Shown: positions 1-64,000 of the stretch, piece after piece | Numbering within the stretch: position 1 is the first letter of the stretch | Layout: the number at the start of each line of letters is the position of its first letter | Assembly (NCBI GenBank): GCA_020635435.1 | Contig: JACJZU010000002.1 | Span: forward strand, 136,771 to 200,770 | Reading direction: 5' to 3' | DNA: 64,000 bases | Source: Flavobacteriales bacterium | GTDB lineage: Bacteria; Bacteroidota; Bacteroidia; NS11-12g; UBA9320 | Translations under genes and position numbers: made by a program | The notes under the pieces: model-generated | What the model saw: only the letters and a program-made list of their open reading frames with translations | Told to the model about the DNA's origin: nothing | Database searches by the model: none

Positions 1-145
1 TTCCATTGATACAGATAAGTGAAGGGTCGAACGACCAGATTATTTAAGGGAAATCAACGCTTTCCCAAAATTTCACAACGTTCGGTATTTAATATGCCCC
101 TCACAGAAAATACAGCACCCTTTCACCGGTATTTTCGTTGAAAGC

Positions 146-219
146 CGTTGCTTGCAACGCCACAGCCGTTGCTTGCAACGGCTCATTGCCCACCGCCACA
201 GACGTTGCAGGCAACGTCT
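146..219. repeat. Three REP-like palindromes upstream of the Y1 transposase gene (146-159, 164-183, 200-219)
   Basis: Read directly. AGCCGTTGC-TT-GCAACGGCT and AGACGTTGC-AG-GCAACGTCT are perfect 9-bp-stem palindromes, and CGTTGC-TT-GCAACG is a shorter copy. Two are preceded by CCACAG. Confidence 0.85.
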
Positions 220-262
220 CAAAATCAAAAATCCCCAGCCACCCCAAAAAAGAAATTACAAA

Positions 263-871
263 ATGAAGAATGAAAAATTCAAGAATAAATATCGCATCGC
301 CTCCACCCGTTTACAAACTTGGGATTATCGATGGGCCGGTGCGTATTTCATCACCATATGCACCAAGAACAGACGTCACTATTTCGGTGAGGTTCGCGAC
401 CGAAAAATGTACCTCTCCAATTTGGGGATATTGGCCGATGTATTTTGGTATGAGATCAAGAATCACACAAAAGATGTTGAATTAGGTGCATTTGTAGTGA
501 TGCCCGATCATGTACATGGCATTCTATTTTTAAATGGCGCGGCCGCCACCCCCGCCGAGACAGAGACGTTGCACGCAACGTCTCTGTCCCAGTCCCTGCC
601 CCGGCTGCGTCGAAATAACCCGAACGAATTCTTCTCAAAAATTTCGCCGAAATCCGGATCCGTATCCACCATAATTCGCTCCTATAAATCCGCTGTAACC
701 AAACACGCCAATCGATTGGGGATGGAATTTGCATGGCAAGCCCGATTCCATGATATCATCATTCGCAATCAACGATCGCTAAAGAACATATCCGATTACA
801 TCATCGACAACCCCGCGAACTGGGGAAAACCCAAGATAAGGCGCGCAACGCGCCCAAAACGATTTCGATGA
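263..871 (+). CDS. Y1 HUH transposase-like protein (IS200/IS605 TnpA fold, REP-associated tyrosine transposase type)
   Basis: HUH motif VMPDHVHGILFL, catalytic-Tyr region IIRSYKSAVTK and WQARFHDIIIRN are all present. The ATG at 263 (MKNEKFKNKYRI) is chosen because the upstream ORF extension from a TTG at 152 only translates the REP palindromes. There is no tnpB partner. Confidence 0.8.
   Translation: MKNEKFKNKYRIASTRLQTWDYRWAGAYFITICTKNRRHYFGEVRDRKMYLSNLGILADVFWYEIKNHTKDVELGAFVVMPDHVHGILFLNGAAATPAETETLHATSLSQSLPRLRRNNPNEFFSKISPKSGSVSTIIRSYKSAVTKHANRLGMEFAWQARFHDIIIRNQRSLKNISDYIIDNPANWGKPKIRRATRPKRFR
559..588. repeat. REP-family palindrome inside the transposase ORF (14-bp stem, 2-nt loop)
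   Basis: GACAGAGACGTTGC-AC-GCAACGTCTCTGTC is perfectly self-complementary. It encodes ...AETETLHATSLSQ... in frame, between the HUH and Tyr motifs. Confidence 0.9.
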
Positions 872-958
872 GACGTTGCTTGCAACGTCTCATCATCATC
901 ATCGAAAAACCCGCTCAGCGCTGCGCACAGCGCAGCACAGACGTTGCTTGCAACGTCT
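867..958. repeat. Three hairpins between the convergent transposase and icmF genes (867-894 REP, 920-936 GC hairpin, 939-958 REP)
   Basis: GATGAGACGTTGC-TT-GCAACGTCTCATC contains the transposase TGA at 869-871. AGACGTTGC-TT-GCAACGTCT overlaps the icmF stop at 957-959. GCTGCGC-ACA-GCGCAGC lies between them. Confidence 0.85.
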
Positions 959-3900
959 ACATATTCCTCCTATATTGCCCACCCACCTCAAACAACGCAT
1001 TGGTGATCTGTCCGAGCGAGCAATATTTCGCCGCTTCCATAAGGGATTCGAACACATTACCGTTTTCCAATGCCGTTCGCTGAACGTTTTTCAGGGCATT
1101 GGCACTTTCGGAGGCGTTTCGAAGGTGCAGGTGCTGAAGCGTTGCTATTTGGGCTTCTTTTTCCTCCTGTGTGGCGCGGATCACTTCTTTGGGCAAGATG
1201 GTTGGTGAACCTTTGGAACTCAGGAAGGTATTCACTCCAATTATGGGGTAAGCCCCGGAATGTTTCAGGGTCTCGTAGTACAGACTCTCCTCCTGGATCT
1301 TCGAACGCTGATACATCGTTTCCATGGCACCCAATACACCACCTCTTTCGGTAATACGGTCGAATTCGCTCAAAACAGCCTCCTCCACCAGATCGGTGAG
1401 TTCGTCAATTATAAACGATCCTTGCAGCGGATTCTCATTCTTAGCCAATCCCAATTCCCGGTTTATGATCAACTGTATGGCCATGGCCCTGCGAACTGAT
1501 TCCTCGGTAGGCGTGGTGATGGCCTCGTCGTAGGCATTGGTGTGCAGCGAATTACAGTTATCGTAAATGGCGTAAAGCGCCTGAAGGGTTGTTCGGATAT
1601 CGTTGAAATCGATCTCCTGGGCATGTAAACTTCGTCCGCTCGTTTGTATGTGGTACTTGAGCATCTGCGCACGGGGATTTGCCTCATACTTGTATCGCAT
1701 GGCCTTCGCCCAGATTCGTCGGGCAACACGCCCGATAACCGCATATTCCGGATCGATGCCGTTGCTGAAGAAGAAGCTCAGGTTCGGACCGAATTCGTTT
1801 ATGTCCATCCCGCGGCTCAGATAATACTCCACATAGGTGAATCCATTGGCCAGGGTAAAGGCCAACTGCGTGATCGGGTTGGCACCGGCCTCGGCAATAT
1901 GGTATCCGGAAATGGAAACCGAATAGAAGTTGCGCACTTTGTTTTGGATGAAATAATCCTGCACATCGCCCATGAGCCGCAATGCGAATTCCGTTGAGAA
2001 TATGCAGGTATTCTGTGCCTGGTCCTCTTTTAGAATATCGGCTTGCACCGTACCACGCACAGACGACAAGGTCTCTGCTTTGATGCGTTCGTAGATCTCC
2101 GGTTCCAATACTTTATCTCCGGTAAGGCCCAGAAGCATCAGTCCAAGACCGTCGTTACCCTGGGGCAATTCTCCACGATAGTTCGGTTGCTCGGTACCTT
2201 TCAACTTAAAGTAGGCCTCGATACGTTTCTGCACATCTTGGGTCAATCCCTGTTCGAGTATGTATTTCTCACATTGCTGATCGATGGCGGTATTCATGAA
2301 ATAGGCCAGCAACATGGGCGCAGGCCCGTTGATGGTCATGGATACCGAAGTTTTGGGATCGGCCAGATCGAAGCCCGAATACAGTTTCTTGGCATCGTCC
2401 AAACAACAAACCGAAACGCCGCTATTCCCGATCTTGCCGTAAATGTCGGGTCTGTGATCGGGGTCGTTTCCATACAATGTCACAGAATCGAACGCTGTGG
2501 ACAGGCGCTTGGCTGGCATGTCCAAACTCACATAGTGGAAACGGCGATTGGTGCGCTCAGGTCCTCCTTCACCGGCGAACATGCGTGTAGGATCCTCCCC
2601 TTGTCTCTTGAAGGGATAAAGCCCCGCTGTATAGGGGAATTCGCCGGGGAGATTCTCCTGCAGCGACCAACCGATCACGTCGCCCCAGGAGCGGTAGCGA
2701 GGTAGTGCGACTTTGGGTATTTCCTGATGGGAAAGGGAAGTGGTATGTGTATCGATGTGTATCTGTTTATCGCGCACCTGAAAGGTGTATTGCGGAGCCT
2801 TGTATCTCGCAATAAGGTCGTGCCAGCCTGCAATGCGATCCCAATTGGCTGGTTTCAACTCGCGTTTCAACTCATGAAAGGCATTCAAAAGGGCTTGTAC
2901 AGCCGGTGTTGAAGATGTTTTAACATCTTCCGCGAGTAGATCCGGTCCGCCGAGGGTCTGTATACTCTGATAGAGGGCATAGAGTTTATCGGCTATGTCG
3001 GCCTGATGTTTGGCCCGTTCGTCGTAGCGCCGGTTGTTCTCCGATATCTCCGATAAGTATCGGTTCCTGTTTGGCGGAATGATGTAGATCTTTTCCGATT
3101 CGTCGCTGCTCTCCGGTATGCTGCTGCTGTAATCGTTTCCACTGCGTGCACTCAGCAACGACATGAGTTTGCGATAGAGCTGATTGGTACCGGGGTCGTT
3201 GAACTGACTGGCTATGGTCCCGAAAACCGGCATAGCGTCCACATCTGCCTCAAAAAGTTTGTGATTGCGCTGGAACTGCTTTTTAACATCACGCAGCGCA
3301 TCCAGGGCACCGCGTTTATCGAATTTGTTGATGGCAATCACATCGGCATAATCGAGCATGTCGATCTTCTCGAGTTGCGTAGCCGCTCCGTACTCCGGTG
3401 TCATCACATACAAACTCACGTCGCTGTGGTCGGCGATCTCCGTATCGCTCTGCCCGATCCCGCTTGTTTCGAGTATGATAAGTTCAAACCCGGCCGCTTT
3501 GAGGATACTCACGGCATCATCAACATGTTGGCTCAAGGCGAGGTTGGCCTGACGCGTTGCGAGAGAGCGCATGTACACGCGTTGATTGCGAATGGAGTTC
3601 ATGCGTATGCGGTCGCCGAGCAATGCTCCTCCCGTTTTGCGTTTGGAGGGGTCTACGGAAATAATGGCAATGTCCTTATCCGGGAAATCGAAGAGGAAAC
3701 GACGCACCAGTTCGTCCACCAGACTCGATTTTCCCGCCCCGCCTGTGCCCGTGATACCCAAAACCGGCGTGTTATTCGCTTTGGCCTGCTCGCGGATGTT
3801 CTCCACAACAGCCTCAAAATGGTCCGGGAAATTCTCAGCTGCCGATATGGCCCGTGCAATCGCTGTTTTATTCGCTTTGGTCAGATTCTTCAATTCGCCG

Positions 3901-4352
3901 TTCAAATGCTGACCGATCGGGAAGTCGCTTCTCTGAACAAGATCGTTGATCATGCCTTGCAAGCCCATGGCTCGTCCGTCGTCCGGGTGGTAGATGCGTT
4001 CGATGCCATAATCCTGTAACTCCCGGATCTCCTCAGGCAATATGGTGCCACCTCCACCACCAAAGATCTTGATGTGCGATGCACCCCTGTCTTTCAACAG
4101 GTCGTACATATACTTGAAGTATTCCATGTGCCCGCCCTGATAGGAGGTGAGTGCAATGGCATTGGCATCTTCCTGTATGGCTGTTTCAACTACTTCCTCG
4201 GCACTGCGGTCGTGACCCAAATGGATCACTTCGCAACCCGTGGCCTGTATGATGCGTCGCATAACATTGATGGCCGCATCGTGTCCGTCGAAAAGAGAAG
4301 CCGCCGTTACGATGCGGATCTTGTTCTTTGGTTTATAAACTTCTGTATCCAT
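957..4352 (-). CDS. icmF: Fused isobutyryl-CoA mutase (B12-binding domain + MeaB-like G-protein + mutase domain)
   Basis: N-terminal B12-binding region [23 protein letters not shown]...GGGGG, P-loop [13 protein letters not shown], and a large C-terminal methylmalonyl/isobutyryl-CoA mutase-like domain. Start is set at the ATG at 4352 ([15 protein letters not shown]), 17 nt after a TATCTTTG box. The ORF is open further upstream, but I judge that extension non-coding. Confidence 0.85.
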
Positions 4353-4369
4353 ATACCTTTCTGGGCGGG

Positions 4370-4377
4370 CAAAGATA
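4370..4377 (-). promoter_or_regulatory. Bacteroidota-type -7 promoter box (TATCTTTG) for icmF
   Basis: Matches TAnnTTTG on the minus strand, 17 nt upstream of the chosen ATG. Confidence 0.4.
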
Positions 4378-4400
4378 GCGAACGCGAATGCAATGAAACG

Positions 4401-4426
4401 AAAAGAGGGGCCCGAAAGCCCCTCCG
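4401..4426 (-). terminator. Orphan intrinsic-terminator-like hairpin (minus strand) upstream of the icmF promoter box
   Basis: On the minus strand, GAGGGGC-TTTCGG-GCCCCTC (7-bp GC-rich stem) is followed by TTTT. No annotated minus-strand gene lies upstream of it. Confidence 0.4.
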
Positions 4427-4758
4427 TCTTCATCAGGAAGACATGGTTAATGTATAAGTAGCTCTTTTCAGTTGCTGATTCTGGATTGGTCGGAGCATGA
4501 TAGGCACGGTTCCGAACACGATCTAAACTTCCAAACCTTATGCCAAGGCTTGTATACACAGGCTTCGATGATCGAAAAGTTCTTAACCTATTTGAATACA
4601 GGCTGTTACATAAAAAATTCAATCCCGGTCGTCAGTAGTTTTGCGTCTCTAATTGGCTAGCAATTCCAATTATGAGACTGTGGTGTAAAAAATAGAATTG
4701 CTTGAACTTTGCTTGAAATAGTTCTAGATACAGTTCAGAGCATTATTTTTCGAGCCTC

Positions 4759-6069
4759 ATGTTGGAAACATCAATCAGCGTAGCGGGAATATTTCGTGGT
4801 GTATTGGGTCTTTTTGCCCTGATACTGATATCGTGGGCCATGAGCAGCAATCGGAAAGCCATCGATTGGAAACTTGTTGCCACCGGTATCCTCATGCAGA
4901 TCGTGTTTGCAGTGTTGGTTTTCTATGTTCCGTTCATCAAGCAGTTCTTCGAATTTTTTGCAAGGGCATTCACCAAAGTGACCTCTTTCACCATGGAAGG
5001 TTCCAAGATGTTGTTTGAGGGATTGCTGAATACCGAAAGTCTGGGATTTCTCTTTGCTTTCCAGGTACTGCCCACCATTGTTTTTTTCTCGGCATTAACG
5101 TCTTTACTCTATTACCTGAAGATCCTTCAACTCATGGTAAGGGCTATAGCCTGGATCATGAACAGGACCATGCGCCTGTCCGGTGCGGAGAGTCTTTCGG
5201 CTGCCGCCAATATCTTCGTTGGACAAACTGAGGCCCCACTGGTGGTGAAACCCTATATCGAACGCATGACGAGGTCGGAGATCCTCTGTTTGATGAGTGG
5301 AGGGATGGCAACTATTGCCGGGGGGGTATTGGCCTCGTACATCGCCTTATTGGGTGGAACCGATCCGGAGATGCAAGTGCTTTTTGCGCGACATCTTTTA
5401 ACGGCTAGCATACTATCCGCACCCGCCGCTTTGGTGATATCCAAGATGCTGGTACCGGAAACAGAGGAAGTGGAGCGCGAGATGCACGTAAATGAGGAGC
5501 GAATCGGTACCAATGCCCTTGAGGCGATCACGAATGGCACCTCTGAAGGTTTGAAGCTCGCTATAAACGTTGGTGCCATGTTACTGGTGTTCACAGCTTT
5601 CGTGGCGATGTTCAATTATATTCTCTCCGATTTTATCGGCGAACGATCCGGCTTGAATCAGATCATCGAAAATTCGACAGGAGGTAAATACAAGGCCTTC
5701 AACCTGCAGTTGATCATGGGCTATGTTTTCGCTCCCTTGGGCTGGCTCTGCGGGGTATCCGCTTCCGACCTCCTGGTGGCCGGTCAATTGTTGGGTGAGA
5801 AAACCATATTGAATGAATTCTTTGCTTATGCCAGTTTCAGCCAAATGAAGGCCGCAGGTTTGTTTAGCGACACCAAGTCGATCATTGTAGTGACCTATGC
5901 ACTTTGCGGATTCTCAAATATTGCTTCCATCGGTATTCAGATAGGTGGTATAAGCACTATTGCCCCTAATCAGCGAACCACGCTTTCCCAATTAGGGGTG
6001 AGGGCTTTGATCGCCGGTACGATAGCCTGTTTGATGACCGCAACTATTGCCGGGATGTTCTATTCCTAA
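4759..6069 (+). CDS. nupC: Concentrative nucleoside transporter (NupC/CNT family)
   Basis: A 436-aa polytopic membrane protein whose size and sequence resemble NupC-family permeases (GMATIAGGVLASYI, SGFSNIASIGIQIGG). Confidence 0.75.
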   Translation: MLETSISVAGIFRGVLGLFALILISWAMSSNRKAIDWKLVATGILMQIVFAVLVFYVPFIKQFFEFFARAFTKVTSFTMEGSKMLFEGLLNTESLGFLFAFQVLPTIVFFSALTSLLYYLKILQLMVRAIAWIMNRTMRLSGAESLSAAANIFVGQTEAPLVVKPYIERMTRSEILCLMSGGMATIAGGVLASYIALLGGTDPEMQVLFARHLLTASILSAPAALVISKMLVPETEEVEREMHVNEERIGTNALEAITNGTSEGLKLAINVGAMLLVFTAFVAMFNYILSDFIGERSGLNQIIENSTGGKYKAFNLQLIMGYVFAPLGWLCGVSASDLLVAGQLLGEKTILNEFFAYASFSQMKAAGLFSDTKSIIVVTYALCGFSNIASIGIQIGGISTIAPNQRTTLSQLGVRALIAGTIACLMTATIAGMFYS

Positions 6070-6073
6070 ACCC

Positions 6074-6835
6074 ATGCACCGGGATCCACTGGATACAAAC
6101 AGATCTTTTCTATACGGGGATGGTTTTTTTGAGTCCATTCGCCGGAAAGATGGGGCATGGCTCTTTCTGGAGGAACACCTGGCCCGTATGCGGAGCAGTG
6201 CCATGCTGTTCGATCTTAACATACCCTTTGAAAACAGGGATGACCTTGCCCGTGTATGTGATCAGCAAGTCCGTGGGAACCCGTCCGACCTTGTCCTCAG
6301 GCTAACCGTTTATCGAATTGGGTATGGACTCTATACTCCCGAACGGCCTTATGAGACCGGATTGCACTACCTCATACGATCCTTAGAGGCAGAAGACGAT
6401 GGCTATTTCCCCGCTGAGAATATTTCAACCCTTCAGCTTATTGCCGATATCTCTGAACTGGATCCAATTACCGCATCGATCTCCACCGGGATCAGGAAAC
6501 CCATCGGCGCATTCCATTCAGTAAAAAGTACTTCTGCAGCCATCTATTCTGAAGCACTGATCGCGGAGAGAAACAGAATAAGCGATGAGATCATCCTCAT
6601 AAATGAACTTGGTAGGGTCTGTGAGTGCAGCAGTTCAAACCTGCTCGTTCAATTCGGTGGAAAACTATTCACACCTCCACCTGAAGACGGACCCGTTCGC
6701 GGAACATTCCTCGATTGGCTGAAAAGTAGGCACAAGGTCGATCTTCGCTCCTTTCAACCAGAGCAGTTGTATTGGGCTGATGCGCTTTACAGGTGCAATG
6801 CGGTCAGGGGTATTCAGAGGCTAAAGTTGATCTAG
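6074..6835 (+). CDS. Aminotransferase class IV family protein (aminodeoxychorismate lyase-like)
   Basis: LYGDGFFESIRRKDG..LEEHLARM and CECSSSNLLVQFGGKLFTPP match the class IV fold pattern. Start is the ATG at 6074, just after the nupC stop. Confidence 0.6.
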   Translation: MHRDPLDTNRSFLYGDGFFESIRRKDGAWLFLEEHLARMRSSAMLFDLNIPFENRDDLARVCDQQVRGNPSDLVLRLTVYRIGYGLYTPERPYETGLHYLIRSLEAEDDGYFPAENISTLQLIADISELDPITASISTGIRKPIGAFHSVKSTSAAIYSEALIAERNRISDEIILINELGRVCECSSSNLLVQFGGKLFTPPPEDGPVRGTFLDWLKSRHKVDLRSFQPEQLYWADALYRCNAVRGIQRLKLI

Positions 6836-7803
6836 CGCGACAGCACCTCAGCCATTCTCAAGAGCTCGTGACTGACCGATTTCTTGTTGTGAATAGCATG
6901 CTCGAAGCTTGTATAGGATGCATAGCCGTTGATAATTCCAACTGCAATATTCTTGAGCCCCTTTTGCAAAGCTTGAATGGCTTCGTAACCCAGTCTGCTC
7001 GCCAGTATCCGGTCTCGGGCGGTTGGGCTTCCTCCCCGTTGTATATGCCCTAATATGGTAGTTCGAATGTCCAGGTTAGGATATTCCGCCAATAATCGAG
7101 TTGCCAATCGTGCCGCACCACCTTCCGGTTCGCCTTCGGCGACTACTATGATCGAAAATGCCTTGGTTCGGCGATCTTCCTGACTGAAATGGGTCAAGAG
7201 CTTGCCGATGTCCTCCTTGTCTTCAGGGATCATGATCCCCTCAGCACCTCCTGCTATTCCTACGTCCAAACCGATAAATCCGGAGTCGCGCCCCATTACC
7301 TCGACCAGGAACACCCGGTCATGCGAGTCCGCCGTGTCACGGATTCGGTCGATGGCATCCAGGGCCGTATTCACTGCCGTATCGTACCCGATCGTGAAAT
7401 CGGTCCCGTACAGATCATTATCGATCGTTCCCGGAATACCCACACATGGGATCCCGTGTTCTTCATTGAGTTTCAGGGCTCCGGCATAGGAACCGTTCCC
7501 GCCGATACACACGAGGGCCTCTATACCGCGTTTACGGAGTTGCTCCATAGCCTTGGCACGTCCTTCCGGAGTCCGAAATTCCTCGGATCGCGCTGTTTTA
7601 AGGAATGTTCCGCCACGTTGTAGAATATTGGCGACCGACCGACTATCCAGGTCGATCATGTCCCCGGCGATCATTCCCTCATACCCTCTTCGTATCCCGA
7701 CTACGGAAATATCATTTGCAATAGCCGTCCGGACCACCGCCCGGATGCATGCATTCATTCCCGGGGCATCTCCACCCGAGGTGTATACACCGATCTTCTT
7801 CAT
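6832..7803 (-). CDS. pfkA: ATP-dependent 6-phosphofructokinase
   Basis: MKKIGVYTSGGDAPGMNACIRAVVR, GGNGSY and GIPGTIDNDL are canonical PfkA motifs. Confidence 0.95.
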   Translation of the reverse strand: MKKIGVYTSGGDAPGMNACIRAVVRTAIANDISVVGIRRGYEGMIAGDMIDLDSRSVANILQRGGTFLKTARSEEFRTPEGRAKAMEQLRKRGIEALVCIGGNGSYAGALKLNEEHGIPCVGIPGTIDNDLYGTDFTIGYDTAVNTALDAIDRIRDTADSHDRVFLVEVMGRDSGFIGLDVGIAGGAEGIMIPEDKEDIGKLLTHFSQEDRRTKAFSIIVVAEGEPEGGAARLATRLLAEYPNLDIRTTILGHIQRGGSPTARDRILASRLGYEAIQALQKGLKNIAVGIINGYASYTSFEHAIHNKKSVSHELLRMAEVLSR

Positions 7804-7867
7804 AATGCTCTCCTAACTGTGCGAAAATAGGTTCACTATATAAGATATGTCAAACGCATAAAAAATA

Positions 7868-7896
7868 AAAAAGGCCGCGGGAGGGCGGCCTTTTTT
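7868..7896. terminator. Bidirectional intrinsic terminator
   Basis: GGCCGC-GGGAGG-GCGGCC is flanked by an A-run and a T-run. It lies downstream of the lipoprotein gene (minus strand). Confidence 0.7.
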
Positions 7897-7914
7897 AAAA
7901 TCTATCATTAAAAA

Positions 7915-8826
7915 TTACATGTCTTCAGCAGCCAGCTTCAATGTAACGCTCTTGTCGGCGCCTATTGAAACTACTTTGGCCAATACCGGACGAGCACCTG
8001 TAGAAACAGGATTGATCAGGATCACATCCCCACCGGCAAGTTGGATAACCTTATCCGTAGTGTTGCTTGTATTGGCAAGCTCGGCATTCAACGTTGAGTT
8101 GTCCGTCATTGCATCGAATGCAGCCGCGCTCAAAGATGTTTTGCGGAACTTGGTGGCGTTCTTAGTTGTCCAGCTGCCCGGGCCACTGGCGCTTGGCAAT
8201 TTTTCAGCAGCAACTGCACTGCTAGGAGCACAAAGAATGGAACCATCGTTATCGTCTGAAACGCAGATCACATCGATCAGGGCAGATTCCGCCTTGGCAG
8301 CAGCGAGCAGGTACATTTGGAATGTGCTCAGGCTGTAAGAAGATCCAAGGGTAGCATTTCCCTGATCACCCAATGATACATCCACAAAGCGGATCGCTTT
8401 TGGAGCAGCAGTTGTGGTGATGGTGATCTCTTTTGTTGTTGACAAACCGTCTTTGTCGATCAAAGTGAAAGACCAGGTCTCGGTACCTGTTTGTGAACGT
8501 GTGGTGTTCATGTAGTCAACGCGAAGGTCTTTATCGTTGATCGTAGAGTCGCAGATCGTACAATTGGCAGGAACCAATTCAGCACCACCGTCGTAACGAA
8601 CACGGATCTCCAGTTTGTCGATACGCACATCGTGAGAACCGATCAAACCAACTTTGAAAGTAGATCCTGCAGTAAGGGATACATTGGAGGATACATAACC
8701 CGCATCACCGATAAAGTTGAGGGTTGGTCCGGTTCCTACAGTTCCGTCATCTTCAGAACAGGCATTCATGAAAACAGTTCCGGCACCGGCTACCAGAAGT
8801 AAAAGGAATAATTTCAGATTCTTCAT
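7915..8826 (-). CDS. Hypothetical lipoprotein
   Basis: Has a lipoprotein signal peptide (MKNLKLFLLLLVAGAGTVFMNAC). I recognise no family. Confidence 0.6.
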   Translation of the reverse strand: MKNLKLFLLLLVAGAGTVFMNACSEDDGTVGTGPTLNFIGDAGYVSSNVSLTAGSTFKVGLIGSHDVRIDKLEIRVRYDGGAELVPANCTICDSTINDKDLRVDYMNTTRSQTGTETWSFTLIDKDGLSTTKEITITTTAAPKAIRFVDVSLGDQGNATLGSSYSLSTFQMYLLAAAKAESALIDVICVSDDNDGSILCAPSSAVAAEKLPSASGPGSWTTKNATKFRKTSLSAAAFDAMTDNSTLNAELANTSNTTDKVIQLAGGDVILINPVSTGARPVLAKVVSIGADKSVTLKLAAEDM

Positions 8827-8920
8827 TTGAGTTGAGCGTTTTTGAGAGTTTTACTTGTCGCCGCAAAAATACAGCAGCACACCCGCATTCCCACAACCCA
8901 ATCCAAACTTACTCTTTTCT

Positions 8921-8928
8921 TACATTTG
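8921..8928 (+). promoter_or_regulatory. Bacteroidota-type -7 box (TACATTTG) for the symporter gene
   Basis: Matches TAnnTTTG, 26 nt upstream of the ATG at 8955. Confidence 0.4.
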
Positions 8929-8954
8929 AAGTCGCCACAAACGGCACAAGGTTC

Positions 8955-10763
8955 ATGATTCTTCACTGGTTAGATTGGGCAATTATTGCCGTGTTCATCA
9001 TTTGTAGCCTGGCAATCGGGTGGTCGTACCGAAAAGTTGGGGCATCCGGACTTTCCGGGTTCTTTCTCGGCGGTAAGAATATGCCATGGTATTTGGCCGG
9101 CCTTTCGATGGTGGCCACAACCTTTGCCGCCGATACACCTCTGGCAGTTACCGAATTGGTTGCTCAGGGCGGTATTGCGAAGAACTGGTTGTGGTGGAAT
9201 CTGTTGACCGGTGGTTTACTCACAACGATCTTCTTCGCGCGCTTGTGGAAGAAAAGCGGCGTTCTCACCGAGGTTGAATTCATCGATCTGCGCTATTCAG
9301 GTATTGGTGCCCGCATTCTGCGCGGTTTCAAGGCCGTTTACCTCGGACTGTTCATCAACGTGATGATCATCGGCTGGGTGAACCTCGCATTCATCACCTT
9401 GATGCAGGTTTTCTTTGATATCCCGCCCGATGTAGTTATCTGGTATCTCTGCGCGGCTATGCTGCTCATCGTGCTCTATAGCAGTCTTTCCGGCCTGAAG
9501 GGTATAGCCGTTACAGATGCTTTTCAATTCGTGATCGCCATGGTTGGATGTATCATTCTCGCCATTCTCGTTTTAAGATCGGATCAAATAGGAGGGGTGG
9601 CCGGCCTGCGCGAGAAGTTACCGGAGAGTACGCTTCATTTTTTACCCCGGATCGGTGTTTCCAATGCCGTGTCCGGTTTTGGTATGACGCTGGCAACGCT
9701 GCTCACCTATGTTGGTGTGCTGTGGTGGAGCAGCTGGTATCCCGGTGCCGAACCCGGAGGAGGAGGTTACATCGCCCAACGTATGATGGGTACTAAGGAT
9801 GAAAAGAATGCAGTATACGCCACACTCTTTTTTCAGATCGCCCATTATTGCCTGCGACCCTGGCCCTGGATCCTCGTGGCTTTAGCAGCATTAGTACTCT
9901 ACCCCGATCTGGGCCCGGCCGATCAGAAATTGGGCTACGTGATGGCCATGAAGGACTACCTGCCTGATGGCTTGCGGGGATTACTGCTCGTGGCCTTCCT
10001 GGGGGCCTACATGAGCACCATTTCCACGCAACTCAACTGGGGTGCGAGCTATTTGGTCAATGATCTGTATAAACCCTTCATCGAACCACTCTCCGGTTCT
10101 GTCCCCTCAGAGAAAAAGGATATCCGGATAAGCAGGATCCTAACACTCGTACTCGGCATCATTGGCGTATACGTTACCACCTTCATCACCACAATTACAG
10201 GCGTTTGGGAGTTCATATTCCAATGTGGCGCCGGTTTGGGTCTGGTATTGATCGCCCGTTGGTTCTGGTACAAGGTGAATGTTTGGGCCGAAATAGCCGG
10301 AACCCTTACACCATTCGCGGTTTATGGGGTATTGTACTTCATGCGAAGCCGATTTGACGCCGCATTGGGAATTAACGACCCTGCACAATTGGCAGATTTG
10401 CATGCCTCAGTTTGGTATTTCGACTTTGGTTACAGCGTACTTCTGTCAGTATTGGTGACCACCCTGGTTTGGATCGCAGTAGCCTATGCAACTCCGGAAA
10501 CCGATCCGGAAAAGTTGCGTAATTTCTTCAACCGTGTTCGACCCTCCGGAGTGTGGACCGGCATCGGAACTTCAGACAATAGCAAGGTATTACCGCTGGT
10601 AGCTGCATGGTTATCGGCCGTTGTGATGGTTTACGCACTATTGTTCGCTACGGGGAAACTCATCCTCTTCGGGCCGGCAGATGCATTGGTTTATCTCTTA
10701 AGTGGAACAGCCTCCTTTTTCCTGTTCCGGTACTTTGCCAAGAAAGGGGAACTCTTCACCTGA
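8955..10763 (+). CDS. Sodium:solute symporter family transporter
   Basis: A polytopic membrane protein of about 600 aa with an SSF-like N-terminus (MILHWLDWAIIAVFIICSLAIGW..GFFLGGKNMPW). Start is the ATG at 8955, downstream of the box. Confidence 0.7.
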   Translation: MILHWLDWAIIAVFIICSLAIGWSYRKVGASGLSGFFLGGKNMPWYLAGLSMVATTFAADTPLAVTELVAQGGIAKNWLWWNLLTGGLLTTIFFARLWKKSGVLTEVEFIDLRYSGIGARILRGFKAVYLGLFINVMIIGWVNLAFITLMQVFFDIPPDVVIWYLCAAMLLIVLYSSLSGLKGIAVTDAFQFVIAMVGCIILAILVLRSDQIGGVAGLREKLPESTLHFLPRIGVSNAVSGFGMTLATLLTYVGVLWWSSWYPGAEPGGGGYIAQRMMGTKDEKNAVYATLFFQIAHYCLRPWPWILVALAALVLYPDLGPADQKLGYVMAMKDYLPDGLRGLLLVAFLGAYMSTISTQLNWGASYLVNDLYKPFIEPLSGSVPSEKKDIRISRILTLVLGIIGVYVTTFITTITGVWEFIFQCGAGLGLVLIARWFWYKVNVWAEIAGTLTPFAVYGVLYFMRSRFDAALGINDPAQLADLHASVWYFDFGYSVLLSVLVTTLVWIAVAYATPETDPEKLRNFFNRVRPSGVWTGIGTSDNSKVLPLVAAWLSAVVMVYALLFATGKLILFGPADALVYLLSGTASFFLFRYFAKKGELFT

Positions 10764-10837
10764 TCGGCGCATGGCATGGCTATTGCCAATGGCTACAAGC
10801 TTCCGCCTGGAGTGGAATACTGACAAATTGACGAATT

Positions 10838-13330
10838 ATGAACGATAAGAACGACGAAACGTGGTGGAAGATACAGTTGGGTGGCCCCGATATTAAAAAT
10901 GCGGAATTCATCCCGCTGGTGACTGATGAAGATAGCGAGAACGGCCCGCAGGACGAGATACCCAATGAACTTCCCATTCTGCCACTTCGGAACACCGTAT
11001 TATTTCCCGGCGTTATCATCCCTATTTCGGTGGGCCGGAATAAATCCGTTAAACTGATCAAAGCCGCCAATAAGGGCAACAAACTTATCGGGGTCGTTTC
11101 TCAGCGCGACCCGGAAATTGAGGATCCGCATCCCGACGATCTGTACCGGATAGGTACCGTGGCGCGGATCGTGAAGATGGTTCGTATGCCCGACGGAAGT
11201 ACAACGGCCATCATTCAGGGCAAACATCGCTTCGAATGGCAACGGATCACAGCATCCGAACCCTACCTGAAAGCGGAGATCAATCTGTTGAAAGGTGTGA
11301 AGGCCACTGCAAGCGAAAAGCTGGATGAACTGATCGGCAACGTACGGGCCATGGCCGAACGCATCGTTGAACTGTCTCCCAATATCCCCACGGAGGCCAA
11401 TATTGCACTGAAATCCATTGACAGTCCGAATTTCCTGGTGAATTTCATTTCGAGTAATCTCAATATAGGTTTGGAAGACAAACAGGGACTGCTCGAGATC
11501 GCTGAACTTACCAAGCGAGCCGAAATGGTCTTGGAGTATCTGGTGAAAGAGTTGCAGATGCTCGAGGTGAAGAATCAGATCCACTCCAAGGTACGTACCG
11601 ATATAGACAAACAGCAGCGCGAGTATTTCCTGCATCAGCAGATCCGTGCCATTCAGGAGGAATTGGGGCAGGATAATCCCGATATGGAGATCGAACAGCT
11701 CCGAATGCGCGGCGATAAAAAGAAATGGGACGATGCCACAGCCAAAGCCTTTAATAAGGAGTTGGATAAATTGCAACGCATGAACCCATCACTGCCGGAT
11801 TATTCGGTGGGCTTGAATTACGTTGAATTGCTACTCGATCTGCCCTGGAATGAGTATTCGAAGGATAATTTTGATCTCGACAAAGCCCGAAAGGTACTCG
11901 ATGCAGATCATTTTGGGATGGAAAAGGTCAAGAAGCGCATCCTGGAATATCTGGCCGTTCTGAAACTGAAAGGAGACATGAAGAGTCCCATCCTTTGTTT
12001 ATACGGACCTCCCGGTGTGGGTAAAACTTCCCTCGGAAAATCCATTGCAAAGGCTGTGGGTAGAAAATATGTACGCATGTCGCTGGGTGGTCTGCACGAC
12101 GAAGCCGAATTGCGCGGGCACCGCAAAACATATATAGGAGCCATGCCCGGCCGTATCATTCAGTCACTCAAGAAAGCGAATACAAGCAATCCGGTATTCG
12201 TTTTGGACGAGATCGACAAGATCGGGAACAGTTTCCGGGGCGACCCTTCTTCTGCCTTGCTTGAGATACTCGATCCGGAACAGAACAATGCCTTCCACGA
12301 TAATTACGTCGACTTGGATTACGATCTGAGCAAGATCATGTTCATTGCAACGGCCAACCGCTTGGATACCGTTCAACCGGCCTTGCTCGACCGTATGGAG
12401 ATCATAGAGATCAACGGGTATACACAGGAGGAGAAGGTGGAGATCGCCAAGAAGTTCCTGATCCCAAAACAGCGCAAGGCTCATGGATTGAAGGCAGGTA
12501 ATTTCAAGCTTTCCGATTCAGTGATCAGCCGCATTATCGATGAATATACCCGAGAGTCGGGGGTGCGAGGTCTGGAAAAGCGAATTGCCTCACTGGCCCG
12601 TGCTCGCGCCAAGCAGGTTGTGAATGAGGAAAAGTTCAGTCCGGCCATGAACCTGGAGGAAGTTTTCAAAACGCTGGGTAGCAATCGGATCGAAAAGGAG
12701 TTGTATCAGGATTCGGAGGTTGCCGGTGTGGTAACCGGTTTGGCCTGGACTTCCGTTGGCGGGGAGATCCTTTATGTGGAGAGCACACTCACCAGAGGTA
12801 AGGGCAAACTTACCCTAACCGGGCAATTGGGCGATGTGATGAAGGAATCGGCCCTTACAGCCTCCACGTTCCTTAAAGCGCATTGCGATTATTTGGACCT
12901 TGATTACCGATTGTTCGATCAATACGATATACATATTCACTTCCCGGCCGGGGCAGTGCCGAAGGATGGCCCAAGCGCAGGGATCACAATTCTCACATCG
13001 CTGGCCTCTTTATTCACGCAACGCCGTGTGCGTTCCAATTTGGCCATGACCGGTGAGATCACACTGCGCGGTAAAGTATTGCCGGTAGGAGGGATCAAGG
13101 AGAAGATCCTTGCCGCGAAGCGCGCAGGGGTTACGCATATCATACTCTCTGAAGTGAATAAGAAAGATGTGGAGGATATTGAGCCGCACTACATAGAGGG
13201 TTTATCGTTCCACTATGTGAAGAACATGCTTGAGGTTCTGGATCTCGCCCTTCTGGAAGAAAAGGTCAAGAAACCTCTGAAACTGGAAGTGCTTTCCAAT
13301 CGCGAAACGGAAATGTCAGATTTCGCTTAG
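10838..13330 (+). CDS. lon: ATP-dependent Lon protease (endopeptidase La)
   Basis: LON N-domain LPILPLRNTVLFPGVIIPISVGR, Walker A GPPGVGKTSLGKS, and catalytic serine PKDGPSAGITILTSL. Confidence 0.97.
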   Translation: MNDKNDETWWKIQLGGPDIKNAEFIPLVTDEDSENGPQDEIPNELPILPLRNTVLFPGVIIPISVGRNKSVKLIKAANKGNKLIGVVSQRDPEIEDPHPDDLYRIGTVARIVKMVRMPDGSTTAIIQGKHRFEWQRITASEPYLKAEINLLKGVKATASEKLDELIGNVRAMAERIVELSPNIPTEANIALKSIDSPNFLVNFISSNLNIGLEDKQGLLEIAELTKRAEMVLEYLVKELQMLEVKNQIHSKVRTDIDKQQREYFLHQQIRAIQEELGQDNPDMEIEQLRMRGDKKKWDDATAKAFNKELDKLQRMNPSLPDYSVGLNYVELLLDLPWNEYSKDNFDLDKARKVLDADHFGMEKVKKRILEYLAVLKLKGDMKSPILCLYGPPGVGKTSLGKSIAKAVGRKYVRMSLGGLHDEAELRGHRKTYIGAMPGRIIQSLKKANTSNPVFVLDEIDKIGNSFRGDPSSALLEILDPEQNNAFHDNYVDLDYDLSKIMFIATANRLDTVQPALLDRMEIIEINGYTQEEKVEIAKKFLIPKQRKAHGLKAGNFKLSDSVISRIIDEYTRESGVRGLEKRIASLARARAKQVVNEEKFSPAMNLEEVFKTLGSNRIEKELYQDSEVAGVVTGLAWTSVGGEILYVESTLTRGKGKLTLTGQLGDVMKESALTASTFLKAHCDYLDLDYRLFDQYDIHIHFPAGAVPKDGPSAGITILTSLASLFTQRRVRSNLAMTGEITLRGKVLPVGGIKEKILAAKRAGVTHIILSEVNKKDVEDIEPHYIEGLSFHYVKNMLEVLDLALLEEKVKKPLKLEVLSNRETEMSDFA

Positions 13331-13361
13331 CAGGAAGCATAAACTTCGAACAGAATTCAAC

Positions 13362-13400
13362 AAAAAAAAGCGGGGTGACAATTCAATGTCACCCCGCTTT
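13362..13400. terminator. Bidirectional intrinsic terminator shared by lon (+) and porV (-)
   Basis: An 11-bp stem, GCGGGGTGACA-ATTCAA-TGTCACCCCGC, has an A8 run upstream and TTTCTGTTT downstream. Confidence 0.85.
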
Positions 13401-13424
13401 CTGTTTATTCTTTCTTGTATTTGC

Positions 13425-14663
13425 TTAGTTGTTTCCGTTCTGTCCGGAGAAGGCCTCAACATCGAACAGCAGCGTGAAGCGAAGTGTATTCTCCAATGGG
13501 TGACGTTGCTGAATAGGTTTTAGGTAAGCCACATCCAAACCGAATACATTGTATCGCAATCCCACTCCAAGCGTGACGTAATTACGACCTCCCTTGGTAT
13601 CTGCCTCATGGAAGTAACCGGCACGGAGGGCCAATTGATCCTGATACCAATATTCCATTCCCAGGCTCCAGATCCACTCTTTCATTTCTTCAGCAAATCC
13701 TCCCGGTGCATCACCCAATGAACTGATCATACCCGACAATACCGGATCGTCGGCTGTTTCCCAGGTTTGGATAACGCGGGTCCCATCGGGGAAGATCGAA
13801 TCCTGTCCGGCAGAATTTTGAACATAAACCGGTTGTGGTGTCGGAACCAGCAGTTTGTTGAAATCTACACCAAATCCGATCTTGTTATGTTCATCGATCT
13901 CTGTTTTCCAGTACGTACCAATGCGGAGATTGATCGGGATGAAATCACGTTGAATATCGGTGGTATAGGTGATCTTCGACCCCATATTGGTAATGGCCAT
14001 ACCTAGGGAATAATCCCATTTTCGGCCACCCATTTTGGTGTCGTCGTGATAGTAGGCACCGATATCACCTGATACGGCACGTCCCGGTTTTATATCCACA
14101 CCATTGTATACACCTCTCGATACCAGGCGGCTATTGATGAATCGGGTAGCGATACCCAAACTCAGATTTTTAGAAAGGTTCAGTGAGTAGGCCAGATCCA
14201 GTGAGAATTCCTTGGGCTCATCGTTTCCGGTTGAATTACCCTCTTCATCAGTGAATTCAATGGTTCCTAAACTGAAGTAGCGCAGTGAAGCTGCAACGGC
14301 ACTCCGATTGTTCTGGCCAACCTTCATGTAGCCCGATATGTGATAGAACCAAATATCAGGAACCAGGGCCTTGAGCCAGGGAGCTGCACTGAGGGACATA
14401 CCTCCGTCTTTCTCAACGAACGACAATTTGCCGGGATTCCAGTGCACACTGTTTGCATCCGGGTCCGTCGCAACACCTATATCTCCCATACCCGCAGCTC
14501 TGGCATCCGGAGTAATGGTGAGGAATGGCACCGCAGTGGTGATCACATTTCGCTGTCCGAGCAGATTTTCATCGGTCTGCAATCCTCCTTGTGCATGGGA
14601 AAGGAGCGGTGCAAAACCTGCTGCAAATGCCAGCAAACTACTGTAAATACTGTGTTTTTTCAC
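13425..14663 (-). CDS. porV: Type IX secretion system outer-membrane shuttle protein PorV
   Basis: Signal peptide followed by TTAVPFLTITPDARAAGMGDIGVAT, typical of PorV/LptO. It is adjacent to porU. The start codon is GTG. Confidence 0.85.
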   Translation of the reverse strand: MKKHSIYSSLLAFAAGFAPLLSHAQGGLQTDENLLGQRNVITTAVPFLTITPDARAAGMGDIGVATDPDANSVHWNPGKLSFVEKDGGMSLSAAPWLKALVPDIWFYHISGYMKVGQNNRSAVAASLRYFSLGTIEFTDEEGNSTGNDEPKEFSLDLAYSLNLSKNLSLGIATRFINSRLVSRGVYNGVDIKPGRAVSGDIGAYYHDDTKMGGRKWDYSLGMAITNMGSKITYTTDIQRDFIPINLRIGTYWKTEIDEHNKIGFGVDFNKLLVPTPQPVYVQNSAGQDSIFPDGTRVIQTWETADDPVLSGMISSLGDAPGGFAEEMKEWIWSLGMEYWYQDQLALRAGYFHEADTKGGRNYVTLGVGLRYNVFGLDVAYLKPIQQRHPLENTLRFTLLFDVEAFSGQNGNN

Positions 14664-14695
14664 TTTCTACTTCTTCTTAAAGTACTATAATCGAA

Positions 14696-14703
14696 CAAAT
14701 TTA
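14696..14703 (-). promoter_or_regulatory. Bacteroidota-type -7 box (TAAATTTG) for porV
   Basis: Matches TAnnTTTG on the minus strand, about 33 nt upstream of the porV GTG. Confidence 0.35.
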
Positions 14704-14725
14704 GAAATTTATTTCAAACCTCCTA

Positions 14726-17700
14726 TTACCTCAACAACATTAGCTTTTGGAAAGCTTTGGCATCGGTGTCATCATCGCTTTTCATGTGCACTTTGTAGAG
14801 ATATACTCCTCGTGCCAGAGCATCCCCGAATTCGTCCTTGCCATCCCATTCAATCTGCTGAAAATGACCAGATTCCGCGAATCCGTTGTAGCGCAACGTG
14901 TTCACCAGATTTCCTGCTACACTGAAGATCTGTATGCTCACATCGATAAAGTGACCTACTTTATTGTGGTCGAAATGAAAAGTTGTGTGTGTAGTGAAGG
15001 GGTTCGGGTAATTGAGAATATGATTGAGCTGCAGTTCAGCATCCGGCGCAACAACGAACTCCGTATAGGCTTCGCTGCTGTTGTTGTACACGTCCCACAC
15101 CTTTAATTTCAGGGTGTGCCGGCCCTCGGGCAGTGGTTCCATCTTGTATTCGATCCGACCTTCCTGATAGCTGTCGAGTTTCGAAATATAGAAGTCATTT
15201 AGAATGAGTATTTTTTCCTCGCGCGTGCCTTCGTCCAAAATGGCGAGCAGATCCCTCCCGATTCCGTTACCAACCGTATTGATCCCGTTTTCATCAAAAA
15301 GATCGGCGAGAAGCAGAGGTTGTGTACCGGTTGTTCCCCCAAAGTTGAAACTGCTGTGATCGAGGTATAACTTGATGTCCGGTCCTTTCGAATCATCCGT
15401 GATCTTCTGTCCGGTTCCACCTATGTAGAAGTTATCCTGAAACCCATGTCCATCGGTGCTGCCGTTTTCGGCGTAGTAGGAGATCTTTCCCCTTCCGTAT
15501 TCATAGGCAATGTCCTTGGGGACCACGAATTGAAAACTGAACTCACCATTGATCACACTCACCTTACCTCGATACAGAACAGAATTCTGCATGCGGTAAA
15601 CCGTGGCGTAGCTACCCGGATCATTGGCCAGGGTGCGGTAATTAGCGAATTTGTCGAAGATCGTCGGATATACGAATCCGTTGAAATCCCGCACGATCTC
15701 CCCGTTATTGGTAATGGCCCCCTGTATGCGTACGCGTTCGAAGGCCTTCATGGTATCCAGGGGTTGCTGTCCGACCACGGAATCGTTGAAGGTGGTCGTA
15801 ACGATCTTATACTCCGGGTAGGCCACTTTCATGGCCGGATCGCCCAACAAGATGAAGTTGCGCTGATTAATATTTTTGGCCGAATTGTTCTTACAGCGGC
15901 TGTATACCTGTCCGAGTGTGGGTTTCTCCCCATCGTGTAACTCGAAGATGTTATGGTCAAATATCTGCTCGTTGAGGTCGGAATTGTTCCCGATTATCAC
16001 GAGTCGCGTCGTTGTGATCAGTCCGATCGCACCACCGTTCTTACTGAACAGCATCAACTCTCCGGGCGACTTTTCAGCGGGGTCATCGAAGCGGCTCAGT
16101 TCACATGTGGCGGTGATCACCAGTGGTAGGGCGCGCATATTCTCCCAGGCAAGGATCTGATCGCGGGTGATCACACGTTCATGTGCCATTCCGCTTCCAC
16201 CACCGTGCCCGAGGTAGTTGAAGATAAGATGCCCTTTTTCGAAGGCCTTGTTGATGGCAATATTCACCTCCGGATACTTCTGTCCGCTCCCAAACGAGAT
16301 CTGTTCAAAAGCGTCCAGATAGATCTTATTGACGTTGTATTCCTTTTTCTGATCCAGTATAAAAGCCGTGACCACCTCCGTGTCCCAGAAATGCGCATTG
16401 GCATCTTCATCATCACCCAGGAATGTGAGTCGATTGCGCCAGTCTCCATAGGTTTCAGGATCGTGGTATTCTATGATCTTATCAACAAACAGTTCCGCTT
16501 CGGAAAGATTTGCCGCCGGAATGCGGCCTACCGCGATATCGAGACCTTCCTTGGCCCCGTTCACATCGAAATAGCCCTCACCATCCTCGAGGATCGCGTA
16601 GTAGTCATCGGACGAATAGGTACTGACCGGAACGTGTGAATTCCTGCTCTGAAAAGTAGGGACGAGGTCGGAGTTATTGCGTGTGTAGTCTTTGTAGTCG
16701 TAGCTCCCGTCGCCGAAGAGGAGGATGTACCGCAATGGGGTCTGACTCAGTTTGCCCCGGTCGAACAACATCTTGGCAAAATTTCGTATAGCGGTGGGGT
16801 CTTCTTTCCCGGAACTGAACTCATTGTAGATCTGATCTGTGCTGGCCACGAGTGTGCTGTGCCCATAATATTTCGTGTGAAAATCGGCCAAACGGTTTGC
16901 TGCCTTGAGCAGATCCGGATGGACCACGATCAGATAATCAACCGGTTGTGCCCCGTGCAGATTCTGATTGTTGATCTTGCCTATGGGCTCGGGTCGGGCG
17001 GCATCGGCCTCCTTGAACAGAACGAATGCCGGTGCAGTGAACCCGTTGCGAATAACGCAGCTCAGTCGGCCGGAACTGGGTTCGAGTATTTGTTCAACCG
17101 GGTTCAAAGGGTCGCTGATATCCCAGCTTGTGAAATCACCGTTTTCGAACTCCAGTCGGACACGGTCTCTCGATGCTGCCTTTGGCAGGAAGATCGATGT
17201 GGTCTGATTCCGGTACTTCAACTCGCGCGGAACCTGAAGTTCGATGAAATCGATCCAGGCATCTCCCTCGGCAGTGGTTTTAGTATACCGATAGCTAACG
17301 TCGATCCTACCGGAATTCAATGTGAAATCAGCGGTTTCCGTGATCGGGGATGCATGATAACTCGACTGATAGTCTCCGGGAACCGAGCCTATGGATCGGC
17401 TGAAAACGTTCGTACCGTTCACGCTCACCGAGTAATTAGATGCAAGGGTCGATCGGGCGGTGAAACGGTGCCGGATCCGGGCCTTTTGGCCGATGGCCGC
17501 GTCGGCAATATCGAAGCTGAAGGTCTGTTGGGTATTATTTTTAAATGAATTTCCCCACCAGTCGCGCCCCGACTGCAGGAAATTGAATTCATCGTTATTG
17601 TGCACCGTGAGATGTTCACCCTGACGGAATGTGGTGTCGGATGTATTGCCCAAGCCGGCTATTCGGGAAATTATACGTTTTCCTCCCGGAGCTATAGTGA

Positions 17701-18601
17701 GAAACAGGTAATTCTGTTTTTCAGCATAATGATATTGTCTGCGGAAATCTCCGGTATTCGGATCAAAACGCCAGACGTCGGCAGTTTCTGCATACAATAA
17801 TATAGCGTCTTCCGGGTCGAACCGGTTGTTGGAATTCTCATCGAAGATTTTCAACGGCAACTCGATGAGGTCGTCGCTTGCCGGTTGATCCATAGGTTCG
17901 GGCAACAAACCCCCACTGTGTCCGTAAACTCGTATCGCATTCGGATCCAGACCATTCAGATCCAGACCCAGCTCACTGAGAAATTCGGCATCCAGTTTAT
18001 AGACCCCGGTGAGGGGGATGGCCATTTTATACCATTCGCCGCTTGAGAGAACGGACTGACCGGCAAAATCCATTTTATTGAGTGTATTTCCCTTGCGTTC
18101 CGACAGGCCTGCATTTTCCCGCTCCCCGTAGAAATTGATCCGGAATCCGGTAAGTTTCTCCACTTTTCCTGCATCATTTCTGAATGGGAACAGTTTGAGG
18201 TTCAGGAAGTACTTGCCGTTTGAACTGTGGACGTATTGCTCTACAATTGTTTGTTCGAATTGTTCGATCGCACGGATCGGTGCAGCGTTTGAGCCGTTGT
18301 AGGTGTCATACCTGAGATCCGCCACTACGGCGCGCATATTTTTAGAGTGTACCGGGAATTGATAAAAGAGAAAGGGAACGAGTTCATCGCCTACGCGTTC
18401 AACTTGTCGGTCTTTAATGGGGAACTCGGTCTGTTTTTCACTGGAACCCCACAATACGGTGATGTTCTGAGAAAAAGATTGCCCAATGCTCTGATGCCCA
18501 AAAAGGCAAAAGATCATGACCGTAAGTATGATTCTTCTCCGATGCACGCTCTGAAAATTTTGAATCCCGCCGAAAACGGTTATTTGTTCAACAATTTGCA
18601 T
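14726..18601 (-). CDS. porU: Type IX secretion system sortase PorU (C25-like peptidase)
   Basis: Supported by its ~1290-aa size, its position next to porV and gldJ, a gingipain-like central region (YILLFGDGSYDYKD, GHGGGSGMAHE) and its own CTD-like C-terminus. The start is uncertain: a TATTTTTG box abuts the ATG at 18601, and a GTG at 18547 would give a canonical signal peptide (VHRRRIILTVMIFCLF). Confidence 0.85.
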   Translation of the reverse strand: MQIVEQITVFGGIQNFQSVHRRRIILTVMIFCLFGHQSIGQSFSQNITVLWGSSEKQTEFPIKDRQVERVGDELVPFLFYQFPVHSKNMRAVVADLRYDTYNGSNAAPIRAIEQFEQTIVEQYVHSSNGKYFLNLKLFPFRNDAGKVEKLTGFRINFYGERENAGLSERKGNTLNKMDFAGQSVLSSGEWYKMAIPLTGVYKLDAEFLSELGLDLNGLDPNAIRVYGHSGGLLPEPMDQPASDDLIELPLKIFDENSNNRFDPEDAILLYAETADVWRFDPNTGDFRRQYHYAEKQNYLFLTIAPGGKRIISRIAGLGNTSDTTFRQGEHLTVHNNDEFNFLQSGRDWWGNSFKNNTQQTFSFDIADAAIGQKARIRHRFTARSTLASNYSVSVNGTNVFSRSIGSVPGDYQSSYHASPITETADFTLNSGRIDVSYRYTKTTAEGDAWIDFIELQVPRELKYRNQTTSIFLPKAASRDRVRLEFENGDFTSWDISDPLNPVEQILEPSSGRLSCVIRNGFTAPAFVLFKEADAARPEPIGKINNQNLHGAQPVDYLIVVHPDLLKAANRLADFHTKYYGHSTLVASTDQIYNEFSSGKEDPTAIRNFAKMLFDRGKLSQTPLRYILLFGDGSYDYKDYTRNNSDLVPTFQSRNSHVPVSTYSSDDYYAILEDGEGYFDVNGAKEGLDIAVGRIPAANLSEAELFVDKIIEYHDPETYGDWRNRLTFLGDDEDANAHFWDTEVVTAFILDQKKEYNVNKIYLDAFEQISFGSGQKYPEVNIAINKAFEKGHLIFNYLGHGGGSGMAHERVITRDQILAWENMRALPLVITATCELSRFDDPAEKSPGELMLFSKNGGAIGLITTTRLVIIGNNSDLNEQIFDHNIFELHDGEKPTLGQVYSRCKNNSAKNINQRNFILLGDPAMKVAYPEYKIVTTTFNDSVVGQQPLDTMKAFERVRIQGAITNNGEIVRDFNGFVYPTIFDKFANYRTLANDPGSYATVYRMQNSVLYRGKVSVINGEFSFQFVVPKDIAYEYGRGKISYYAENGSTDGHGFQDNFYIGGTGQKITDDSKGPDIKLYLDHSSFNFGGTTGTQPLLLADLFDENGINTVGNGIGRDLLAILDEGTREEKILILNDFYISKLDSYQEGRIEYKMEPLPEGRHTLKLKVWDVYNNSSEAYTEFVVAPDAELQLNHILNYPNPFTTHTTFHFDHNKVGHFIDVSIQIFSVAGNLVNTLRYNGFAESGHFQQIEWDGKDEFGDALARGVYLYKVHMKSDDDTDAKAFQKLMLLR

Positions 18602-18602
18602 C

Positions 18603-18610
18603 CAAAAATA
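18603..18610 (-). promoter_or_regulatory. Candidate -7 box (TATTTTTG) for porU
   Basis: Matches TAnnTTTG on the minus strand, 1 nt upstream of the first ATG of the ORF. Confidence 0.3.
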
Positions 18611-18696
18611 TTGTTTCTTAAGGGTAATATTTTGAGCGGAAGGTACCTGAGACTAACTTTACACGATTTTTAAATGAACCTAACAATTCAAACTCC

Positions 18697-18704
18697 TATA
18701 TTTG
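18697..18704 (+). promoter_or_regulatory. Candidate -7 box (TATATTTG) for the PorP/SprF-family gene
   Basis: Matches TAnnTTTG, 8 nt before the ATG at 18713 and 26 nt before the ATG at 18731. Confidence 0.3.
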
Positions 18705-18712
18705 ATCTTTTG

Positions 18713-19717
18713 ATGAAGAACGGAAAGTATATGTATCGAATCAGCTATGTGCTTATTGCCATGGTACTTCTCGTAGTGGATGCCAGGGCGCAGGATCCGG
18801 AGTTCTCGCAGTTCTATGCAACACCGGTTTATACCAACCCGGCGATGGCCGGAACCGGACAGTGTGACGGGGGAGGACGAGCCGTTATCAATTACCGTAA
18901 CCAATGGCCCAGTTTGCCCGGAACATTTGTTACCACGGCCGTATCCTGGGATCAGCATTTCGACAGGCTGGGGGGCGGTATAGGTATTATCGCTACACGC
19001 GATGTGGCAGGTGAAGGTCTTTTGGAGACCAATACCGTTAGTGGTATTTACGCCTACCAATTGCGCCTGAACAAGAGTTTTACCATGCGTTTCGGTTTGG
19101 AGGCGCAATTCATGCAACGAGGACTCGATTTCTCCAAATTGCGCTTTGAAGATCAGATACAGGCCACCAGAGGTTTCGTATTACCAACTTCGGAGCCGGT
19201 GATCGACAATAAGATTCGCACCCCGAATTTCTCGACCGGTCTGCTGGGTTATACCGAGAATTTCTATGCCGGAGTCGCCGTTCACAACCTGATCGAGCCG
19301 AATCAATCTTTTTATGGAGATCCTGAGGCTGTTTTGCCCATGCGCTACACTGTTCATGCGGGTAGTGTGATCCCCCTGGATCGTCGTCGAAATCCCAAGA
19401 GCACCATTTCTCCGAATGCTCTTTTCATGATGCAGAATAAATTCACGCAGTTGAATCTTGGATTTTACATTAATCGCGGACCCCTTGTAACGGGGCTTTG
19501 GTACCGTCAGACATTCGGCGAATTCAAGAATTCGGATGCGCTCATGGTATTGGTGGGATTCCGTAAGGACAAATTTAAATTCGGTTACAGCTACGACCTT
19601 ACCGTGTCCGATGCACGTGCAGCTGCACCTGGATCTCACGAGATCAGCGTAGCCGTTGAATGGTGTGCACGCCGACCACAGATCCGGTACAAGCCATTGA
19701 ATTGTCCTGACTTCTAA
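18713..19717 (+). CDS. PorP/SprF-family type IX secretion system membrane protein
   Basis: Signal peptide followed by AQDPEFSQFYATPVYTNPAMAG, the hallmark N-terminus of the PorP/SprF family. The alternative start at 18731 (MYRISYV...) is equally plausible. Confidence 0.8.
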   Translation: MKNGKYMYRISYVLIAMVLLVVDARAQDPEFSQFYATPVYTNPAMAGTGQCDGGGRAVINYRNQWPSLPGTFVTTAVSWDQHFDRLGGGIGIIATRDVAGEGLLETNTVSGIYAYQLRLNKSFTMRFGLEAQFMQRGLDFSKLRFEDQIQATRGFVLPTSEPVIDNKIRTPNFSTGLLGYTENFYAGVAVHNLIEPNQSFYGDPEAVLPMRYTVHAGSVIPLDRRRNPKSTISPNALFMMQNKFTQLNLGFYINRGPLVTGLWYRQTFGEFKNSDALMVLVGFRKDKFKFGYSYDLTVSDARAAAPGSHEISVAVEWCARRPQIRYKPLNCPDF

Positions 19718-19790
19718 ATCATTACAGCACAAGTAATACAATAATTACGTAAACTTGCAGTTTACAATAGCGAACAGCGTATTATCCATT

Positions 19791-21212
19791 ATGAGGAATA
19801 GATTTCATTTAGTGTTGCTCGGAACAGCCTTTGCGCTGTTTGGAACAGCGTGCAAGAAGGAGAAATCTGCCGTTACAGGCTGGAATTACAACGATGCCAA
19901 GTGGGGTGGGTTCGAAACGTACGACTATGCAGGACAGGAAACCGGTCCGGGTCTGGTCTACGTTAAAGGTGGAGCCTTCACGATGGGTTCTTCGGAGCAC
20001 GACGTGCTTTACGATCGAAACAACTACGAGCGGAAAGCATCTGTGCATTCATTCTATATGGATGAGACGGAGATCAGCAACTTACACTATCTCGAATACC
20101 TGCACTGGTTGCGCAGGGTGTTCGTAGATTATCCGGAAGTGTATCTGACTGCTTTGCCGGATACCAATTGCTGGCGCGATAAGCTGGCTTACAACGAGCC
20201 ATACGTCGACTATTATTTCCGCCACCCGGCCTATAAGAATTATCCGGTAGTTGGTGTGAATTGGCTTCAGGCTAACGCTTATGCCGCCTGGAGAACAGAT
20301 CGCGTGAACGAGATGATCCTCATCCGTGAGGGAATTCTGAAGCCGGACATCAATCAGATGAATGAAGAGAACTTCAATACGGACGCCTACTTGCAAGGGC
20401 AATACCAGAGCTCAGCTCCGGGCAAGCACCTGATCAAGGATATCCGTGTGAAGAAAGGTACACGGAACGTTCGCATGGAGGATGGAATCTTCCTTCCGGA
20501 CTATCGTCTGCCGACAGAAGCGGAGTGGGAATATGCAGCCATTGCCAATATCGGTTCTTCTCAGTACGAGAATACGAATAACAAGAAGATCTATTCCTGG
20601 GGTGGTTTAACTGTTCGTAACCACGACGGAAAAGAGAAGAACCGCGGTTTGATCATGGAGAACTTCAAGCGCGGCAAGGGTGACCAAATGGGTATCTCGA
20701 GCCAGACCAATGATGGTGCGTTCATAACCACCGAAGTGAAGGCTTACTGGCCAAACGATCACGGATTGTACAATATGAGTGGAAACGTAAGTGAGTGGGT
20801 GATGGATGTTTATCGTCCGCTTTCGTACGACGATGAAACGGATGTGAACCCATTCCGCGGGAACGTTTACACCAAGCCGAAATTGGATGAGGACGGGGTG
20901 ATCGATCTCAAGGACAGTTTGGGACGTATTGTATATGTTCCCGTTGAGGAGCGCGATAACGTGATCCGAAGGAACTATAAGAAATCGGATAATATTGGCT
21001 TCCTCGATGAAGAGTTCTACAACGAAGGGGATCAGCAATACGAATATGGCGTTACCTCTTTGGTGAACAACAAGGCCCGTGTGTACAAAGGAGGCAGCTG
21101 GAACGACCGCGCCTACTGGATGTCGCCGGGAACACGACGATTCCTCGATGAGCAGCAATCGCTGTCCACCCTTGGTTTCCGATTGGCTATGCACCGCGTA
21201 GGGGCACCTTGA
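19791..21212 (+). CDS. gldJ: Gliding motility lipoprotein GldJ (SUMF1/FGE-fold)
   Basis: Lipoprotein signal LLGTAFALFGTAC, then TGWNYNDAKWGGFE...QETGPGLVYVKGGAFTMGS and FGE-like motifs (YRLPTEAEWEYAA, GGSWND). It is in synteny with porU/porV. Confidence 0.8.
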   Translation: MRNRFHLVLLGTAFALFGTACKKEKSAVTGWNYNDAKWGGFETYDYAGQETGPGLVYVKGGAFTMGSSEHDVLYDRNNYERKASVHSFYMDETEISNLHYLEYLHWLRRVFVDYPEVYLTALPDTNCWRDKLAYNEPYVDYYFRHPAYKNYPVVGVNWLQANAYAAWRTDRVNEMILIREGILKPDINQMNEENFNTDAYLQGQYQSSAPGKHLIKDIRVKKGTRNVRMEDGIFLPDYRLPTEAEWEYAAIANIGSSQYENTNNKKIYSWGGLTVRNHDGKEKNRGLIMENFKRGKGDQMGISSQTNDGAFITTEVKAYWPNDHGLYNMSGNVSEWVMDVYRPLSYDDETDVNPFRGNVYTKPKLDEDGVIDLKDSLGRIVYVPVEERDNVIRRNYKKSDNIGFLDEEFYNEGDQQYEYGVTSLVNNKARVYKGGSWNDRAYWMSPGTRRFLDEQQSLSTLGFRLAMHRVGAP

Positions 21213-21240
21213 TAAAACTTTTCGGATCTCACGGTCTACA

Positions 21241-21273
21241 AAAAAAGCCATTCGAAAAACGAATGGCTTTTTT
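21241..21273 (+). terminator. Intrinsic terminator after gldJ
   Basis: A 9-bp stem, AGCCATTCG-AAAAA-CGAATGGCT, followed by a T-run. Confidence 0.85.
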
Positions 21274-21369
21274 GTTGGTGTTACCCGAAATTGAGTTTCT
21301 TCTCAATATGTCAACCGACACGTCACGGCGTTCAGCCTGATCCGGGTAAGACCAATGGAATTGCCTGGA

Positions 21370-21783
21370 CTAGCAGAACTGATCGTAGGCCATTTTCAAA
21401 TGAGCCGCGATCATATCGGCAGTTCTTCCTTCAATATGGTGACGTTCGATCATATGAACCAGTTCACCGTCCTTGAACAGACCAATGGAGGGACTGGAAG
21501 GAGGGAATGGGAGCATGTGTTGACGGGCGCGCTCAGTAGCCTCGCCGTCCTGACCTGCGAAAACAGTTAGCAAATGGGCCGGTTTCTTTTCGTGATCGAG
21601 TGAACGCAAAACACCCGGCCGCGCAGAACCAGCTGCACATCCGCATACCGAATTCACAACGAGCAGGGCGGTACCTTCCATGTTGTTCATCACGTTGTCG
21701 ACCTCTTCGCTATTCTTCAATTCTCTGAAACCATGTTGAGTCAATTCCGCTCGCATGGGTTTCACTAATTCTTCTGGGTACAT
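21370..21783 (-). CDS. BrxA/BrxB (YphP/YqiW, DUF1094) family bacilliredoxin
   Basis: VVNSVCGCAAGSARPG contains the CGC redox motif, and the 137-aa size fits the family. Start is the ATG at 21783 (MYPEELVKPMR). Confidence 0.75.
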   Translation of the reverse strand: MYPEELVKPMRAELTQHGFRELKNSEEVDNVMNNMEGTALLVVNSVCGCAAGSARPGVLRSLDHEKKPAHLLTVFAGQDGEATERARQHMLPFPPSSPSIGLFKDGELVHMIERHHIEGRTADMIAAHLKMAYDQFC

Positions 21784-21871
21784 AGTTTTTTTAATTGATT
21801 GGCAAAAATAGAACTTACATGCATACAACAATTTGGAACCTTACTGGTTTTAGAGAGGAGTATAATACTTG

Positions 21872-21879
21872 TATCTTTG
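21872..21879 (+). promoter_or_regulatory. Bacteroidota-type -7 box (TATCTTTG) for ahcY
   Basis: Matches TAnnTTTG, 23 nt upstream of the ATG at 21903. Confidence 0.4.
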
Positions 21880-21902
21880 CAAAAATTTTGAAAACTGAAA
21901 GC

Positions 21903-23216
21903 ATGACGACATTGACCACCAGTACAAATTATCGCGTAAAAGACATTAATCTGGCCGATTGGGGCCGCAAGGAGATCCGATTGGCAGAAGCTGAGATGCC
22001 CGGACTCATGGCATTGAGAGAAGAGTTCGGGGAAGCACAACCTTTGAAAGGCGCTCGTATTGCGGGTTGCCTGCACATGACCATTCAAACAGCCGTTCTC
22101 ATCGAAACGCTCACTGCTTTAGGCGCAGAAGTTACCTGGTCGTCGTGTAATATATTCAGTACACAGGATCACGCTGCGGCAGCAATTGCTGCTACGGGTG
22201 TTCCGGTATTTGCGTGGAAAGGCATGACCGAGGCCGAATACGAATGGTGTATTGAGCAAACGCTTTATGCCTTTGAAGGCGGACAACCATTGAACATGAT
22301 CCTGGATGACGGTGGAGACCTCACCAACGTGGTACTTGATAAGCATCCTGAATTGATCAACAGCATCAAGGGGATCAGTGAAGAGACAACTACCGGAGTG
22401 TTGCGTCTGTACGACCGCATGAAGAACGGCACCTTACCGGTTCCGGCCTTCAATGTGAACGATTCCGTGACCAAATCCAAATTCGATAATAAATACGGTT
22501 GTCGCGAATCGGCTGTTGATGCCATTCGTCGTGCCACAGATATCATGATGGCCGGTAAAGTTGCCGTTGTTGCCGGATATGGCGATGTTGGCAAGGGTAC
22601 GGCGCAATCGCTCAGAGGAGCCGGCGCCCGTGTGATCGTTACCGAGATCGACCCGATCTGTGCGTTGCAGGCTGCTATGGATGGATTTGAGGTTAAATCA
22701 ATGAGCAGCGCAGTTCCACGTGCTGATATCGTAATTACAGCCACCGGAAACCGCGACATCATCACGGAGAAACATTTCCGTTTGATGAATGACAAGACCA
22801 TCGTTTGTAATATTGGCCACTTCGACAATGAGATCGACATGGCCTGGTTAGAGCGCAACTACGGAAATACCAAATACGAGGTGAAACCACAGGTGGATGT
22901 ATTCAACGTGGATGGAAACGAGATCATCGTTCTGGCGGAAGGTCGTTTGGTGAATTTGGGTTGTGCAACAGGGCATCCAAGTTTTGTGATGTCGAACAGC
23001 TTTACGAATCAGACATTGGCCCAGATCGAATTGTGGAACAATCACGAACATTACGACAATGCTGTTTACACGCTCCCAAAACATTTGGACGAGAAAGTAG
23101 CTCGCTTGCACTTAGCCAAGATCGGTGTGGAATTGGAAGAACTCAGTGACGAGCAGGCGCAGTACATAGGCGTTCCGAAGGAAGGACCCTACAAATCAGA
23201 CCACTACCGTTATTAA
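21903..23216 (+). CDS. ahcY: Adenosylhomocysteinase
   Basis: [30 protein letters not shown], the NAD-binding motif [10 protein letters not shown], and the C-terminus PYKSDHYRY. Confidence 0.97.
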
Positions 23217-23240
23217 GATCGGTTGAATCATAGAAAGAAA

Positions 23241-23271
23241 AAATCCCGTGCCATTTGGCCGGGATTTTTTT
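23241..23271. terminator. Bidirectional terminator between ahcY (+) and pyrE (-)
   Basis: AAATCCCG...CGGGATTT hairpin followed by a T9 run, with A-rich sequence upstream. Confidence 0.7.
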
Positions 23272-23913
23272 TTATTTCATCCAGTTTGCCGGATCAGACC
23301 TCCAGCTTTCAAGGGTTTGCAGATCGGATTCGGAAACCACTCCGGCTTCTATGGCCATTGGCAGAAGGTGTGCGTAATCCGATAAAGCGAAAAAAGGACA
23401 TTCCTGCTCTTTGAAGTTTGCATCGGCAAGATCGAAGCCATAGGTGAAAATGGCGGCCATACCTTGTACATTGAATCCTGTACCGCGTAAATACTCCACT
23501 ACCTTCAAACTACTTCCGCCGGTTGAGATCAGATCTTCGATCACAATTACCGGAACGGAGGGGTCAAGCCGACCTTCGAGTTGATTCTGCATCCCATGTT
23601 CCTTGGGTTTGGGACGACAATAAGCGAAAGGAAGGCCCATTTCGTCGGCCACCAATGCGCCGATCGCAATCCCGGCGGTAGCCACTCCGCAAAGTGCCAC
23701 GTCGGTCCCAAATTGCTTTCTGATCGCCTCAGCCATAGAAGTTTTCAAAAACTGACGAACTTCAGGATAGGAGAGTGAGACGCGGTTATCACAGTAGATT
23801 GGGGACTTCCAACCCGACGACCAGGTAAAAGGATGAGACGGTTGTAATTTAATTGCACCAATTTCAAGTAAATATTGGGCTATTTTAGCAGCGACACTCT
23901 TCGGTTGCGACAT
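23272..23913 (-). CDS. pyrE: Orotate phosphoribosyltransferase
   Basis: LLEIGAIKLQPSHPFTWSSGWKSPIYCDNR and the PRPP loop VIVIEDLISTGGSS. Start is the ATG at 23913 (MSQPKS). Confidence 0.95.
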   Translation of the reverse strand: MSQPKSVAAKIAQYLLEIGAIKLQPSHPFTWSSGWKSPIYCDNRVSLSYPEVRQFLKTSMAEAIRKQFGTDVALCGVATAGIAIGALVADEMGLPFAYCRPKPKEHGMQNQLEGRLDPSVPVIVIEDLISTGGSSLKVVEYLRGTGFNVQGMAAIFTYGFDLADANFKEQECPFFALSDYAHLLPMAIEAGVVSESDLQTLESWRSDPANWMK

Positions 23914-24514
23914 GGCGCAAAAGTATCGAATATTTTTCGGCGAGCACCTCTTCCTTTTGGGAGGGCATACAAATCGTGCTGACCTGGAAATCAACCGGTT
24001 GAAGCCGGATATTATTTACGGAACCCTTGAAATGCTTCGAACGCTTTCAAATCCGCTCACCATCAAATTGCATGAAGATATTCACTTCGATCAGTTCAGG
24101 GAGCTGTTCAAGTACATCGTTGCGGCCGGTGGTGCGGTATTCAACCCAAAGGACGAATTATTGCTGATCCATCGATTTGGGTACTGGGATCTTCCAAAAG
24201 GTAAACTCGAGAAGCGGGAATCGCTGCAGGAAGGGGCAATTCGCGAGGTGGAGGAGGAATGCAATGTATTTGGTTTGACCATAGAGGAAGAGCTCACACC
24301 CACCTTCCATATATTTCATAAGAAGCGATGGAGTTTGAAGAAAAGCTACTGGTACCGAATGCATTGTGAGATCTGGGAGAAGGCCAAGCCTCAGAAGGAG
24401 GAGGGGATCGACCGCATTGCCTGGAAGAAGCTGGATCAGATCAATCCGTCGGAGTTACATACCTATCCGGCTATCCGATCTTTACTTCATCAACTCGTAC
24501 TTCAGGAGGAATGA
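23912..24514 (+). CDS. NUDIX hydrolase with N-terminal extension
   Basis: Nudix box: WDLPKGKLEKRESLQEGAIREVEEECNV. Confidence 0.85.
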   Translation: MAQKYRIFFGEHLFLLGGHTNRADLEINRLKPDIIYGTLEMLRTLSNPLTIKLHEDIHFDQFRELFKYIVAAGGAVFNPKDELLLIHRFGYWDLPKGKLEKRESLQEGAIREVEEECNVFGLTIEEELTPTFHIFHKKRWSLKKSYWYRMHCEIWEKAKPQKEEGIDRIAWKKLDQINPSELHTYPAIRSLLHQLVLQEE

Positions 24515-24947
24515 AGCGTGTGTAGTTTCCCTTGTGCAGGATGATATCGCGCACAATGGTGGAACTAACCGTGCTGTGGCGCTGGTCGCTCATCACGAAA
24601 ACACTGTGTACATCGCGATTCATTTCCGAATTCACGAAAGCGATCTGACGTTCGTACTCAAAGTCGGCTATGGTTCGAAGGCCGCGGAGTAAAAAGCCGG
24701 CATTGTTTTCCAGACAGAAATCTATGGTGAGTCCTTCATAGAACGAAACCCGCACCCGATCTTCCCCACTGAATACCCCGCGGATCCATTCCATGCGCTT
24801 TTCCAAAGGGAACATACTTTTTTTCAAGGCATTCACTCCGATGGCAATGATCACTTCATCAAAAAGGAGGAGGCCTTTTTCGACGATATCCTTATGACCA
24901 TTTGTGAAAGGGTCGAATGTTCCGGGGAATACGGCAATGCGCTGCAT
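24471..24947 (-). CDS. coaD: Pantetheine-phosphate adenylyltransferase
   Basis: MQRIAVFPGTFDPFTNGHKDIVEKG and ISSTIVRD-like SSTIVRDI. Confidence 0.95.
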   Translation of the reverse strand: MQRIAVFPGTFDPFTNGHKDIVEKGLLLFDEVIIAIGVNALKKSMFPLEKRMEWIRGVFSGEDRVRVSFYEGLTIDFCLENNAGFLLRGLRTIADFEYERQIAFVNSEMNRDVHSVFVMSDQRHSTVSSTIVRDIILHKGNYTRFIPPEVRVDEVKIG

Positions 24948-24962
24948 GAAGCAAAGGTATTT

Positions 24963-25496
24963 CTATTTGCGGTAAAAGGTGAATACGCTTTGGCCGTAGG
25001 TCCGGGTATCAAATTTCGCGGGATGATCGGGCAGGGTGAGTCGTGATTCGTGTTCGAGGATGAAGACCCCGTGTTCAGCTAAACTTTGGGATCCCAATAC
25101 CAGGTCGGGAAGTCCGCTGACTGTTGGATCGGCATAAGGTGGGTCGGCGAATACCAGATCATGGGCCAGGGTATTCATCTTGAGAAAATGGACCACATCG
25201 TCGCGGATCGGTGTGATCTCCCGGATATCTTTTTGGCGGAAGAAATTCCGCAGTGAGGTGAAAATTCTTGGGTTCTTTTCGACACAGATGACAGAGGATG
25301 CGCCTCTGGATGCAAATTCCACCGACATGGCCCCTGATCCCGCATAGAGATCGAGCACACGATCCATTTGAATCCCTTCCGTATGGGTGAGAATATTGAA
25401 AAGTGCCTCCCTGGCGCGGTCGGTTGTTGGGCGTATGGCACCGTAAGGGGGGAGCGGGATGTTGAGACCTTTGTATTTGCCGCTTACGATGCGCAT
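24963..25496 (-). CDS. rsmD: 16S rRNA (guanine966-N2)-methyltransferase
   Basis: MRIVSGKYKGLNIPLP...IRPTTDRAREALFNIL, SAM-binding DLYAGSGAMSVE, and the DPPY motif (FADPPYA). Confidence 0.9.
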   Translation of the reverse strand: MRIVSGKYKGLNIPLPPYGAIRPTTDRAREALFNILTHTEGIQMDRVLDLYAGSGAMSVEFASRGASSVICVEKNPRIFTSLRNFFRQKDIREITPIRDDVVHFLKMNTLAHDLVFADPPYADPTVSGLPDLVLGSQSLAEHGVFILEHESRLTLPDHPAKFDTRTYGQSVFTFYRK

Positions 25497-26281
25497 TGCA
25501 GCACTGCTTTGAAGCCGTTATGTCGGGATACGAAGGTGTGTTGATCCAGTTCGCTGCTTATATCGAAGAGATAAGGCCGCACATTGCCGATATACGGTGC
25601 AAAGCGTTTCTGAAGATCCTCAAAGCGGAAGGCAGGATCTTCGATGGACCAATAGAGATTCGTACGCTCGATATCCAGTTCGAGTTGTTCGATGCTCAAC
25701 ATACAGAAGTAGAAGATATCTTCGATATCCTGTACATCGAACGCATTGGCGAATACGATGGTGCCACGCGATCGTATACTAAGAAGGAGCTTACCGGAAC
25801 TCAGGGAGCCGTACATATCGGTACTTACCTGGTTCACGGCTTTCCCGAACCAGCACTTGCAGAAGACCTCCAGTTCGTGTTGAAGTTCAGGATTGGGGAA
25901 ATGATCCAGGAGCACACGGAGCAGGATCGGTTTGCGGTAAACGACCTCAATGGTATTGCCGATGAATCCGGACCCCAGTTTTTCATCACTTTGGAGCGCG
26001 TAACTGAGCCGGAAGATATCGGTACGACTGTTCTCGGAAAGTTCTTCCTGTGGGATGAGCACGAAGTCGGCACCCCGGAGGAGGATTGAAACCTTGGCGA
26101 AGATCTGTCGGAAAACAGGATTGGTATCCAGAACGTTGAGCAGGAGGTCTTCGTCCATGAGGTCGAAGCTGCCGGATTTGAGTGGGCTGAACTGTTTATT
26201 ACAGACGAGGTAACTGAAATTGTCTCTGTTCAGTTCGAGAAACAAGCGATCGGTGATGGCCGGATGATACCCCAGTTCCAC
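25484..26281 (-). CDS. Conserved hypothetical protein (DUF3822-like, as commonly found upstream of rsmD in Bacteroidota)
   Basis: The call rests on position and size, plus my recollection of the family. The ORF opens at a TTG at 26332, overlapping the upstream gene. I chose the GTG at 26281, 7 nt after that gene's stop codon. Confidence 0.5.
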   Translation of the reverse strand: MELGYHPAITDRLFLELNRDNFSYLVCNKQFSPLKSGSFDLMDEDLLLNVLDTNPVFRQIFAKVSILLRGADFVLIPQEELSENSRTDIFRLSYALQSDEKLGSGFIGNTIEVVYRKPILLRVLLDHFPNPELQHELEVFCKCWFGKAVNQVSTDMYGSLSSGKLLLSIRSRGTIVFANAFDVQDIEDIFYFCMLSIEQLELDIERTNLYWSIEDPAFRFEDLQKRFAPYIGNVRPYLFDISSELDQHTFVSRHNGFKAVLQCAS

Positions 26282-26288
26282 ACGCGGA

Positions 26289-26834
26289 TCATTTCCAGTT
26301 TCCGGAGTATTTGGCCTCGATGAGCGAGCCAACTTTAAGTGGATTCGGATTATCCGGGTTGCTGCGATCGCGGCTGAACGGAGAGGGGTCCTTCACTTCG
26401 AAGACAGGAACCTTCACTTTGTTCTGCTCTATGATGTTGGCGTTGATGAGAAATTTTTCACCTTTGGCATTGTGTGGTACGAAAGGGAGGGAATCGATCG
26501 GGAACGTCTTGAAAAGGGAATCCTTCACAGCAACACGCTCCACTTCGCGGCGATACACGGTTGTAGAATCATCTTTATCTCCGTATTCGCGGACGATCTG
26601 CATGGTCCCGTGGTTTGCGAAGGACATAAGGGAATCCCAACTGGCGGCGAATTCTCCCCGCTCGTCGCGATAGATCATCTGTACTTCCCTGATCTTCTCC
26701 AATCGTTCGATCACATCGGACTCGACACGTTCCACCTCTTTCATGTAACGGATCTCACTGGCGACACTGTCGTACACCTTGTAGGCCAGGAAGGCGGTGA
26801 GCAGAAAAAGGGCAATTTTAATAGCGGTATTCAT
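26289..26834 (-). CDS. Hypothetical N-terminally membrane-anchored protein
   Basis: It has a single N-terminal TM or signal anchor (MNTAIKIALFLLTAFLAYKVY). I recognise no family. Confidence 0.55.
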   Translation of the reverse strand: MNTAIKIALFLLTAFLAYKVYDSVASEIRYMKEVERVESDVIERLEKIREVQMIYRDERGEFAASWDSLMSFANHGTMQIVREYGDKDDSTTVYRREVERVAVKDSLFKTFPIDSLPFVPHNAKGEKFLINANIIEQNKVKVPVFEVKDPSPFSRDRSNPDNPNPLKVGSLIEAKYSGNWK

Positions 26835-26931
26835 GCTGACTAAAAGCTTAGGATTTGCGCAATATTACGGATTTCAATGTTAACGAATTACAACCGTTAC
26901 ACGAACGAGGTAGTTTCATTTAGAAGAGTTC

Positions 26932-28596
26932 TCAATTCATGAATCGGTTTCCGATCCACACAAAGCGTTTGTTGACGTACTCCGGATTGGTGAAGGAGGC
27001 ATTACCGGCTGGGTTTCCGCCTGTAACATGCAGATCGCTGAAAGCTGCGTGCTGATTCACGAAAGCTGCTCCAGAGAAATTCATGGAAACCGGTGTGAAT
27101 GCCCGATTCATTTTTGAAACGATCCGTTTTTGGAAATCGGGATCGGTGCAATAGGCGGAGCAGGTGATCGCCCCTTTCACCATTGCCAGTTCGGCTGCCA
27201 GTTCCACACTGCGCTCCCGGGATGCTGTTTTCACTACGAACACGATCGGGCCAAAGAACTCATTGCCATACGCATCGCGGTTGGCTTCATCGGTTTTGAT
27301 CAGTGTTGGTGCACAGGTGCGGGCATGTTCGAATTCGGGATTCACAACCGGAAGATCGGCCAGGATGCGCTCCCCTCCGAAATCGCCACCGGACTGAATG
27401 CGTTTGATGGTTTGATCGTTCTGAATACTCCCCAAAGTGCCCGCACCCATTTTCGGATGCTCAACGATTCCCTTAACCGCCTGTGCAATAGCATCTGCAA
27501 CTTCGTCGAAACTGAGCATGCCATTATCGGTTTTGATGCCCTCGGCGGGAACAAACACGTTCTGTGGGGCCGTACACATCTGGCCGCTGTAGAGCGAAGT
27601 GGCGAAGGCAATATTCTGCGCAACGGAATGGATGTCTGCCGCTGAATCGAGTATCACACTGTTCACTCCCGACTTTTCAGTAAATGTTGTTTTGCCCAGG
27701 CTTTCAATGTATTCACCGAAGACAGAGCCGCCGGTATAATCGATCAGTTTGATGGCATTGTTAGCGGCCAGTTCTTTGGTGATCGGGTTTTTAAGGGTAT
27801 CGACTGCCAACTGCACGATATTGGCGTCGTGACCATTTTCACGAAGAACATTTCGCAGTTCGGCGATCACGATCGCAATTGGGAGAATGGCCTTGGGATG
27901 CGGTTTTACAATAACCGGATTACCTGTTATCAGGCTAGCATACATTCCCGGAACTGTGTTCCATGTTGGGAACGTAGAGCAACCTATGACCAAAGCAGTG
28001 CCTTTGGGAATGGCTGTAAAGGTTTTATGCAGATGCAGATCGAATTTCCCCATTGGCTTGACCCATTCTACGGAATCGGGGAAACGTTTGAGTTCGGAAT
28101 AACCCATGGCTATGGCCTCCAATGCACGGTCGTTGGCATGCGGACCACTGGCCTGAAATGCCATGAGGAAACTCTGACCGGTAGTGTGCATCGTTGCGTA
28201 GGCGATCTCGAAATAGCGTGCTTCCACCCGTTTCAGAGATTCGATCAGAATTGCGGCCCGTTCGTCGGCTGAAACGGATCCCCAAGCCGAAGCAGCTTCT
28301 GCGCGGGCGATCAGTTCATCGGTGTTAGGAGCAGGGTAGCTGATCCCGAGGCCGGTCTGCCAATAAGGGGAGACTTCTTCTCCGATCCAGTCGGACGCTT
28401 CGACTTGTAACTCATTGAAACGCTCGCTGAGCATTTTCCCGAAAGCTGCCTGTGCTGTATCGGCGGCTTCGGCCGGATATGCCTTGGGATGTTCGGGAAA
28501 TGGGGTCCAGAATGCTCGTGTGGAAAGGGCTTCCACAGCCTGGTTCAGTAATTCACGATGCTTACTCATTAGATCCATTTTATCGGTACTGCTCAT
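26932..28596 (-). CDS. Aldehyde dehydrogenase family protein, PaaN-like
   Basis: ALDH catalytic Cys region YSGQMCTAPQNVFV and Glu region FTEKSGVNSVIL. The ~550-aa size and N-terminus resemble PaaN-type enzymes. A TAAATTTG box at 28602-28609 abuts this ATG, so the ATG at 28578 (MDLMSKH) is an alternative start. Confidence 0.6.
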   Translation of the reverse strand: MSSTDKMDLMSKHRELLNQAVEALSTRAFWTPFPEHPKAYPAEAADTAQAAFGKMLSERFNELQVEASDWIGEEVSPYWQTGLGISYPAPNTDELIARAEAASAWGSVSADERAAILIESLKRVEARYFEIAYATMHTTGQSFLMAFQASGPHANDRALEAIAMGYSELKRFPDSVEWVKPMGKFDLHLHKTFTAIPKGTALVIGCSTFPTWNTVPGMYASLITGNPVIVKPHPKAILPIAIVIAELRNVLRENGHDANIVQLAVDTLKNPITKELAANNAIKLIDYTGGSVFGEYIESLGKTTFTEKSGVNSVILDSAADIHSVAQNIAFATSLYSGQMCTAPQNVFVPAEGIKTDNGMLSFDEVADAIAQAVKGIVEHPKMGAGTLGSIQNDQTIKRIQSGGDFGGERILADLPVVNPEFEHARTCAPTLIKTDEANRDAYGNEFFGPIVFVVKTASRERSVELAAELAMVKGAITCSAYCTDPDFQKRIVSKMNRAFTPVSMNFSGAAFVNQHAAFSDLHVTGGNPAGNASFTNPEYVNKRFVWIGNRFMN

Positions 28597-28601
28597 GGGA
28601 G

Positions 28602-28609
28602 CAAATTTA
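28602..28609 (-). promoter_or_regulatory. Candidate -7 box (TAAATTTG) for the ALDH gene
   Basis: Matches TAnnTTTG on the minus strand. Confidence 0.3.
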
Positions 28610-28689
28610 AGGCTTGTGGCGCAGTTGAACCTCAATAGGTCTGTAAATGGAATTCCGTATTTTCACGGATCATTTGTAAAAAAGTATTC

Positions 28690-29100
28690 ATGCGAAACAG
28701 AATATTACCATTGATCTGTAGTTGTATGTTGATCATTGATCTTTCACCCGTGCAGGCGATCGATCAGGATTCCTTCCGCATCAAGATGGAGCGAATGCGC
28801 CAGGAGGCGGATTCCATGAACAGGTCCCTTGATTCATTCAACGCATCGATGAATGCACATATGGAGAAGATGCTTGAAGAGCAGCGTGCGGAGCACATGG
28901 AGCGATTTCAAGAGGAGAATATCCGGTCGCTGAATGAATTCATGGCTCGTCAGCGGGAACAGGATGCCCGCAAGCGCAAGAGTTTGATCATCAGGGGGGC
29001 CGGCCTTGTTGTGTTGATCGGCGTATGGATCTTCACCTTCATTAAAAAGCGCAGGCAGCGTGTATCTCGGAACGAGGGGGGGGCGGAATCGACCCCTTAA
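28690..29100 (+). CDS. Hypothetical protein (signal peptide, charged coiled-coil-like region, C-terminal TM helix)
   Basis: A Met/Glu/Arg-rich central region and the helix GAGLVVLIGVWIFTFI. I recognise no family. Confidence 0.5.
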   Translation: MRNRILPLICSCMLIIDLSPVQAIDQDSFRIKMERMRQEADSMNRSLDSFNASMNAHMEKMLEEQRAEHMERFQEENIRSLNEFMARQREQDARKRKSLIIRGAGLVVLIGVWIFTFIKKRRQRVSRNEGGAESTP

Positions 29101-29738
29101 CTATTGTGCGGGAAGAATGGATTGTGTCTTTTCTCAAAACCGATCTCGGTTGCAGGTCCGTGGCCGCAGTACACAATATATTGTTCAGGGAGCGTGAAAA
29201 GCTGCGTTTGGATCGATTGCAGGAGTTGGTCGTGGTTTCCACCGGGGAGATCGGTTCTTCCGATGCTGAGTTGAAAAAGGGTATCACCTGCAACCACCCA
29301 ATCGTCGGGATCGCTTACGAGGCAGATATGTCCGGGCGCGTGGCCTGGTGTAAATAACAAGTCCAAACGCTCATAACCCAGAACTATCTCACCAAGATCA
29401 TCGAGAAAGCGGCTAGGTTGAGGAGATTGATGGTACGGTAGACCATACATATCGGCAACGGTGGGCCCCATGTTCAAGTTTGGGAGATCGAGACTGTGGA
29501 TCCACAATGGGATATCCCATTGTTCACAGCAAAAGGTATTACCCATGATGTGGTCGATATGGCAATGGGTATTGATAACTGCCAGAGGTTTCCATCCTTG
29601 GTCGTTTATATATGCTTGAAGTTCTGCTTCTTCATGTCGGTTGGAACAACCCGGATCGATAATGAAACACTGTTCTCCGGAGCTGATCACATAGGTGTTT
29701 TCCTGGAATGGATTGAATGTGAACGAATGGATCTTCAT
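29097..29738 (-). CDS. MBL-fold metallo-hydrolase (glyoxalase II-like)
   Basis: The HxHxDH motif is present (INTHCHIDHIMG), and TPGHAPGH lies downstream. Start is the ATG at 29738 (MKIHSFTF). Confidence 0.85.
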   Translation of the reverse strand: MKIHSFTFNPFQENTYVISSGEQCFIIDPGCSNRHEEAELQAYINDQGWKPLAVINTHCHIDHIMGNTFCCEQWDIPLWIHSLDLPNLNMGPTVADMYGLPYHQSPQPSRFLDDLGEIVLGYERLDLLFTPGHAPGHICLVSDPDDWVVAGDTLFQLSIGRTDLPGGNHDQLLQSIQTQLFTLPEQYIVYCGHGPATEIGFEKRHNPFFPHNS

Positions 29739-29949
29739 GAGCTTGCAAAGATGAAACATGCAAACTGAAAAGAATCATAAAGATGCGGTTTTACCTGTAA
29801 CAGTCACATTGTCAATTGTTTAAGGCGAATAAGGCATAAAAATTCAAATCGTAACTGTCAATTAATACACTTTGGTTGGTATTTGGAAATTGTCTCCTTA
29901 ACTTCGACATTACCCTAAGAAACGTAATAACCTCACTAAAACCGCTGTC

Positions 29950-32900
29950 ATGAGACTCAAATTTCTACGCTCCCTTCAGTTTTTCATTTTCAGTTTACTT
30001 TTAGCAGGCGGACTTCAGGTCAAGGCCCAGACAAGCACGCTGGTGTTCGACTATGATTTCAGCAGTTGTACGGCCTGTGGTGATTCGGTGATCACGACAT
30101 CGAACATTCGCGACAGTTTTGTCGATGCAACGGCTTCCAACAAGTTCGTCAGCTTTTTACAGGTTCGGGCTTATCTGTTCACCTGTACAACCGACTCGGT
30201 TGAATTGTACTTGAACGGGGTGAAGATGCAATCGTCGTACACGGTCTCGAAGTGTTTCTGTGGCGGTTGTGATTCTCTGGCCTGGAATATACTGGGCAAC
30301 AACTTGCAGGGGGTCTATAATTACGGAGGAAAGAACATTATAGAAATACGGTTAAAGAGCACCAGCACCATGTGGTTCGACCGCTTCAAGGTGATCCGGA
30401 CCTTATCAGACAGGTATAACTACGACGCGGGGGTTACTCGATTGGATACGCCCATGTTGAGGAGTTGTGCGGGTACTACACCGATACGGGTTGAGATCGC
30501 CAATTTCGGCAGAAGATCATTCAGCACGGTGGATGTGGAATGGACATGGAACGGCAGCAGTCAGACAGGGGTGACCTACAGCAGCAAATTAGACAGCGTT
30601 TCGAGTAGCGGGATAGCGCGAGCTTTGGTAACATTGGGGACCAAGACACTAAGTCCGGGTAAAATTGATACGCTGGTGGCGTGGACCGACGGTCCGGGAG
30701 GGCAGGTTGATTCTGCGGGCCATAACGATACTTTGGTGGCTTTGATCACGGTGGCGTTTTCAGATACCATAACCGTTGGGGGTACAAGTCCTGATTTCAC
30801 CTCCCTCTCGGCTGCGGTATCCGCCTTGCATCAATACGGGATCTGTGGGCCATTGGTCGTTTCCATCCGCCCCGGTACCTATACCGAGCAATTGGAGATC
30901 GGAACAATTCCCGGGGCCGACAGTATAAACCGCGTGACCTTTACCTCGAGCACAGGTGATTCTTCCGATGTGCTGATCAATTACTCGTCGAGTAGTTCTT
31001 CGATGAACTATACCATTCGATTGAACTATTCTTCAAATATTGATTTTCGCCATGTTACGATAGAGGCATTGGGTTCCTCGTACAGCACGGTTGTGAACCT
31101 GAACGGAGAATTGGATAATGTGGGATTTTACAGTTGCAGGTTCCTGGCAGCAACGGTTACGACCAGTTCCACGAGCCGAGCTCTCATTTACAGGTCTTAT
31201 GCCGTTTATAATGAAAATGGACAGGACTTGACATTCGACCGCTGTGTTTTTGCCGGAGGAAGTTATGGGGCGTATTTGTACAACGCTTATGGCAATTACT
31301 TCAACCGATGTCAATTTACGAACAATCAATTCCTCTCGCAGTATTATACAGGGTTATACATCTATTACCACCGCAATACGCTCGTAGAGAATAATTTCTT
31401 TTCATACTCGGGTACCACCGGTGCGTATGGAATGCGCCTGTACAATTCTACAAATGGCCTTTGGGTAGTGAACAATCGACTGATCGGAGGGTCGCCAAGT
31501 TATAACATTCATATTAATAGTCACTCCGGTACGATGAATCAGAGAGGACTCGTAGCGAACAATTTGTTATCGACCACTGCTGCTTCAAATACAAGTTATT
31601 ATGCGAATGTCAATCTGGAATACAATAGCTATCTGGATTTCGTCCACAACAATATTCAACGAAGTGAAGATGGTACAGAGCCGGCTCTTCAGGTCTATTA
31701 TGGAAGTAACATCCGTACGTACAATAATATTTTGAAATGTAGTGGCAACAGTCCGGCGTTAACGGTTTACAATGGGGGCTCGCCCAATATTGCTTACTCG
31801 GATCACAACTGTTACAGAACCATGGGTGTATTATTGGGATCCTGGGATGGAAGTGCCCTATCTACGTTGAACGACCTGCAGACTGCGAGTGGCATGGATT
31901 CGAATAGTGTTGATACGGATCCAAATTATGTTTCGTTGACCGATCTCAAACCATATAACGTGGATCTGGACGCGGCTGGTAAGGGCGATCCCCGGGTACC
32001 ATTGGACTTTGACGGTTTGCCACGGGATACCACCAACCCGGATATTGGTGCCATTGAGTTTGATCTGGTGAAGAATGATGCCGGAATTGTTGAGATCAAA
32101 CGGTTTGTTGCCGGATCGGGATGCTACGAAGTTGTGATGCGCAACTTTGGAAAAGATACCTTGAAAAGCGTGAGCATAGGCTGGTCTCTGAATGGTTCTT
32201 CCAAAACACCGGTGAGTTGGACAGGGACTTTGGCTAAAGGGGACACCACACATTTATGCCTGGATACAACTACATTTTCAACCACCCAGGCCTATAACCT
32301 GAAGGTTTGGACATCGTCGCCGAACTCGTCTACCGACTCTTTCCCTTTGAATGATACCTCATCGGCGCGATACTTTGCCGCCCTGTCGGGGGATTATACA
32401 CTTGGCGGAGGCTCCTCTGATTTTGTGAATTTCGACTCGGCTTTGGCCGCATTAGAACGCGGAGGAGTTATAGACTCTGCCCGATTCCTTGTTCAAAGCG
32501 GCACCTATACATCACAATTGGTTTTTGGAAGTATATATGGTGCGGATCATGAAGGGGCCGTTATTTTTCAGGGGGCTGCAGCAGACAGTACGGCAGCTGT
32601 ACTGCAGTTCGGGTCTACCAGTTCATCGACCAATTACGTGGTCAAGCTGGACATGGCGAGGGGGATCACATTCCGGCATATGACTTTGCACAATACGTCA
32701 GCCGGTTCTTACAAGCAAGTTGTTCAAACGAATAATTCTGTCCTTGATATAACCTTCGATCACTGCGTTCTGACCAATAACGACACCACATCGACGAGTT
32801 CCAGTGTGGAGCTTGTTGAAGGCTATGCCCCGAACATGAGAAATTTGAAATTTATCGGTAACGTGTTCCGCAATGGTTCGACCGGTCTGTATCTCGAAGG

Positions 32901-35900
32901 GGGCTATAATTCTTACGCAAGTGAAGTTGTGATTCACGGCAACACATTCGTGAATCAGAACAGAAGGGGTCTTATTCTGTATTATCAGGATGGGATAAGT
33001 GTGAGAAACAACACGATTCTTGGCATGCGAAATTCCATGACCTATGGACTCGAATTCTATGATTGGAGGGGACCAAGTTCTCTGATCGGGAATCAGGTTT
33101 ACATAACGGGAACCAATTTGTATTCAGGTATTTACGGTAGTTATTACTACGATGCATCGGATACGATGGTTGTTGCAAACAATTTTGTTTCGGTACAATC
33201 AAGTCAATCCTGTAATGGGATGCAGTTATACGACCTCAATCCGGGTCTGGTGGCCTATAATAATGTTTGGAATCGATCCACAGATTCGAGCAGTTCCGGT
33301 TCCGCGATCTTCTTCAGTTATGGTGACTTCTATGTTTACAATAACAACATGGTTCACACCGCAAATGGTTATGCGTACTATCTATCCAGCGAATACCGTT
33401 TTAAATCCAATTTCAACAATCTGTTCTCGAACAAGAGCAATCCGGTTTATTATGATGGGGTGAACTATTCTTCGATTGCAGCCTATCAATCCGGGGAGAA
33501 TAAAGATACCAATTCCGTAGCAGTAAATCCGCAATACACTTCTACCTCAGATCTACACGTCAGTTCTGTACTGCTGAATAAGAAAGGCAAGCCACTAAAT
33601 CTAGTTAATGTGGATATTGACGGTGAGCAACGCGATTCAATGAATCCGGATATTGGTGCTGACGAGTTCAGTCCGCCTGCCAAGGATGCAAGTGTGATCG
33701 CCTTCGCCAGTCCGGGAAGTGTGTTGATAGCAGATACCCTGCCTTATACCGTGGTAGTCCAAAACTTCGGATTGGATACCATCAATGAGGTAAGTGCAGC
33801 AGGTAGGATCAGCACCAGCCACTCTACGACGAACTTCAGTGTTACAAAATCGACTAAGACATTGGCTCCGGGCGACACCACCCATATTCGTCTGGGAACC
33901 TATGTATTCCATCAGGATTCCTCCTATTCTCTAACGGCCTGGAGTTCCAGTCCGGGAGGGGTGAGTGACCAGAAACCGTCGAATGATACCTTGAGTCAGG
34001 AAGATATCTATCCGGCAATGGCTGGTATTTATACGATAGGTGGAAGTAGTCCTGATTTCAGTTCTATTCGGGCAGCTGTTGCTGCGTTGAAACGGGCGGG
34101 TATATCGGATACGGTTACATTCAGGATTCGTTCCGGTACATATAACGAGCGCGTAGATCTCAGCCGCTTCAGGGGAACATTTGGCAGGAACAGCATCATT
34201 TTTGAATCGGAGTCGGGTGATTCCTCAACGGTTACCATTCAACATACGGCCACCCAAAGCGATTCGAACTGGGTAGTATATTTCCGGGGTACGGAACACG
34301 TAACTTTCCGCAAGTTGACGATCCGAAGTTCATCCACCGGCTCCTATGCCCGTGTTATTCAGATCGACAACAACTGTAAGGATATTTCGATTCACAATTG
34401 CTTTATTGAAGGACGCAATGTGAGCAGTACCTCACAGAACTATTCGCTCATCTATTCCGGAAACAATGCCGATGAAGGTATCTGGATCTTGAACAACAGA
34501 TTGAGAAATGGGAGTTATGGAGTTTACCTTTATGAGTATCCGAGTTCATCGCCCTATACACAGACGCTTGGGATACGAATAGAAAACAACGATATCAATT
34601 GTTACAGATACGGGATCTACGTTTATTACGCCGATTCATTACGCATCACTGGAAACAAGATCACATCGGATAACTATTCATCATTTTACGGAATTTATAT
34701 AGAGGATGCTGACAGTTCGCTAAATGTTTCGAACAATACGATCGTTCTGAACCGCGGTTATATGGGTATTTACATTTACTACGGCGGGCTTAATGCAACT
34801 TCACTTCAACCCATTAATAACAACTTTATAAGCATGTTAGACCCCACAAATTCAGGGATCTACGGTATTTACAGCTATAATGGTGGAAGTTTAGACATTT
34901 CTTATAACAGCATTTTCATTGCAAATACCAATAGCAACTACGGAATTGCGAATTATTATGGATCAAATTGCAGGATCTTGAATAACAATATCGAAGCGGG
35001 CTCGGGCAGGGCTCTCTATTACTATTACGGTTCCCAAAGCTCGGATTACAATAATTTACATAGCAGCGGGCCCTACTTAGGTTACAAGGATGGTACGGAC
35101 TATGCTGATCTCAGTGCGTGGGAATCCGGTACAATGCTGGATAGCAATTCAATTTCCGTAATGCCGCAATTCAAATCGAATACGGACCTTCACATGAAGG
35201 ATCTGAGGCTTAACGGGAAGGCCAAGCCTCTTGCTGAGGTTTTGACCGACATAGATGGTGAGATGCGCGATTCCATCACACCGGATATTGGAGCAGATGA
35301 GTATATACCGCCAAAACTGGACGCGGGTATTATTGATGTGATCACGCCGAAGATGCCCTTCCTGGCCGATACGCAGCAAGTGGTTGTGGTATTGGGGAAT
35401 TTTGGATCCGATACGCTGAAAACAGCGAATATCACCTGGCAGCTAAATGATAGTACCTATCCGGTGTATTCCTGGAGTGGCTCACTCGCATTGGGTGATA
35501 CGGCATGGGTAAAACTGGGAAGTCATGTTTTCGATCTGGACAGTGGATATTCCTTCAAATCGTGGACGAGTAATCCAAACAGTGGTACGGATGCTCTTGC
35601 GGAGAATGATACGGCGGAACTCAAAGATCAGTACCCCGCCCTGAGCGGTATCTACACTGTGGGCGGAGGGTCACCTGATTTTAACACGCTGGGCGATGTG
35701 CTCACGGCGTTGAGTCGGGGCGGAGTATATGATTCGGCCCGATTTGACATCCGATCCGGAACGTACCTGGAGCAACTGGAATTCAAGCGCTACATAGGTG
35801 CCAATAAGAAGCATGCGATCATATTCCAAAGTGAATTGAAGGACAGCTCGAAAGTGTTTCTGTCTGCTTCTTCCACGTCATCATCCAAGAATTACTCCGT

Positions 35901-38900
35901 ACTACTGGATAGCGCAAGCGGTATAACTTTCAGGCATTTAACGCTCACAACACCGGGAATAACTTATTCCAATGTGGTGCGAATTTATGGTGGAAGCACC
36001 GATATATGTTTTGAAAAGTGCCACATAACGGGATCGAATACGTCGAGTACCTCTGCTGACAGGGCTTTGGTCTACATCTATGCGGCTACCCGCAATGCGA
36101 AGATCCAGAATGTGGAATTCCGAAATTCCAACTTCAATTTCGGTGCTTACGGAATTTATGGTACCGGTTACCATTTATCCGGACAACGATCGGAGGATAT
36201 CCGATTCACGAATAACAATTTCTCGGATCAGTATTACTACAGTTTGTATCTCTACTACGTCGACCGTCCGGTGATCGAAATGAATCGTTTCGAGGGACGT
36301 GCGAGTATGAGCTCAAGCGGGACCGGTATTTATATTTACTACTGTGATAAATACCGGGTTACTTCCAACAGCATCAAAATGATACCTTATATGGGTATCC
36401 GGGCGGAGTATAGCTACGGATCTGTAGGCGACAGTACGCTATTGGCCAACAATATGGTGAGCATGAATGGTACGGGAACTTCATACGGACTCTATTTATA
36501 CGGTGCCAGCTATGCTTACATCCTGAATAACAACGTGCGATTGGTAAGTACAAGCACATCCTCCTACGTACTGTATTTGAACGGTTCTCCATACTACGCC
36601 TACAACAACAACTTCACTCATTTTGGAAATGGTTATGCGGCCTATTACAGTTCATACAGTTCAAGCAGCAGGATCGATCACAATAACTATTTCACCAATG
36701 GTAGCAACATCATCTACAGGGGATCTACCTATACCAGTTTTGCGAACTATCAATCGTCGACCGGTTTGGATGGGAATGGGCTGAACATCGATCCGGACTA
36801 TGTGAGTGCCACAGATCTGCACACCAGGGAAGCCAATCTGGATCGGGCAGGAAAAGCATTCCCACATCTTGTCCCATTTGACTTTGATGGAGAAGTACGT
36901 GACTCCGTAACACCGGATATAGGTGCGGATGAAATAAGCATTCCATCTGCGAACGATGCCGGTATAGTGGCCAGTACCGGGCCTATTGCCCCATTTGCGT
37001 CCGGCTCAAATGCTGTTTATGCGGTGATACGAAATTTTGGCTCGGACTCATTGAAAAGTGCGACGATCCATTGGTCGGTGAATGGCGGAACGGCAACAAC
37101 CTATTCCTGGACCGGCGGCCTTAAAACATACGAGTTCGATACGGTGAATCTCGGCAATTTCTCATTCTCTTCGGGCACGCATTATTCCATTCGCTTTTGG
37201 ACGAGCTCCCCGAACGGAGTGGCGGACACGATCAACTACAACGACACCTTCGATCGATATAACATGATCCCGGGTCTCATAGGAACCTATACGGTGGGAG
37301 GTTCTGCTCCGGATTTTGCCACCATAGCCGATGCGGTGACCGCTTTGAAAAACGCCGGAACATTGGGTAATGTGATCTTCAGTATCCGAGCCGGAACATA
37401 TAATGAAACGATCACACTGGAGCCTTACTCCACAACTTCACCCACATCAAGGGTAACCTTCCAATCTTCGACCGGAAATGCATCTGACGTGATCTGGAGG
37501 CCAAAGAATTACGGGGACGGAAAGATCGTATACATCAATGGAGCCGATCGATTGCGATTCAGGAATATCACTTTCCGACCACAGGCCGGATACACGACAT
37601 ATATCGTTGAGATGAACAATAGTTCATCGAATGTAGAATTCCGCAACAACGTATTCGATATGAACTCCTATACGTATTACGGAACGCATTACGGTATTCG
37701 CTCCAGCTCGGATAACGATGATAGCCTGGTCGTTAGCAACAACACGTTCAAGAATGGTTATATGGGTGTATATCTATATGGTATCAACAGTTCGAATCCG
37801 GAGAAATTTACGCGAATCGACAGTAACACCTTTACATCCCAGTATTCCTACGCTATTGCGGCATACTACCAGAATGGCATTCGGATTCGCAGCAATCAGA
37901 TCAGCAGCAGTGTTACAGGAGTAGAACCTATCTATCTCTACTATTCATCGGGCTCGTGTGAATTGGCGTACAATAAGATATCGCGTACGTATAATGGAAG
38001 TTCCGGAGTGGACATCTTATATCACCAGGGGGGTGTGAGTATGCCATTCCTTGTGCATAACAACTTCATTACGATCAATGCAGGTGGTGGAACCTACACG
38101 GCATTCTATACTTCGAATTCTTCCTATTTGAACCTGTATTTCAACAGCATTCACGTGTACAATGGGGGGTCTTCCTCTACACCTTTCGCTGCCTACAATA
38201 CCAGCAGCCTCGATATCAGGAATAACATTTTTGCGAATTCGGGGAATGGATATAGTTTCTACATGAGCAATTCCACCCTGAGTCAGTCCAATTACAATAA
38301 TTTCTACACGGCCGGAACTACGCTCGCAGGGCTCGGAGCAACCTATTATACGAGTTTGAGCAGCTTCAGGTCGGCAACGGGTAAGGATGCCCAGTCCCTT
38401 TCAGTGGATCCTTATTTCTTCTCAGATACCGATCTGCATACGGGAATATCTTCGCTCGACAGTGCAGGTACACCGATCACGGGAATTACCGACGACATTG
38501 ACCGGGAAAGCAGGAATACTACGAAGCCGGACATTGGGGCCGATGAGTTCAACAGTTTACCTCGAAACCTTGGTGTGCAGAATGTGCTGGTGCCTCTGGA
38601 TGGGTGTGATATGGATACCATTCAAGTAAAGGTCACCTTATTCAACTATGGCTCGCAGGCTCAGGTCAATTTCCCAATTCGCTATCAGCTCAATGGCGGT
38701 TTGATCGACAGTTTTATAGTAACTGATACCATCAAACGCGGGGCAAGTCTTGTCGCTGAATTCGATTCCATGGAGATTTTGAGCACGGGCATGCAATACA
38801 ACCTGAAGGTATGGACAGATCTGAATAATGAGCAGTTCCGGGCTAATGACACGGTTGCGATGGTCTTCAACAATTATCAGAAACCGGATTCCGTGAAAAG

Positions 38901-41900
38901 TATGGTTCCTGCGAATGGAACTGTGAATGTGAGTTTCCCACTTTCGCTTTCCTGGTTACCTTCTACAGGAGCTACTCATTACGACATCTACTTATGGGAT
39001 AGTACTGGCAGTAAACCCGGTAGCCCTAATTTCAGCAACCTCACACAGATCAGTTATCAGATCAATTCTGGACTTACCTATGGAGCTACCTATTACTGGC
39101 AGATCGTTGCGAAGAATAGTGTTTGTGCAACGGAAGGGGTCATTCAGAAATTCAAAATGAAATACCTACCTGATCTGGTCGTAACATCGGTTGTTACTCC
39201 ATCCAGTGCTTTCTCCAGTACAAACATCACGATTAACTGGACAGTAAAGAATCAAGGATTGGGTAATTCGGGGGGGACCTGGTTCGACCGGCTTTACCTT
39301 TCGGACGACGCACTTTACGGATCCGACATATTCTTGGGTGGTTTTGTGAATCCAAGCGCACCGAATGCAGGAGGTACTTACAGTCAGACCGCAACAGTTA
39401 CATTGCCTAATGGAATTTCGGGAAGCTACCGCGTATTTGTTCTTACGGATGTTTACGGCAACCTGACGGAGGGTAACGAAAACAATAACATCGCTAGGGA
39501 CTCCGGTACGGCGATGAACGTTTCGCTCACTCCTCCGCCGGATCTGATCGTGAACTCGGTGATCGCGCCGACAAATGGTTTCTCCGGTCAGCCAGTTTAC
39601 ATAACATACACCGTTAAAAACGACGGAACCGGACCCACACGTTCCGGCCTGTGGTATGATCGCATTTATATAACCAGCGACAGCACGCTGAATTCTTCGT
39701 TAACACTTCTCAAAACGATACAGCATGTTGGTAATCTCTTAGTTGACAGCACCTACTTCAATGCAAGTGTGCCAATCATCCTACCTAATAACATCAAGGG
39801 CAAGCGTTTCATAATTGTACATACCGACCAGACGAATCAGGAATATGAATATGCGTCGGAGGGTAACAATACGAACTATGATTCCATGGAGGTCATTTTA
39901 ACCCCTCCACCGGATTTGGTTGTTCGGGATGTGGTTGTTCCAACGTCGGCCAGCAACCGTGAATACATCACTGTGAACTTCCATACCATGAACGATGGGG
40001 GAACGAGTACCGGTAAAGCATATTATGATGCATTCTACCTCTCCCAGAGCCCGGTATTGAATACCAGTACCGCTTATAATTTGGGCAGTATCCGTCAGCC
40101 TACCACAGGCCCCGGAGATACGGCAACAAATCGCAGTGTCACTTTGCGCATCCCATCGAACATCAATGGTAAATACTATCTCTTTGTTGTAACGGATGCC
40201 AATGGTTATATCGAAGAATTGAGCGGAGAATCGAACAACGTTTCGAAGGGTGATAGTATCATCATCAACAGCCCTGATCTTGTGGTTCGGCATGTTGATG
40301 TGGATGCCCGCGACACTTCAGGTCATTTGACTCGAATCGAATATTGGGTCAAGAACCTCGGACCCGGTGCAGACTTAGGTACAACGAGATCGGACAGCTT
40401 CTACATACATACGGGTAATACATGGAGCAGTAGTGCAAGGCGCCTTAGTAGGTATACCTATACGACAACCATTCAGCCCGGTGATAGTCATTTCGTGAGC
40501 ACAACCGTGCGCATACCGGACGGAACCGAAGGGAAGCGTTACTTCTTTGTCTCTACAGATGCACAGCTTGCGATCTTCGAAAATGGCAAGGACAACAACA
40601 ACCGGGGCGTAAGCGACAGCATGACGGTTGATCTGGCTCCATATCCGGATCTGATCCCCCGTTTGGATACGTTCCCGGATTCTACCGAAGCAGGTAACCT
40701 GATCAAACTGCAATACAACGTGCGTAACGATGGGGATACCACAGCTATGCCTCTGTGGCGTGATGCGGTTTACCTCTCACAGGATTCCGTTTGGAGTAGT
40801 AATGATCTTCTTCTGGGACCATTTATTCAGAATTCACAATTGCTGAAAGGAGCTTCATACGATGTAACCCTTTATCCGACTCTTCCTTCCAGTCTCACAA
40901 TGGGTACGTATTATTTTATAGTACGAACCGATTATCAGGATAATGTCTATGAGCATGGATCCGACAATCAGAACAACATTTTCGTTTCAAAAGGTATCTT
41001 CATCGACGGGTATCCACCAATTGACCTGGTTGTAAGTTGTCCGGACGTTGCGGATACCATGTGGAGTGGACTGACCTATGTGGTTAATTACACGGTAACG
41101 AATAATGGACAGGCTTCGACTGCGGTAGGTTTCTGGACGGATTATGTGTACTTGAGTACGGATTCCGTTTATAGCAGCAACGACGAAAAGATCGGAGGAT
41201 ATATTCGCTCCGGTAACCTCGCAAAAGGTGCTTCCTACAGTGTCAGTTTGCCGGTTAAGATACCCAATGGACGAAGCGGTAATTTCTACCTAATAGTTCG
41301 CACCGATACGGCCAACCGCAATGTGGATGTTGACTTAAGTTCGAACAGCAAAGCTGCTTGTAAAGCCGGAGCTGCTCATAGGAAAGTGCTACGGCTTACA
41401 CCTCCACCGGATCTGAAGATCACATCCTGGACAGTTCCCGGAACCGGAACGAGTGGCCAGAACATCAACATCAAATACACCGTTAAGAACGATGGATCAG
41501 GACCTACTACGGCCGGTGCCTGGGTAGATAAGATCTACCTGTCTACAGACTATACACTGGACAATTCAGACTATTCACTTGGTTCGCATACACATGCCGG
41601 TGACCTTACTGCCGGAGGTTCCTATTCGGTGGATAAGGATTTCCTGATACCATTGGATAAAACGGGGAATTTCATCGTGATCATCAAAACGGATGTTGCG
41701 AATGTTGTGTACGAGCATACGCAGGAAGGAAATAATACTGCTGCATCCATTTCTACATTCAGTCAGCCGCCACCTGCGGATCTGATCGTATCTCAGGTAT
41801 TGGCTCCAAGCACGGTATTGAGTGGTGGAACGATCAATGTGCAGTGGAAGGTGAAGAACCAAGGCACGAATCCGGCTCAAGGGTATATTTATGACAATGT

Positions 41901-43089
41901 ATATTTATCGAAAGACTTGATCGCGGATGCTTCGGATCTGTTGTTAGGCTCGGAAGGAGTAAGTATAAACCTCGGACAAAATTCTGAGATTTCGAGATCG
42001 ATGAATTACAACATAAGTGGTGTCCCGATGGGCAATTACTATGTCTTGGTAACCACAGACGTGCGCAACACTATCTACGAAAGCAACGATACGAACAATA
42101 CGGAAAATGCATTCAACCAGCTCTACGTCACCGTACCCTTGCTTAGCATAGGCACTGAATATTTGGATACGATGAGTGACAATGAGAAGATGTACTATCG
42201 CTTCATCGTACCCGATTCATTGAAAGGAGAATCATTGTTGATTACTTTAAAGGGTGATAGTGCGAATGGCAACAACGAAATGTACTTGCGATACATCGAT
42301 TTAGCCACAGCGGCCAATTTTGATCAGAAGCACCGTGATCCATTCCAAGGCAATCAAGAGATTATTTTGCCGGAGGCCGATACAGGAACCTATTATTTGC
42401 ATATTACCGGAAGTGTAGATCCCGGGAATAGCCAAAACCTCCGAATCTTAGTGGAAGTATTGCCATTCGAAATACGCAGGATAACACCAAATTCTGGTGG
42501 TAACGCAGGTGAGATCACAATCTTGGTTGAGGGATCTAAATTTGATTCGACCACCAAGTTCTATCTTGAAGTCCCAGGTAGAGTATTCATACCTGAGGAT
42601 ACTGGGGAAATCGTTACGACTGAAGGTTTGTTGACGAGTAGAGGTTTTGATCTTATCGACCCAACGAAGGCATATGTGACATACGACCTGAGTGGTTGGG
42701 ATACCGGTTATTATGACTTGGTGGCCTTGAAAGAAAAGGAGAATGACATTCTCGAAAAGGGATTCCTGATTGAAGAAGGCATCGGGGAGGATCTGCAAGT
42801 AAACATCATTAGGCCCGGGAACACGAGGTCGGGGGTTGTGATATCCATTACGGTTCAATTCACAAATAAGGGGAACAACGATTTAGTTGGCAGAGCGATC
42901 GAATTAGTAAGTACCCAGGGTGCTCCGATTTCACTTACTCCGGGAGGGATTTCTCAAGGTAATTCCACTCTACAGATAGTTGTAGAAGGGACAGAAGGCC
43001 CACCTGGGCGATTAGCGGCAGGAGCAAGCGGGTCTGTCGTTGTTTATGTGCAATCGAGTGCTGCTTTGGGAATAATGGTTAACAAATAG
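29950..43089 (+). CDS. Giant (4379 aa) secreted multidomain protein: 5 x (CARDB-like + parallel beta-helix) modules, FN3-like domain, 8 x CARDB-type domains, PPC-like and IPT/TIG-like domains; no T9SS sorting domain seen
   Basis: A single uninterrupted 13.1-kb ORF with signal peptide MRLKFLRSLQFFIFSLLLAGGLQVKAQ. Module ends are marked by PDIGA(I/D)E(F/Y/I) at about nt 32038, 33646, 35281, 36913 and 38527. CARDB-type domain starts are marked by P(P/Y/I)DL(I/V/K)(V/I/P). The domain names are my reading of sequence patterns, not HMM hits. Confidence 0.85.
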   Translation: MRLKFLRSLQFFIFSLLLAGGLQVKAQTSTLVFDYDFSSCTACGDSVITTSNIRDSFVDATASNKFVSFLQVRAYLFTCTTDSVELYLNGVKMQSSYTVSKCFCGGCDSLAWNILGNNLQGVYNYGGKNIIEIRLKSTSTMWFDRFKVIRTLSDRYNYDAGVTRLDTPMLRSCAGTTPIRVEIANFGRRSFSTVDVEWTWNGSSQTGVTYSSKLDSVSSSGIARALVTLGTKTLSPGKIDTLVAWTDGPGGQVDSAGHNDTLVALITVAFSDTITVGGTSPDFTSLSAAVSALHQYGICGPLVVSIRPGTYTEQLEIGTIPGADSINRVTFTSSTGDSSDVLINYSSSSSSMNYTIRLNYSSNIDFRHVTIEALGSSYSTVVNLNGELDNVGFYSCRFLAATVTTSSTSRALIYRSYAVYNENGQDLTFDRCVFAGGSYGAYLYNAYGNYFNRCQFTNNQFLSQYYTGLYIYYHRNTLVENNFFSYSGTTGAYGMRLYNSTNGLWVVNNRLIGGSPSYNIHINSHSGTMNQRGLVANNLLSTTAASNTSYYANVNLEYNSYLDFVHNNIQRSEDGTEPALQVYYGSNIRTYNNILKCSGNSPALTVYNGGSPNIAYSDHNCYRTMGVLLGSWDGSALSTLNDLQTASGMDSNSVDTDPNYVSLTDLKPYNVDLDAAGKGDPRVPLDFDGLPRDTTNPDIGAIEFDLVKNDAGIVEIKRFVAGSGCYEVVMRNFGKDTLKSVSIGWSLNGSSKTPVSWTGTLAKGDTTHLCLDTTTFSTTQAYNLKVWTSSPNSSTDSFPLNDTSSARYFAALSGDYTLGGGSSDFVNFDSALAALERGGVIDSARFLVQSGTYTSQLVFGSIYGADHEGAVIFQGAAADSTAAVLQFGSTSSSTNYVVKLDMARGITFRHMTLHNTSAGSYKQVVQTNNSVLDITFDHCVLTNNDTTSTSSSVELVEGYAPNMRNLKFIGNVFRNGSTGLYLEGGYNSYASEVVIHGNTFVNQNRRGLILYYQDGISVRNNTILGMRNSMTYGLEFYDWRGPSSLIGNQVYITGTNLYSGIYGSYYYDASDTMVVANNFVSVQSSQSCNGMQLYDLNPGLVAYNNVWNRSTDSSSSGSAIFFSYGDFYVYNNNMVHTANGYAYYLSSEYRFKSNFNNLFSNKSNPVYYDGVNYSSIAAYQSGENKDTNSVAVNPQYTSTSDLHVSSVLLNKKGKPLNLVNVDIDGEQRDSMNPDIGADEFSPPAKDASVIAFASPGSVLIADTLPYTVVVQNFGLDTINEVSAAGRISTSHSTTNFSVTKSTKTLAPGDTTHIRLGTYVFHQDSSYSLTAWSSSPGGVSDQKPSNDTLSQEDIYPAMAGIYTIGGSSPDFSSIRAAVAALKRAGISDTVTFRIRSGTYNERVDLSRFRGTFGRNSIIFESESGDSSTVTIQHTATQSDSNWVVYFRGTEHVTFRKLTIRSSSTGSYARVIQIDNNCKDISIHNCFIEGRNVSSTSQNYSLIYSGNNADEGIWILNNRLRNGSYGVYLYEYPSSSPYTQTLGIRIENNDINCYRYGIYVYYADSLRITGNKITSDNYSSFYGIYIEDADSSLNVSNNTIVLNRGYMGIYIYYGGLNATSLQPINNNFISMLDPTNSGIYGIYSYNGGSLDISYNSIFIANTNSNYGIANYYGSNCRILNNNIEAGSGRALYYYYGSQSSDYNNLHSSGPYLGYKDGTDYADLSAWESGTMLDSNSISVMPQFKSNTDLHMKDLRLNGKAKPLAEVLTDIDGEMRDSITPDIGADEYIPPKLDAGIIDVITPKMPFLADTQQVVVVLGNFGSDTLKTANITWQLNDSTYPVYSWSGSLALGDTAWVKLGSHVFDLDSGYSFKSWTSNPNSGTDALAENDTAELKDQYPALSGIYTVGGGSPDFNTLGDVLTALSRGGVYDSARFDIRSGTYLEQLEFKRYIGANKKHAIIFQSELKDSSKVFLSASSTSSSKNYSVLLDSASGITFRHLTLTTPGITYSNVVRIYGGSTDICFEKCHITGSNTSSTSADRALVYIYAATRNAKIQNVEFRNSNFNFGAYGIYGTGYHLSGQRSEDIRFTNNNFSDQYYYSLYLYYVDRPVIEMNRFEGRASMSSSGTGIYIYYCDKYRVTSNSIKMIPYMGIRAEYSYGSVGDSTLLANNMVSMNGTGTSYGLYLYGASYAYILNNNVRLVSTSTSSYVLYLNGSPYYAYNNNFTHFGNGYAAYYSSYSSSSRIDHNNYFTNGSNIIYRGSTYTSFANYQSSTGLDGNGLNIDPDYVSATDLHTREANLDRAGKAFPHLVPFDFDGEVRDSVTPDIGADEISIPSANDAGIVASTGPIAPFASGSNAVYAVIRNFGSDSLKSATIHWSVNGGTATTYSWTGGLKTYEFDTVNLGNFSFSSGTHYSIRFWTSSPNGVADTINYNDTFDRYNMIPGLIGTYTVGGSAPDFATIADAVTALKNAGTLGNVIFSIRAGTYNETITLEPYSTTSPTSRVTFQSSTGNASDVIWRPKNYGDGKIVYINGADRLRFRNITFRPQAGYTTYIVEMNNSSSNVEFRNNVFDMNSYTYYGTHYGIRSSSDNDDSLVVSNNTFKNGYMGVYLYGINSSNPEKFTRIDSNTFTSQYSYAIAAYYQNGIRIRSNQISSSVTGVEPIYLYYSSGSCELAYNKISRTYNGSSGVDILYHQGGVSMPFLVHNNFITINAGGGTYTAFYTSNSSYLNLYFNSIHVYNGGSSSTPFAAYNTSSLDIRNNIFANSGNGYSFYMSNSTLSQSNYNNFYTAGTTLAGLGATYYTSLSSFRSATGKDAQSLSVDPYFFSDTDLHTGISSLDSAGTPITGITDDIDRESRNTTKPDIGADEFNSLPRNLGVQNVLVPLDGCDMDTIQVKVTLFNYGSQAQVNFPIRYQLNGGLIDSFIVTDTIKRGASLVAEFDSMEILSTGMQYNLKVWTDLNNEQFRANDTVAMVFNNYQKPDSVKSMVPANGTVNVSFPLSLSWLPSTGATHYDIYLWDSTGSKPGSPNFSNLTQISYQINSGLTYGATYYWQIVAKNSVCATEGVIQKFKMKYLPDLVVTSVVTPSSAFSSTNITINWTVKNQGLGNSGGTWFDRLYLSDDALYGSDIFLGGFVNPSAPNAGGTYSQTATVTLPNGISGSYRVFVLTDVYGNLTEGNENNNIARDSGTAMNVSLTPPPDLIVNSVIAPTNGFSGQPVYITYTVKNDGTGPTRSGLWYDRIYITSDSTLNSSLTLLKTIQHVGNLLVDSTYFNASVPIILPNNIKGKRFIIVHTDQTNQEYEYASEGNNTNYDSMEVILTPPPDLVVRDVVVPTSASNREYITVNFHTMNDGGTSTGKAYYDAFYLSQSPVLNTSTAYNLGSIRQPTTGPGDTATNRSVTLRIPSNINGKYYLFVVTDANGYIEELSGESNNVSKGDSIIINSPDLVVRHVDVDARDTSGHLTRIEYWVKNLGPGADLGTTRSDSFYIHTGNTWSSSARRLSRYTYTTTIQPGDSHFVSTTVRIPDGTEGKRYFFVSTDAQLAIFENGKDNNNRGVSDSMTVDLAPYPDLIPRLDTFPDSTEAGNLIKLQYNVRNDGDTTAMPLWRDAVYLSQDSVWSSNDLLLGPFIQNSQLLKGASYDVTLYPTLPSSLTMGTYYFIVRTDYQDNVYEHGSDNQNNIFVSKGIFIDGYPPIDLVVSCPDVADTMWSGLTYVVNYTVTNNGQASTAVGFWTDYVYLSTDSVYSSNDEKIGGYIRSGNLAKGASYSVSLPVKIPNGRSGNFYLIVRTDTANRNVDVDLSSNSKAACKAGAAHRKVLRLTPPPDLKITSWTVPGTGTSGQNINIKYTVKNDGSGPTTAGAWVDKIYLSTDYTLDNSDYSLGSHTHAGDLTAGGSYSVDKDFLIPLDKTGNFIVIIKTDVANVVYEHTQEGNNTAASISTFSQPPPADLIVSQVLAPSTVLSGGTINVQWKVKNQGTNPAQGYIYDNVYLSKDLIADASDLLLGSEGVSINLGQNSEISRSMNYNISGVPMGNYYVLVTTDVRNTIYESNDTNNTENAFNQLYVTVPLLSIGTEYLDTMSDNEKMYYRFIVPDSLKGESLLITLKGDSANGNNEMYLRYIDLATAANFDQKHRDPFQGNQEIILPEADTGTYYLHITGSVDPGNSQNLRILVEVLPFEIRRITPNSGGNAGEITILVEGSKFDSTTKFYLEVPGRVFIPEDTGEIVTTEGLLTSRGFDLIDPTKAYVTYDLSGWDTGYYDLVALKEKENDILEKGFLIEEGIGEDLQVNIIRPGNTRSGVVISITVQFTNKGNNDLVGRAIELVSTQGAPISLTPGGISQGNSTLQIVVEGTEGPPGRLAAGASGSVVVYVQSSAALGIMVNK
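30421..38560 (+). repeat. Five tandem ~1.6-kb (~540 aa) coding modules (Ig/CARDB-like domain + right-handed beta-helix + DIGA-E cap)
   Basis: The spacing between PDIGA motifs is 1608, 1635, 1632 and 1614 nt. Landmarks recur in each module (NDAGI..., Y(T/S)(L/V/I)GG(G/S)SPDF, GTY.E.(L/V), FRH(L/M/V)T(L/I)). Confidence 0.8.
39169..42135 (+). repeat. Eight tandem ~123-aa CARDB-type Ig-like domain repeats (coding)
   Basis: PDL-type domain starts lie near 39169, 39535, 39904, 40272, 40640, 41015, 41401 and 41768. The pattern Y(L/I)S.D..(L/W/Y) recurs within the repeats. Confidence 0.75.
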
Positions 43090-43097
43090 GAGAAGTC

Positions 43098-46000
43098 ATG
43101 AATAATCTGAGAAATACAATACGAACAATTCTGTTTTGCGCTCCGCTTTATTTCGGAATGACAGCCAGTTCGACGGCGCAAACAGATAGTGAAATCCGGG
43201 TATTGGAAATGGAATACAATAACTCGGGGATATTATATTATGTGAAACCACATAGTAGTTGGTCAAATACAAGTATAGAATCATTGCCGGCAATCTTGTC
43301 CAAGATTTATAAGGTGCCTGATGGTTGGGGTTTGCGTGAAGTTGAACGGCAAGTTGTGGAGTCGGGTACTGTGTTGAAGGTGAATCAAACCTACAAAGGT
43401 GTAGATGTGGACGGAGGGGATATCATTTTGCGCTATGGCAACGATGGTAAAATCAGCGATATTCTCGGTACACCGCGTCACATTAACATGGATCCTGTTC
43501 CGGATACAATTGGGGCTGCACGTGCGATCGATGTTGCGTTGACACATTTGGGTATCGATACGCTTGCCCTGGACGTAAATCCGGCTACCGGGGAACCATT
43601 TTATCCGGAGATCCGATTGTGTTATGCACCCTACAATTCAGATCTGCTTTCAGCTTTTGTACTCTGTTATGAAGTCGAGGTCTTGGTGTCTAGCCCAGCG
43701 CGTTACTTTTATTATATCGATGCGCGAAATGGGGAAGTGGCAAGCGTGCAGAATGCCTTGATGCATGATAAGATCAAAGGAACAAGTTGGTATTCGGGAT
43801 CGGTAGAATTTGAGGCGATCAAAAGAGGGAATTTCATAACCGGATATTATTACGAAAGCCATGATGCCGTTCGTAAAATCCGTTGTTTCGATCATGGATA
43901 TAATAAAGCTGTTATAGATGATGATTGGACTATGTGTAAACGTCCCGGCGGGCCGCTGCCTAAGCCAATTTTTTGGGATAATTCCACAGATTGGACGGCT
44001 ACAGATAAAAAAGGGGTTGTTGATGTTATGTGGGGGATTGGTAAGACTTATGATTACTTCAAAGAGAAGCATTACCGCAATTCATTTGACAACAGGGGTA
44101 CTTATATTGACAACCGCTTGTACTACGATGTACTGGAGAGACATTGGGATGCAGCTTGTCCAATTGATACCTTTAAGATAGACTCAACATACTGCAACGC
44201 TTATTGGAACGGCAAGCTGTTAACATATGGGAATGGAAATGGAGTTGCTGCCGGTGTTTACGGAAGTATAAATACCTGCGGTCATGAATTTTCCCACGGA
44301 GTTGTTGAATTTACTGCCGGGTTAAAATACCAGGGAGAGTCTGGTGCATTAAACGAGTCGTTTGCAGATATGTTCGGTACCGCTATCGAGTTTTATGCCA
44401 AGCAGTCGATTGGTTCTAATGGAAACTGGAAATATGGTGAAGAACATACTACTCCCGCAAATCCGAACGATTGTTTGCGTGATATGTCGGATCCACATGC
44501 AACGGGAGATCCGGACACGTATAAAGTAGATGCACGTTGGGTCAACACGGCCAACGTGAGTAAGGCAAATGATTATGGGGGTGTACATACCAACTCAGGC
44601 GTAGGCAATTACTGGTTTTACCTTTTGAGCGAGGGAAGTGGAGGTAAAAAGACGAATGAAGCCGGTGATGAATATGATTTCAGCGGTATTGGATTAACCA
44701 AGGCTGAGAAAATTGCTTATCGTGCATTGAGTGCTTATATGGGTAACTGGTCGGATTATGCGCAGGCGAGAAAGGCCACACTGCTCGCAGCAGAAGATTA
44801 TTACGGTAAGAAATCGAGTGAATACAAAGCCGTGTGTAATGCTTGGTATGCTGTAAATGTGGGCGAGAAATGCTGCGATACCATGGAGTTGTCGTTCACA
44901 ATCGAAGAGCCGACTTGTGCGGAGTCCGAGGATGGCAAGATCAACCTAACGGTTAAGAAAGCAAATGGTCCACTGATATATAGTTGGTTTAAGAACGACA
45001 CCAACTCAGTAGTTCTCTCAACGAGCCAAAATATCGCAGGCCTGAAAGCTGACCGTTACATTGTTATCGTGAAGGATACTGCGGCAAAATGTGAAATCGT
45101 TGGCGATACAACACTTGAAGGCAAAACTGTAGAAGTTACAGTAACCGGGGGAGGCAGTTATTCCGGACCCTGCGATCGTACCTTTGAGATCAGTCTTACA
45201 TCCTCTGCATCTGGAGGGGAGGCTCCTTATACGTATAATTGGGCTCCAAATGGGGTACTAAAACTAACCCTCGGCGGTAGTAGTAGTTCATTCAATAATT
45301 ATACAGCAGTGATAACCGATAAGAACGGTTGTAAGGGCAAGAAAACGACTTCCGTTCTCTATATCCCTATACGATGTTCTTATGACCCAAATGATATAAT
45401 TGGACCACCGGCTTATGGGGAGGAAGGTTGGGTTGCCAAGTCGGCTACACTACCTTACAAGATCCGATTTGAGAATGATCCCAAATTTGCCACGGGTCCG
45501 GCTCAACGAGTAGAGATAATCCACAAATTAGATTCTAACGTGAATCTCAACTCTTTCCGCCTGAGCGATTTTGGATTCTATACCTTCAATTTTCAGGTAC
45601 CTTCAAATAGCATCAATTATTCGAACCGATTGGATATCCGCGATTCCTTTGGTATCTATCTCGATGTTCGGGCAGGTGTGAATTCAAGTACCAGAGAGGC
45701 GTTTTGGATCTTTGAAAGTATTGATCCGAATACAGGTTTACCGCCTTTGGATGGTAGCAAGGGATTCCTTAGGGTAAACGATACCACGAATCATCAAGGT
45801 GAAGGTTATGTGAATTATACGATTCGTCCGGCATCGCATACCGTTACAGGTGATAGCATAAGGGCGATTGCCAATATCACATTCGACGACAATCCGGATA
45901 TCAATACGCCCAAAATCTTCAACCTGATTGATGCCGTTCCGCCTAGTAGCAAAATAGATAGTGTTGCTTCGGTTTTGGATAGCAATAATGTGGTGATGAC

Positions 46001-49000
46001 CATAACTGCAGCCGACGATCCCGGTGGATCGGGCTTAGCCACTTTTGATATATATTATTCCGAGAATGGAGGGGCATTTCAGTTGTACTTAACCGAAATT
46101 TCCGATACGTTCTTTGCATTTACCGGAAATTACGGATCGAGCTATCAGTTCTATTCCAGAGCAAGGGATAATGTGCGAAATCAGGAAGCGTCTCAGGCCA
46201 TAGGAGATGTTGAATTCAGCGTTGCTCCCGATCAATTCTTCAAGGATCTTCCCGCCAATCTGGAATTGTGTTCCGGTGATACGCTTGATCTTCGTTGGTA
46301 CACTTCCAACCTCACAAATGTTGATCTGGAATATTCCGCAGATTCAGGCCTTACTTATACTACCATGGCAACACACGTCGGTGTTGCGGATACACAGTAC
46401 TTATGGGTTATTCCGAATTCAATTAGCGGTTCAGGCTTCTATTTTATACGGGCAAAAAGTAGTTCGGGAACTGTTTTGGACACTTCAGACGTATTTAAGC
46501 TGAACGCCGGTCCGAGCCCAGAGTTGGGATCGGATACAGCTTTCTGTGATGGCAGTACATTCAGTATCACGTTGAGCCCGGGATCCGGATTCAGCAGTTA
46601 TTCCTGGAGTACCGGAAGCACGAATTCAACCCTTAGCATAAATAGTTTTGGTTCTTATGCTGTAACCGTTTCCAATGCCTACGGTTGTTTTGCCAGTGAC
46701 GAATTGCTTGTTGGTAAAAATTTGAAACCTGCGGTTATGTACAAGTACAAAACCGACCCGTCATGTTTTGGATATACCAATGGTGATGCGGAGGTAGTAG
46801 TTGTATCAGGAACAGCCCCTTATTTTTACTCCTGGTCACAGGGAGGGACTTCCTCTAGCATCAATTCTCTTGGAACCGGTAAGTACCAAGTAACTGTTAC
46901 CGACTCCAAAGGCTGTGAAACGGTTGACTCAATTGAAATAACCGCACCGGCCGTTCTATGGAATACGTTGGCGCTTACACACATAAAATGTTATGGAGGT
47001 GCTGATGGCAGTATCGACGTTGGAGTTAGTGGCGGTACTTCTCCTTATTCTTTTGTGTGGCAAACTAACGATACAACCGAGGATTTGTCAGGTCTACAAG
47101 GGGGAACATATTACCTCACTATAACCGATGCAATGAATTGTTTGCGACTCGATACTGCGATCATCAATGAACCTGATATTTTAAGTACGTCGATGTCCTT
47201 GACCCATGTAAACTGCTTCAATGAAGCAAATGGAGTTGCAAACCTCAGCGTATCTGGAGGGGTAAGCCCGTACACGTATTTATGGACTGGCGGTTCTACT
47301 TCACAGGACCTCAATAATATCGTTGCAGGAACTTATGTAGTACTGGTAACAGATTCCAATAATTGTACTATCCTGGACACCGCGGTTATTACCGAACCAA
47401 ATGAGCTGAAAGCAACGCTCACCTCCACAAATGCAAACTGTTTCGGTTCATCGGATGGCACTATCAGTGCCAGCGTTTCAGGAGGAACTAGTGGCTACAG
47501 TTACCTATGGAGCAATGGTATAACAACCAATAATCTTTCCGGTGTAGGTGCCGGTATTTACCACGTAACGATCACAGATTTGAAGAGCTGTAGCATTACT
47601 CGCTCAGCAACGATCACCCAACCCAATGCATTACAGGTTAATCTCACCTCTGTTAACGTAAAATGTTTTGGCGCAGCTTCGGGAAGTATAAGCAGTTCAG
47701 TAACCGGGGGAACAAGCCCATATTCCTATAAATGGAGTAATTCGGCAAGTACTGCCGCCCTCTCGGGATTGAGCGCCGGTGTATACACCGTTACAGTTAG
47801 CGATCAAAAGAACTGCTCTACTACAGCAAAAGTTACCATAACCCAACCTACGGCATTGGCTGTTGGAACGGTCGTGACTCATGTGCTGTGTAATGGAGCA
47901 GCAACCGGTTCCGTAGATCTGTCAATTAGTGGAGGTACCAGTCCTTACGCCTACAAGTGGAGCAATAGCGCTACCTCTCAGGATCTGTCTTCAGTTGCTG
48001 CCGGAATTTATAGTGTGACTGCAACGGACAACAATGCCTGTACGATCGTTACAAGCGCCGTGGTGAACCAGCCCACGGTACTTGCCCGAACGCTCACCCC
48101 GGTGCATGTCAAGTGCTTCGGTGGAAATGATGGAAGTATCGGCCTCAGCGTGAGTGGAGGTACTTCACCTTATCAGTTCAAGTGGAGCAACTCGGCTACG
48201 TCCAAGGATCTTACGGGATTAAGCGCAGCTACCTATGCCGTGACGATCTCGGATGCGAATAATTGTACGATCACCGGAAGTGCTGCGGTCAATCAACCCA
48301 CTGCTTTGAGCTCTTCTTCAACGAAATCAGATGTAAAATGTAATGGTGGAAACACCGGATCGATCGATGTGAGCGTGAGTGGTGGTACATCTCCATATTC
48401 CTACAAATGGAGTAACAACGCCACTACGCAGGATCTGAATAACCTGAGCGTTGGAACGTATACAGTTACCATCACGGATGCCAATTTATGTACCCGTACC
48501 GAATCAGCTACAATTGGTCAACCCACTGCCCTGAGTATCGGAACGTCGATCACACATGTTCTTTGTAACGGCTTTACAACCGGTGCTGTAGATCTGTCGG
48601 TTAGCGGTGGTGTACCGGGTTATACCTACAAATGGAGCAACGGTTCCAGCACCGAGGATCTCAGTGCCATTGCGGCCGGTAGTTATTCGGTCACCGCCAC
48701 CGATCAGAATGCCTGTACCGTGACCACTACAGCTGTGGTGAACCAACCCACTGCGCTCAGCCGAACACTGACACCGGTCGACGTGAAGTGTAACGGTGGC
48801 AATGACGGAAGTATAAGCCTCAGCGTAAGCGGCGGTGTTTCGCCATACCAATACAAGTGGAGCAATACGGCAACGACCAAAGACCTTTCCGGTCTTACAG
48901 CTGCCACCTATTCCGTTACCATTACCGATGCGAATAATTGCAGCATTACAGGAAGCGCCTCGGTTGGGCAACCTACCATCTTATCGTCCGGTTTTACAAA

Positions 49001-52000
49001 AGTTGACGTACTCTGTAATGGCAACAACACCGGAAGTGTAGATGTTACAGTGAGCGGTGGTAGCAGTCCGTATGCGTATAAGTGGAGTAATTCGGCTACC
49101 ACTCAGGATCTGAGCAATCTCGTAGCCGGAAGCTATTCCGTAACAATAACCGATGCAAACGCTTGTAGTCGCACGGAGTCTGTTACGATCACTCAACCTA
49201 CAGCCTTGACCATCGGAAGCTCGATCACCCATGTACTGTGTAATGGTTTCAATACAGGAGCCGTGAACGTAACTGTTGGCGGTGGTGTATCGCCTTATTC
49301 CTACCGATGGAGCAATGGTGCAAGTTCGGAAGACCTGAGCGGTATAACTGCCGGAACCTATACGGTTACCGTTACCGATCAGAATGCCTGTACGATCACA
49401 ACCACAGCCGCAGTGAATCAACCTTCGACACTTACCCGAAGTCTCACAGCTGTTGACGTTAAGTGTAATGGTGGCAATGATGGTAGCGTAACCTTAAGCG
49501 TCAGCGGAGGTGTTTCTCCATACCAATACAGGTGGAGCAACACTGCAACAACTAAGGACCTGACCAATGTTCCGGCCAATACGTATGCTGTTACCATAAC
49601 CGATGCGAACAATTGCAGTATTACAGGAAGCGCAACGGTCGGTCAACCTACACCATTGAATACAGGTGCCACTGCCACAGCTGTAAAATGTAACGGCGGA
49701 AGTGATGGTTCCGTTGATGTTACGGTGAGCGGAGGTACCAGTCCTTACACATATCGTTGGAACAACAATGCCACAACCCAGGATCTGAGCAACTTGAGCG
49801 CCTCTGTGTATTCCGTTACGATCACAGATGCCAATGCATGTTCACGAGTTGAAGTAGTTACAGTAACCCAACCTTTTGCGTTGAGTTCCTCTACAACCGT
49901 TAGTCCGGTACTGTGTAACGGAAATTCAACCGGATCCGTCGACCTGACTGTTGGCGGTGGAACCTCGCCTTATACCTATTTGTGGAGCAATGGAGCAACC
50001 GGTCAGGATCTGACAAATGTTCCGGCTGCAACGTACCGTGTAACCATCACCGATCAGAATCTGTGTACTCGTACCGATCAGGGAGTGGTGAGTGAACCGC
50101 CGCTGCTCACAGGTTCCAATACGGTAACGGATGTGAAGTGTAATGCAGGAAACGACGGAGCCGTAGATCTTACCATTAGTGGTGGGGTAACACCATACTC
50201 TTATGTTTGGTCGAACAGTGCTACCAGTCAGGATCTCACGAACGTAACGGCAGGTACTTATACCGTTGTAGTAACGGATGCGAATAATTGCGTTTTCCGC
50301 GATACAGCCGTGGTCAGTCAACCTACCGCTTTGGTACTCACCAAGCAGGTGAGCGATGTTCAGTGTTTCGGCGGAAATGACGGAGCGATCGACATTACAG
50401 TTAGTGGTGGTGTGCCGGGTTACACGTTCGCATGGAATACCGGAGCAAATACGGAGGATATCAATAACCTGATATTCGCCATCTATTCCGTTGTGGTAAC
50501 GGATGGTAATAGCTGTGTGCTCTATGATACCACCCGGGTAGGACAACCTGCCAGTCCACTTTCAATGACCTTTAATGTGGATAGTGTGAATTGTTTCGGA
50601 GAGAACAGTGGTAGCGTACTTGTTAACGTGAATGGAGGTACATCCGGTTACACGTACCGTTGGAATAACGGAGCAACTACCCAGAGCATCAATAACCTCT
50701 TTGCAGGACGATACATTGCACGCATCACGGATGCCAATCTGTGTGAGTTGGTCGACTCAGCCGACCTGTTTGAACCGGATCCGCTGTTGGGTGTACTAAG
50801 TGCCTCCGACGTGTTGTGTTATGCAGGTTCCAGCGGTGCTGTTGATGTACTTGTAGTGGGTGGAACACCTTCATATTCCTACAATTGGAGCACCGGTGCA
50901 ATTACCAAGGACATTAATAACCTCACCTTGGGCAATTACAAGGTTACGATCAGCGACATCAACAACTGTTTGTATATCGATTCCGTTCGTGTTGATCAGC
51001 CGGTGGCTCCGATCAGTTCATCCGTGCTGCAAACGGCTGTGAAGTGCTACAATGGCAGTGATGGGGGGCTGGACCTCAATGTCAATGGTGGTACTACACC
51101 TTACGAATTCATATGGTCGAATGGTGCTACAACGGAGGATATCAATGGAGTGGCCTCCGGCGACTACGATGTGCTCATCATCGACTTCAACAAGTGTACG
51201 CACCGCGATACCGGATCTGTGGATCAACCGCTTGCACCTTTGAGTCTCAGCATGACCATCAACGCGGTTAAATGCTTCGGTGGTAACGATGGTAGTGCTT
51301 CCATCGTGGTGAGTGGGGGAACTTCGCCTTATTCTTACCGTTGGTCGGACGGCACGAATGGTACCGGAATCGTGAATAAGATAACCGGCACCTATTATGT
51401 CACTGTAACGGATGCGAACGATTGTATCCTCATCGACACCGCAGTGATCGGTCAGCCGGCGGCACCGCTTTCCACAACTATCAACATAACGGATGTGAAG
51501 TGTTATGGTGGAAACGATGGAGCTTTGGATCTCTCGCTTTCAGGCGGAACTTCGCCTTATACTTTTGTATGGAGCAATTCAGCCAATACCGAAGATATCG
51601 GAACCTTGATCACAGGAACATACCATGTTCTGGTTACGGATGCGAACAACTGTACCATCCGCGATACCGGATTTGTGGATCAACCGGCTGCTCCGTTGAG
51701 TACGAGTATTTCGGTGAGTCCGGTATCCTGTAACGGCGGCAATAACGGAGCCATTCAAATGGTAGTGAGCGGGGGAACCTCGCCCTACATTTATTTGTGG
51801 TCGAACGGTTCGGCGAATCGCGACATCAGCACCCTTACCGCAGGAACCTATTATGTGGAGATCACGGATGCCAACAATTGCGTTCTCAGGGATACTGTGG
51901 TTGTGGATGAACCGGCACTTCTTACAACGAACACTTTCGGAACCTCAGCAACATCGGATGGAGAGAATGGAAGTGCATGGACCATTCCGGTGGGAGGAAC

Positions 52001-52406
52001 TTCACCCTATACCTTCCAGTGGAGCGATCCAAGTGGTCAGCGAACCGATACGGCGACCGGCCTGGTGATCGGAGGTTATACCGTTTTGGTAACCGATGCC
52101 AATGGATGTACTGTACGCGATTCCATATGGGTACCTCTGGCACCGGATCCGTCTACCATCAATCTGTTCCCGAACCCGACAAATGGGGAGATCACCATCA
52201 CCAATCTGGACGCATTGGGATTGGAGGAACCGATCCTGATCGAACTAATTCAGATGCAAGGCAAGGTGGAGCAGACCTTCGAGGTGATCGGACTGAGCCA
52301 ATACACATTCTTCCTGGACAACAATCTGTTCAATGGCATGTACCTGATCCGCATCAGTAATTTCCGCGGTGCGGAACATCGCAAAGTGGTACTTACCCGT
52401 CAATAA
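43098..52406 (+). CDS. 3102-aa T9SS cargo: M4 (thermolysin-family) metallopeptidase with propeptide, SprB-type repeats, DUF11-like central region, 24 further SprB-type repeats, type A C-terminal sorting domain
   Basis: Signal peptide, then an FTP/PepSY-like propeptide (VLKVNQTYKGVDVDGGDIILRYG). HEFSHGV lies at 44283-44303, followed by GALNESFADMFG and GGVHTNSGVGNYWFY. The repeat consensus is C(F/N)GG.(D/T)GS(I/V)D..VSGG(T/V)SPY.Y.WSN. The C-terminus is LFPNPTNGEITI...GMYLIRISN. Confidence 0.9.
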   Translation: MNNLRNTIRTILFCAPLYFGMTASSTAQTDSEIRVLEMEYNNSGILYYVKPHSSWSNTSIESLPAILSKIYKVPDGWGLREVERQVVESGTVLKVNQTYKGVDVDGGDIILRYGNDGKISDILGTPRHINMDPVPDTIGAARAIDVALTHLGIDTLALDVNPATGEPFYPEIRLCYAPYNSDLLSAFVLCYEVEVLVSSPARYFYYIDARNGEVASVQNALMHDKIKGTSWYSGSVEFEAIKRGNFITGYYYESHDAVRKIRCFDHGYNKAVIDDDWTMCKRPGGPLPKPIFWDNSTDWTATDKKGVVDVMWGIGKTYDYFKEKHYRNSFDNRGTYIDNRLYYDVLERHWDAACPIDTFKIDSTYCNAYWNGKLLTYGNGNGVAAGVYGSINTCGHEFSHGVVEFTAGLKYQGESGALNESFADMFGTAIEFYAKQSIGSNGNWKYGEEHTTPANPNDCLRDMSDPHATGDPDTYKVDARWVNTANVSKANDYGGVHTNSGVGNYWFYLLSEGSGGKKTNEAGDEYDFSGIGLTKAEKIAYRALSAYMGNWSDYAQARKATLLAAEDYYGKKSSEYKAVCNAWYAVNVGEKCCDTMELSFTIEEPTCAESEDGKINLTVKKANGPLIYSWFKNDTNSVVLSTSQNIAGLKADRYIVIVKDTAAKCEIVGDTTLEGKTVEVTVTGGGSYSGPCDRTFEISLTSSASGGEAPYTYNWAPNGVLKLTLGGSSSSFNNYTAVITDKNGCKGKKTTSVLYIPIRCSYDPNDIIGPPAYGEEGWVAKSATLPYKIRFENDPKFATGPAQRVEIIHKLDSNVNLNSFRLSDFGFYTFNFQVPSNSINYSNRLDIRDSFGIYLDVRAGVNSSTREAFWIFESIDPNTGLPPLDGSKGFLRVNDTTNHQGEGYVNYTIRPASHTVTGDSIRAIANITFDDNPDINTPKIFNLIDAVPPSSKIDSVASVLDSNNVVMTITAADDPGGSGLATFDIYYSENGGAFQLYLTEISDTFFAFTGNYGSSYQFYSRARDNVRNQEASQAIGDVEFSVAPDQFFKDLPANLELCSGDTLDLRWYTSNLTNVDLEYSADSGLTYTTMATHVGVADTQYLWVIPNSISGSGFYFIRAKSSSGTVLDTSDVFKLNAGPSPELGSDTAFCDGSTFSITLSPGSGFSSYSWSTGSTNSTLSINSFGSYAVTVSNAYGCFASDELLVGKNLKPAVMYKYKTDPSCFGYTNGDAEVVVVSGTAPYFYSWSQGGTSSSINSLGTGKYQVTVTDSKGCETVDSIEITAPAVLWNTLALTHIKCYGGADGSIDVGVSGGTSPYSFVWQTNDTTEDLSGLQGGTYYLTITDAMNCLRLDTAIINEPDILSTSMSLTHVNCFNEANGVANLSVSGGVSPYTYLWTGGSTSQDLNNIVAGTYVVLVTDSNNCTILDTAVITEPNELKATLTSTNANCFGSSDGTISASVSGGTSGYSYLWSNGITTNNLSGVGAGIYHVTITDLKSCSITRSATITQPNALQVNLTSVNVKCFGAASGSISSSVTGGTSPYSYKWSNSASTAALSGLSAGVYTVTVSDQKNCSTTAKVTITQPTALAVGTVVTHVLCNGAATGSVDLSISGGTSPYAYKWSNSATSQDLSSVAAGIYSVTATDNNACTIVTSAVVNQPTVLARTLTPVHVKCFGGNDGSIGLSVSGGTSPYQFKWSNSATSKDLTGLSAATYAVTISDANNCTITGSAAVNQPTALSSSSTKSDVKCNGGNTGSIDVSVSGGTSPYSYKWSNNATTQDLNNLSVGTYTVTITDANLCTRTESATIGQPTALSIGTSITHVLCNGFTTGAVDLSVSGGVPGYTYKWSNGSSTEDLSAIAAGSYSVTATDQNACTVTTTAVVNQPTALSRTLTPVDVKCNGGNDGSISLSVSGGVSPYQYKWSNTATTKDLSGLTAATYSVTITDANNCSITGSASVGQPTILSSGFTKVDVLCNGNNTGSVDVTVSGGSSPYAYKWSNSATTQDLSNLVAGSYSVTITDANACSRTESVTITQPTALTIGSSITHVLCNGFNTGAVNVTVGGGVSPYSYRWSNGASSEDLSGITAGTYTVTVTDQNACTITTTAAVNQPSTLTRSLTAVDVKCNGGNDGSVTLSVSGGVSPYQYRWSNTATTKDLTNVPANTYAVTITDANNCSITGSATVGQPTPLNTGATATAVKCNGGSDGSVDVTVSGGTSPYTYRWNNNATTQDLSNLSASVYSVTITDANACSRVEVVTVTQPFALSSSTTVSPVLCNGNSTGSVDLTVGGGTSPYTYLWSNGATGQDLTNVPAATYRVTITDQNLCTRTDQGVVSEPPLLTGSNTVTDVKCNAGNDGAVDLTISGGVTPYSYVWSNSATSQDLTNVTAGTYTVVVTDANNCVFRDTAVVSQPTALVLTKQVSDVQCFGGNDGAIDITVSGGVPGYTFAWNTGANTEDINNLIFAIYSVVVTDGNSCVLYDTTRVGQPASPLSMTFNVDSVNCFGENSGSVLVNVNGGTSGYTYRWNNGATTQSINNLFAGRYIARITDANLCELVDSADLFEPDPLLGVLSASDVLCYAGSSGAVDVLVVGGTPSYSYNWSTGAITKDINNLTLGNYKVTISDINNCLYIDSVRVDQPVAPISSSVLQTAVKCYNGSDGGLDLNVNGGTTPYEFIWSNGATTEDINGVASGDYDVLIIDFNKCTHRDTGSVDQPLAPLSLSMTINAVKCFGGNDGSASIVVSGGTSPYSYRWSDGTNGTGIVNKITGTYYVTVTDANDCILIDTAVIGQPAAPLSTTINITDVKCYGGNDGALDLSLSGGTSPYTFVWSNSANTEDIGTLITGTYHVLVTDANNCTIRDTGFVDQPAAPLSTSISVSPVSCNGGNNGAIQMVVSGGTSPYIYLWSNGSANRDISTLTAGTYYVEITDANNCVLRDTVVVDEPALLTTNTFGTSATSDGENGSAWTIPVGGTSPYTFQWSDPSGQRTDTATGLVIGGYTVLVTDANGCTVRDSIWVPLAPDPSTINLFPNPTNGEITITNLDALGLEEPILIELIQMQGKVEQTFEVIGLSQYTFFLDNNLFNGMYLIRISNFRGAEHRKVVLTRQ
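46740..52140 (+). repeat. 24 consecutive 225-bp (75-aa) SprB-type coding repeats
   Basis: 5400 nt divided by 225 gives 24 units. I counted 24 SGG.SPY-type motifs in the translation of this interval. Confidence 0.8.
47844..49868 (+). repeat. Three tandem copies of a 675-bp super-repeat (each = 3 SprB-type repeats)
   Basis: The CAACC(T/C)AC(G/T/A)GC codons for QPTA recur at 47844, 48519 and 49194, and CAACCT (QP) recurs at 49869. The same three repeat flavours appear in the same order in each copy. Confidence 0.85.
52158..52403 (+). other. Type A T9SS C-terminal sorting domain of the M4/SprB-repeat protein
   Basis: INLFPNPTNGEITITNL...FNGMYLIRISNFRGAEHRKVVLTRQ. Confidence 0.8.
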
Positions 52407-52437
52407 GTTGTTTATTGCACAAATTGTCAAAAACCAG

Positions 52438-52466
52438 AAAGGCGCTCTGAAAAGGGCGCCTTTTTT
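52438..52466 (+). terminator. Intrinsic terminator after the 22-kb two-gene unit
   Basis: AAAGGCGC-(10-nt loop)-GCGCCTTT followed by TTT. Confidence 0.8.
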
Positions 52467-52503
52467 ATGGAATAACCAGGTGTTTTTAGTTAATTGCCCT
52501 CAG

Positions 52504-53208
52504 GTGAGGGATTCGGTTTTTGCATTTCTATTCATTATTCTCTCGGGCAATACGCTCATTGCAGGAGAACCGATCCGGTCGAAAGTTTCCACGGATTACG
52601 AATTGAGCTTCAAGGAGAAGTATTTCTTTCATCAGCTGCGGAGTGAATGGCAATTCGGTCGTATACCCGCTTTTGAGGTAGATAGAATAATGTCCGACGG
52701 GCGCAGGGTGGCTTACGGCCCTCATACGGTTGCCGTTATCTCTCTGGGTGGGATCGGCTATGAACCTCGCATCAACCTGCTCGATCTTAAGGATAAGGCA
52801 TCCATCTCCATTTCTGTACCCTTCGATTTTAGTTTGGGTCTGAGTGTGAGTGAGCCGAACGATGCGGTCAATACAGGATTTTTTGCAGCCAGTATGGGGT
52901 TTTTCCTGGATGCCAACTATGGGAATCACAGCACCTTTAACAATATCGATCCTACGGGTATCGGATTTGGGATCGGATGGCGTGTGCACAAAGCTCCGCT
53001 GATCGGAATTCCCGATGGAGATTACAAGTTTTCCCGTCTTTCCGGAGGTCCAGCTATGCGTGTACAGTACAAATTAGACCAAAAAAATAAACGCAACCGG
53101 GTATTCTATTTGGAAAGTGGCATCCCGGAATATGTTGAAACAGAAAATGGCGGGTATCGGGCAAATCTTTACTTGATGGTTGGAATTGGAACTCTTTTGG
53201 ACTACTGA
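52504..53208 (+). CDS. Hypothetical small outer-membrane beta-barrel-like protein
   Basis: GTG start chosen downstream of the terminator (VRDSVFAFLFIILSGNTLIAGEP, signal-like). Alternating hydrophobic strands and the C-terminus GIGTLLDY fit a barrel. Its stop overlaps the next ATG (TGATG). Confidence 0.5.
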   Translation: MRDSVFAFLFIILSGNTLIAGEPIRSKVSTDYELSFKEKYFFHQLRSEWQFGRIPAFEVDRIMSDGRRVAYGPHTVAVISLGGIGYEPRINLLDLKDKASISISVPFDFSLGLSVSEPNDAVNTGFFAASMGFFLDANYGNHSTFNNIDPTGIGFGIGWRVHKAPLIGIPDGDYKFSRLSGGPAMRVQYKLDQKNKRNRVFYLESGIPEYVETENGGYRANLYLMVGIGTLLDY

Positions 53209-55301
53209 TGCGCTTATTGATCCTGTACATATTCTGTTGCTTTCCGGGGATGATCTTCGCGCAACTCAACCTGGAGTCTCGCGGCAGTATCCCGGAAGAA
53301 CTCTACATTTCCACAGTTGACAAATTCAATAAAAAGCGACAGGAGAGTTTGGATTCTTCCTTCAATGAACCGCGCGCTATTCGTTTGTCCCAATTGGGCT
53401 TTTACGCCAATAGTCTTTTTCTGATCGATGCCATCAAGAACAATGCGAACATCAGCATTAATGATGCTTACACGAAACTGCTCAACGATATTGCCGATCA
53501 TTTGCTGAAAGATGATCCGGAATTGCGTTCGAGGATACATCTGTATGCTTATCGCTCTCCGTATGTAAATGCATTCTCCACGGATCAAGGCGATCTTTTC
53601 TTCACTACCGGCTTACTGGCACATTGCCGAACCGAGGGGGAGTTGGCCTTCGTTGTAGCTCACGAGATCATCCATACTCGCAAACAGCACAACATGACGG
53701 GTTTCAACGAAAAGATCCGCATCTACCGGGGAGAAGGGGAATACAAGGATATGGACGTGGACAAATCACTGGAGCGGATCCACAGTTTCTCCCGTAATCT
53801 GGAGCGAGAAGCTGATACCACGGCCTTGGAGTATTTTTTCAAAAGTGTCTACAACACGTCTGCCGTTACAAGTGCCTTGGAAATGTTGAAAACGGCCCAC
53901 TTGTCCTATGGTGAGGTACCGTTCAACTGGAGCCTGGTGTCCGGTTCTACCTATACTATGCCAGCGGAATACCTGCCGGATTCACTGCCCAAGACCCAGG
54001 TTGATACATCCGACGATCCGCGCAGTACACATCCTAACCTCCACGAACGCATAGCCTATTGCAAGCAGATCATCCAGAAACGGCCGGGCTCGGGAGAAAA
54101 GAGTTACCATTTCTTAAGCAAGTCGGAATTTGAATTGTTGCGGCTGTCTGCACGACAAGCTTTGCTCGAATATTGGTATAACGAACATCATTATGCCAAG
54201 GCTATCTACACGGCAGCGCTCTTACATGCGGAGAACCCCGACCCTCGCTATGTTCAATTCATGCGGCAATGCATCAACGCAGAAATACAAGTGCGGAATG
54301 CAGGCTATGTGACCGATGAGCGGAAAAACCGGGATTATACCGGTGAACTCTACAAGCCATGGTATTTCTTGTATGAACTAAAGAAATACGAAACGGCCGG
54401 TGTCAATTTTATAATGACCTGGGAGCGCTATGTATTGAATCCCGAGTCAGGCCTCGAAGACGAAGTGGTGCGTTCGCTGAAAGGATTCCTGTTCAATATC
54501 AAGAACGATTGGAAGAAGTTGGCTGCCGATGATTTCGACACGAGCAAGGTCGGGATGAAGAAATATGACGCCTTGTTGCCCGATCTGAAACGGATCTTTG
54601 AATCGGAGTTGTACAGATCACATTTCAAAAACCCAACAAAATATTTGGATGAGACCGAAGCTTGGGATAAGAAGAAGGAGTTACAGATCAATGCCGAAAT
54701 AGGCGAATTACAAACTCAGAAACTCATCGTTCTGAACCCCTATTACATGCGTTACGATGAGCAGATCGATGGCTATGTGGATCTGGTGAATTCCTATGAG
54801 AATGAATTGAACTTGCTTCAATCGGTGAAGTTGGCGGCTACGAGAAACAATATCGATATCTCTCTGCTCGACGTTCGGGACATTGGTCGGGAGAATGCCC
54901 GGGCGTTTGACGATATTTCCGTTCTTACGAACTACCTTGGGCGCTATATGGTCTATGATCTGAACTCGGCCTGGAATGTGCTTCCGTCAAACGAATCCGC
55001 CATACGTGGGATCCGTGAGCGCTACAATGCGCGCTATATGATGTGGATCGGGGTGCGTTCGTACAAGGGCACATCTTTTAAAAGTAGGGGATCATTGTTG
55101 CTTGCACTCTTATTTCCGCAGTATTTGCCATTCGGACTGTTGCGATCCATGGAGAAGGACCATGAACTTGAAATGTTCCATGTATTGATCGATCTGGAAA
55201 AGCATCGCATCGTGCGTTCCGATCATATATCGGTTGAGTATATGAAAGACAATACCTCCAATGTAGCTATCTATCTCAATGCATTTTTTAAGAAGTTGTA
55301 G
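53208..55301 (+). CDS. M48-family zinc metallopeptidase with a ~450-aa C-terminal extension
   Basis: Signal peptide MRLLILYIFCCFPGMIFAQ, HEIIH at 53661-53675, and the downstream Glu ligand motif FSRNLEREAD. Confidence 0.8.
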   Translation: MRLLILYIFCCFPGMIFAQLNLESRGSIPEELYISTVDKFNKKRQESLDSSFNEPRAIRLSQLGFYANSLFLIDAIKNNANISINDAYTKLLNDIADHLLKDDPELRSRIHLYAYRSPYVNAFSTDQGDLFFTTGLLAHCRTEGELAFVVAHEIIHTRKQHNMTGFNEKIRIYRGEGEYKDMDVDKSLERIHSFSRNLEREADTTALEYFFKSVYNTSAVTSALEMLKTAHLSYGEVPFNWSLVSGSTYTMPAEYLPDSLPKTQVDTSDDPRSTHPNLHERIAYCKQIIQKRPGSGEKSYHFLSKSEFELLRLSARQALLEYWYNEHHYAKAIYTAALLHAENPDPRYVQFMRQCINAEIQVRNAGYVTDERKNRDYTGELYKPWYFLYELKKYETAGVNFIMTWERYVLNPESGLEDEVVRSLKGFLFNIKNDWKKLAADDFDTSKVGMKKYDALLPDLKRIFESELYRSHFKNPTKYLDETEAWDKKKELQINAEIGELQTQKLIVLNPYYMRYDEQIDGYVDLVNSYENELNLLQSVKLAATRNNIDISLLDVRDIGRENARAFDDISVLTNYLGRYMVYDLNSAWNVLPSNESAIRGIRERYNARYMMWIGVRSYKGTSFKSRGSLLLALLFPQYLPFGLLRSMEKDHELEMFHVLIDLEKHRIVRSDHISVEYMKDNTSNVAIYLNAFFKKL

Positions 55302-56022
55302 TTTTCTGGCTTTTCTCCTCTTAGGTGGTAGCTATTTGAAGGCACAGGAGAAGCCTGTTCTCGATAGAGATCTGGTCGTTTCGGTGCAAGGGGAATTGCT
55401 GGATCCGATGTACGATTTCTACAATAGTTTCAAACTCACTTCTCGTCTGGGTCTGGATCTGGAAAAGAAAGTTAGTACCAAACGAAGTTTGGGCGTGCGT
55501 TTAAATTACAATCGCTTCAAGTCTTATGATTTTGATATGTTCACCGGAACAACCTCTGTGTCCCGGGATTATTCAGGGGTGCGTGATACGGTTCTGCCTT
55601 TATTGAGGAATGGATATACTAGAGGCTTTGGAGCGGAGGTTTTTACACGGGTTTTTCGTTCGGCGAAAGGTGGACTGTTCCCGATCGGGTTTTATTATGA
55701 ATGGGGAATGGGGCTTCATCAAACCCGCTTTTCGGGTTATACGTATCAGCAATGGGATGAGGCTTTGAGTGCCTATCGTCCGGTAGAGGAAGAGGTGCAA
55801 AGTGTTCGCAGTGTTTCTTTCTCCTTGCGAAGTGGCAAACAGTGGTTATTCGAGAATAATTTGATCTTTGGGTTCGGAATTGGATTGAAGGGACATCTGC
55901 CGCTTCGGTTCAAATCGGCTTCGGATGAGTCGACCGTTTACGATGCACGCACTCTATTCTATCACGATGTGTTGATGACAGATTGGTTCTCAACGTATGT
56001 CCGGCTCGGGTATTTGTTCTGA
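55279..56022 (+). CDS. Hypothetical small outer-membrane beta-barrel-like protein
   Basis: Signal peptide (SFLAFLLLGGSYLKAQ) and the C-terminal beta-signal-like YVRLGYLF. It overlaps the M48 gene by 23 nt. Confidence 0.55.
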   Translation: MHFLRSCSFLAFLLLGGSYLKAQEKPVLDRDLVVSVQGELLDPMYDFYNSFKLTSRLGLDLEKKVSTKRSLGVRLNYNRFKSYDFDMFTGTTSVSRDYSGVRDTVLPLLRNGYTRGFGAEVFTRVFRSAKGGLFPIGFYYEWGMGLHQTRFSGYTYQQWDEALSAYRPVEEEVQSVRSVSFSLRSGKQWLFENNLIFGFGIGLKGHLPLRFKSASDESTVYDARTLFYHDVLMTDWFSTYVRLGYLF

Positions 56023-56033
56023 CTCCGCGACGG

Positions 56034-56366
56034 TCTGTGGTGCAAAAGATTTCACGTAGCTGTTTCACCACAGATGCACACAGATAAGGGAAGGAAAAGT
56101 AATCTGTGCAAGATCTGTGTCGATCCGTGTAATCTGTGGTGCAAACAATTCACGCAGCTATTATTACCACAGATGCACACAGATTAACACAGATAAGGGC
56201 AGGAAAAGTAATCTGTGCAAGATCTGTGTCGATCCGTGTAATCTGTGGTGCAAAGAATTCACGCAGCTATTTTTACCACAGATGCACACAGATTAACACA
56301 GATAAGGGCAGGAAAAGTAATCTGTGCAAGATCTGTGTCGATCTGAGTAATCTGTGGTGCAAAAAA
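56034..56366. repeat. Tandem array, 3.15 units of 99/109/109 bp, composed of ATCTGTG/CACAGAT heptamers
   Basis: Units begin with TCTGTGGTGCAAA at 56034, 56133, 56242 and 56351. Units 2 and 3 carry an extra TAACACAGAT. Each unit contains an inverted pair ATCTGTGGT(G)...(C)ACCACAGAT. Confidence 0.9.
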
Positions 56367-56439
56367 AACGTAACTTTTACACCCCCAAACAACACATGCG
56401 GGGATGCAAACTATTTGAAGTGGGCAACTTTCTGCAACC

Positions 56440-57825
56440 CTACAAGTGGATCACTTCTCCGTACGCTGCCGCTGCGGCTTCCATTACAGCCTCCGACATC
56501 GTTGGGTGCGGGTGAACCGTTTTGATGATCTCGTGACCGGTAGTTTCTAGTTTTCGGGCTGCGACCACTTCCGCGATCATCTCCGTAACATTCGCCCCGA
56601 TCATATGAGCACCCAGGAACTCTCCGTATTTCGCATCAAAGATCACCTTCACGAAACCATCCTTGGCCCCCGCCGCACTCGCTTTACCACTCGCCGAAAA
56701 TGGGAACTTGCCCACTTTGATATCATATCCCGCCTCTTTTGCCCCTTTCTCCGTATAACCAACCGACGCGATCTCCGGCGAACAATACGTACAACCCGGA
56801 ATATTGTTGTAATCCAACGGCTCCGGATGGTGGCCGGCGATCTTCTCCACGCAAATGATCCCCTCGGCACTCGCAACGTGCGCCAAAGCCGGACCCTTCA
56901 CAATATCCCCGATCGCATACACCCCACTCACATTCGTCTGGTAGTAATCGTCAACCAATACCTTACCCTTATCTGTTTTCACACCAACAGCCTCCAACCC
57001 AATACTTTCCAGATTGGTTTGAATACCAACCGCGGAGAGCACCACATCACATTCATGCAGCTCCTCACCTTTGGAAGTTTTTATTGTGACCTTACACGTC
57101 TTGCCGCTCGTATCAACTTTTTCAACCGACGAATTGGTCATCACCTGAATGCCTTGTTTCTTGTAACTCTTCTCAAGCGCCTTCGAAACCTCTTCATCCT
57201 CATTCGGAACAATGTTCGGAAGGAATTCCACCAGCTTCACCTCCGTACCCATCGCATTATAGAAATAGGCGAACTCCGATCCAATTGCACCCGAACCAAC
57301 TATGATCATGGATTTAGGTAATTCGGGTAAAACCATCGCCTCGTGATAGCCAATGATCTTTTTGCCATCAATCGGCAGATTGGGCAATTGCCTTTCGCGT
57401 GCACCTGTCGCAAGGATGATATGCTTTGCTTCCAGCGTACTTTTCTTCCCGTCACTATCCACCTCAACTTTGGAACGCGTTAGCAATTTTCCAAATCCCT
57501 GATGAATATCGATCTTGTTCTTCTTCATAAGGAATTGAACACCCTTGCTCATGCCATTCGCCACTTCGCGACTACGCTTCACGATCGCCCCGAAATCGGC
57601 ATCCGCACCTTGAACCTGAATACCATAATCAGCTGCATGCTGAATATATTCAAACACCTGAGCCGATTTCAAAAGGGCCTTTGTAGGTATACATCCCCAG
57701 TTCAAGCAAACCCCTCCGAGCTCACTTTTTTCAACTATGGCTACTTTCATCCCCAGTTGAGATGCCCGTATGGCAGCTACATATCCACCGGGACCACTTC
57801 CGATCACTATCAGGTCGTACGTCAT
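56440..57825 (-). CDS. lpdA: Dihydrolipoyl dehydrogenase
   Basis: FAD-binding motif DLIVIGSGPGGYVAA, redox disulfide GGVCLNWGCIPTK, and the C-terminal HPHPTMSE. Confidence 0.95.
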   Translation of the reverse strand: MTYDLIVIGSGPGGYVAAIRASQLGMKVAIVEKSELGGVCLNWGCIPTKALLKSAQVFEYIQHAADYGIQVQGADADFGAIVKRSREVANGMSKGVQFLMKKNKIDIHQGFGKLLTRSKVEVDSDGKKSTLEAKHIILATGARERQLPNLPIDGKKIIGYHEAMVLPELPKSMIIVGSGAIGSEFAYFYNAMGTEVKLVEFLPNIVPNEDEEVSKALEKSYKKQGIQVMTNSSVEKVDTSGKTCKVTIKTSKGEELHECDVVLSAVGIQTNLESIGLEAVGVKTDKGKVLVDDYYQTNVSGVYAIGDIVKGPALAHVASAEGIICVEKIAGHHPEPLDYNNIPGCTYCSPEIASVGYTEKGAKEAGYDIKVGKFPFSASGKASAAGAKDGFVKVIFDAKYGEFLGAHMIGANVTEMIAEVVAARKLETTGHEIIKTVHPHPTMSEAVMEAAAAAYGEVIHL

Positions 57826-57892
57826 ACTATTGTCTGTGTTTTTTTAGGAGTTGCAAATTAAGCTAATTTCACGCGATTAAAATTGAAGAAGC

Positions 57893-60800
57893 ATGGGATT
57901 GAGAAGGGCATTTCTTCTTTGTTTTGGGTTCATTCCGGTGATGCAGGTCGTTGCTCAACAGGTAGTGAACGTGCAATTGAACAGTGGGCATTTTGCGGTA
58001 CAAGAAGACTTTCAGTACTTTGATCCGGTTTCGAATACAGGCAATTTCCCCACGTATTGCCTGATCGGATTTCGCGAAAGTTCTCCTTCTGCAACGGAAC
58101 AACAGTCGGCTTCCTATAAAATCCTTCAATACATAGCTCCCGGCATATACAATGCCCGCATCGACCGTCCGTTAAGCGATGAGGAGAAACTCGAATTGCG
58201 CTTCTGCTCACCAATTCGACCGTCCTGGAAAAAACACGCATTGCTCGATGAGCTCAGTCCGGATCCGGTGGATTCGACGGTCTTTGTTACAGCATATTTC
58301 CATGAATGGGACGAATCTAAAGATCTGACTCTCCTGAGCAGGATCGGGGCCACTTCCATAGTCCCACAGCAACTTACACTCAGCTATCGCTTCCATTTAC
58401 CGTCCGGATCACTGCCCATACTGCTTAGCTCACCCGAGATCTATTGGTTGGAACCGGCCGAATTCCCTTTAGAACTGAACAATTGGGTGGAGCGCACCAA
58501 TCACCGGGTACCTTGGGTGGATAAAGGCGCAGGCAAATACCAACTTTCCGGAAAAGGAGTTGCGGTAGGAGAGTGGGACGGCACAGCGGCCGATCAGCAT
58601 ATCGACTATCAATTCAGGCATTTTCCGCAGGAGCCCTTTTCGAATAATTCCAACGGACGACATGCCACGCACGTTGCAGGTACCGTACTCGGTGCCGGTA
58701 TAAAAGATCCGGATGCCGAGGGAATGGCACCAGAAGCCATACTTTACAGTTACGATTTTCAGGGTCCAATACCATATGAAATGGACACTTCTTTCCGGAA
58801 ATTCGGGATCGACCTGACCCAGAATTCGTATTCTTATGGATCGAGCAGTGATCGTTGTACAGTTCGCGGAACCTACGACGGAACCAGCTCAGCACTCGAC
58901 GCCTTGACCTACAATTACCGCAAGCTACTACATGTATTCGCCGCGGGGAATTCCAGAAGCAGCAATTGCAAAAGCGGTGGGTACGGAACAGTGCACAGCG
59001 GTTTTCAAGCATCAAAAAATTCGCTGGTTGTTGGAGCGGTTACAAATACTGATGGCAATAGCAGCTTTCACTCCTACGGACCTGTTCGCGACGGACGACT
59101 AAAGCCCGAAGTTTGCGCAGTTGGCGTGAACGTGTACAGCACCTTCCCCGGCAATAATTATCAGGGCGGTTACAGCGGTACCAGCATGGCCTGTCCGGGC
59201 ACCTCCGGTACGGCCGCACTGTTATACGAGTACTATCGAAGAACCTACAAGAGCGATCCGCCAGCCAATCTCATCAAGGGCTTGCTGTGTAACGGTGCGG
59301 ATGAACTTGGCCGCAAAGGACCTGATTATCAATATGGTTACGGCCGCATCAACGCCCGGAGAAGTATTGCCATCCTGGATAGCGGACATTTTCGTTTGCA
59401 GTCGGTTGGTGCATCCTCTGTATTTAGCGACACCATCTTCGTTCCTTCCGGAACGGAAGAATTGAAAGTTTTCCTCTGTTGGGACGACCCAAGTGCCTCG
59501 CCTTCAGCCGCCATATCCCTTGTGAACGATCTGGATCTGGAGTTGTATGATTCAGGCGGTGTGCGTATCCGACCCTGGATACTGAATCCGGTGAATTACA
59601 CAGCAAATGCAGTTCGTGGACGTGATAGTCTGAATAATTCCGAACAGATCACGATCGATCAGCCATCGTCGCCCTATTACGTGGTGCGTGTACGCGGCAC
59701 CCGGATAACGGGAAGTGCACAGCGTTTTTCGCTGAACTGGTTGGCTCAGGAACCGGGCATTACGGTGGTTTATCCAAATGGTGCGGAACGCTGGGAGTCG
59801 CCGTCATCCTCAGCTACCGCTCAAACCATACGCTGGGATTCCTATGGGTTAAGCGGAACTTCGCGCCTTGAATATTCGATCGATAGCGGGAATACATGGA
59901 ATTTGATCGCGAATGGGATCGCATCCAACCGGAACTACCATGTATGGAGCAATGCCCCTTCAAATCTTGCGAGCCATAGAGCACTCATTCGAATCACACA
60001 AGGGGGAAAGCAGGATCAGAGCGACGAAGTGTTCCACATCTTTCGCAAAGGACCTACACCAACCGCTGTTCGTTGCGATGGCCAATTGCATCTCAAATGG
60101 GCCGCTCAGCCTGGTGCGCAACAGTATGCAGTTTATATGCATGATAGTGGCCGCATGAAGCTTCAGGGTATTACCCGAAACCCGTTCTTCACCTTACGCG
60201 GATTGGACAATAGCACCGAATACTGGGTCGCGGTAAGCTCAATTGACGCCAACGGTGCCGAAGGACCCCGGTCCGATGGGGTGCCTTTTACTCCTCGAGC
60301 AGGTTTTATGCCACCCCGAATTGCACAACAACCACAAGATATTCGGATCTGTTCGGGAGTGGATACGAGCTTCCGTGCAGCCGTACTCGGCGATAGCCCG
60401 TTACGCTTGTTCTGGGATCAAAGTACCGATCAGGGTACATCCTGGACCTCGATGGGAGTCAATACAGCCAATTTGGATGTGAAGAAGCCCCGATTGGAGC
60501 AAAATGCCACACTTTTCCGGATCAAGGCCGTGAATGCCTGTGAAGATACGGTGTACAGCCGTTCCGCATTATTGCAGGTCGATTCCGCCATTCGCTTCTC
60601 CTATTCCGATACCCGGATAGCTCTGTGCATTGCACAGGATACCCAGATCCGCCTGCAATTCCAGGCATCGAACGAACCACAGTTCCAGTGGTTCTTCCAA
60701 AAAACGCTCTCGTCCAACCCAAGTTTCCTCAATGGTTTCAAAGATGTGCTGAGCATCCGTCAGGCTAACGAATCCAAAGAAGGCTACTATTTTGCCCAGA

Positions 60801-62545
60801 TCCGCAACGTTTGCGGTACTTATATCGGTCAGCAGATCCCATTTGTGGAAGTTCATCCCCAGTTGCGTGTGGAGGTTGATGCATTGGATACAGTTTGTGT
60901 AGGCCGATCTGTCTCCATGTTCGCTAAAGGCAGCGGGGGCGATTCGTCGCGTTATGCCTTTAGCTGGCGAAATGGTGCCACTTTGGTAAGTGGACGCAGT
61001 TTTATCTACAATCCAGCCAAGGATGATACCTGGACCATAAGCCTCTTCGACAATTGCTCGGCTGATACACAGTTTGCCGTGCGAACCATTCGAATGCGCG
61101 ATACGCTCAAAGTCGATCTCGGACCCAACCGCACGATCTGTTTGGGCGAATCCGTAACCCTGGACGCAAAACCAAGCGGTGGAAGAGCAGAAAGCTACAC
61201 ATTTAGCTGGGGTGATGTTGCAGATCCGGGATCGCAGCGCACAATTTCCCCATCTCAAACAACGAATTACCGCATTATACTGAGCGATGGCTGTACGGTC
61301 GAAGATGCCATCGACGAGATCCTGATAACTGTTCTACCCGCATTACAGGTTCAAATCCAGTCGGAGCGGGATACTCAATGTTTTGGACAAGCTACCCAAC
61401 TACAGGCATTGCTTTCAGGAGGGAGAACGAATACCTATTCTGTCCTTTGGAATGATGGCGATACATCTCAGGTCAGAACAGTGAGTCCGACGAATTCCCT
61501 GGGTTACGGCGTCGTTTTGCGCGACGGCTGCACCGTTGAAGATGCGACGGATTCATTTTATCTGCCGGTTCGTGCGCCACTCGTACTCAATGCGTGGAAC
61601 AGTGATCCCACCATTTGTTACGGAGTTGATACGCTTATCGGCGTAGATTATTCGGGTGGTGATCCGGCAAGAAGGGTATTGCTTTGGTCGGATGGAACTT
61701 CTCGAAGCGACCGTATACGCGTTAAACCGCTTCAGACCACTACTTATACCGTTAGCCTCTCAGATGGCTGCAGTTCACCGGCAGATATGGCACAAATTGA
61801 AGTTGAGGTGCTGGCCCCATTAAAATTGACACTCCAGGATGTTCGCAAATGCGCCGCAGATACCCTCGATGTGCTTCTGAATGCTGAAGGCGGACGCACA
61901 AGCACCTATCGCTTTTTGTTGAACGGCGCTGCGCTGCAGGGCAATTCATTCCGGGCTGGTGAACCGTTAACAGCGAACTACAATGTGCGACTCACGGATG
62001 GCTGTTCCATATTCGACGATAGTTCAAGTATGGACGTTTTTGTGAACCCTTTGGAGCGATCGGCATTTGATCTGGTACGGAGAAATGGGAAAACAGTTCA
62101 GCTCAGTTGCGAAACTTCTCCCAACTCCATAACCTGGTTGCTGGGGGATGGCTACAGCAGCAATGCCAATAGCGACGGGCTGGTTCATACTTACGAGAAT
62201 TACGGTTTGTACCGGATCTGTAGGGTGGAATGGGACGATTTTGGATGTAGCGACACCTTCTGCCAACGGATAAATGTATACGATCCCTTCAGTACCGATA
62301 ATTTTGATCTGCAGGTTTATCCCAACCCGGTTGGTGAAATGCTCTACATCGAAACCGATCGGATAGCCGGCGACCTGCGCATTGAATTCATCGACGCTTC
62401 CGGCAGGACTGTTTGGAACGAAAGCAGAACCAATCTGGAATTCACAAAATTTGCGGTGGATATGAGCTCGTTTGCCAATGGCATGTACCTCCTGCGACTC
62501 TATGCGAACGGGGAGATGCACATTCGGCGTTTTCAAAAGATCTGA
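57893..62545 (+). CDS. 1550-aa S8 (subtilisin-family) serine peptidase, T9SS cargo with FN3-like, SprB-like repeat and PKD-like domains and a type A sorting domain
   Basis: Catalytic triad context GVAVGEWDG / HATHVAGTVLG / GTSMACPGTSGTAALL. Signal peptide MGLRRAFLLCFGFIPVMQVVAQQ. The C-terminus is LQVYPNPVGEMLYI...GMYLLRLYANG. Confidence 0.9.
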   Translation: MGLRRAFLLCFGFIPVMQVVAQQVVNVQLNSGHFAVQEDFQYFDPVSNTGNFPTYCLIGFRESSPSATEQQSASYKILQYIAPGIYNARIDRPLSDEEKLELRFCSPIRPSWKKHALLDELSPDPVDSTVFVTAYFHEWDESKDLTLLSRIGATSIVPQQLTLSYRFHLPSGSLPILLSSPEIYWLEPAEFPLELNNWVERTNHRVPWVDKGAGKYQLSGKGVAVGEWDGTAADQHIDYQFRHFPQEPFSNNSNGRHATHVAGTVLGAGIKDPDAEGMAPEAILYSYDFQGPIPYEMDTSFRKFGIDLTQNSYSYGSSSDRCTVRGTYDGTSSALDALTYNYRKLLHVFAAGNSRSSNCKSGGYGTVHSGFQASKNSLVVGAVTNTDGNSSFHSYGPVRDGRLKPEVCAVGVNVYSTFPGNNYQGGYSGTSMACPGTSGTAALLYEYYRRTYKSDPPANLIKGLLCNGADELGRKGPDYQYGYGRINARRSIAILDSGHFRLQSVGASSVFSDTIFVPSGTEELKVFLCWDDPSASPSAAISLVNDLDLELYDSGGVRIRPWILNPVNYTANAVRGRDSLNNSEQITIDQPSSPYYVVRVRGTRITGSAQRFSLNWLAQEPGITVVYPNGAERWESPSSSATAQTIRWDSYGLSGTSRLEYSIDSGNTWNLIANGIASNRNYHVWSNAPSNLASHRALIRITQGGKQDQSDEVFHIFRKGPTPTAVRCDGQLHLKWAAQPGAQQYAVYMHDSGRMKLQGITRNPFFTLRGLDNSTEYWVAVSSIDANGAEGPRSDGVPFTPRAGFMPPRIAQQPQDIRICSGVDTSFRAAVLGDSPLRLFWDQSTDQGTSWTSMGVNTANLDVKKPRLEQNATLFRIKAVNACEDTVYSRSALLQVDSAIRFSYSDTRIALCIAQDTQIRLQFQASNEPQFQWFFQKTLSSNPSFLNGFKDVLSIRQANESKEGYYFAQIRNVCGTYIGQQIPFVEVHPQLRVEVDALDTVCVGRSVSMFAKGSGGDSSRYAFSWRNGATLVSGRSFIYNPAKDDTWTISLFDNCSADTQFAVRTIRMRDTLKVDLGPNRTICLGESVTLDAKPSGGRAESYTFSWGDVADPGSQRTISPSQTTNYRIILSDGCTVEDAIDEILITVLPALQVQIQSERDTQCFGQATQLQALLSGGRTNTYSVLWNDGDTSQVRTVSPTNSLGYGVVLRDGCTVEDATDSFYLPVRAPLVLNAWNSDPTICYGVDTLIGVDYSGGDPARRVLLWSDGTSRSDRIRVKPLQTTTYTVSLSDGCSSPADMAQIEVEVLAPLKLTLQDVRKCAADTLDVLLNAEGGRTSTYRFLLNGAALQGNSFRAGEPLTANYNVRLTDGCSIFDDSSSMDVFVNPLERSAFDLVRRNGKTVQLSCETSPNSITWLLGDGYSSNANSDGLVHTYENYGLYRICRVEWDDFGCSDTFCQRINVYDPFSTDNFDLQVYPNPVGEMLYIETDRIAGDLRIEFIDASGRTVWNESRTNLEFTKFAVDMSSFANGMYLLRLYANGEMHIRRFQKI
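60848..62045 (+). repeat. Five ~80-aa Cys-containing repeats (C.G....(L/F).A..SGG....Y.F.W ... (L/F).DGC) in the S8 protein
   Basis: Read from the translation (VCVGRSV..SGGDSSRYAFSW; ICLGESV..SGGRAESYTFSW; QCFGQAT..SGGRTNTYSVLW; ICYGVDT..SGGDPARRVLLW; KCAADTL..EGGRTSTYRFLL). Confidence 0.7.
62309..62542 (+). other. Type A T9SS C-terminal sorting domain of the S8 peptidase
   Basis: LQVYPNPVGEMLYIETD...FANGMYLLRLYANGEMHIRRFQKI. Confidence 0.8.
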
Positions 62546-62639
62546 GGAGTCTCATACACATTATACTGCGGATAAAATTGCGCTCCGGGTCGGTGTGCTT
62601 CGCCCATTTTATCTCAAATTTGCGGCAGTTTAGAGGATT

Positions 62640-63914
62640 ATGATACAGATAACTGCACTTCGCGAGCAAACCGAAGAATACATTGCCCGATTGTCCAAAC
62701 GCGGTATCCCGGCCGAACAAATGGTGCACGATATCCTGGACCTGGATCGTACCGTTCGGGAATGCAAGCAGGAAACGGAAAATTTGCAGGCTGAATCCAA
62801 TCGTCTGGCCAAAGAGATCGGTGTTTTATTTCGAGAAGGAAAACGCGATGAGGCCGATGTATTAAAGGCAAGAACTTCTGAACTGAAAGACGCCCTAAAA
62901 GACAAAGAGCAGGAACTTCGCACGGCAGAAGAAGCGCTGGAGCAGGCCATGCTCAATTTGCCGAACGCCCCACATGCCGGTGTGCCCAACGGCAGAAGCG
63001 CAGAAGACAATGAGGTGGTTTATACCTGGGGTACAGCAGCACAATTCGATTTTGAAGCCCAGCCACATTGGGAGCTGGCAAAACGCTTCAACCTGATCGA
63101 TTTTGAACTGGGCGTAAAGATCACAGGTGCCGGCTTCCCGGTTTATACCGGTAAAGGTGCTCGTTTACAGCGCGCACTCATCAATTTTTTCCTGGATGAA
63201 GCCCGCACCGAAGGTTTCATCGAGATCCAACCACCTATTCTGGTGAATGAGGATTCGGGTTATGGAACCGGACAACTGCCCGATAAAGAAGGGCAGATGT
63301 ACCACGCCACAGCCGATAACCTATACCTCATCCCCACGGCCGAAGTACCCATTACCAATATTTATCGCGATGTGATCCTGGATGCGGATGCTCTTCCGAT
63401 CAAAAATGCGGGTTATACGCCCTGTTTCCGTCGTGAGGCAGGGAGTTATGGGAAGGATGTCCGCGGATTGAATCGGCTCCATCAGTTCGATAAAGTGGAG
63501 ATCGTACAGATCGCCCACCCCGATCTTTCGTATGCTGTGTTGGAAGAGATGCAACAATATGTTCAGAGTTTGCTGCAAAAGTTGGGACTCCATTATCGTG
63601 TGCTTAAATTGTGCGCCGGCGATATGGGATTCACAAGTGCACTCACCTACGATATGGAAGTTTATTCAGCCGCTCAGGAGCGCTGGCTCGAAGTGAGTTC
63701 CGTTTCCAATTTTGAGAGCTTCCAGGCAAACCGACTCAAACTGCGCTATCGCGACGAGAACGGCAAGCCTCGACTGGCCCATACCTTGAATGGAAGTGCG
63801 CTGGCTCTGCCGCGTATTGTAGCCGCTTTGCTCGAAAACAACCAAAAAGCCGACGAAATTGTTATGCCTGAAGTACTGGTTCCCTACCTGGGCTTCGACC
63901 GGATCACACTATGA
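62640..63914 (+). CDS. serS: Serine--tRNA ligase
   Basis: N-terminal coiled-coil arm, then class II motifs (YTPCFRREAGSYGKDVRGLNRLHQF, GSALALPRIVAALLEN). Confidence 0.97.
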   Translation: MIQITALREQTEEYIARLSKRGIPAEQMVHDILDLDRTVRECKQETENLQAESNRLAKEIGVLFREGKRDEADVLKARTSELKDALKDKEQELRTAEEALEQAMLNLPNAPHAGVPNGRSAEDNEVVYTWGTAAQFDFEAQPHWELAKRFNLIDFELGVKITGAGFPVYTGKGARLQRALINFFLDEARTEGFIEIQPPILVNEDSGYGTGQLPDKEGQMYHATADNLYLIPTAEVPITNIYRDVILDADALPIKNAGYTPCFRREAGSYGKDVRGLNRLHQFDKVEIVQIAHPDLSYAVLEEMQQYVQSLLQKLGLHYRVLKLCAGDMGFTSALTYDMEVYSAAQERWLEVSSVSNFESFQANRLKLRYRDENGKPRLAHTLNGSALALPRIVAALLENNQKADEIVMPEVLVPYLGFDRITL

Positions 63915-64000
63915 GGATATTGCTCGCGCTCGTTCTGTTAACAACCTTGTCCGGCATGGCCCGTGCACAGTGGGTATTCGAGCCCTGCGTAGATTCTAAC
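63911..64000 (+). CDS. 5' end of a gene for a secreted protein (truncated by the window edge)
   Basis: Its ATG overlaps the serS stop (ATGA). The first 30 codons, MRILLALVLLTTLSGMARAQWVFEPCVDSN, look like a signal peptide. Confidence 0.4.
   Translation, partial: MRILLALVLLTTLSGMARAQWVFEPCVDSN

Follow-up and report, generated by a model that had tools for sequence, protein, structure and literature searches.

Introduction

Prediction of T9SS cargo now rests almost entirely on the type A and type B C-terminal sorting domains (CTDs). Among described giants, SprB has a type B CTD and SprF as its partner, and the Aureispira grappling hook protein GhpA, a chain of 5898 residues with Ig-like repeats, carries a CTD and is followed downstream by genes for the PorP/PorE homologues GhpB and GhpC (bioRxiv 10.1101/2024.01.29.577165). 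That preprint refers to Lauber 2018 for the SprA pore, which at 70 Å transports folded substrates. The TANFOR polymorphic toxins of Bacteroidetes are likewise large proteins with a Sec signal, whose neighbourhoods are rich in T9SS substrates and which lack a CTD; their exit through the T9SS has been hypothesised, not shown (PMC7073777). For Flavobacterium johnsoniae, the latter paper refers to Kulkarni et al. 2017 for T9SS substrates with C-termini that are neither type A nor type B.

A giant protein without a CTD in a T9SS organism

A preliminary description of the window, by which we mean the whole 64,000-nt stretch of DNA analysed here, taken from a Flavobacteriales MAG, pointed to a Sec-exported mega-protein without a recognisable CTD in a T9SS organism. 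Our analysis supports this: genes for PorV, PorU, PorP/SprF and a GldK-like protein lie 10-16 kb upstream of the gene encoding the giant, and two genes for type A cargo are found nearby, one encoding its immediate neighbour (hereafter the partner, ending at 52406) and the other an S8 protease (57893-62545). The neighbours ending at 52406 and 62545 had been presented as type A and type B cargo; both carry the type A domain PF18962, and neither is type B.

13425-14663, reverse strand: porV (PorV, 1.4e-62)
14726-18601, reverse strand: porU/C25 (Peptidase_C25, 1.8e-106)
18674-19717, forward strand: porP/sprF (PorP_SprF, 1.2e-61), the sole PorP/SprF gene in the window, ~10 kb upstream of the giant
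19755-21212, forward strand: gldK/porK-like gene with an FGE-sulfatase fold (FGE-sulfatase, 1.6e-38)

Translation of 29950-43089 on the forward strand bears out the claim of one uninterrupted 13.1-kb ORF, with a single reading frame that runs from ATG to TAG and encodes 4379 residues. The domain layout proposed for this protein was largely reproduced by HMM scans together with repeat delimitation.

29950-30027, forward strand: Sec type I signal peptide, aa 1-26 (translation)
30028-30411, forward strand: Cys-rich N-terminal domain, aa 27-154, CTACGD...CFCGGCD, with six of 29 Cys at residues 40-107
30412-38556, forward strand: five tandem ~540-aa modules, aa 155-705, 706-1241, 1242-1786, 1787-2330 and 2331-2869
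38557-39159, forward strand: sixth copy of the lead beta-sandwich, aa 2870-2975 (alignment of six lead domains), and a weak FN3-like domain, aa 2976-3070
39160-42111, forward strand: stalk of eight CARDB domains, aa 3071-4054 (PF07705; repeats delimited by jackhmmer)
42121-42477, forward strand: first cassette domain, a PPC-like beta-sandwich, aa 4058-4176 (PPC match and AF2 model)
42478-42789, forward strand: second cassette domain, an IPT/TIG-like beta-sandwich, aa 4177-4280 (TIG in relatives and AF2 model)
42790-43086, forward strand: third cassette domain, a terminal ~100-aa beta-sandwich and family signature, aa 4281-4379 (profile search and AF2)
43087-43097, forward strand: TAG stop and 8-nt spacer

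The signal peptide, MRLKFLRSLQFFIFSLLLAGGLQVKA followed by QT, is of Sec type I, as had been claimed, with cleavage between VKA and Q. Because no Cys lies near this site (the first is residue 40), the giant has no lipobox, in agreement with the preliminary description, and falls outside the bacterial lipoproteins, which are defined by a Cys at the cleavage site. The Cys-rich domain of ~130 residues was found where expected; it has no match in Pfam or NCBIfam, and is common to the closest orthologues (P0012, P0014, P0015, P0017 and P0055; VFDYD..C..CGD). The first 217 aa contain no Pfam/NCBIfam family, and a scan of the whole protein found no TANFOR domain.

Each of the five ~540-aa modules, the boundaries of which fall at aa 155, 706, 1242, 1787, 2331 and 2870, starts with a lead domain, a beta-sandwich of ~110 aa, continues as a right-handed beta-helix and closes with a DIGA-E motif, and pairwise identity among the five is 28-40%. 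The giant is a member of the right-handed parallel beta-helix proteins, with matches to Beta_helix (PF13229) over six stretches (E = 2.6e-31, 108.8 bits against a gathering cut-off of 25.9) and to NosD (PF05048; 66 bits against a cut-off of 23.6), and its NCBI name follows this content. A weak match to choice_anch_Q spans aa 678-704. Homologues of the first beta-helix module are 28-33% identical to it, and seven of the eight carry PF18962. The extra CARDB-like and FN3-like domains proposed to follow the five modules hold up in part: a sixth copy of the lead domain is indeed present, but its likeness to CARDB is loose (hhalign probability 2.4%), and the FN3-like match exists but is weak (fn3, E = 0.005). 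The eight CARDB-type domains beyond them were found as claimed, and the giant is thus also a CARDB-domain protein (PF07705, E = 5.9e-75, 248 bits against the Pfam cut-off of 22.7).

A conserved cassette at the C-terminus

The last ~320 aa of the giant, encoded at 42121-43086 directly ahead of the stop, form a conserved cassette made up of the PPC-like domain, the IPT-like domain and the terminal ~100-aa beta-sandwich. The AF2 model of this 325-aa cassette contains three beta-sandwiches (pLDDT 88.4, with a pTM of 0.80 for the three domains together), and pLDDT reaches 91 for the terminal domain. In the giant itself the match to PPC (PF04151) is weak and below the cut-off (E = 0.045, 15 bits) and its tail has no match to TIG (PF01833); across 21 family members, PPC matches nine (best E = 6.6e-6) and TIG two (best E = 1.8e-4). 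Foldseek yielded only generic beta-sandwich matches for the terminal domain and only generic Ig-like matches for the three-domain model, and a sequence search of the PDB with the terminal domain gave no match.

A profile of the terminal domain recovers a family of at least 575 clusters (50% identity) at E <= 1e-3, or 264 at E <= 1e-10; the metagenome scan took a 7-sequence alignment as its query. Nearly all members have all three cassette domains, and the terminal domain lies at most 11 residues from the C-terminus in 147 of the 152 members sampled. This exact C-terminal position is also what a sorting signal in its own right would show. Cassette-bearing proteins are signal-peptide proteins of 1.4-5.8 kaa: by a crude test, 70 of 86 full-length members start with a signal peptide, and only three have a lipobox-like motif. 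The giant has the same arrangement: it starts with a signal peptide, has a CARDB stalk and ends in the cassette. MAGs are the source of every named member, and no cultured host of the family was identified; because the genome scan used narrow search patterns, and yielded one locus only, the taxonomic spread of the family is poorly sampled.

The cassette is not a known sorting domain

Type A cargo is recognised by TIGR04183/PF18962 in the C-terminal ~70-100 aa, and type B cargo by TIGR04131/PF13585 (CHU_C) together with a downstream PorP/SprF-like gene. The giant, said to have neither a type A tail nor a type B CTD, indeed has neither by HMM, profile-profile and fold comparison. Por_Secre_tail/TIGR04183 and CHU_C/TIGR04131 were not found in scans of the whole protein or of its last 100, 200 and 400 aa (E <= 10), a type A stretch with an E-value of 0.35 falling inside a CARDB repeat, away from the C-terminus, and HMM scans of the tail gave no significant CTD match there. 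PF18962 matches none of 21 diverse cassettes, and a local type A CTD HMM that finds 11 partners gives no C-terminal match in 152 family representatives. Profile-profile alignment of the terminal domain with type A CTDs gave an hhalign probability of 0.2%, and T9SS CTD structures are absent from its top 50 Foldseek PDB matches. The gene downstream encodes an M4 peptidase-SprB-CTD protein, not a PorP-like one.

The giant ends in ...SSAALGIMVNK, as described, and the stop follows. Since the next ATG is out of frame (+2), read-through cannot fuse the ORFs of the giant and its partner, and such a fusion was ruled out, the next ORF also having its own signal peptide. Two relatives (P0001 and P0002) terminate at the same place, collinear orthologues (4360-5473 aa, 34-51% identity) end with the cassette, and the ORF ends 0-15 aa past the terminal domain in 24 loci. 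In related loci the spacer between giant and next gene varies between 0 and 56 nt with no fixed frame, and the stop position is kept in all. The giant occurs in identical form in two sources, and a separate Logan assembly has a near-identical copy, also of 4379 aa. We checked the possibility, raised in the preliminary description, that the stop at 43087-43089 is an assembly error, and found the same end in more than 20 metagenomic loci.

The partner protein and its conserved module

The gene 8 nt downstream encodes a protein in which a signal peptide, an FTP/PepSY propeptide, an M4 thermolysin-type peptidase, SprB repeats, a conserved module, ~24 further SprB repeats and a type A CTD follow one another.

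43098-52406, forward strand: partner gene, 3102 aa (NCBI 'M4 family metallopeptidase', MCB9245789.1)
43776-44861, forward strand: M4 catalytic and helical domains, aa 227-588, HExxH at aa 396 (Peptidase_M4, 2e-21; Peptidase_M4_C, 2.1e-49)
45330-46307, forward strand: conserved ~320-aa module, aa 745-1070 (hmmsearch, 550 bits; alignment)
52143-52403, forward strand: type A T9SS C-terminal sorting domain, aa 3016-3102 (PF18962, E = 4.9e-16; TIGR04183, E = 2.5e-14)

The M4 peptidase is thus the payload that lies between cassette and module. The module contains an invariant DPN-I-GP motif (DPNDIIGP), a partial DUF7619 (CLIPPER-like Ig) domain and an FN3-like last third, which matches chitinase A1 in a PDB sequence search, the only match for the module. 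It scores 350-550 bits by hmmsearch in every related locus with enough downstream sequence, and we propose that it is the docking site for the cassette. In CnaA-like/CLIPPER isopeptide domains (DUF7619), a Lys-Asp/Glu-Asn triad forms an isopeptide bond (PMC12617251); the module covers only positions ~81-133 of the 133-position DUF7619 model. Covalent isopeptide coupling, suggested by the isopeptide clan of DUF7619, was rejected because neither the module alignment nor the cassette alignments contain an invariant or near-invariant Lys.

Cassette and module are paired across loci

The preliminary description suggested that the giant may depend on the protein encoded 8 nt downstream and called for a search of other genomes for the gene pair. 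Such a search found the pair in MAGs of Flavobacteriales and Bacteroidales, as well as in numerous loci from metagenomes, examples being a Bacteroidales MAG, L001, L004 and L028. In all 21 distinct loci with enough sequence, the module lies 2.1-7.1 kb downstream of the cassette on the same strand, as it also lies downstream and on the same strand at the giant's locus, usually in a protein that ends in a type A CTD. Reciprocal sampling from module homologues found a CARDB giant upstream in three of three cases, with a full cassette in two and a partial one in L033. Pairwise identities of cassette and module are correlated (r = 0.81), and none of 2000 permutations reaches this value. Neighbouring genes that are simply inherited together would also show a correlation of this kind.

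Between cassette and module, the family loci encode an enzyme or toxin, and the payload changes (M4 and M23 peptidases, a lipase, RHS toxins, one of them with Ntox37, and TSP_3 sets) while the frame around it is constant. The M4 peptidase was considered as the conserved partner and rejected, because what comes first downstream differs between loci (RHS, a 340-aa protein, ~400-aa proteins); it is the module, further on, that is conserved. A PorP/SprF-like partner among the small downstream proteins was also rejected, as these have no Pfam or NCBIfam match. Minimal partners, of 440-520 aa, consist of signal peptide, module and CTD. Rarely, as in P0094 and P0153, cassette, lipase and module are joined in one chain, in the order of the separate genes. 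Such fusions seem to belong to hosts possibly devoid of a T9SS; P0094 has no signal peptide and is flanked by NB-ARC/WD40 genes. A DUF6531-RHS toxin is encoded after the giant in sister loci, one of which has a small ORF downstream of it, a possible immunity gene. The RHS toxin has no CTD either and, like the giant, must be exported. Because some partners have no recognisable type A CTD (P0166/L032 and P0168, both with a different ~100-aa end domain, and L033/P0179, on a contig of 62% GC), the link to a CTD is frequent, not universal.

A proposed two-chain fibre and its alternatives

What is observed, then, is the absence of a CTD, a conserved terminal cassette, its synteny with the module, the co-variation of the two, fusions in the same order, and T9SS genes. 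Our preferred reading, which we hold with moderate confidence, is that a surface fibre is split over several chains, of which the giant is the distal one, in a widespread cassette/module system. The two chains probably form one fibre, because the cassette is always encoded just upstream of the partner's module. Chain 1 would consist of variable head domains, a CARDB stalk and the cassette of PPC-like, IPT-like and terminal beta-sandwich domains, followed by the gene boundary; chain 2 would consist of a payload enzyme or toxin, the DPNDIIGP/DUF7619/FN3 module, a stalk of SprB or PKD repeats and, usually, a type A CTD. Here these would be the 4379-aa giant and the 3102-aa partner, respectively.

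We suggest that both chains reach the periplasm by their own Sec signal peptides, where the C-terminal cassette of chain 1 would bind the module of chain 2. The T9SS would then recognise the type A CTD of chain 2, and PorU would remove it and link chain 2 to the surface. Chain 1 would either be carried out with chain 2, as a piggyback passenger, or be captured by it, and would project outward, with the M4 peptidase at the junction of the two. We expect such a fibre to measure some 150-250 nm and to carry its beta-helix heads at the far end. The suggested dependence of the giant on its downstream neighbour is thus backed by the conserved pair, the co-occurrence of cassette and module and the fusions, from which we infer physical contact between the two elements and co-export through the T9SS. 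The giant is also predicted to lie at the cell surface, and the system may have a role in adhesion, predation or antagonism.

More tentatively, cassette and module may be the two halves of a dedicated coupling device, by which CTD-less proteins hitchhike through the T9SS on a CTD-bearing adaptor and stay assembled on the surface. Giant adhesin fibres could be such hitchhikers, as could the Sec-dependent RHS toxins, M23 peptidases and lipases of sister loci. No paper was found that describes piggyback transport by the T9SS, which is not an established T9SS mechanism, and our literature search yielded no description of the cassette/module domain pair, of T9SS hitchhiking or of T9SS-RHS systems.

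It is also conceivable, if rather doubtful, that the T9SS has a further class of sorting signal, a 'type C' CTD, formed by the terminal beta-sandwich alone or by the entire cassette and read directly by the translocon, PorV or a PorP-like protein; the module protein would then be functionally linked, for example as a later anchor, and not needed for outer-membrane crossing. The near-constant position at the C-terminus is that of CTDs, the family members checked have Sec signal peptides and no other route, and some partners offer no type A CTD. C-termini that are neither type A nor type B are, moreover, known among the T9SS substrates of F. johnsoniae, ChiA being an example. A ~100-aa beta-sandwich is also the same general fold class as CTDs (PMC4804311), but the comparisons described above gave no sequence or profile similarity to type A CTDs and no T9SS CTD structure among the top Foldseek matches. 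A general signal would, moreover, be expected on many unrelated cargoes scattered in the genome, whereas here the same two domains and a CARDB stalk invariably come ahead of the domain and a module gene comes after it, one-to-one; in the fusion proteins the domain is internal.

It is unlikely that the giant has no dedicated route, staying periplasmic or leaving by outer-membrane vesicles or lysis, with its adjacency to the partner reflecting only co-regulation of genes related in function. Although the giant has a Sec signal and no recognised outer-membrane targeting feature, a 4379-aa chain of beta-helices and CARDB domains resembles a fibrillar adhesin or an enzyme in design, its beta-helix modules have homologues that are T9SS cargo (seven of eight with PF18962), and co-regulation leaves unexplained both the fusions and the strict domain pairing across differing payloads.

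Very improbable is a protease-specific pair, in which the giant would be a substrate, inhibitor or chaperone of the M4 peptidase and supply a PPC-like domain in trans. PPC-like domains normally follow secreted peptidases, and here one lies directly ahead of an M4 gene without a PPC of its own, a pairing with M4 that is kept in the closest relatives; yet the same cassette is paired elsewhere with RHS toxins, M23 peptidases, lipases and TSP_3 proteins, and what stays constant in the partner is the module and not the protease.

Finally, the lack of a CTD might be artefactual, if a recent pseudogenising stop or an error in assembly or sequencing had truncated the protein or split the gene. The MAG origin of the sequence and the mere 8 nt to the next gene would fit this idea, but it is effectively refuted: the stop is conserved across relatives (more than 20 independent loci and 147 of 152 cluster representatives have it at one and the same alignment position), the giant was recovered repeatedly, and the downstream gene is out of frame and has its own conserved signal peptide.

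Discussion

The cassette family includes some of the biggest proteins of Bacteroidota, which are CTD-less and yet always tied to a partner that usually has a CTD. On our preferred reading the cassette/module system is widespread, so far undescribed and found mainly in Bacteroidota. If the pairing mediates co-export or docking, it would provide a new rule for T9SS substrate prediction, explain the T9SS dependence of CTD-less proteins, RHS toxins included, and offer a natural two-part display system of a ~320-aa tag and a ~320-aa receptor. If the two elements are a coupling device, this would be the first piggyback secretion by the T9SS, and the family, with at least 575 clusters, would be a new and widespread class of Bacteroidota weapons that combine an adhesin with a payload in modular form. 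Payloads such as M4 and M23 peptidases, lipase and RHS/Ntox37 point to predation or interbacterial antagonism, and, if that role holds, the T9SS would be directly involved in bacterial conflict. Two of the conserved domains, both uncharacterised, are also candidates for new family definitions.

Like canonical type A cargo such as RgpB, the giant is a multi-domain, beta-rich protein with a Sec signal in a PorV/PorU/PorP organism, and homologues of its beta-helix modules are type A cargo; it differs in that its C-terminus is a three-domain cassette instead of a type A CTD. With SprB and GhpA it shares a size of 4-6 kaa, functional heads at the distal end and an extended stalk built of Ig-like repeats, and it too may plausibly act in contact with prey or surfaces. 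SprB and GhpA require, or are proposed to require, a partner from the same operon for export and anchoring, as we propose here. Both, however, carry their own CTD and have a PorP/SprF-type outer-membrane barrel as partner, whereas the giant has no CTD and is paired with a soluble-type cargo that has a DPNDIIGP/DUF7619/FN3 module and a type A CTD of its own. Like the TANFOR proteins, the giant's family has toxin payloads, here RHS and Ntox37 in sister loci; the giant, however, lacks a TANFOR domain, and its conserved element lies at the C-terminus, not the N-terminus, and comes with a specific, conserved partner module.

In Tat hitchhiker export, signal-less subunits cross the membrane bound to a signal-bearing partner, which makes it an analogue for a folded giant without a sorting signal that would cross bound to a partner with one; Tat hitchhiking takes place at the inner membrane, whereas the step suggested by the genes here would be at the outer membrane. 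In Rhs/YD-shell systems a large accessory or delivery protein is encoded upstream, as in the A-B-C logic of Tc toxins and in WapA-type Sec-dependent Rhs proteins, and the sister loci share this order of a large adhesin-like protein followed by RHS. The giant's own locus, by contrast, has an M4 peptidase in place of RHS and no similarity to TcA, VgrG or PAAR, and in the cassette/module system every component has a Sec signal and a T9SS CTD is found on the anchor.

A giant secreted protein without a sorting domain

The organism from which the window derives has a T9SS, since porV, porU, porP/sprF and a GldK-like gene lie in the window, together with two type A tails nearby, one on each of the large neighbours of the giant protein.

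Features of the window (plus strand, +; minus strand, -)
13425-14663 (-): porV, core T9SS gene cluster
14726-18601 (-): porU/Peptidase_C25, core T9SS gene cluster
18674-19717 (+): porP/sprF, core T9SS gene cluster
19755-21212 (+): gldK/porK-like gene, FGE-sulfatase fold, core T9SS gene cluster
29950-43089 (+): giant, 4379 aa
42121-43086: cassette, the last ~320 aa of the giant
43098-52406 (+): partner, with type A tail
45330-46307: module, partner aa 745-1070, ~320 aa, invariable among loci
53208-55301: M48-like peptidase, 697 aa, middle ORF of a trio
57893-62545: S8 subtilase, 1550 aa; type A tail; PPC, Ig and PKD domains weak

The tail of the S8 protease had been described as type B, and its Pfam match (Por_Secre_tail PF18962, E = 6.5e-11) identifies it as type A. 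Right behind the partner gene are three closely spaced ORFs (52369-56022); this trio is not kept in related loci, and Pfam has no match for its flanking members, of 279 aa and 247 aa.

The giant (MCB9245788.1, named 'right-handed parallel beta-helix repeat-containing protein' by NCBI, from a Flavobacteriales MAG) is a single unbroken reading frame from ATG to TAG. The N-terminal signal peptide is of Sec type I, with cleavage between MRLKFLRSLQFFIFSLLLAGGLQVKA and QT; a lipobox is absent, the earliest Cys being residue 40. Pfam returned CARDB (E = 5.9e-75), Beta_helix (2.6e-31) and NosD (4.3e-18) with no other notable match, and choice_anch_Q, below threshold, was the sole match in NCBIfam. Self-comparison recovered the five tandem ~540-aa modules (aa 155-2869, mutual identity 28-40%) and the eight CARDB domains (aa 3071-4054) listed in the preliminary description. 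Each ~540-aa module is headed by a ~110-aa lead domain, of which a sixth copy occupies aa 2870-2975. The proposed extra CARDB-like and FN3-like domains fared less well, as the lead domain bears only a loose likeness to CARDB (hhalign probability 2.4%) and the FN3-like match is weak (E = 0.005). The PPC-like and IPT-like domains score below threshold in the giant itself, and it is relatives that support both (PPC in 9 of 21 family members, best E = 6.6e-6; TIG in 2 of 21).

Neither a type A (PF18962/TIGR04183) nor a type B (PF13585/TIGR04131) C-terminal sorting domain (CTD) was found in the whole giant, and searches of its terminal 100, 200 and 400 aa with a limit of E <= 10 were likewise negative. 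A profile built from 52 sequences of the terminal domain shows no relationship to 15 aligned type A CTDs (hhalign probability 0.2%). The terminal 111 aa were modelled with AF2 (pLDDT 91), and in the PDB this model resembled only beta-sandwiches of a generic kind, namely CBMs, transglutaminase barrels, complement MG domains and a CARDB domain (E > 0.004 throughout); the top 50 matches include no T9SS CTD. The stop codon is genuine, because two fragments (41-49% identity) end at the equivalent point, eight collinear orthologues (4360-5473 aa, 34-51% identity) carry the same terminal domain at their end, the ORF ends 0-15 residues past this domain in 24 related loci, and the next ORF lies out of frame, with a conserved signal peptide of its own; an artefactual stop is thereby ruled out. 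The original observation of a giant lacking a CTD in a T9SS organism is therefore confirmed; two of the outcomes named beforehand as refuting it, a CTD match and an assembly error at the stop, were tested for and did not occur.

The terminal cassette defines a large protein family

The terminal domain has no model in Pfam or NCBIfam. Searching 1.84 billion representative proteins with a 112-column profile yielded 575 clusters with a cut-off of E <= 1e-3, of which 264 also pass E <= 1e-10 and 16 pass E <= 1e-30. The domain lies no more than 11 residues from the C-terminus in 147 of 152 proteins examined, among which nearly all members of judgeable length carry the complete trio of PPC-like, IPT-like and terminal domains. 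The AF2 model of the three domains (pLDDT 88, pTM 0.80) suggests that the cassette is a fixed unit and not beads on a string. Full-length members span 1.06-5.8 kaa (median ~2.8 kaa), mostly with type I signal peptides and very rarely with lipoboxes, and have highly varied N-terminal regions (beta-helix, Laminin_G, TIG/FG-GAP, P_proprotein) followed by a CARDB stalk. Named members are MAG proteins labelled 'hypothetical' or 'CARDB domain-containing', and the family is a large, unannotated, modular system that extends beyond one odd gene. The 90%-identity cluster of one related protein, P0032, has 18 members of 122 to 2845 aa, several on one contig, which are either paralogous giants with a near-identical part in common or fragmented gene calls.

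A conserved module is encoded downstream of the cassette

Read from its N-terminus, the partner (3102 aa) has a signal peptide, then an FTP/PepSY propeptide and an M4 peptidase; these are followed by SprB repeats in 24 stretches, a partial match to DUF7619 and, last, a type A CTD. The NCBI entry (MCB9245789.1, 3036 aa) probably starts too far downstream, since the signal peptide read from the ATG at 43098 is conserved in orthologues at four related loci (L001, L004, L006, L007).

The giant-partner pair recurs in four further places (L001, L004, L028 and L003, a Bacteroidales MAG with 33% cassette identity), as the check for conservation in other genomes had sought. A metagenome scan and contig look-ups added ~25 cassette loci, in every one of which a same-strand ORF begins 0-56 nt past the giant. 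The identity of this first gene varies between loci, but the module is constant: in 21/21 distinct loci with enough downstream sequence, a module HMM scored 350-550 bits at a site 2.1-7.1 kb beyond the cassette and on its strand. Near its start the module has a D-P-N-x-I-x-G-P motif; it also shows a partial match to DUF7619 (CLIPPER-like Ig), and its last third is FN3-like. In the reciprocal search, homologues of the module frequently proved to be minimal, at 440-520 aa, with a signal peptide, the module, in some cases TIG, and a type A CTD; a CARDB giant lay upstream in all three sampled contexts, with the cassette in two and a partial cassette in the third (L033). Pairwise identities of cassette and module across 19 loci correlate at r = 0.81, a value reached by 0 of 2000 permutations, as expected for interacting partners but also for any co-inherited neighbouring genes.

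The motif itself (45384-45407, partner aa 763-770) is invariant in the module alignment; it lies ~10 residues past the signal peptide in split systems and directly behind the RHS core in L018, and might serve for processing or for metal binding. Locus L033 (62% GC) encodes a module protein without CTD (10001-11512), its partial cassette lies inside an ORF and its upstream gene calls overlap. Two readings fit: a divergent non-T9SS variant, or a frameshift in the locus. The DUF7619 clan contains isopeptide-forming Ig domains (PMC12617251); neither the cassette nor the module alignment has a conserved Lys, and covalent isopeptide coupling of the two is therefore not supported.

Payloads and single-chain fusions

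Between cassette and module lies a payload, an enzyme or toxin, that differs between loci.

Payload variants and the loci that carry them
M4 peptidase, fused to module protein: window, L003, L004, L006-L008, L023, L028
M23 peptidase, fused to module protein, behind a separate 340-aa protein: L009, L017
DUF6531-RHS toxin, separate gene: L022, L027, L030, L032, L034
RHS protein fused to module: L018
~400-aa protein and TSP_3-repeat protein: L013, L016, L029

Among the RHS toxins, Ntox37 is present in one, and a 139-aa ORF follows one of the toxin genes. Two proteins that belong to other lineages unite cassette, PF00151 lipase and module in one chain: P0094 (L035 5608-18609), where CARDB domains precede the cassette (aa 2093-2390) and the module occupies aa 2977-3259, and P0153 (L036 8001-11969). 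Because the domain order of these fusions is the gene order of the split systems, a Rosetta-stone argument suggests that cassette and module are parts of one assembly. A signal peptide is absent from P0094, which has Calx-beta/SdrD_B/S8 domains and adjoins an NB-ARC/WD40 gene; for these reasons it, like L033 with its GC content, possibly lies outside Bacteroidota.

Proposed mechanism and alternatives

Giant and partner each have a Sec signal peptide, and of the two chains the partner alone has a CTD, of type A. Cassette and module are always encoded together, co-vary and are occasionally fused. We propose a split surface fibre in which the giant forms the distal chain and the cassette would bind the module. 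The complex would assemble in the periplasm and use the partner's CTD to leave via the T9SS; alternatively, an already exported partner would capture the giant. PorU would remove the partner's CTD and attach the partner to the surface, as with other type A cargo (PMC8545088, PMC4804311). The product would be one long fibre made of the partner's SprB stalk, an M4-bearing junction, the CARDB stalk and five beta-helix heads, and the nature of the payloads suggests that adhesion is coupled with degrading or killing target cells. The earlier surmise that the giant may depend on the protein encoded 8 nt downstream thus gains support, at the level of sequence, from the conserved pairing, the module in 21/21 loci, the co-variation and the fusions.

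The strongest competitor, though an unlikely one, is that the terminal domain or cassette is a cryptic new class of CTD, as might be read from its strict C-terminal position and from some partners having no recognisable type A CTD; a general sorting signal is, however, hard to square with one-to-one cassette-module pairing, a constant three-domain context and an internal terminal domain in the fusions. Two minimal module proteins, P0166 (L032 10001-11401) and P0168, end in another conserved ~100-aa tail (...VDWVLVELR...GxYxVxVKHRNHLG...), which is not a type A CTD and has no Pfam or NCBIfam match. We consider it improbable that the giant is periplasmic, or released by vesicles or lysis, with merely co-regulated neighbours. 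A protease-specific accessory role is contradicted by the non-protease payloads and deserves little credence, and given the conserved end point there is almost no chance that the missing CTD is an artefact.

Comparison with known systems

Our literature search found no description of the cassette, of its pairing with the module or of piggyback T9SS transport. The giant has the defining features of neither type A cargo, type B cargo, lipoproteins nor TANFOR toxins. The last are nonetheless a precedent: they are Sec proteins lacking a CTD, their neighbourhoods are T9SS-rich, and export by the T9SS has been hypothesised for them (PMC7073777). The giant most resembles very large T9SS filaments that depend on a cognate partner from their operon (SprB/SprF; GhpA/GhpB/C, bioRxiv 10.1101/2024.01.29.577165), but SprB and GhpA have their own CTD and PorP-type partners, whereas the giant has no CTD. 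Cassette and module are two uncharacterised conserved elements within an overall type that is already known, the T9SS-associated surface proteins.
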